This document shows, one piece after another, positions 1 to 20,239 of a DNA stretch of 20,239 nt. Numbering within the stretch: position 1 is the stretch's first letter; each line of letters starts with the position of its first letter. Below the pieces are notes generated by a model. That model had not been told where the DNA came from, made no database searches, and saw only the letters and a program-made list of their open reading frames with translations. The DNA comes from Neoechinorhynchus agilis (Eukaryota; Animalia; Acanthocephala). The translations under genes and the position numbers were made by a program. The stretch covers positions 1 to 20,239 of the forward strand of contig JBMGUZ010000050.1 in the NCBI GenBank assembly GCA_051530055.1. Direction: 5' to 3'.

Positions 1-517
1 GAATTGAACGTTTTTGGCAACGACTACGATACTCACGATGGCACGGGTTAGTGGCACTAATCAAATACTGATCTGAGAATTCTGTAAAGGCGTTCGGGAT
101 TATATCCACGTTGTCGATCTCGCTGAGGGTCATGTCACTTCAATGAAGAAGTTTAGCGAACCCGGTGTTCATATATATAATCTCGGGACCGGAAAAGGAT
201 ACTCCGTGCTTGATATGGTCAAGGCTTTGGAAAAGGTTTCAGGTAGAAATGTACGCAAATTCATAAAGAAATTATTTCACTTTTAAAGAGCCATATTTAG
301 GTCAGATATTGCATTAAACCACGCAGAGATGGAGATATCGCATCGGTATATTGTGATCCATCCAAGGCGGAACGCGAATTGGGATGGACCGCTAAATATG
401 GACTAAGCGATATGTGTATGTAAAAATTCACTAGAAATTTCCAAATGTAATTGACAATTTATAGGCTCAGATTTATGGCGATGGCAAAGTCAGAATCCAA
501 AAGGATATGAGCATTAA
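1..517 (+). CDS. GALE: UDP-glucose 4-epimerase, C-terminal part (gene starts before the window); exons <1-46, 90-250, 301-415, 465-517
   Basis: Spliced translation [30 protein letters not shown]...[80 protein letters not shown]. Three GT-AG introns (47-89, 251-300, 416-464) restore the frame. Confidence 0.96.
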
Positions 518-532
518 GAGACTATGGAGATT

Positions 533-810
533 TTATACGATCATTAAAAAATATCCTTTCTGATCGATTAATGCAAACTTTTTTTTATTGATTTCAATAT
601 CAATTGAAGGGGTTTCACGTTTTATCTTCTTAAAATTTACGTTTTCGCCTTTTCCTCGAGAATATTGAGCGATTGAAGAACCTTGAAATTGATAATTGAT
701 AAATTTCATATTTTTTGATCAATTCATGTAAATTTTTTTATGAATCTCAGTCTCAATTGAAGCGTTTTCACGTTTTATCTCCTTATGATCAAAAGATTAA
801 CGTTTTAAAG
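533..810 (-). repeat. Diverged tandem direct repeat with about 153 bp offset (about 545-645 vs about 700-810); each copy contains an AG followed by a short open frame
   Basis: On the minus strand, TAAG|GAGATAAAACGTGAAAACGCTTCAATTGA (781 downward) vs TAAG|AAGATAAAACGTGAAACCCCTTCAATTGA (628 downward), translating EIKRENASIE vs KIKRETPSID. Confidence 0.7.
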
Positions 811-1067
811 CAAAGCGAGAGTACTTCAATATAATTAGCAGGACTCACAGTGAGCAAAATGGTCTTTTTTGAAGTCAGCCGGCTCAGATGAGCGTGAGTG
901 GTCGTCTTCTCTCGTCGTCGTCGACCGTCATCCACTGCGGATCCGTCATCCACACCGGATACGTCATCCACTCCTGATCCGTCATCAACTCCGGATCCAT
1001 CATCCACTCCTGATCTGTCATCAACTCTGAAGTGACTACGAGGACCCAAAGGTACATGGGTCCTCTT
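719..1067 (-). CDS. Candidate spliced gene of unknown function with (VDDGSG)n repeat; exon 1067-849, intron 848-782, last exon 781-719; 5' end not found
   Basis: Open frame through the repeat, AT-rich acceptor-like TTGTTTAAG at 1076-1068, consensus GTGAGT donor at 848 and an in-phase TAAG acceptor at 782. No homology recognised, and the 67-nt intron is longer than the others. Confidence 0.35.
925..1032. repeat. 18-bp tandem repeat, 6 units, consensus CCGTCATCCACTCCGGAT
   Basis: Units start at 925, 943, 961, 979, 997 and 1015. They read PSSTPD on plus or VDDGSG on minus. Confidence 0.95.
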
Positions 1068-1500
1068 CTTAAACAAAATAAATAAAATAATTTAGATTTA
1101 AACCTTTCTTGATATTGTAGATATGTTCGTGAAATCAGCGTTGGACTCTTAAGACATAATTAGTGACGTTCCGCTTGTTGGCTAGTTCATTGCGAAAAAT
1201 AGTAAATTTCATTTTTATTTCTGTTTCCTACGGTATCTCATCAATAAGTGTTTATATAAATAAATATTTATAACGTAGATTTATGCTCTGGCTAGAAATA
1301 CAATCTATTTAGTTTTGCTCTCTTGTGTTTTATTTGTTGCTTTCCAATTCTTTATTTACCAAGACTAAAAATCCGCCAAATAGAATCAAATTTTAATTCC
1401 AAATGCCTAAAAACCTATAAGTGTGGTACATTTATGATTCGTTCAATAATGCAATGCTCATGTTACTTGTTTATGGCGTAAAAATTAAATGAATTTATTA

Positions 1501-1589
1501 AATCCGATATTTTGGCATAATATCGTGCCTTTATCAGGGTTGTATAAATGTTTTATTCGCACGAGATTGTACCTCTAAAATATCGGATT
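1501..1589. repeat. Small imperfect fold-back (MITE-like)
   Basis: AATCCGATATTTT (1501-1513) and AAAATATCGGATT (1577-1589) are a perfect inverted pair. Inner arms GGCATAATATCGTGC and GCACGAGATTGTACC pair with 3 mismatches. Confidence 0.75.
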
Positions 1590-1701
1590 AAGCTCGAATA
1601 GTTCAATTTTCAAACGCAATGTTTATTTTGTTTAAATGACCCGATACGTTTAAATCGCAGTGAACTTTGGATTCATCAAAAAGATGTTTTGTCTTCTAAA
1701 A

Positions 1702-2274
1702 TTAAGTTCTATGACCCAAAGATTTCAATAAATTTTCCATGTGGTAAAGGATCATCAAAGGTAAAATAGATCCGATTAAGTAGTATATCACATAAATAAC
1801 TCCGATTCCAGAAAATACACTTGCCAATGAATCGTCCGTAAATGCATTCGCTGAACATATTTGTCCAAACTGCTTAAAATACGACGCAAACTCAACTCCA
1901 TAGGTGATAATAGTTGCAAGATGAAGTCCAAACAGTATAATGATCAGTACAACGATAATCTTAGGATACAGTTTGTACCGAGTTATCAAAGCAACAAGTC
2001 CGAAAACCACGTAAAGGAAATTGAATATCGCAACGAGTATATTCGTTATAGTTGCGATTTGTAGAAATGAGGTCATTGAATTGACAGTGAGATGAGTTAC
2101 GGCGAAATTAGTGGAATTTATAGTCGTTAGTAAAACAGCGAATTGTCCTCTTGCGATGAAGCAAATTAGTCCATTTATTATTCCTGTGATACAACAACCA
2201 CAGCAATAAAACATTACTGCATATATTGTCCCTTCATTTTTTTTGTATTGTGCGAGAATACCATTGTTCTGCAT
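1702..2274 (-). CDS. Intronless 190-aa four-transmembrane protein (tetraspanin/LAPTM-like topology, family uncertain)
   Basis: ATG-to-TAA ORF with four long hydrophobic segments and a juxtamembrane CCGCC cluster. No diagnostic tetraspanin CCG motif in a large extracellular loop. Confidence 0.75.
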   Translation of the reverse strand: MQNNGILAQYKKNEGTIYAVMFYCCGCCITGIINGLICFIARGQFAVLLTTINSTNFAVTHLTVNSMTSFLQIATITNILVAIFNFLYVVFGLVALITRYKLYPKIIVVLIIILFGLHLATIITYGVEFASYFKQFGQICSANAFTDDSLASVFSGIGVIYVIYYLIGSILPLMILYHMENLLKSLGHRT

Positions 2275-2436
2275 TTTTATTTCTCAAATGGGCTAAAGAC
2301 GTTCTCACTTGTATATAATTTTCGTCCTAAATAAAACTTGAGTATTCAACATACCTTGATGATGACGAGGTTTTAGTGAAAAATACAAATAAACCTCAGT
2401 TCTTAAAATATGAGCTTTGCATATATTCTTATCCTT

Positions 2437-2651
2437 AATTTTAATTTAATTTGACAAATACGACCTAGAGTTTATTTATTTTTTGCCCAGCTTTCGCCGT
2501 TTTACGGCTTCAATTGGACAATTGTTAAAGTGTTTTATTTTTGACATTTAAACGCGAATAAAACACTTTAACAATTGTCCAATTGAAGCCGTAAAACGGC
2601 GAAAGCTGGGCAGATAAATAAACTCTAGGCCGTATTTTTCAAATTAAAATT
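2437..2651. repeat. Long inverted repeat / fold-back element with a perfect 56-bp stem
   Basis: 2484-2539 is the exact reverse complement of 2557-2612, with a 17-bp spacer. A further 16-bp match (2464-2479 / 2614-2629) and degenerate pairing extend to about 2437 / 2651. Confidence 0.95.
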
Positions 2652-2784
2652 GAGACATGGGCCTGGAAAATCAAGTAGCGATTCACGCTATTATAATATA
2701 TTTTTATCCATTAAATGGAAATGGTTATTAACTGTGCATCGTAAAAACAGAAAAGTAATCAAATCAAAATGTCGATATGTGAGG

Positions 2785-2952
2785 ATTTAGAAGTATTCAT
2801 TCTGTAAATGATTATTTATTAGAGACGTTTCGAACCTCATCGGGTTCATCATCAATTCTAAAAAAACGAGAGGTGAAATGACTGATGATGAACTCCGACG
2901 AAGTTCAAAACATATTTAATAAAGAATATTTACCGGGTAAAGACTTCTAAAT
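2785..2952. mobile_element. Inverted pair of Penelope-like pseudo-LTR fragments with degenerate hammerhead ribozyme cores
   Basis: Minus: TTGATGA-T-GAACC-CGATGA-GGTTC-GAAACGTC-TCT-AATAAA. Plus: CTGATGA-T-GAACT-CCGACGA-AGTTC-AAAACATA-TTT-AATAAA. Arms 2785-2856 and 2881-2952 are degenerate reverse complements. Confidence 0.6.
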
Positions 2953-3170
2953 AACACTTCTAGTGAAAAAATTGATTAGCGGAAATAATTGGAAGAAGGA
3001 AAATCCATGATTGAAGGTTTAGTTACTATTTCTCCTATAAAATATATAAAGTAATACTTTACGGTGATGTAACTCTTAATTTAAATGCGCAGCAAATGCG
3101 GAGAAACCGGCGAAAGAGAACTAAAATGTCATTCTACAAACATGGTCAAAGATTTTGATCTCAATGTTAG

Positions 3171-3341
3171 CGTCAAAGGAAAGGCACGAAATCCTGTGAA
3201 ACAATGGAAATTGGCGGAACGAATATGAGGAAATCAGACGATGGATATAGCGACGGATCAGATTCACCTCCCAGCCCTATACCTTCAAGAAGGCTCAGGA
3301 CGATCTCAGCATCGGATAGGTTTTGCCGAAGTAAGAAATGA
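3171..3341 (+). CDS. Possible orphan exon (RQRKGTK...SDDGYSDGSDSPPSPIPSRRLRTISASDRFCRSKK*) abutting the duplication junction
   Basis: 57-codon open frame after a TTAG, with higher GC than its flanks. No recognised homology. Confidence 0.2.
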   Translation, partial: RQRKGTKSCETMEIGGTNMRKSDDGYSDGSDSPPSPIPSRRLRTISASDRFCRSKK

Positions 3342-3616
3342 TCAATTTCTATTAAGTATAATTCAATTATTTAAATTTAAGTGCTTTAAAAGCGAATCCT
3401 GTAGTTAATCCATTCGCCAAGGTGAAGAAATCATCAGAAGAGTTTTCTGAGACGCATGTTCCTCCACTGAAATATTTCTCAGATGAAGAAGCCTTTCAAC
3501 TTAATCAATTAGACAACCACTCTGGCTCAATAAAAACGGATTCCCTTCATTCGGAGAGGTCTATGGATACGCCACGATCAGACATAGGCGATCCACTTCT
3601 ATATGATCGAATGTAG
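3331..3616 (+). pseudogene. Duplicated last intron (3331-3381) and last exon (3382-3616) of the claudin-like gene at 11300-12219
   Basis: Near-identical to 11934-12219; the ORF-track entries 3422..3616 and 12025..12219 differ at one residue. Upstream exons are absent. Confidence 0.85.
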
Positions 3617-3824
3617 CTTTGGGGAAAGTGTTCAGCCTTTCATTAGCTCCAAATTAACCAAATTTAATATTATTTACTTAATAAATCGGTTAACCTTTAT
3701 GACAGGTGAGCTCAGTCGTGATTTTAAGAAAATGTCGAAATTCGATGGTTTTGCCGAAATTCCAAATTACGTCACAATGTGTTCAAATCGCCTACAATCG
3801 ACGCTGCTGACGCAGATAATTTGA

Positions 3825-6746
3825 ACACCACTCATCGATCATGTTCAACCTGAGAAGACCAACGCTGCCGGGCTCCCACGCGTCTCTACTGGTTTGTGTC
3901 CGGTTTGCGGTAGGTCTTTTAAATTAACCAATCTGGGGGTTTTGTTTGTCCATGGTCCCCGGGATCTCCGCTGTAGTGGCTCTGGTTCTCCACCACAATT
4001 AACCGAACCTTTCGTGAGTGAGACCCCTCAGATCACCACTGATTCTATTTCGATACCTGATATCGTGCGGTTTCTGCCCAGGAACGTCCTGAAACGGATC
4101 CTTAAAGGCGCGCGATATCTGGTCGCCAAAGCGTTTACGGGATTGGTCAACGATTGCCTTCAAACGAACTGTGGGCCATCATGGACACGGCTCTTCGCTT
4201 TCCCGCGCTTAGTCCTCTGCACCAGCGGTGATTCTGGGGTGTCTTTGACATCAACAATCAAGGAAAGGTTAGCCTCCTTTGAACAAATATTTAACGATTT
4301 TGAAAGGAATCTCCGCGAGGTTCGTAAGGGACGCACGAAGGAAGAGTTTCGCTGCCGTTTTTCAAAGCGATCACTGACTGAACGTGTCTCTTCGAAGCTT
4401 GCGGACGGAGATGTTCGGGGGGCTGTTCGGTTATTGTCATCCTCCGACAGTTTCGCAAAAGGAGACAGCGAGACGCTACAAATACTCCGGTCGAAGCACC
4501 CATGTAGTAGCGGAAGTTTTGAAATTCCATCTCCTCCCATACAAGACAGGACGCCCACTCAAATTTCAGAGTTACAAAAGGCCATCTCATCTTTTGCAAA
4601 TGGTTCGGGTCACGGGCTTGACGGACTAAGGCCTCAGCACCTAAAGGACATGATGTCCTTTTCAACTGGTGAAGCAGCTCTCTCTAGAAAGTGCGCTTTC
4701 TCGAATAGTCGACCGCCTGACTGGAGAGGACCTGAACCCCGTTGCAAAGGACCTATTTTTCGGAGCCTCATTGTGTGCGCTCACAAAAAAAGAAGGTGGG
4801 ATCCGTCCCATCGCCGTATCTTCGACGATACGCCGACTCGCAGGAAAAATTCTCTGCAAACGTATTACAGAGAAAACCGGACAGCAACTTCGTCCAGTCC
4901 AACTGGGCTGCTGCACATCCTGCGGGGCGGAAGCTATTGTCCACTCGCTCCGAAACTTTGCTACGAGAAGCTCAGAGCCGTGCGTGATTCTTAAGTGTGA
5001 TTTTCGGAACGCCTTTAACTCTCTCAATAGAGAAACCATGTTCTGCGCAATTAGGGATCACGCACCAGAAGCCTTCCAGTATTTTCTCAATGCCTACGGG
5101 ACGGCGACTCCTTTGCTTTTCGAAGACCACCTCATTTGGTCCGAAAGAGGAGTGCAGCAAGGAGATCCCCTCGGTCCAATCGCATTCTCCCTAACAGTAA
5201 ATCCAATAGCGCATTCTCTCCATTCCAGCTTCAACGCTTGGTACTTGGATGACGCTACGCTCGGAGGTGATCCCTCCGTTGTACTGCGCGATTTGGAGAC
5301 GCTGATTAGGGAGACCTCGAAGATGGGCATTGAGCTCAATGCTGGAAAATGTGAGCTCCTTGTATTGAATATTGGAGACGCCGCCAAAGTCAAAGAACTA
5401 ATGGCTGGGTTCGAGGCCGTAGCTCCAGGCCTGAAACTCGTGACTCGGGAACAACTCAGCCTCCTGGGCAGTTGCGTCTTCGATTCAAATGTGGAAGATG
5501 AGATCGGCCATATCATACCGAAACTTTCGTTGCTGTGCGATAGGGTGTGCGCTCTCTCGGCTCATGAAGCCTTGTTTCTCATAAAGAACGCGCTCTTCAT
5601 CCCCAAATTATTGTACAAGGTTCGCACAGCAACATTTTTCAAACATAAGGAAGGATTGGCTAAGCTCGACGGCAAGGTGAGGGCTTGTCTCGAGCGTATT
5701 TTAAATGTCCAGCTCTCAGATGAGGCGTGGCGACAAGCTTCTTTGCCTGTGTCATCTGGGGGATTGGGGATTCGGGCACTAGTGAACCTTGCTTTGCCGG
5801 CCTTTCTTGGATCGTTTGAGGAAAGCCCATCAGTATCGAAGAAAATTTTGAAGGAAAAGTTCTGTCTTGGCCGGGATTTCGTGGTGGCGGTTGAGGAATG
5901 GTGCCAGCAGACAGGCGCTGACCATGTTCCAGTGAATGGCCTCAGACAGTCGATCTGGGACGGACCTCTTGTCGCGAAAGCTCATAGCTCTCTACTTTCC
6001 GGTTCTCGCGATGGGGTCGTCAGAGCCAGATTGTTGGTAGTTTCGACACGAGAATCTGGGGCGTGGTTGGAGGCTGTTCCTCTGGCATCAGTGGGAACTC
6101 TTCTTACTGATTTGATAACGAGGATCGCTGTCGATGTGGGTCTTTGGTTGATGCTTTCGGGCGACACGGTCTCGTCTAGTGAAGGTCAGGAGGAAGGTTC
6201 TCACGCCATTCTGAAATCAATAACGCAATTTCTCGGGCGTTGAGAACGGCGAACTTCCCGAACATCCTGGAACCCGCCCACCTTTGTCTACTAGACGGCC
6301 GTAGGCCCGATGAAATTTCGGTCTTCCCGTGGCGGGAGGGCAAATGCCTTCTCTGGGACGCCACGTGTGTGGACACCCTCACAGCCAGCAACATCCGCTA
6401 CTCCCTTGAAATCGCTGGTGGTGCCGCCAGTGCAGCGGAAGGGAGGAAAATACGGAAATATATTCAGTTATCGAGGGCTCACTATTTTGTCCCCTTTGGG
6501 GTAGAGACGTATGGAGCGCTCGGCAGCTCGGCACTCTCTCTCCTCCAGTATGTCTCGAAGAAATTGATAGAGGCAACCGGAGACTCAAGAGCAGGCGTAT
6601 TCTTTCGACAAAATATCTCGCTGGCAGTACAACGAGGCAATGCTGCCAGCGTGATGGCGACGTTCGAGGAAGGACAAAAGCTGGAATTTGGCGGGAGGTG
6701 GTGAGTGTGCTTCAAACAGATTGTTTGAATTGTTAAAAATATATTA
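3825..6746 (+). mobile_element. CRE-clade non-LTR retrotransposon, subfamily A, near full length and inactivated: N-terminal Zn finger, RT, Zn knuckle, RLE endonuclease
   Basis: Motifs CPVCG...H...C, LFFGASLCALTKKEGGIRPIAV, GVQQGDPLGP, WYLDD, LPVSSGGLG, RPDEI...LLWDATCVDT, FVPFGVETYG and ISLAVQRGNAASV. Frameshift at about 4683 and a 43-bp deletion at about 6126. The 5' boundary is approximate. Confidence 0.92.
6711..6729 (+). other. 3' UTR stem-loop of CRE-A (also at 17670-17688)
   Basis: TTCAAACA-GAT-TGTTTGAA, an 8-bp stem 6 nt after the ORF stop, identical in both 3' ends. Confidence 0.55.
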
Positions 6747-6859
6747 TGTTTTCTGAAGAATTCGATTTCAACGTGCATCAACTTCTATTTTAATATTCGA
6801 TTATCCATTTCCATGCTCCAAATAAAGGTGGATAGAGCATACCACGCATGCAACCCTGA

Positions 6860-7400
6860 TTTCCCCCGCCTTCAATTCTCTTTTGCTAATCACATTCTCA
6901 ATTCGCGCAAGGCCTTTCTTGCACATAAACTCGCCTAATATTCCATTCACCTCTGGTGGGAAAACACGAAAATCTTTCGTCAATCTCTCAAATTCGGACC
7001 TCTTTGCTATACTAAATTCTATCAATGCGCAACTTGGTGACTCCGCTAATTTCCTATTCCCAATTGGGCTCTTCGTTTTATCATCCCAGATGTAATTGAT
7101 CCACTAACCCACATAACCAACCAAAGTTTCAAGACCGGAATCTTCCCAAATTGCCTTTAAACTTCTCGGGTTTCACTGCTCCCGAAAGGTGGTAAACTTA
7201 TATTCATCTCAAGTTTTCGACCCATTTCTATCTTACCTTTCTTCTCTATGGTCTTTGAGAAATGCTTTAAAGCACACCTTCTGCCAATCTTCAATCGAAA
7301 AATTTCATCCATTCAATTAGGTTTCCGGCTTTTCGTGTACGGACGCCCCTCTTTGCATCTACGATTCTCTTTTTTTATAAATTCGGATTCGAGGTTTCAG
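6860..7400 (+). mobile_element. Decayed CR1/L2-like LINE fragment (pre-RT and RT N-terminal region)
   Basis: Across frameshifts: PLTHITNQSFKTGIFPNCL*TSRVSLLPKGG...FRPISILPFFSMVFEKCF...QLGFR, the APE-type LINE RT entry motifs. Confidence 0.8.
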
Positions 7401-7557
7401 AAATTTAGATAGAATACTTGGCGTACAAGTCAAAATGTCTGCTGTTCGCTTTCGAGATAGTGAAAATGTAAATTGGGATAAATCTTTGTTTAAATAAGTT
7501 TTAATCTTTTACATAGAAACGTTCGAATCGCATAAGATCCCTGTTTTAGATCTTCGA

Positions 7558-7902
7558 ATGTCGTCGCCGGTCCAATACATTGTTCTAAGGAAAGATTTAA
7601 AATGGCTTGCAGGGGCCCTCATTGCTCAAGCTTGCCACGCTGCTACCGCTGTAATCTTTCAGAACTACGAGGATCACTTAACTCTTTCTTATTTGAAAGA
7701 TTTTGATAATATGCACAAAATTGTTCTCGAGTGCGACGGCGAAAAGAAGTTGAATAACATTCAGCTGTAATTTTCTGAAAGGAACATAAAGTATAAACTC
7801 TGGATTGAAAACCCTGAAAATCGTGGAACCTGTATAGCACTGAAACCTTATCCTAAAAAAGGCGTTAACGATTTGTTTAAGAGGCTTAAACTTTTCAATT
7901 AA
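7558..7902 (+). CDS. PTRHD1: Peptidyl-tRNA hydrolase domain protein 1 with one in-frame TAA at 7768-7770
   Basis: VQYIVLRKDL.W.AGALIAQACHAATA...MHKIVLE...*...KLWIENPEN..TCIALKPYPK...KRLKLFN*. The region spanning the internal stop aligns without gaps to the human PTRHD1 sequence as I recall it. Confidence 0.9.
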
Positions 7903-8349
7903 GCATAAACATTAGATTTTTTCGAGAACGGGCAGAGCTGTATTGGAATTTAAGTGGAGCAGGAAAATATAAAGGACATAAAAAATCCCGAATCGTACAA
8001 GACTTAAGGATTAATCCCAAATACTTGGCTTCTACCGAGATCGTTGATAAATTGATTTTGCCTCTCTTCCGCTCTGAGAAGTGAAACAAAACACTAGTCC
8101 TTAAACGGTAAAGTTGCCTGATATCTTCGAATTATTGGCAGACCTTTAATGGTTGAGTTTTTGGTGATTTTACAAAGATTCCCTTTCGTATTTGAATTAA
8201 GTGGTTACTCAGATAAATTTCTAACAACGTCAATCTTTTCTGTCACCTATTTTTAATCCTTTGTGCTAAGTAATCCAACTGTCCCTTGCCTAAGACTAAT
8301 GGACGACTGAGCATTTTTAGCCTATTGTCGTTTTTATGATTAACATTAG

Positions 8350-10832
8350 CTGAGAAGTGCATCTTGTTTATTAGTTAACCTTTAAGAACATTAACTGAAA
8401 CTTTCTAGAAAAGCTTAAAAGTCTTCAACATTTTTTGCGAGGACTATCGCTCCAATTGGAAGACATCGATCGCTTAACCTTGTGATGGATTTTCATTTGC
8501 GCTACGCGAGAACGTCTCAAAGTTGCATCCCTCATCCTTCCACAAAATAAACTATATTTTTTGTTTCATGTCACTTGATGATATTTCTTTATTTAGCCGA
8601 AAACTCAGTATCATACACATACCACGGCGTCCCGGTGGTTCCACGGTCGTTCCGCAATGGCAGCGATGGGATGTTCACATCGGTACCCGAAGTCTCAGGG
8701 ACACTGCAATCTTTACTGTCTCCTCGGATGGAAGGGTACCCACAGAAACGATTAGGATAGCGTTGAGCTAAGCACGCGATTCTCTTGTAGAGACTGTCGC
8801 TAATCGAGTTCGGTTCACCAGGTCACGAAATTCTGACATTGAAGAGTTATGAATTCTCGTTACCAGGGGTGAGTTCCAAACTGATTGTTTGCAACCATTG
8901 ACGGGTACCTGCTCCCTGTATAAATCTCTACACCAAAGATAAAGCGCATCCACGGAATATTCATCCAAAGTGTAATTCTCGCCAAAAACGGATTTAACTA
9001 CTTTGCGGCTTGCTTCATACGATCCCAAATAAGCTAGCAGAGAAATATCGGGTGCTCTTCGGATACCCAAGCTGCCGGACGACACAGGCAAGGAGGCTTG
9101 ACGCCTGGCCCCGCCCGACAGCTCAGTATTTAAAATTTTCTCGAGAGAGGCCTTCATCGTCGTGTCTAATTTTGCCAGCTTGTCCCTATGTTTAAAAAAA
9201 GATGCAGTGCGCAGCTTATACCGCAGTTTTTTTGAATGAAGAGGGTGTTTTTTATGAGGAACAGAGTCTCATGTGAAGATAATTCATCAACTCGTTCGAA
9301 CAGTACCGAAAGTTTCGGTTGAAGATTGACAATCATTGTTTCAACATTAGAACCAAAATACAGCCGCCTAGAAGACTCAACAGGTCTAGAGTGATCAATT
9401 CTATCATGCGGGCCAGGTTCTGAAAACCTTTATGGATAGTTTGCCTGCACGCCTCATCTTCCATATTCATCACTAAAATATCACATTTCGCAGCATTCAA
9501 TTTAATGAAAATTTTTAGCCGTCTCCTTCACGAATGTCTCCCAATTGCGCAGTACAACAGAGGGGTTACCTCCGAGCGTGGCATTGTCCAGGTAGCAGCC
9601 GTTAAAACTGGATTGGAGAGAGTGCGTGACTGGATTGACTGCGAGTGAGAAGGTCAATGGGCCCAGAGGATCCCGATGTTGAACTCATCTTTTTGACCAC
9701 AAAACGTGGTTATTGAACAACAAGGGAGTTGGCGTCCCATAAGCATTAACGAAATAGGGAAATGCTTCTGGTGCGTGATCTCTGACTATTTCGAGCAAAT
9801 CTACTCGGTGAACTGTATTGAAAGCGTTTAAAAAAATTACATTTCAAGATCACAAACGGCTTTGAGTTTTCGGTGCTGAACGTGTGGAGTAAATGAACTA
9901 TCGCTCCTGGTCCACAAGGTGAACAGCAGCTCAACTCAGTCGAACGAAGTCTCGTTCCTACTTTTTCCGCGATCCTTTTATTTACAATTTTTGCTGTTGA
10001 GCGGCGCAGAGTTGTTAGAATTGCAATGGTGCGAATCAAACAATCCCTTTTCGTGAGTGCACATAGCGATGTTCCCAAAAATAGTCCAATTGCTTTCAGA
10101 ATCAATTCTCCCATTGCAAATTGGTACGTGCCAATGCATCTTAAAGGGACTGAGCAGCGCTACCTACTGAAAAAGAAGTCACATGCTTGAGATGTTGGTG
10201 GTGGAGTCCGTCTAGCTCGTGAGTTGATCCGTTATCAAATCAGGAGATTACCGTCTTCAATTCTGATTTCGATGATAAAATATAAGGGATCTTAACAATA
10301 GAGGAGGATTCCACGAATTACAGCTGATCGCCGTCACTGGGAGGCTTGGAACGAAGAATTCGTAAAGTTTCTTCGTTATCTTTGGTTAGACTGTCCATTG
10401 ATGATAAAAGGCGATCTGCTCTTCGGACATCTCCCCGTCTACTAACTTCGAAGAAACGCGCTCAGCAAGCCGCGGATTTTACTTTCATTGATGGTCAGCC
10501 TTCTGGACACACTCCGTACGTAGTTCGCATGCTGCCGAAAGGCATTAAGATTTTAATCAAAAGAAATTATTCGCTACCCGTGAATGCCTTCAAACGCTAA
10601 TTTATTGAATTTAATCGTTGAAACGATTCCAAGCTGAAACATCGAGCATTACTCGGTACATCTTTTCTAGGTGTGAATAATGAATAAAACCTGTCGTGTG
10701 TTTGTCCGAGCATTCAATTAATTCCCAGTAACTCAAAATTTACTGATGATTGGAAACAAGACGAAAGGAAAGAAATCTGATAATTTCCTTGTGATAGCCG
10801 AGGACCGGAATTTTCGAGATGGTTATCCCTTT
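8350..10832 (-). mobile_element. CRE-clade element, subfamily B, heavily decayed; catalytic YLDD reads YLDN
   Basis: Pieces collinear with CRE-A: EIIRFL, LAERVSSKL, GTSLCALTKRD, RDPLGP...CYLDNATLGG, RRQASLPVSSGSLG and HRCHCG. The 3' limit (about 8350) rests on weak RLE similarity and is approximate. Confidence 0.88.
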
Positions 10833-11299
10833 TGTGCAATTTTTCGACTTTTGTGACGCTTCTCGCGACGAAAATCCGACATTTTCAACGAATTAATAGT
10901 TTTTGTGTTATAATTGTTTAGTTGTTTTGGCTTTTTGCATTACCTTCTTAAATTTATATAAAATTCATAGCTCGATTGTCGAAAACTGCGATTGTACCCA
11001 AAATTGTGTATCTCTTTAATTGAATCGCTTGATAATTCATTTTTTTAGGCAAAATGGACTTTAGTGGCTTGGTGCAATGCTCGTGCGCGGTTTAAACGGT
11101 TTTTGATAAAGTTGATCTCGACCCGTCATGAGTTTTTTGATAAACAAAAATATACAATAAATGTTTGTTGTTTGCCTTCAAAACTCCAAACAATAAGAAA
11201 AACATATTTGTACGGAAAATGTTTGTAGTGTTAAACGAATGTGATTTAAGAATATCCTGCACCCATCCTAAACTCCGACAGATTGATCGATAACGCCTA

Positions 11300-12219
11300 A
11301 TGAATCCTACAAAGTTCAAAGCATTGAGTATCGCAACTGCGATTTTGTTCTTTGCAAGTTCAATCTTAAGTTGGGCCTCACTGTGCAGCAATCATCCATG
11401 GTCACGAGTTCCGGATGCGAAAATCACCATCAGAATCTCCGGACATTCATCCATGTCTCCGATTTATTTCCTTCTCATTGAAGGTGAGTTTCCTTCTTGT
11501 TTCTTTTATAAAATCGCTTTCGTTAGGAGGACTAATGCGCACATTGCTGCTTATGAGCGCAGGAATCGAAACTGCGGCTTTTCTCATGGCCGTGTCTCAT
11601 TTTCTATGCCAAGGACGAGTTCGCATATTGTGGCTGCAACTTTCCTCTGTTTTTGGACAAATCTCTTGTAAGTGTCGCCTACTATTGTAAATATTCTTGA
11701 TATTCGTCTTTAGTGACCTGTCAACAAGTGGGAATCGGGTTGTTTGCTTTCTACATCAAAGAGAAGGGTCATCGATTTTGCTACCCATTTTATTTGGCGA
11801 TTGCAAGCTGCCTTTTCTCGATCTTAGCCTTTGTAGTCTCCCAAACAGTGACGTATATTCTCGGCACGAATATTCTCAGATTGTTTGACGATGGATTTAC
11901 TGAGATACGGCCAAAGTATCTGCAGCGCAGCGGGTAAGAAATGATCAATTTCTATTAAGTATAATTCAATTATTTAAATTTAAGTGCTTTAAAAGCGAAT
12001 CCTGTAGTTAATCCATTCGCCAAGGTGGAGAAATCATCAGAAGAGTTTTCTGAGACGCATGTTCCTCCACTGAAATATTTCTCAGATGAAGAAGCCTTTC
12101 AACTTAATCAATTAGACAACCACTCTGGCTCAATAAAAACGGATTCCCTTCATTCGGAGAGGTCTATGGATACGCCACGATCAGACATAGGCGATCCACT
12201 TCTATATGATCGAATGTAG
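11300..12219 (+). CDS. Four-exon, 259-aa four-TM protein, claudin/PMP22-superfamily-like; exons 11300-11483, 11527-11667, 11714-11933, 11985-12219
   Basis: Three GT-AG introns of 43, 46 and 51 nt join four ORF-track fragments into one 780-nt frame. TM1 is followed by S..W, there is a C(Y)PFYLA motif before TM4, and the tail is long and polar. The canonical W-GLW-C-C signature is absent. Without intron 3 the protein would end QRSG* at 11937. Confidence 0.8.
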
Positions 12220-12428
12220 CTTCGGGGAAAGTGTTCAGCCTTTCATTAGCTCCAAATTAACCAAAATTAATTATTATTTACTTAATAAATCGGTTAACCT
12301 TTATGACAGGTGAGCTCAGTCGTGATTTTAAGAAAATGTCGAAATTCGATGGTTTTGCCGAAATTCCAAATTACGTCACAATGTGTTCAAATCGCCTACA
12401 ATCGACGCTGCGGACGCAGATAATTTGA

Positions 12429-13363
12429 ACACCACTCATCGATCACGTTCAACCTGAGAAGACCAACGCTGCCGGGCTCCCACGCGTCTCTACTGGTTTG
12501 TGTCCGGTTTGCGGTAGGTCTTTTAAATTAACCAATCTGGGGGTTTTGTTTGTCCATGGTCCCCGGGATCTCCACTGTTGTGTCTCTGGTTCTCCACCAC
12601 AATTAACCGAACCTTTCGTGAGTGAGACCCCTCAGATCACCACTGATTCTATTTCGATACCTGATATCGTGCGGTTTCTGCCCAGGAACGTCCTGAAACG
12701 GATCCTTAAAGGCGCGCGATATCTGGTCGCCAAAGCGTTTACGGGATTGGTCAACGATTGCCTTCAAACGAACTGTGGGCCATCATGGACACGGCTCTTC
12801 GCTTTCCCGTGCTTAGTCCTCTGCACCAGCGGTGATTCTGGGGTGTCTTTGACATCAACAATCAAGGAAAGGTTAGCCTCCTTTGAACAAATATTTAACG
12901 ATTTTGAAAGGAATCTCCACGAGGTTCGTAAGGGACGCACGAAGGAAGAGTTTCGCTACCGTTTTTCAAAGCGATCACTGACTGAACGTGTCTCCTGGAA
13001 GCTTGCGGACGGAGATGTTCGGGGGGAGGGCTGTTCGGTTATTGTCATCCTCCGACAGTTTCGCAAAAGGAGACAGCGATACGCTACAAATACTCCGGTC
13101 GAAGCACCCATGTAGTAGCGGAAATTTTGAAATTTCATCTCCTCCCATACAAGACAAGACGCCCACTCAAATTTCAGAGATAAAAAAGGACATCTCAACT
13201 TTTGCAAATTGTTCGGGTCACGGGCTTGACGGACTAAGGCCTCAGCACCTAAATTACATGATGTCCTTTACAGCTGGTGAAGCAGCTCTCTCTAGGAAGT
13301 GCGCTTTCTCGAATAGTCGACCGCCTGACTGGAGAGGACCTGAACCCCGTTGCAAAGGACCTA
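12429..13363 (+). mobile_element. CRE-A 5' fragment (Zn finger to start of RT), duplicate of 3825-4755
   Basis: Near-identical to copy 1. It shares the upstream TGA and the CT-run frameshift and has an extra +1 G at about 13025. Confidence 0.92.
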
Positions 13364-14090
13364 CTTATTCATAAATGATCTTCCCAAAATTATATCGGTG
13401 CATACATTTTTAAGCGCATACAGTTCGGCATTTTCATAGATAATCCCTTTGTATTTAATGTTGGAACGGGTTATTCCGGTCGTGCTCCGTTCTATATCGC
13501 CAGAAGCTAATCTTACCGGCATTTGTCTGTATATCATTTTGAGGTTTAGTTGCTTTATGAGCTGATCATCGATGAAGCTCTGAGAACTTCCAGTATCGAA
13601 CAGAACAGAAAAATTGTCTTTGTTATTTATTGTGATTGTTTGCGAAGTTCGACGATAATCATTTTCAATTGCTAGTAACGAGATAAGCGGCTATCTTTGA
13701 CATGGACCTGCATACTCCTGAGTAATGGCCAATCTTCTGGCATTTGTTACATTTGGAATCTTTTGCAGGGCATATTGATCTGGCATGGCGTCTATTCCCA
13801 CAGAAAAAACACGCTTGTTTGTTTTAATTGGCTGCTAGACATTCAGGAACTTTGGTTCGATGGTTGTTAAGTGATTCCGTAATTTCGTTTTGAATACGGT
13901 TGCAATGGTTGGTTTCATTTTTTTCGATGTAATTGTATTGATTGGTATTGAAATAGCGGCAATCGGCTTCAGCTTGTTCTATAATATATGCCTGCTGAAT
14001 CGTTTCCTCTAAGGATATAATCGCTATTTCGGGCAGCTTTTGTCTCATTTTGTCGGAGCATAGCCCAGCAATTAATGACTCCCTTATTGC
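13364..14090 (-). mobile_element. Ty3/gypsy LTR retrotransposon gag-protease relic
   Basis: IRESLIAGLCSDKMRQKL (gag), double knuckle CFFCGNRRHARSICPAKDSKCNKCQKIGHYSGVC (about 13811-13709), protease LFDTGSS (about 13600) and DIILGRSFM. Confidence 0.9.
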
Positions 14091-14094
14091 TTAT

Positions 14095-14800
14095 GTCCTT
14101 AAAGATGTTCATCAGAGCATTTCGGTATTGTTCGGATGATGTACTACACAAATATGAACCGAATTGGATCTACAACAAACTAAAAGTGTGTACCCGAGGA
14201 GGTCATTAAGAAATGTATGAGGGAGGCTCGATATGTTCCTCTGGTGAGAACATTCAATCAGGAGGAAAAGAAGCAATTTATCGGGACACCATTCATCAAT
14301 GATAGTTGGAATGCAAAAATAGACACCCTGATCAAACGAATCGATGGGGACAAAGTGTTCACTATGTATAGTAGGAAGGGCAGAACTCTCCAAGGAATTC
14401 TCGGACCGAAGAATGAGGATGTTCCTGCTGGATGTGTCTATAGATTCCATATTCGAATTGCAGTCTGTCATATGTGGGACAAACGAACAATCTATAAACT
14501 GAAGGACTGATGAGCGCAGAAGAGCAGCTATCAAAAAGTTGGATGTGAACTCGGCGATAGCTTCCCACATCAATGGTAGTGGGCATGAAATCAGTTTTGA
14601 TGGCGTCGAGGTTCTGGCGAGGAGTGTCGTAAGACGCGACAGAGTGACTATGGAAGCCATCATTATCACGCAAACGGATACTTTTGTTGGTAACAAAGCT
14701 GACTACAAACTCAGTCTGCGAGTCGCACCGGATAAACTATTTGACCATGCTTCTTTTAAATTGTAGATTGACTCAAGAAAGCCAACCAAAAGGCCGAAAA
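14095..14800 (+). mobile_element. Penelope-like element 3' relic: RT thumb, GIY-YIG endonuclease and a degenerate hammerhead-like terminus
   Basis: MFIRAFRYCSD, GCVYRF...YVGQT (frameshifted), SAIASHINGSGHEISFDGVEVLAR, then CTCAAGA-AAGCC-AACCAAAA-GGCC-GAAA at 14772-14800, just after the TAG. Confidence 0.85.
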
Positions 14801-14849
14801 TTTTCAAGATAAATCTATTTTTTGAATCAAACATCGCTGATTGAAACTG

Positions 14850-15392
14850 AAGTTAATCAACAATCGCCTCGGCGTCAGAAGGTGCGCAGCAGCCTATCTC
14901 AGTCGGACGAAGCTTCGTGCCCACAATTATCGCAATGCTTCTGTTTAAAATTTTTGCTGCTAAGCGGCGCAGAGTTGTTCCAATTGCGATGAGACGAACC
15001 CCACCATCCTTTTTCGCTAGGACACACAAAGATGCGCCGAAAAATAGCTCGATTGCTTTCAGAATCAATTCTCCCCCAGTAAATTGGCCGACTAAGCGTA
15101 CCAATGCATCTTTGATGGACTGAGCAGCTCCACATACTGATTAAGAAGTCATATCTTTGAAATGTTGGTGCCGGAACCCGTCTAGCTCGTAAGTTGATCC
15201 GTTAGCAAATGAGGAGATTACCATCTTCAATTCTGATTTCGATGATAAAATATAATGGATCTTAACAATGGAATAGGATTCTACGAAATACTGCCGATAG
15301 AACTCACTGGGATGTTTGCAACGAAGAATTCGAAAAATTTCTTCGTCATCTTTGGTTAGACTGTTCATTGATGATAAAGTTGATCTGCTCAG
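14850..15392 (-). mobile_element. Additional, less decayed CRE-B paralog fragment (pre-RT to RT start)
   Basis: IFRILRCKHP...SFANGSTYELDGFRHQHFKDM...FFGASLCVLAKKDGGVRLIAIGTTLRRLAAK...AEAIVD. It clearly differs from the 9900-10390 copy. Confidence 0.88.
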
Positions 15393-16690
15393 TGTCTCCC
15401 AATTGCGCAGTACAACAGAGGGGTTACCTCCGAGCGTGGCATTGTCCAGGTAGCAGCCGTTAAAACTGGATTGGAGAGAGTGCGTGACTGGATTGACTGC
15501 GAGTGAGAAGGTCAATGGGCCCAGAGGATCCCGATGTTGAACTCATCTTTTTGACCACAAAACGTGGTTATTGAACAACAAGGGAGTTGGCGTCCCATAA
15601 GCATTAACGAAATAGGGAAATGCTTCTGGTGCGTGATCTCTAACTATTTCGAGCAAATCTACTCGGTGAACTGTATTGAAAGCGTTTAAAAAAATTACAT
15701 TTCAAGATCACAAACGGCTTTGAGTTTTCGGTGCTGAACGTGTGGAGTAAATGAACTATCGCTCCTGGTCCACAAGGTGAACAGCAGCTCAACTCAGTCG
15801 AACGAAGTCTCGTTCCTACTTTTTCCGCGATCCTTTTATTTACAATTTTTGCTGTTGAGCGGCGCAGAGTTGTTAGAATTGCAATGGTGCGAATCAAACA
15901 ATCCCTTTTCGTGAGTGCACATAGCGATGTTCCCAAAAATAGTCCAATTGCTTTCAGAATCAATTCTCCCCTTGCAAATTGGTACGTGCCAATGCATCTT
16001 AAAGGGACTGAGCAGCGCCACCTACTGAAAAAGAAGTCATATCCTTGAGATGTTGGGAGTGGAGTCCGTCAAGCTCGTGAGCTGATCCGTTATCAAATGA
16101 GGAGATTACCGTCTTCAATTCTGATTTCGATGATAAAATATAAGGGATCTTAACAATAGAGGAGGATTCCACGAATTACAGCTGATCGCCGTCACTGGGA
16201 GGCTTGGAACGAAGAATTCGAAAAATTTCTTCGTTATCTTTGGTTAGACTCTTCATCGATGATAAAAGGCGATCTGCTCTTCGGACATCTCCCCGTTTAC
16301 TAACTTCGAAGAAACGCGCTCAGCAAGCCGCGGATTTTACTTTCATTGATGGTCAGCCTTCTGGACACACTCCGTACGTAGTTCGCATGCTGCCGAAAGG
16401 CATTAAGATTTTAATCAAAAGAAATTATTCGCTAACCGTAAATGCCTTCAAACGCTAATTTATTGAATTTAATCGTTAAAACGATCCCAAGCTGAAACAT
16501 CGAGCATTACTCCGTACATCTTTTCTAGGTGTGAATAATGAATAAAACCTGTTGTGTGTTTGTCAGTGCATTCAATTAATTCCCAGTAACTCAAAATTTA
16601 CCGATGATTGGAAACAAGTCGAAAGGAAAGAAATCTGATAATTTCCTTGTGATATCCGAGGACCGGAATTTTCGAGATTGTTATCCCTTT
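15393..16690 (-). mobile_element. 1298-bp direct duplicate of the CRE-B segment 9535-10832
   Basis: Same length, near-identical sequence and shared lesions; ORF-track entries 9746..10114 / 15640..15963 and 10346..10600 / 16204..16458 match. Confidence 0.93.
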
Positions 16691-17705
16691 GAGGCGTGGC
16701 GACAAGCTTCTTTGCCTGTGTCATCTGGGGATTGGGGATTCGGGCACTAGTGGACCTTGCTTTGCCGGCCTTTCTTGGGTCGTTTGAGGGGAGCCTACCA
16801 GTATTGAAGAAAATTTTGAAGGAAAAGTTCTGTCTTGACCGGGATTTCGTGGTGGCGGTTGAGGAATGGTGCCAGCAGACAGGCGCTAACCATGTTCTCG
16901 TGAATGGCCTCAGACAGTCGATCTGGGACGGACCTATCGTCGCGAGAGCTCACAGCTCTCTTCTTTCAGGTTCTCGCGATGGGGTCGTCCGAGCTAGACT
17001 GTTGGCAGTTTCAACACGAGAATCTGGGGCGTGGTTGGAGGCTGTTCCTCTGGCATCTGTGGGAACTCTTCTTACTGACGAGGTAACGAGGATCGCAGTA
17101 TCCTTAAGACTTGGTCTCCCGATATGCACGCCCCATCGCTGTCGATGTGGGTCTTTGGTTGATGCTTTCGGGCGACACGGTCTCGTCTGCAGAAGGTCAG
17201 CAGGAAGGTTTTCACGCCATTCTGAAATCAATAACGCAATTTCTCGGGCGTTGAGAACGGCGAACTTCCCGAACATCCTGGAACCCGCCCACCTTTGTCG
17301 ACTAGACGGCCGTAGGCCCGATGAAATTTCGGTCTTCCCGTGGCGGGAGGGCAAATGCCTTCTCTGGGACGCCACGTGTGTGGACACCCTCGCAGCCAGC
17401 AACATCCCCTACTCCCTCGAAATCGCTGGTGGAGCAAGGACTCACTATTTTGTCCCCTTTGGGGTAGAGACGTATGGAGCGCTCGGCAGCTCGGCACTCT
17501 CCTCCAGTATGTCTCGAAGAAATTGATAGAGGCAACCGGAGACTCAAGAGCAGGCGTATTCCTTCGACAAAATATCTCGCTGGCAGTACAACGAGGCAAT
17601 GCTGCCAGCGTGATGGCGACGTTCGAGGAAGGACAAAAGCTGGAATTTGGCGGGAGGTGGTGAGTGTGCTTCAAACAGATTGTTTGAATTGTTAAAAATA
17701 TATTA
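16690..17705 (+). mobile_element. CRE-A 3' fragment (post-RT, Zn knuckle, RLE), corresponding to 5721-6746
   Basis: Intact CTPHRCRCG...HGLVC knuckle. It has a 48-bp in-frame deletion of ASAAEGRKIRKYIQLS and a 4-bp deletion at about 17500, and shares the 3' end up to AAAAATATATTA. Confidence 0.93.
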
Positions 17706-18069
17706 CGTTCTTATCGAAAAAAATCTGTCTATTCTAATAAACTTTCTATGTACACTTTACATTGCATACTACACATTTTAAAATATCAGCGTGTTTATAA
17801 TAACGAATCTGAATTTTTAGGGAAGCTCACAAAGGTGGCACATTTCTTGGCCTTTTTAATTATTTTTTTCAAATTTATGGGTTGATAAAATTCGTTGAGG
17901 AAATATGGAAGTCAATTTCTAGTTTTATTATAATCACGATCAATGTTTTTCGTTGTATCAAAGAATTATTGAACCTTTTCCAATCGCAATTCTTTAATAG
18001 TTTTAAAAAGTTCATAATTTCTTTGCATAACCTTCAGAATCTTTAAGCAGAAATCATTTACACCACCGC

Positions 18070-18480
18070 TCTGGATCACTCACCTGCCTTCCTGGTGTAA
18101 CGGTCGAAAGGACGGATGCAGCGTTCCCGCGTGTTTTGTAGGAGGAATACTCCTGATCTCGAATCGTTAATGATTCGTCTCAATCTCTTGGACAATTGGT
18201 TGACCAGGTCCTGCATTGCGGTACCAAACGACCCGAATGCCTCGACACCAAAGGAACAAAATAATGATTTCGACAAAAGTCAATGTATTTTGTCCTTTGG
18301 CTTTTCTCAGCGACGGACTGTGGTAGACAAAAAATTTAGGTCACAGCACGGTTGACTTTAGTAAAATTGTTGTGATCAAGAGCGAATGAGCGCATTTTTG
18401 TCGTTTTCGGAAATGCAACATTCGGTAGTGCTTGCTAAGTGGTTCTCAGTGACCTGAAGATGCTGATTATCGGTGCGGCC
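18070..18480 (-). mobile_element. Old CRE 3' end relic (third subfamily)
   Basis: FCSFGVEAFGSFG...LSKRL...DSRSGVFL and RGNAASVL match the CRE RLE C-terminus. The 5' limit is approximate. Confidence 0.75.
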
Positions 18481-18998
18481 GCTGTAGGTCTCTCAATTTT
18501 AACCCCAAAAATGTGAAATTGCAGCCTTGAATGTTAGCGAGCTTCTTCATTTCGATCGTTCTGGGAATCCTATCGATAAATATGAACCTGCTTGCTCTTC
18601 TGCGCAATTGCACTCTTAAATGAAATGTCGAAAGCGATATTAATAAGGAGCCTGCAAAACTAGAGTTGATCTGCAAGCGGACAGTTTATCTCGAAATACA
18701 TGAACCTATATTCCTTATCGAGAACTGCTTGTAACACCTTAAATTACTACATAAATCGAGAGCTGCCTTCTTTTTCGAGCTTTCGGCGACCTTGGTAAAG
18801 CTGACACATTGATTTGGCAGGGAATATTTCCACTTTGAATACAGCATGGAGTCTTACTGGTTTACTTTTCAAAATATTACTGAGTATATTTTACATTCAA
18901 TTAAGTCAGAGTTGTACTTCAAGCATAATTAATAATGTTAATTTAGTAATCAATTGGCATGCAAACACATTAAATTAGACATTAAAATTTTCTGAATG

Positions 18999-19059
18999 CT
19001 GATTGGATGCAAAGATTAAGCGCGCCAAAAATTTGCGATTTTTCATGATTTCTAATTGG
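18999..19059. promoter_or_regulatory. E2F-like site flanked by two inverted CCAAT boxes
   Basis: CTGATTGG (18999-19006), GCGCGCCAAAA (19020-19030) and ATTGG (19055-19059) in AT-rich DNA. No target gene identified. Confidence 0.35.
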
Positions 19060-19243
19060 TTAAATAGAGCAGCAAAATACTATATATGAATTTATTTTCA
19101 AATTAGCGAACGATTGCTTCGAAGCAACTAAAGTATTTTTAAAAGTGCTTAGACATTCCAAATCATATTGATATGAAATTCTTATTCGATGGACACGATT
19201 ACGATGAAGAATAAAAAAACTGCAATAATTTATTTTTATTACG

Positions 19244-19573
19244 TTATTTTAAATAGTTGAAAAGATCTTTTGCGACCTAGAATGAGCTGGAATTAAAAAT
19301 CAATAATCATTAAAATACATACGCAATGATCAACAGCCTCGACATAATCGACTAATTCCTCCATGCATGTCTCAGAAGTTCCTGGCTTTGATCGAACTCT
19401 ACTATTGCATTCATCGAGTTTTAATTTTAAAGACGAAATTTTCGATTGTTTTGAACATTTCTGCCTTAAACCAATTGCTGGGTCGATCTAACGTTTTGCT
19501 CTCATATAAAAAAATCGTTTTAAAAAACACTCACAATTTCAGATTCTTCAGCCACATCTTCTACTTCAGTCAT
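19244..19573 (-). CDS. UQCRH: Cytochrome b-c1 complex subunit 6 (hinge protein), 78 aa; exons 19573-19535, 19487-19323, 19276-19244
   Basis: MTEVEDVAEESEI/IDPAIGLRQKC...LDECNSRVRSKPGTSETCMEELVDYVEAVDHC/VAKDLFNYLK*, with an acidic N-terminus and four Cys. Phase-0 GT-AG introns of 47 and 46 nt. Missed by the ORF track. Confidence 0.95.
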
Positions 19574-19694
19574 TTTGAGTGTTTCTTGTCGTGATTGAAG
19601 CCGAATCATTTTTTAATGTAAAACAAAATGTTTTCTTTCGTGCGTTTTCAGTGATTTCTATTTGGTCAAGTTGTTGCTTTGGGTGGATAGTGTG

Positions 19695-19873
19695 ATTGTT
19701 TTTGTGACGTCTCTCACCCAGGCATTTGATCGAATGTTCGAGACTCGCCGGTCTCCTCTTCAGGTGTTGTCAACATCTAAAACACAAACAAGCGCTCGCT
19801 CAACATCAATTTACGTTTCGACTTGAAAATTCGATCAAATAAATAAATGTCTGAGCGACGTCACAAAAACAAT
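19695..19873. repeat. MITE-like inverted repeat upstream of UQCRH
   Basis: ATTGTTTTTGTGACGTCTCTCA (19695-19716) pairs with TGAGCGACGTCACAAAAACAAT (19852-19873), 21 of 22 bases. Inner arms are ATTTGATCGAAT (19724-19735) and ATTCGATCAAAT (19829-19840). Confidence 0.8.
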
Positions 19874-20239
19874 GATTTGTATCGTTTGATTAGGACATTT
19901 GGTCTCCGGTGGGTTCTTTATTTCCAATGTAGTGTATCGTTTTCTGATTGGCTTTTACCATTACCCAGTAATAATCTTTAATTTTTCAAATAGAAATTAG
20001 GCTTCTCGTTTTTTAATCTTATGGGAAAATGCAATTAACCTCAAAGTAATGTCTTGGATTAACGAATCTATCAACCACATCTACCACAATTTCCTGAAAC
20101 GTCTCAAAGGACAACTGGATCAAGTTACAAAAACGCGTAAAACATCGTGATAAAAATATATTCTGAAATGATGTTTTTTGTTAAAAAATGAGTCTTGATA
20201 AAAAATGCGAATTAAATTTCAAATGGGAAGTCTTTGAGT

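Follow-up and report, generated by a model that had tools for sequence, protein, structure and literature searches.

The window analysed here is a whole contig of Neoechinorhynchus agilis (JBMGUZ010000050.1, 20,239 nucleotides, forward strand). It holds part of a tandem array of a host gene together with several pieces of a retrotransposon, referred to below as the element. Array and element meet at two places, designated locus A and locus B. The features are listed in Table 1.

Table 1. Features of the window, with the comparisons on which they are based
Positions	Strand	Feature	Comparison
1..2964	.	Left flank, outside the host gene array	C2:282797-285760 minus strand, 100% over all 2964 bases
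2965..3185	+	Host-like DNA just upstream of the element 5' part	Contiguous with 2252-2964 at C2:288223-289154
3186..3330	+	First 145 bp of a near-full-length element, start codon at 3225	>20 canonical copies, 92-99%
3331..3381	+	Host intron 3 copy, 51 nt, GTAAGA...TTAAG	99% to 11934-11984; present in six element-free gene copies
3382..3616	+	Host exon 4 copy, stop codon 3614-3616	Equals 11985-12219
3617..3746	+	Host 3' tail, AATAAA at 3680, up to the insertion site	Runs on into the equivalent of 6751 onwards at six empty sites
3747..6750	+	Element copy A, 5'-truncated; reverse transcriptase and predicted endonuclease tail	
6751..12350	+	One full host tandem unit with the four-exon gene at 11300-12219	Order seen in other copies
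11934..12350	+	Native intron 3, exon 4 and 3' tail (locus B)	
12351..13363	+	Element copy B, junction and 5' truncation point same as in copy A, cut off at 13363	
16690..17709	+	Element 3' part at the right edge of the array block	Equivalent to 5721-6750 (self-BLAST)

Host gene array

The host gene is a tandemly repeated four-exon gene, putatively of the tetraspan kind. In the model for locus B the exons lie at 11300-11483, 11527-11667, 11714-11933 and 11985-12219 (259 codons) and are separated by predicted introns of 43, 46 and 51 nt with GTRAG donors; position 11934 is, by this model, the first base of predicted intron 3. The gene had been called claudin-like in a preliminary description of this DNA, a label that can be kept as a weak lead. 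The language-model neighbours of exon 3 belong to the Claudin_2, L_HMGIC_fpl and PMP22_Claudin clusters (0.78-0.87, to be read as a lead only), and a Pfam scan of exons 1, 3 and 4 singly gave no match at E 0.01 or better. The reading frame of exon 4 is open in seven of eight copies, with no third-position excess over its codon positions (12/11/9).

Exon 4 without the element was looked for among the gene copies, and six other copies in the genome were found to have intron 3 and exon 4 with no element there. The order 9885-12350 followed by 6751-8145 was likewise seen in six other copies, and at six empty sites the equivalents of 12350 and 6751 are adjacent, without the element. The segment 6751-8145 was considered as a 3' transduction ending at 8145 and was dropped, three C9 copies being contiguous across the 8145|8146 join; two C1 units diverge at 8145.

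On its left the array block (3331-16689) adjoins the 5' part of an element (3186-3330), and on its right the 3' part of an element (16690-17709). The latter is 87% identical, with gaps, to 5721-6750, rising to 99% over the last 213 bp (self-BLAST). It is followed by unique DNA: no other full copy of 17710-20239 was found in the genome. A place in the genome at which the left flank adjoins 6751, 8146 or 17710 was also looked for, and none was found.

The element family

The element is an R2-like non-LTR retrotransposon with a predicted restriction-like endonuclease, present here as a dead copy. A Pfam RVT_1 match on 4669-6240 (E 3.2e-19) identifies a non-LTR-type reverse transcriptase, and the solved structures closest to it are R2 proteins (E 2.6e-6). 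The translation of 6130-6480 shows a C-x-C..H..C motif and, behind it, RPD..WD..K, with no profile or structure match for this piece; no AP endonuclease match was obtained in the reading frames scanned with Pfam. The element resembles R2 and its kin in its reverse transcriptase, in a predicted C-terminal tail with CCHC and PD..D..K, in a zinc finger at the N terminus and in the frequency of 5' truncation, but its copies are dispersed rather than rDNA-restricted and it has two overlapping reading frames.

The name CRE, under which the element was first described, does not imply strict CRE membership. In the strict CRE clade (CRE1/2, SLACS and CZAR) the restriction-like endonuclease lies downstream of the reverse transcriptase and insertion takes place only in spliced-leader genes. 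The predicted endonuclease is placed alike in the present family, but the family numbers hundreds of copies, whose flanks are unrelated. Among more than 20 copies compared, neither the 5' nor the 3' flanks were related to one another, and site-specific insertion of the CRE type in spliced-leader RNA genes was not encountered.

A first look gave approximately 926 candidates for the 3' end and 181 for the 5' region, consistent with many 5'-truncated copies sharing one 3' end. The 5' ends vary and are mosaic among copies. Sharply bounded internal deletions, a back-duplication or an inversion were seen in 7 of the 22 family copies sampled, and are taken as the footprint of frequent template switching. 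The 428-bp extra piece was considered as an element intron that the canonical copies have lost by removal; this was rejected, none of 13 equivalent registers having GT...AG ends.

The shared block and the donor junction

Self-BLAST of the window aligned 3331-4758 with 11934-13366 at 97.7% identity (1433 columns, 5 gaps). The repeat had been given as 3331-4755 and 11934-13363 in the preliminary description, and the end of the match at 4755/13363 agrees. Its other observations were reproduced as well: identity begins at the G of GTAAG (3331 and 11934), the bases before the donor differ (GCCGAA versus CAGCGG, 0 of 6 in common), and the captured exon is in frame at locus B only, the upstream frame at locus A reaching the donor in another phase. 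The chance expectation for a repeat of such size is far exceeded. An exact fit to the donor would occur at about 3 in 8600 per random breakpoint, a figure to be read with the fact that the donor fit is also the reason why the finding was picked.

The first 416 bp of the block are host DNA (last intron, last exon and 3' tail) and the remainder is the 5'-truncated element, inserted 131 bp past the host stop codon. Only eight copies of the 416 bp occur in the genome. Loci A and B have 13 derived variants in common, are 99% identical over 3331-4190 and lie 8603 bp apart, which is one period of the 8.6 kb tandem unit. The host-element junction pattern is found genome-wide only at 3737-3763 and 12341-12367, both in this window. 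Because one insertion junction and 13 derived variants are common to two loci that are one array period apart, loci A and B are DNA duplicates: the element was inserted in 5'-truncated form after the stop codon of one gene copy, and the unit was then duplicated as DNA. Copy A is a mosaic relative to copy B and the family consensus, and is identical to the consensus over 4247-5746. That B came from A through a crossover where the 416 bp begin is unlikely, exon 3 of B being as diverged (6%) as the 416 bp of B; the lineage switch, which falls near 11670 and not at 11934, also disfavours it.

The array at locus A breaks off precisely where predicted intron 3 begins, and what adjoins this break is the initial 145 bp of a near-full-length element. 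This element 5' part closes with the 12-mer GGTTTTGCCGAA at 3319-3330, and copy A opens with the same 12-mer at 3747-3758, so that the two element parts are complementary halves with a 12-nt overlap. In canonical copies the equivalent of 3186-3330 runs directly into the equivalent of 3759 onwards; more than 30 such copies read straight through the 12-mer, which is present once, without the 416 bp. For unrelated breaks the overlap is roughly a 1-in-100 coincidence (about 24 in 3400), noticed after the finding had been selected. When the window was scanned with Rfam to see whether the 12-mer marks a ribozyme, nothing reached the gathering score at any position. The DNA of 2965-3185 is not found upstream of any other canonical element copy. 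The fusion of the array donor to the element 5' part is the new feature of locus A, and it is a single fossil.

The assembly of the region around locus A is poor. A candidate for a second independent chimera, C1:15170-18851, was not accepted as an independent copy: its left part is error-ridden, with 107 nt of only C and A followed by an element of another lineage, and its element body has 0 of the 13 A/B variants.

That the host's last intron and last exon lie inside an element copy, beginning at the donor G, stands from the preliminary description; two of the explanations offered for it do not. In the first, a read-through transcript was retrotransposed and locus A is the 5'-transduced daughter of B. 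The start of the host piece at the intron's first base and the variable, mosaic 5' ends of the family would suit such an event. However, locus A is the original insertion site, with the same host-element junction and a right flank that continues the host unit, and GTAAG is preceded by element sequence and not by a new target. In a LINE 5' transduction the host piece lies at the extreme 5' end and at a new locus, whereas here element sequence lies upstream of it. As written, this explanation is very improbable. In the second, the element truly begins at GTAAG, and the host adopted this sequence as a last exon. Nothing but the common start point speaks for it. Comparison of the element copies for their true 5' end showed that GTAAG is not that end and that there was no exaptation by the host, since the more than 30 canonical copies lack the 416 bp; the six element-free gene copies with the same intron and exon oppose it too, as does a family of about 180 (5' region) and 900 (3' end) candidates against eight copies of the 416 bp. 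We regard it as practically eliminated. The third explanation, duplication at the DNA level, holds for the relation of A to B but leaves out the missing 5' element part as the left partner with its 12-nt overlap.

The two perfect copies of the 12-mer around the insert could also be a 12-bp target-site duplication, made when a small retrocopy of the host piece (416 nt) entered an element copy in trans. The right end of the insert is, however, exactly the element insertion site, and the right flank of the element continues the host unit; a retrocopy in an unrelated element could not give both. We consider this, too, highly unlikely.

An assembly artefact on a small, repeat-rich, unplaced contig is improbable, if less remote than a trans retrocopy. 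In its favour, the window makes up an entire 20-kb contig whose first 2964 bases are a 100% duplicate of C2 sequence, C1:13670-15169 duplicates C2:279596-281096 at 100%, and the agreement of copy A with the family consensus over 4247-5746 is what over-polishing would yield. A repeat-mediated false join would, however, fall within the repeat; it would not surround 416 bp of low-copy DNA with a 12-nt duplication. A second contig has this junction too, with small errors, and the window ends in unique DNA.

Origin of the donor junction

Most of the pattern is thus an ordinary insertion and a DNA duplication in a tandem gene array, and one unusual junction remains. The donor junction at locus A may have been made by the reverse transcriptase of the element, and we tentatively favour a template jump by this enzyme over plain end joining. 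The template would have been a read-through RNA of host and element that had been cut at the 5' splice site. Synthesis, proceeding 3' to 5', would have crossed the resident element sequence and then the host tail, and would have stopped at the 5' end of this RNA, the intron GU. The enzyme would then have jumped to a full-length element RNA held close by its homology to the new strand. RNase H may have trimmed the element RNA to a stub of about 12 nt, the new 3' end serving as the landing point; this step is our own speculation, and such a stub would give the 12-nt overlap. The completed end would finally have been joined to unrelated DNA at 3185. The full sequence of events, in which the junction is the fossil of a reverse-transcribed spliceosomal intermediate (the intron-3' exon RNA) followed by a jump to RNase-H-trimmed element RNA, is doubtful as a whole.

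A template jump is favoured by the same-sense orientation of the parts, by the start of the host piece at a predicted RNA-processing site, by the canonical copies with a single 12-mer and no 416 bp, by the six empty sites, by the unique junction pair, by the derived variants and one-period spacing of A and B, by the complementary element halves and by the template-switching footprint in the family. Against it, there is one junction (n=1) and no second independently flanked copy was established; the lack of a third-position excess in exon 4 also counts against it. The right side is chromosomal array DNA in place, not a free-standing insertion, so that the model also needs a broken end or later recombination. 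The element parts on either side of the block 3331-16689 also fit the capture of a DNA fragment, and the donor fit carries little weight, having been the selection criterion.

Pure DNA breakage and joining is itself a reasonable possibility, to which we give slightly less credence. A 13.4-kb array fragment would have been captured in a broken element copy minus its middle 2 kb; one end of the fragment would be the intron 3 donor and the other the equivalent of 10832, and both the donor fit and the 12-nt overlap would be chance. The element parts flanking the block do agree in orientation and are rightly ordered, 5' part before 3' part, with unique DNA beyond. The gene inside it has kept its introns, which marks the block as DNA-derived, microhomology at both junctions is at most 1-2 nt, and the region is full of segmental duplicates. 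The selection of the finding for its donor coincidence also counts for end joining. On the other side, only 12 nt separate the left break in the outer element from the start of the inner copy, for which the odds with unrelated breaks are again about 24 in 3400. Neither a target-site duplication nor an empty site connects 3185 to 17710, and the segment from 17710 on is not matched at the only paralogue of the left flank, C2:288223-289154. Three homology-based DNA models, namely single-strand annealing, synthesis-dependent annealing and break-induced replication, were set aside by reasoning, as they would clip the 416-nt tail and give a canonical hybrid.

Insertions at DNA breaks offer one comparison for the proposed jump. 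L1 rearrangements and endonuclease-independent insertion at DNA breaks were reportedly described by Gilbert, Symer and Morrish and their colleagues in 2002. In such insertions the cDNA bridges unrelated DNA ends, and the fragments may lack a 3' end and a target duplication. We know of no such case with a link to a splice donor or an overlap with a neighbouring resident copy. As there, retroelement cDNA would here join unrelated ends; the donor link and the resident-copy overlap are the differences.

In LINE-1 5' transductions and mRNA/LINE-1 chimeras (PMC11838501) a host transcript is, as here, joined in the same orientation to a LINE; the joint has splice sites, and the read-through may be driven by host promoters (PMC11838501). 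There, the LINE follows directly on the 3' end of an upstream exon; the host piece is the 5'-most part of the chimera, which has flanks of its own at a new locus (PMC11838501). Here, by contrast, the piece begins with an unspliced intron and sits inside the element, between the two copies of a 12-nt duplication, at the original insertion site. In U6/L1 pseudogenes (PMC4476161) and a tripartite Magnaporthe pseudogene (PMC2104539) two or three RNAs were copied serially by a LINE reverse transcriptase, as is proposed here; double jumps are documented in LINE chimeras (PMC2104539). Each joint in these chimeras is at the 5' end of the template that was left (PMC4476161, PMC2104539), as it would be at locus A. 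They are, however, whole new insertions with target duplications, and the acceptor was copied from its own 3' end (PMC4476161, PMC2104539), whereas in the present case an element RNA trimmed internally would have served as acceptor, and the product continues into chromosomal DNA already in place. End-to-end template jumping is known for R2-type reverse transcriptases (PMC12203849; 10.1101/792986).

Two attractive readings are removed by this analysis, namely an element that starts with a splice donor and a host last exon borrowed from an element. If the junction arose by plain end joining, it adds one rearrangement scar to those of a repeat-rich region. If the reverse transcriptase made it, an animal genome would here preserve a rare natural footprint of a splicing intermediate used as template, and also of a template jump that was tethered by homology and carried out by an R2-like enzyme; this activity now serves genome engineering. 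It would then represent one route by which a host intron and exon enter a mobile element. Should the splicing-intermediate origin be true, discarded splicing intermediates would enter retrotransposition and leave unspliced introns inside mobile elements.

The element family and its 5' end

From 3747 onwards the sequence is that of an abundant element family: the first-look candidates numbered 181 for the 5' region and 926 for the 3' end. The element encodes a reverse transcriptase (RVT_1, E 3e-19) with R2 proteins as its nearest solved relatives, a zinc finger in its N-terminal part and a CCHC motif followed by RPD..D..K in its C-terminal part, and because of these features it is assigned from sequence to the non-LTR retrotransposons of the restriction-like-endonuclease kind. 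The flanks of its copies are unrelated from one to another, so that the family is not site-specific, unlike the classical CRE elements.

In more than 20 canonical copies the equivalent of window 3186-3330 runs straight into that of 3759 onwards, with the 12-mer GGTTTTGCCGAA present singly, and the long frame from the ATG equivalent to 3225 passes through this 12-mer into the zinc finger. The preliminary description had considered GTAAG as the true 5' end of the element, exapted by the host as a last exon; this continuity and the long frame show that the element does not start there and refute that reading. Since the canonical first reading frame runs to about the equivalent of 4690, overlapping the reverse-transcriptase frame, the frame change at that point is read as a feature of the family and not a mutation.

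Sharply bounded internal deletions, a back-duplication or an inverted part were seen in 7/22 near-full-length copies (in genome stretches L012, L018, L019 and L025-L028), the back-duplication (111 bp) in L012 and the inverted part in L025. A related second reverse-transcriptase element lies on the minus strand at 9007-9783 and 15389-15643 (67-76% nucleotide identity to the main family), within a duplicated 1.3-kb segment (9535-10832 and 15393-16690, 97.8%).

The host gene and its tandem array

The query 3331-4100, searched against the genome from which the window comes (102 contigs, 46.2 Mb in all; contig C50 is the window in its entirety), split at its position 416/417. Its first 416 bp (3331-3746), the tail of a host gene, were found in only eight copies. 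Six of these lie on other contigs (one on C9, one on C46, four within 2.95-3.23 Mb of C1); there the entire gene region 10433-12350 precedes the 416 bp and the equivalent of window 6751-8145 directly adjoins them on the 3' side. By their sequence these six are empty sites, at which the last intron, last exon and 3' tail of the gene are present with no element behind. Because the join 8145/8146 is contiguous in three C9 copies, 6751-12350 is read as one period of the tandem unit, the element lying where one period ends and the next begins.

Exons of the host gene in the window (one splice-site set, giving an open 259-codon frame)
Exon	Position	Strand
1	11300-11483	+
2	11527-11667	+
3	11714-11933	+
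4	11985-12219	+

The introns are 43, 46 and 51 nt long, with GTRAG donors. Among seven gene copies, changes by codon position showed a third-position excess in exon 1 (2/3/10) and exon 3 (11/7/21) and none in exon 4 (12/11/9). Exon 4 is open in 7/8 copies and the splice sites are preserved in all, so that intron 3 is likely to be spliced. A Pfam scan of exons 1, 3 and 4 singly gave zero matches; the language-model neighbours of exon 3 were claudin, LHFPL and PMP22 clusters (0.78-0.87), a kinship taken as a lead only. Variation within the gene is highest in exon 3, where 39 of 221 nt vary and many of the changes alter amino acids. The upstream half of gene copy B (10433-11669) shows 0 differences in 867 bases from the copy at C1:3.219 Mb (L036) and the gene from exon 3 onwards is 6-8% diverged from every copy, which points to a recent gene conversion whose boundary falls near 11670.

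Relationship of loci A and B

Self-comparison of the window bore out the coordinates and description given earlier for the repeat between locus A (from 3331) and locus B (from 11934): 3331-4758 aligned with 11934-13366 at 97.7% identity (1433 columns, 5 gaps; repeat families D4, D5 and D7). The G of GTAAG is the first identical base, the preceding GCCGAA (A) and CAGCGG (B) have nothing in common, and the last matching base is 4755/13363.

In the whole genome the host-element junction was found at two places only (3737-3763 and 12341-12367). The two loci are 8603 bases apart, equal to one unit plus one element, have 13 derived variants in common, a 2-nt deletion among them, and are 99% identical across 3331-4190. 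On this evidence A and B are judged to be DNA copies of one single insertion, and the DNA-level duplication proposed in the preliminary description holds for their relationship. The insertion shows no target duplication and one base was possibly lost; the host-side end TTCGAT resembles TCGGATA, the element sequence that immediately precedes the 12-mer. Such microhomology is frequent at 5'-truncated joints.

Right of about 4190 the identity of A and B is only 95.8%. Copy B differs from the family consensus by about 4%, evenly along its length. Over 4247-5746 copy A is the same as the consensus but for 1 difference in 1475; from 5747 on, where the consensus is shallow, it again departs by about 3%. 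Both of its ends are about 3% off, in contrast to this patch. The patch would be accounted for by gene conversion from a younger copy, or else by over-polishing of the element's most-repeated part. In other copies, the DNA cutting off copy B at 13363 (13364-15390) forms the usual upstream portion of the host unit, so that copy B ends either at the edge of a unit or where another element terminates; the copy at C1:2.95 Mb begins matching at exactly 13363.

The left junction of locus A

At locus A the 416 bp are flanked by two copies of the 12-mer (3319-3330 and 3747-3758), and the 428 extra bases disrupt the element frame. Left of 3331 lie the initial 145 bp of a near-full-length element, whose start (3186-3192) coincides with that of other copies; the DNA in front of this piece is contiguous at another place (2252-3163 at C2:288223-289154). 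The two element pieces are complementary halves with a 12-nt overlap and the host tail between them. The joint of 12-mer and GTAAG was found once in the genome, plus a noisy second rendering at C1:15170-15718 that was not counted as independent; the host piece in that rendering is interrupted by 107 nt of C and A only (C1:15719-15825, L034:5719-5825), which resemble noise from read ends incorporated into the assembly.

The first 2964 bases of the window match C2:282797-285760 (minus strand) at 100% identity, as C1:13670-15169 (L034:3670-5169) does C2:279596-281096. The three contigs disagree beyond these stretches, suggesting that near the start of chromosome 2 an inverted duplication is unresolved or the assembly is tangled. 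A near-perfect hairpin at 2479-2617, with a 17-nt loop and 61-nt arms that are 97% complementary, is a member of a dispersed family matched on both strands at many loci and looks like a miniature inverted-repeat element; 925-1087 matches long arrays of a satellite of about 54 bp at C3:6.31 Mb, C3:7.07 Mb and C2:6.71 Mb (80-90% identity).

A template jump by the reverse transcriptase is tentatively put forward for the joint, at somewhat short of an even chance. Synthesis would have run through resident element sequence and the host tail and stopped at the 5' end of a template cleaved at the 5' splice site, before transferring to full-length element RNA tethered by homology. RNase H trimming of the element RNA to a short stub, if it occurred, would have left a new 3' end about 12 nt inside the homology, and end-to-end jumping onto it would give the 12-nt overlap; both this trimming and the kind of template are inferred. 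End-to-end jumping is a known property of non-LTR enzymes (10.1101/792986; PMC2104539). The many sharp internal deletions, one back-duplication and one inversion within the family are listed under the same reading.

The other end of the array block, at 16689 (equivalent of 10832), meets an element 3' part (equivalent to 5721-6750) and then unique DNA. Because element 5' sequence lies to the left and 3' sequence to the right, the block, 13.4 kb in all, may lie entirely within a single broken element. Ordinary end joining that placed array DNA in a broken element would fit this bracketing and the introns retained inside the block, but would leave the 12-nt relation to chance (roughly 1 in 100); this second surviving reading is judged only slightly less likely than the template jump. 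An assembly artefact is very improbable and every other reading still less probable. The fit to the splice donor carries little weight, as it was the reason the finding was chosen.

Host exons fused to LINE-1 at splice donors (PMC11838501) and serial template jumps (PMC2104539, PMC4476161) are known. In those cases the exon end meets the LINE, whereas at locus A the intron start does, and those chimeras are free-standing new insertions. A literature search found no description of retrotransposition templated by a lariat or splicing intermediate, which is weak evidence of absence. The case at locus A is a single fossil in a poorly assembled region. The observation at A and B is real; most of the pattern is ordinary, an insertion followed by tandem duplication, and one junction, on the left side of locus A, is unusual.
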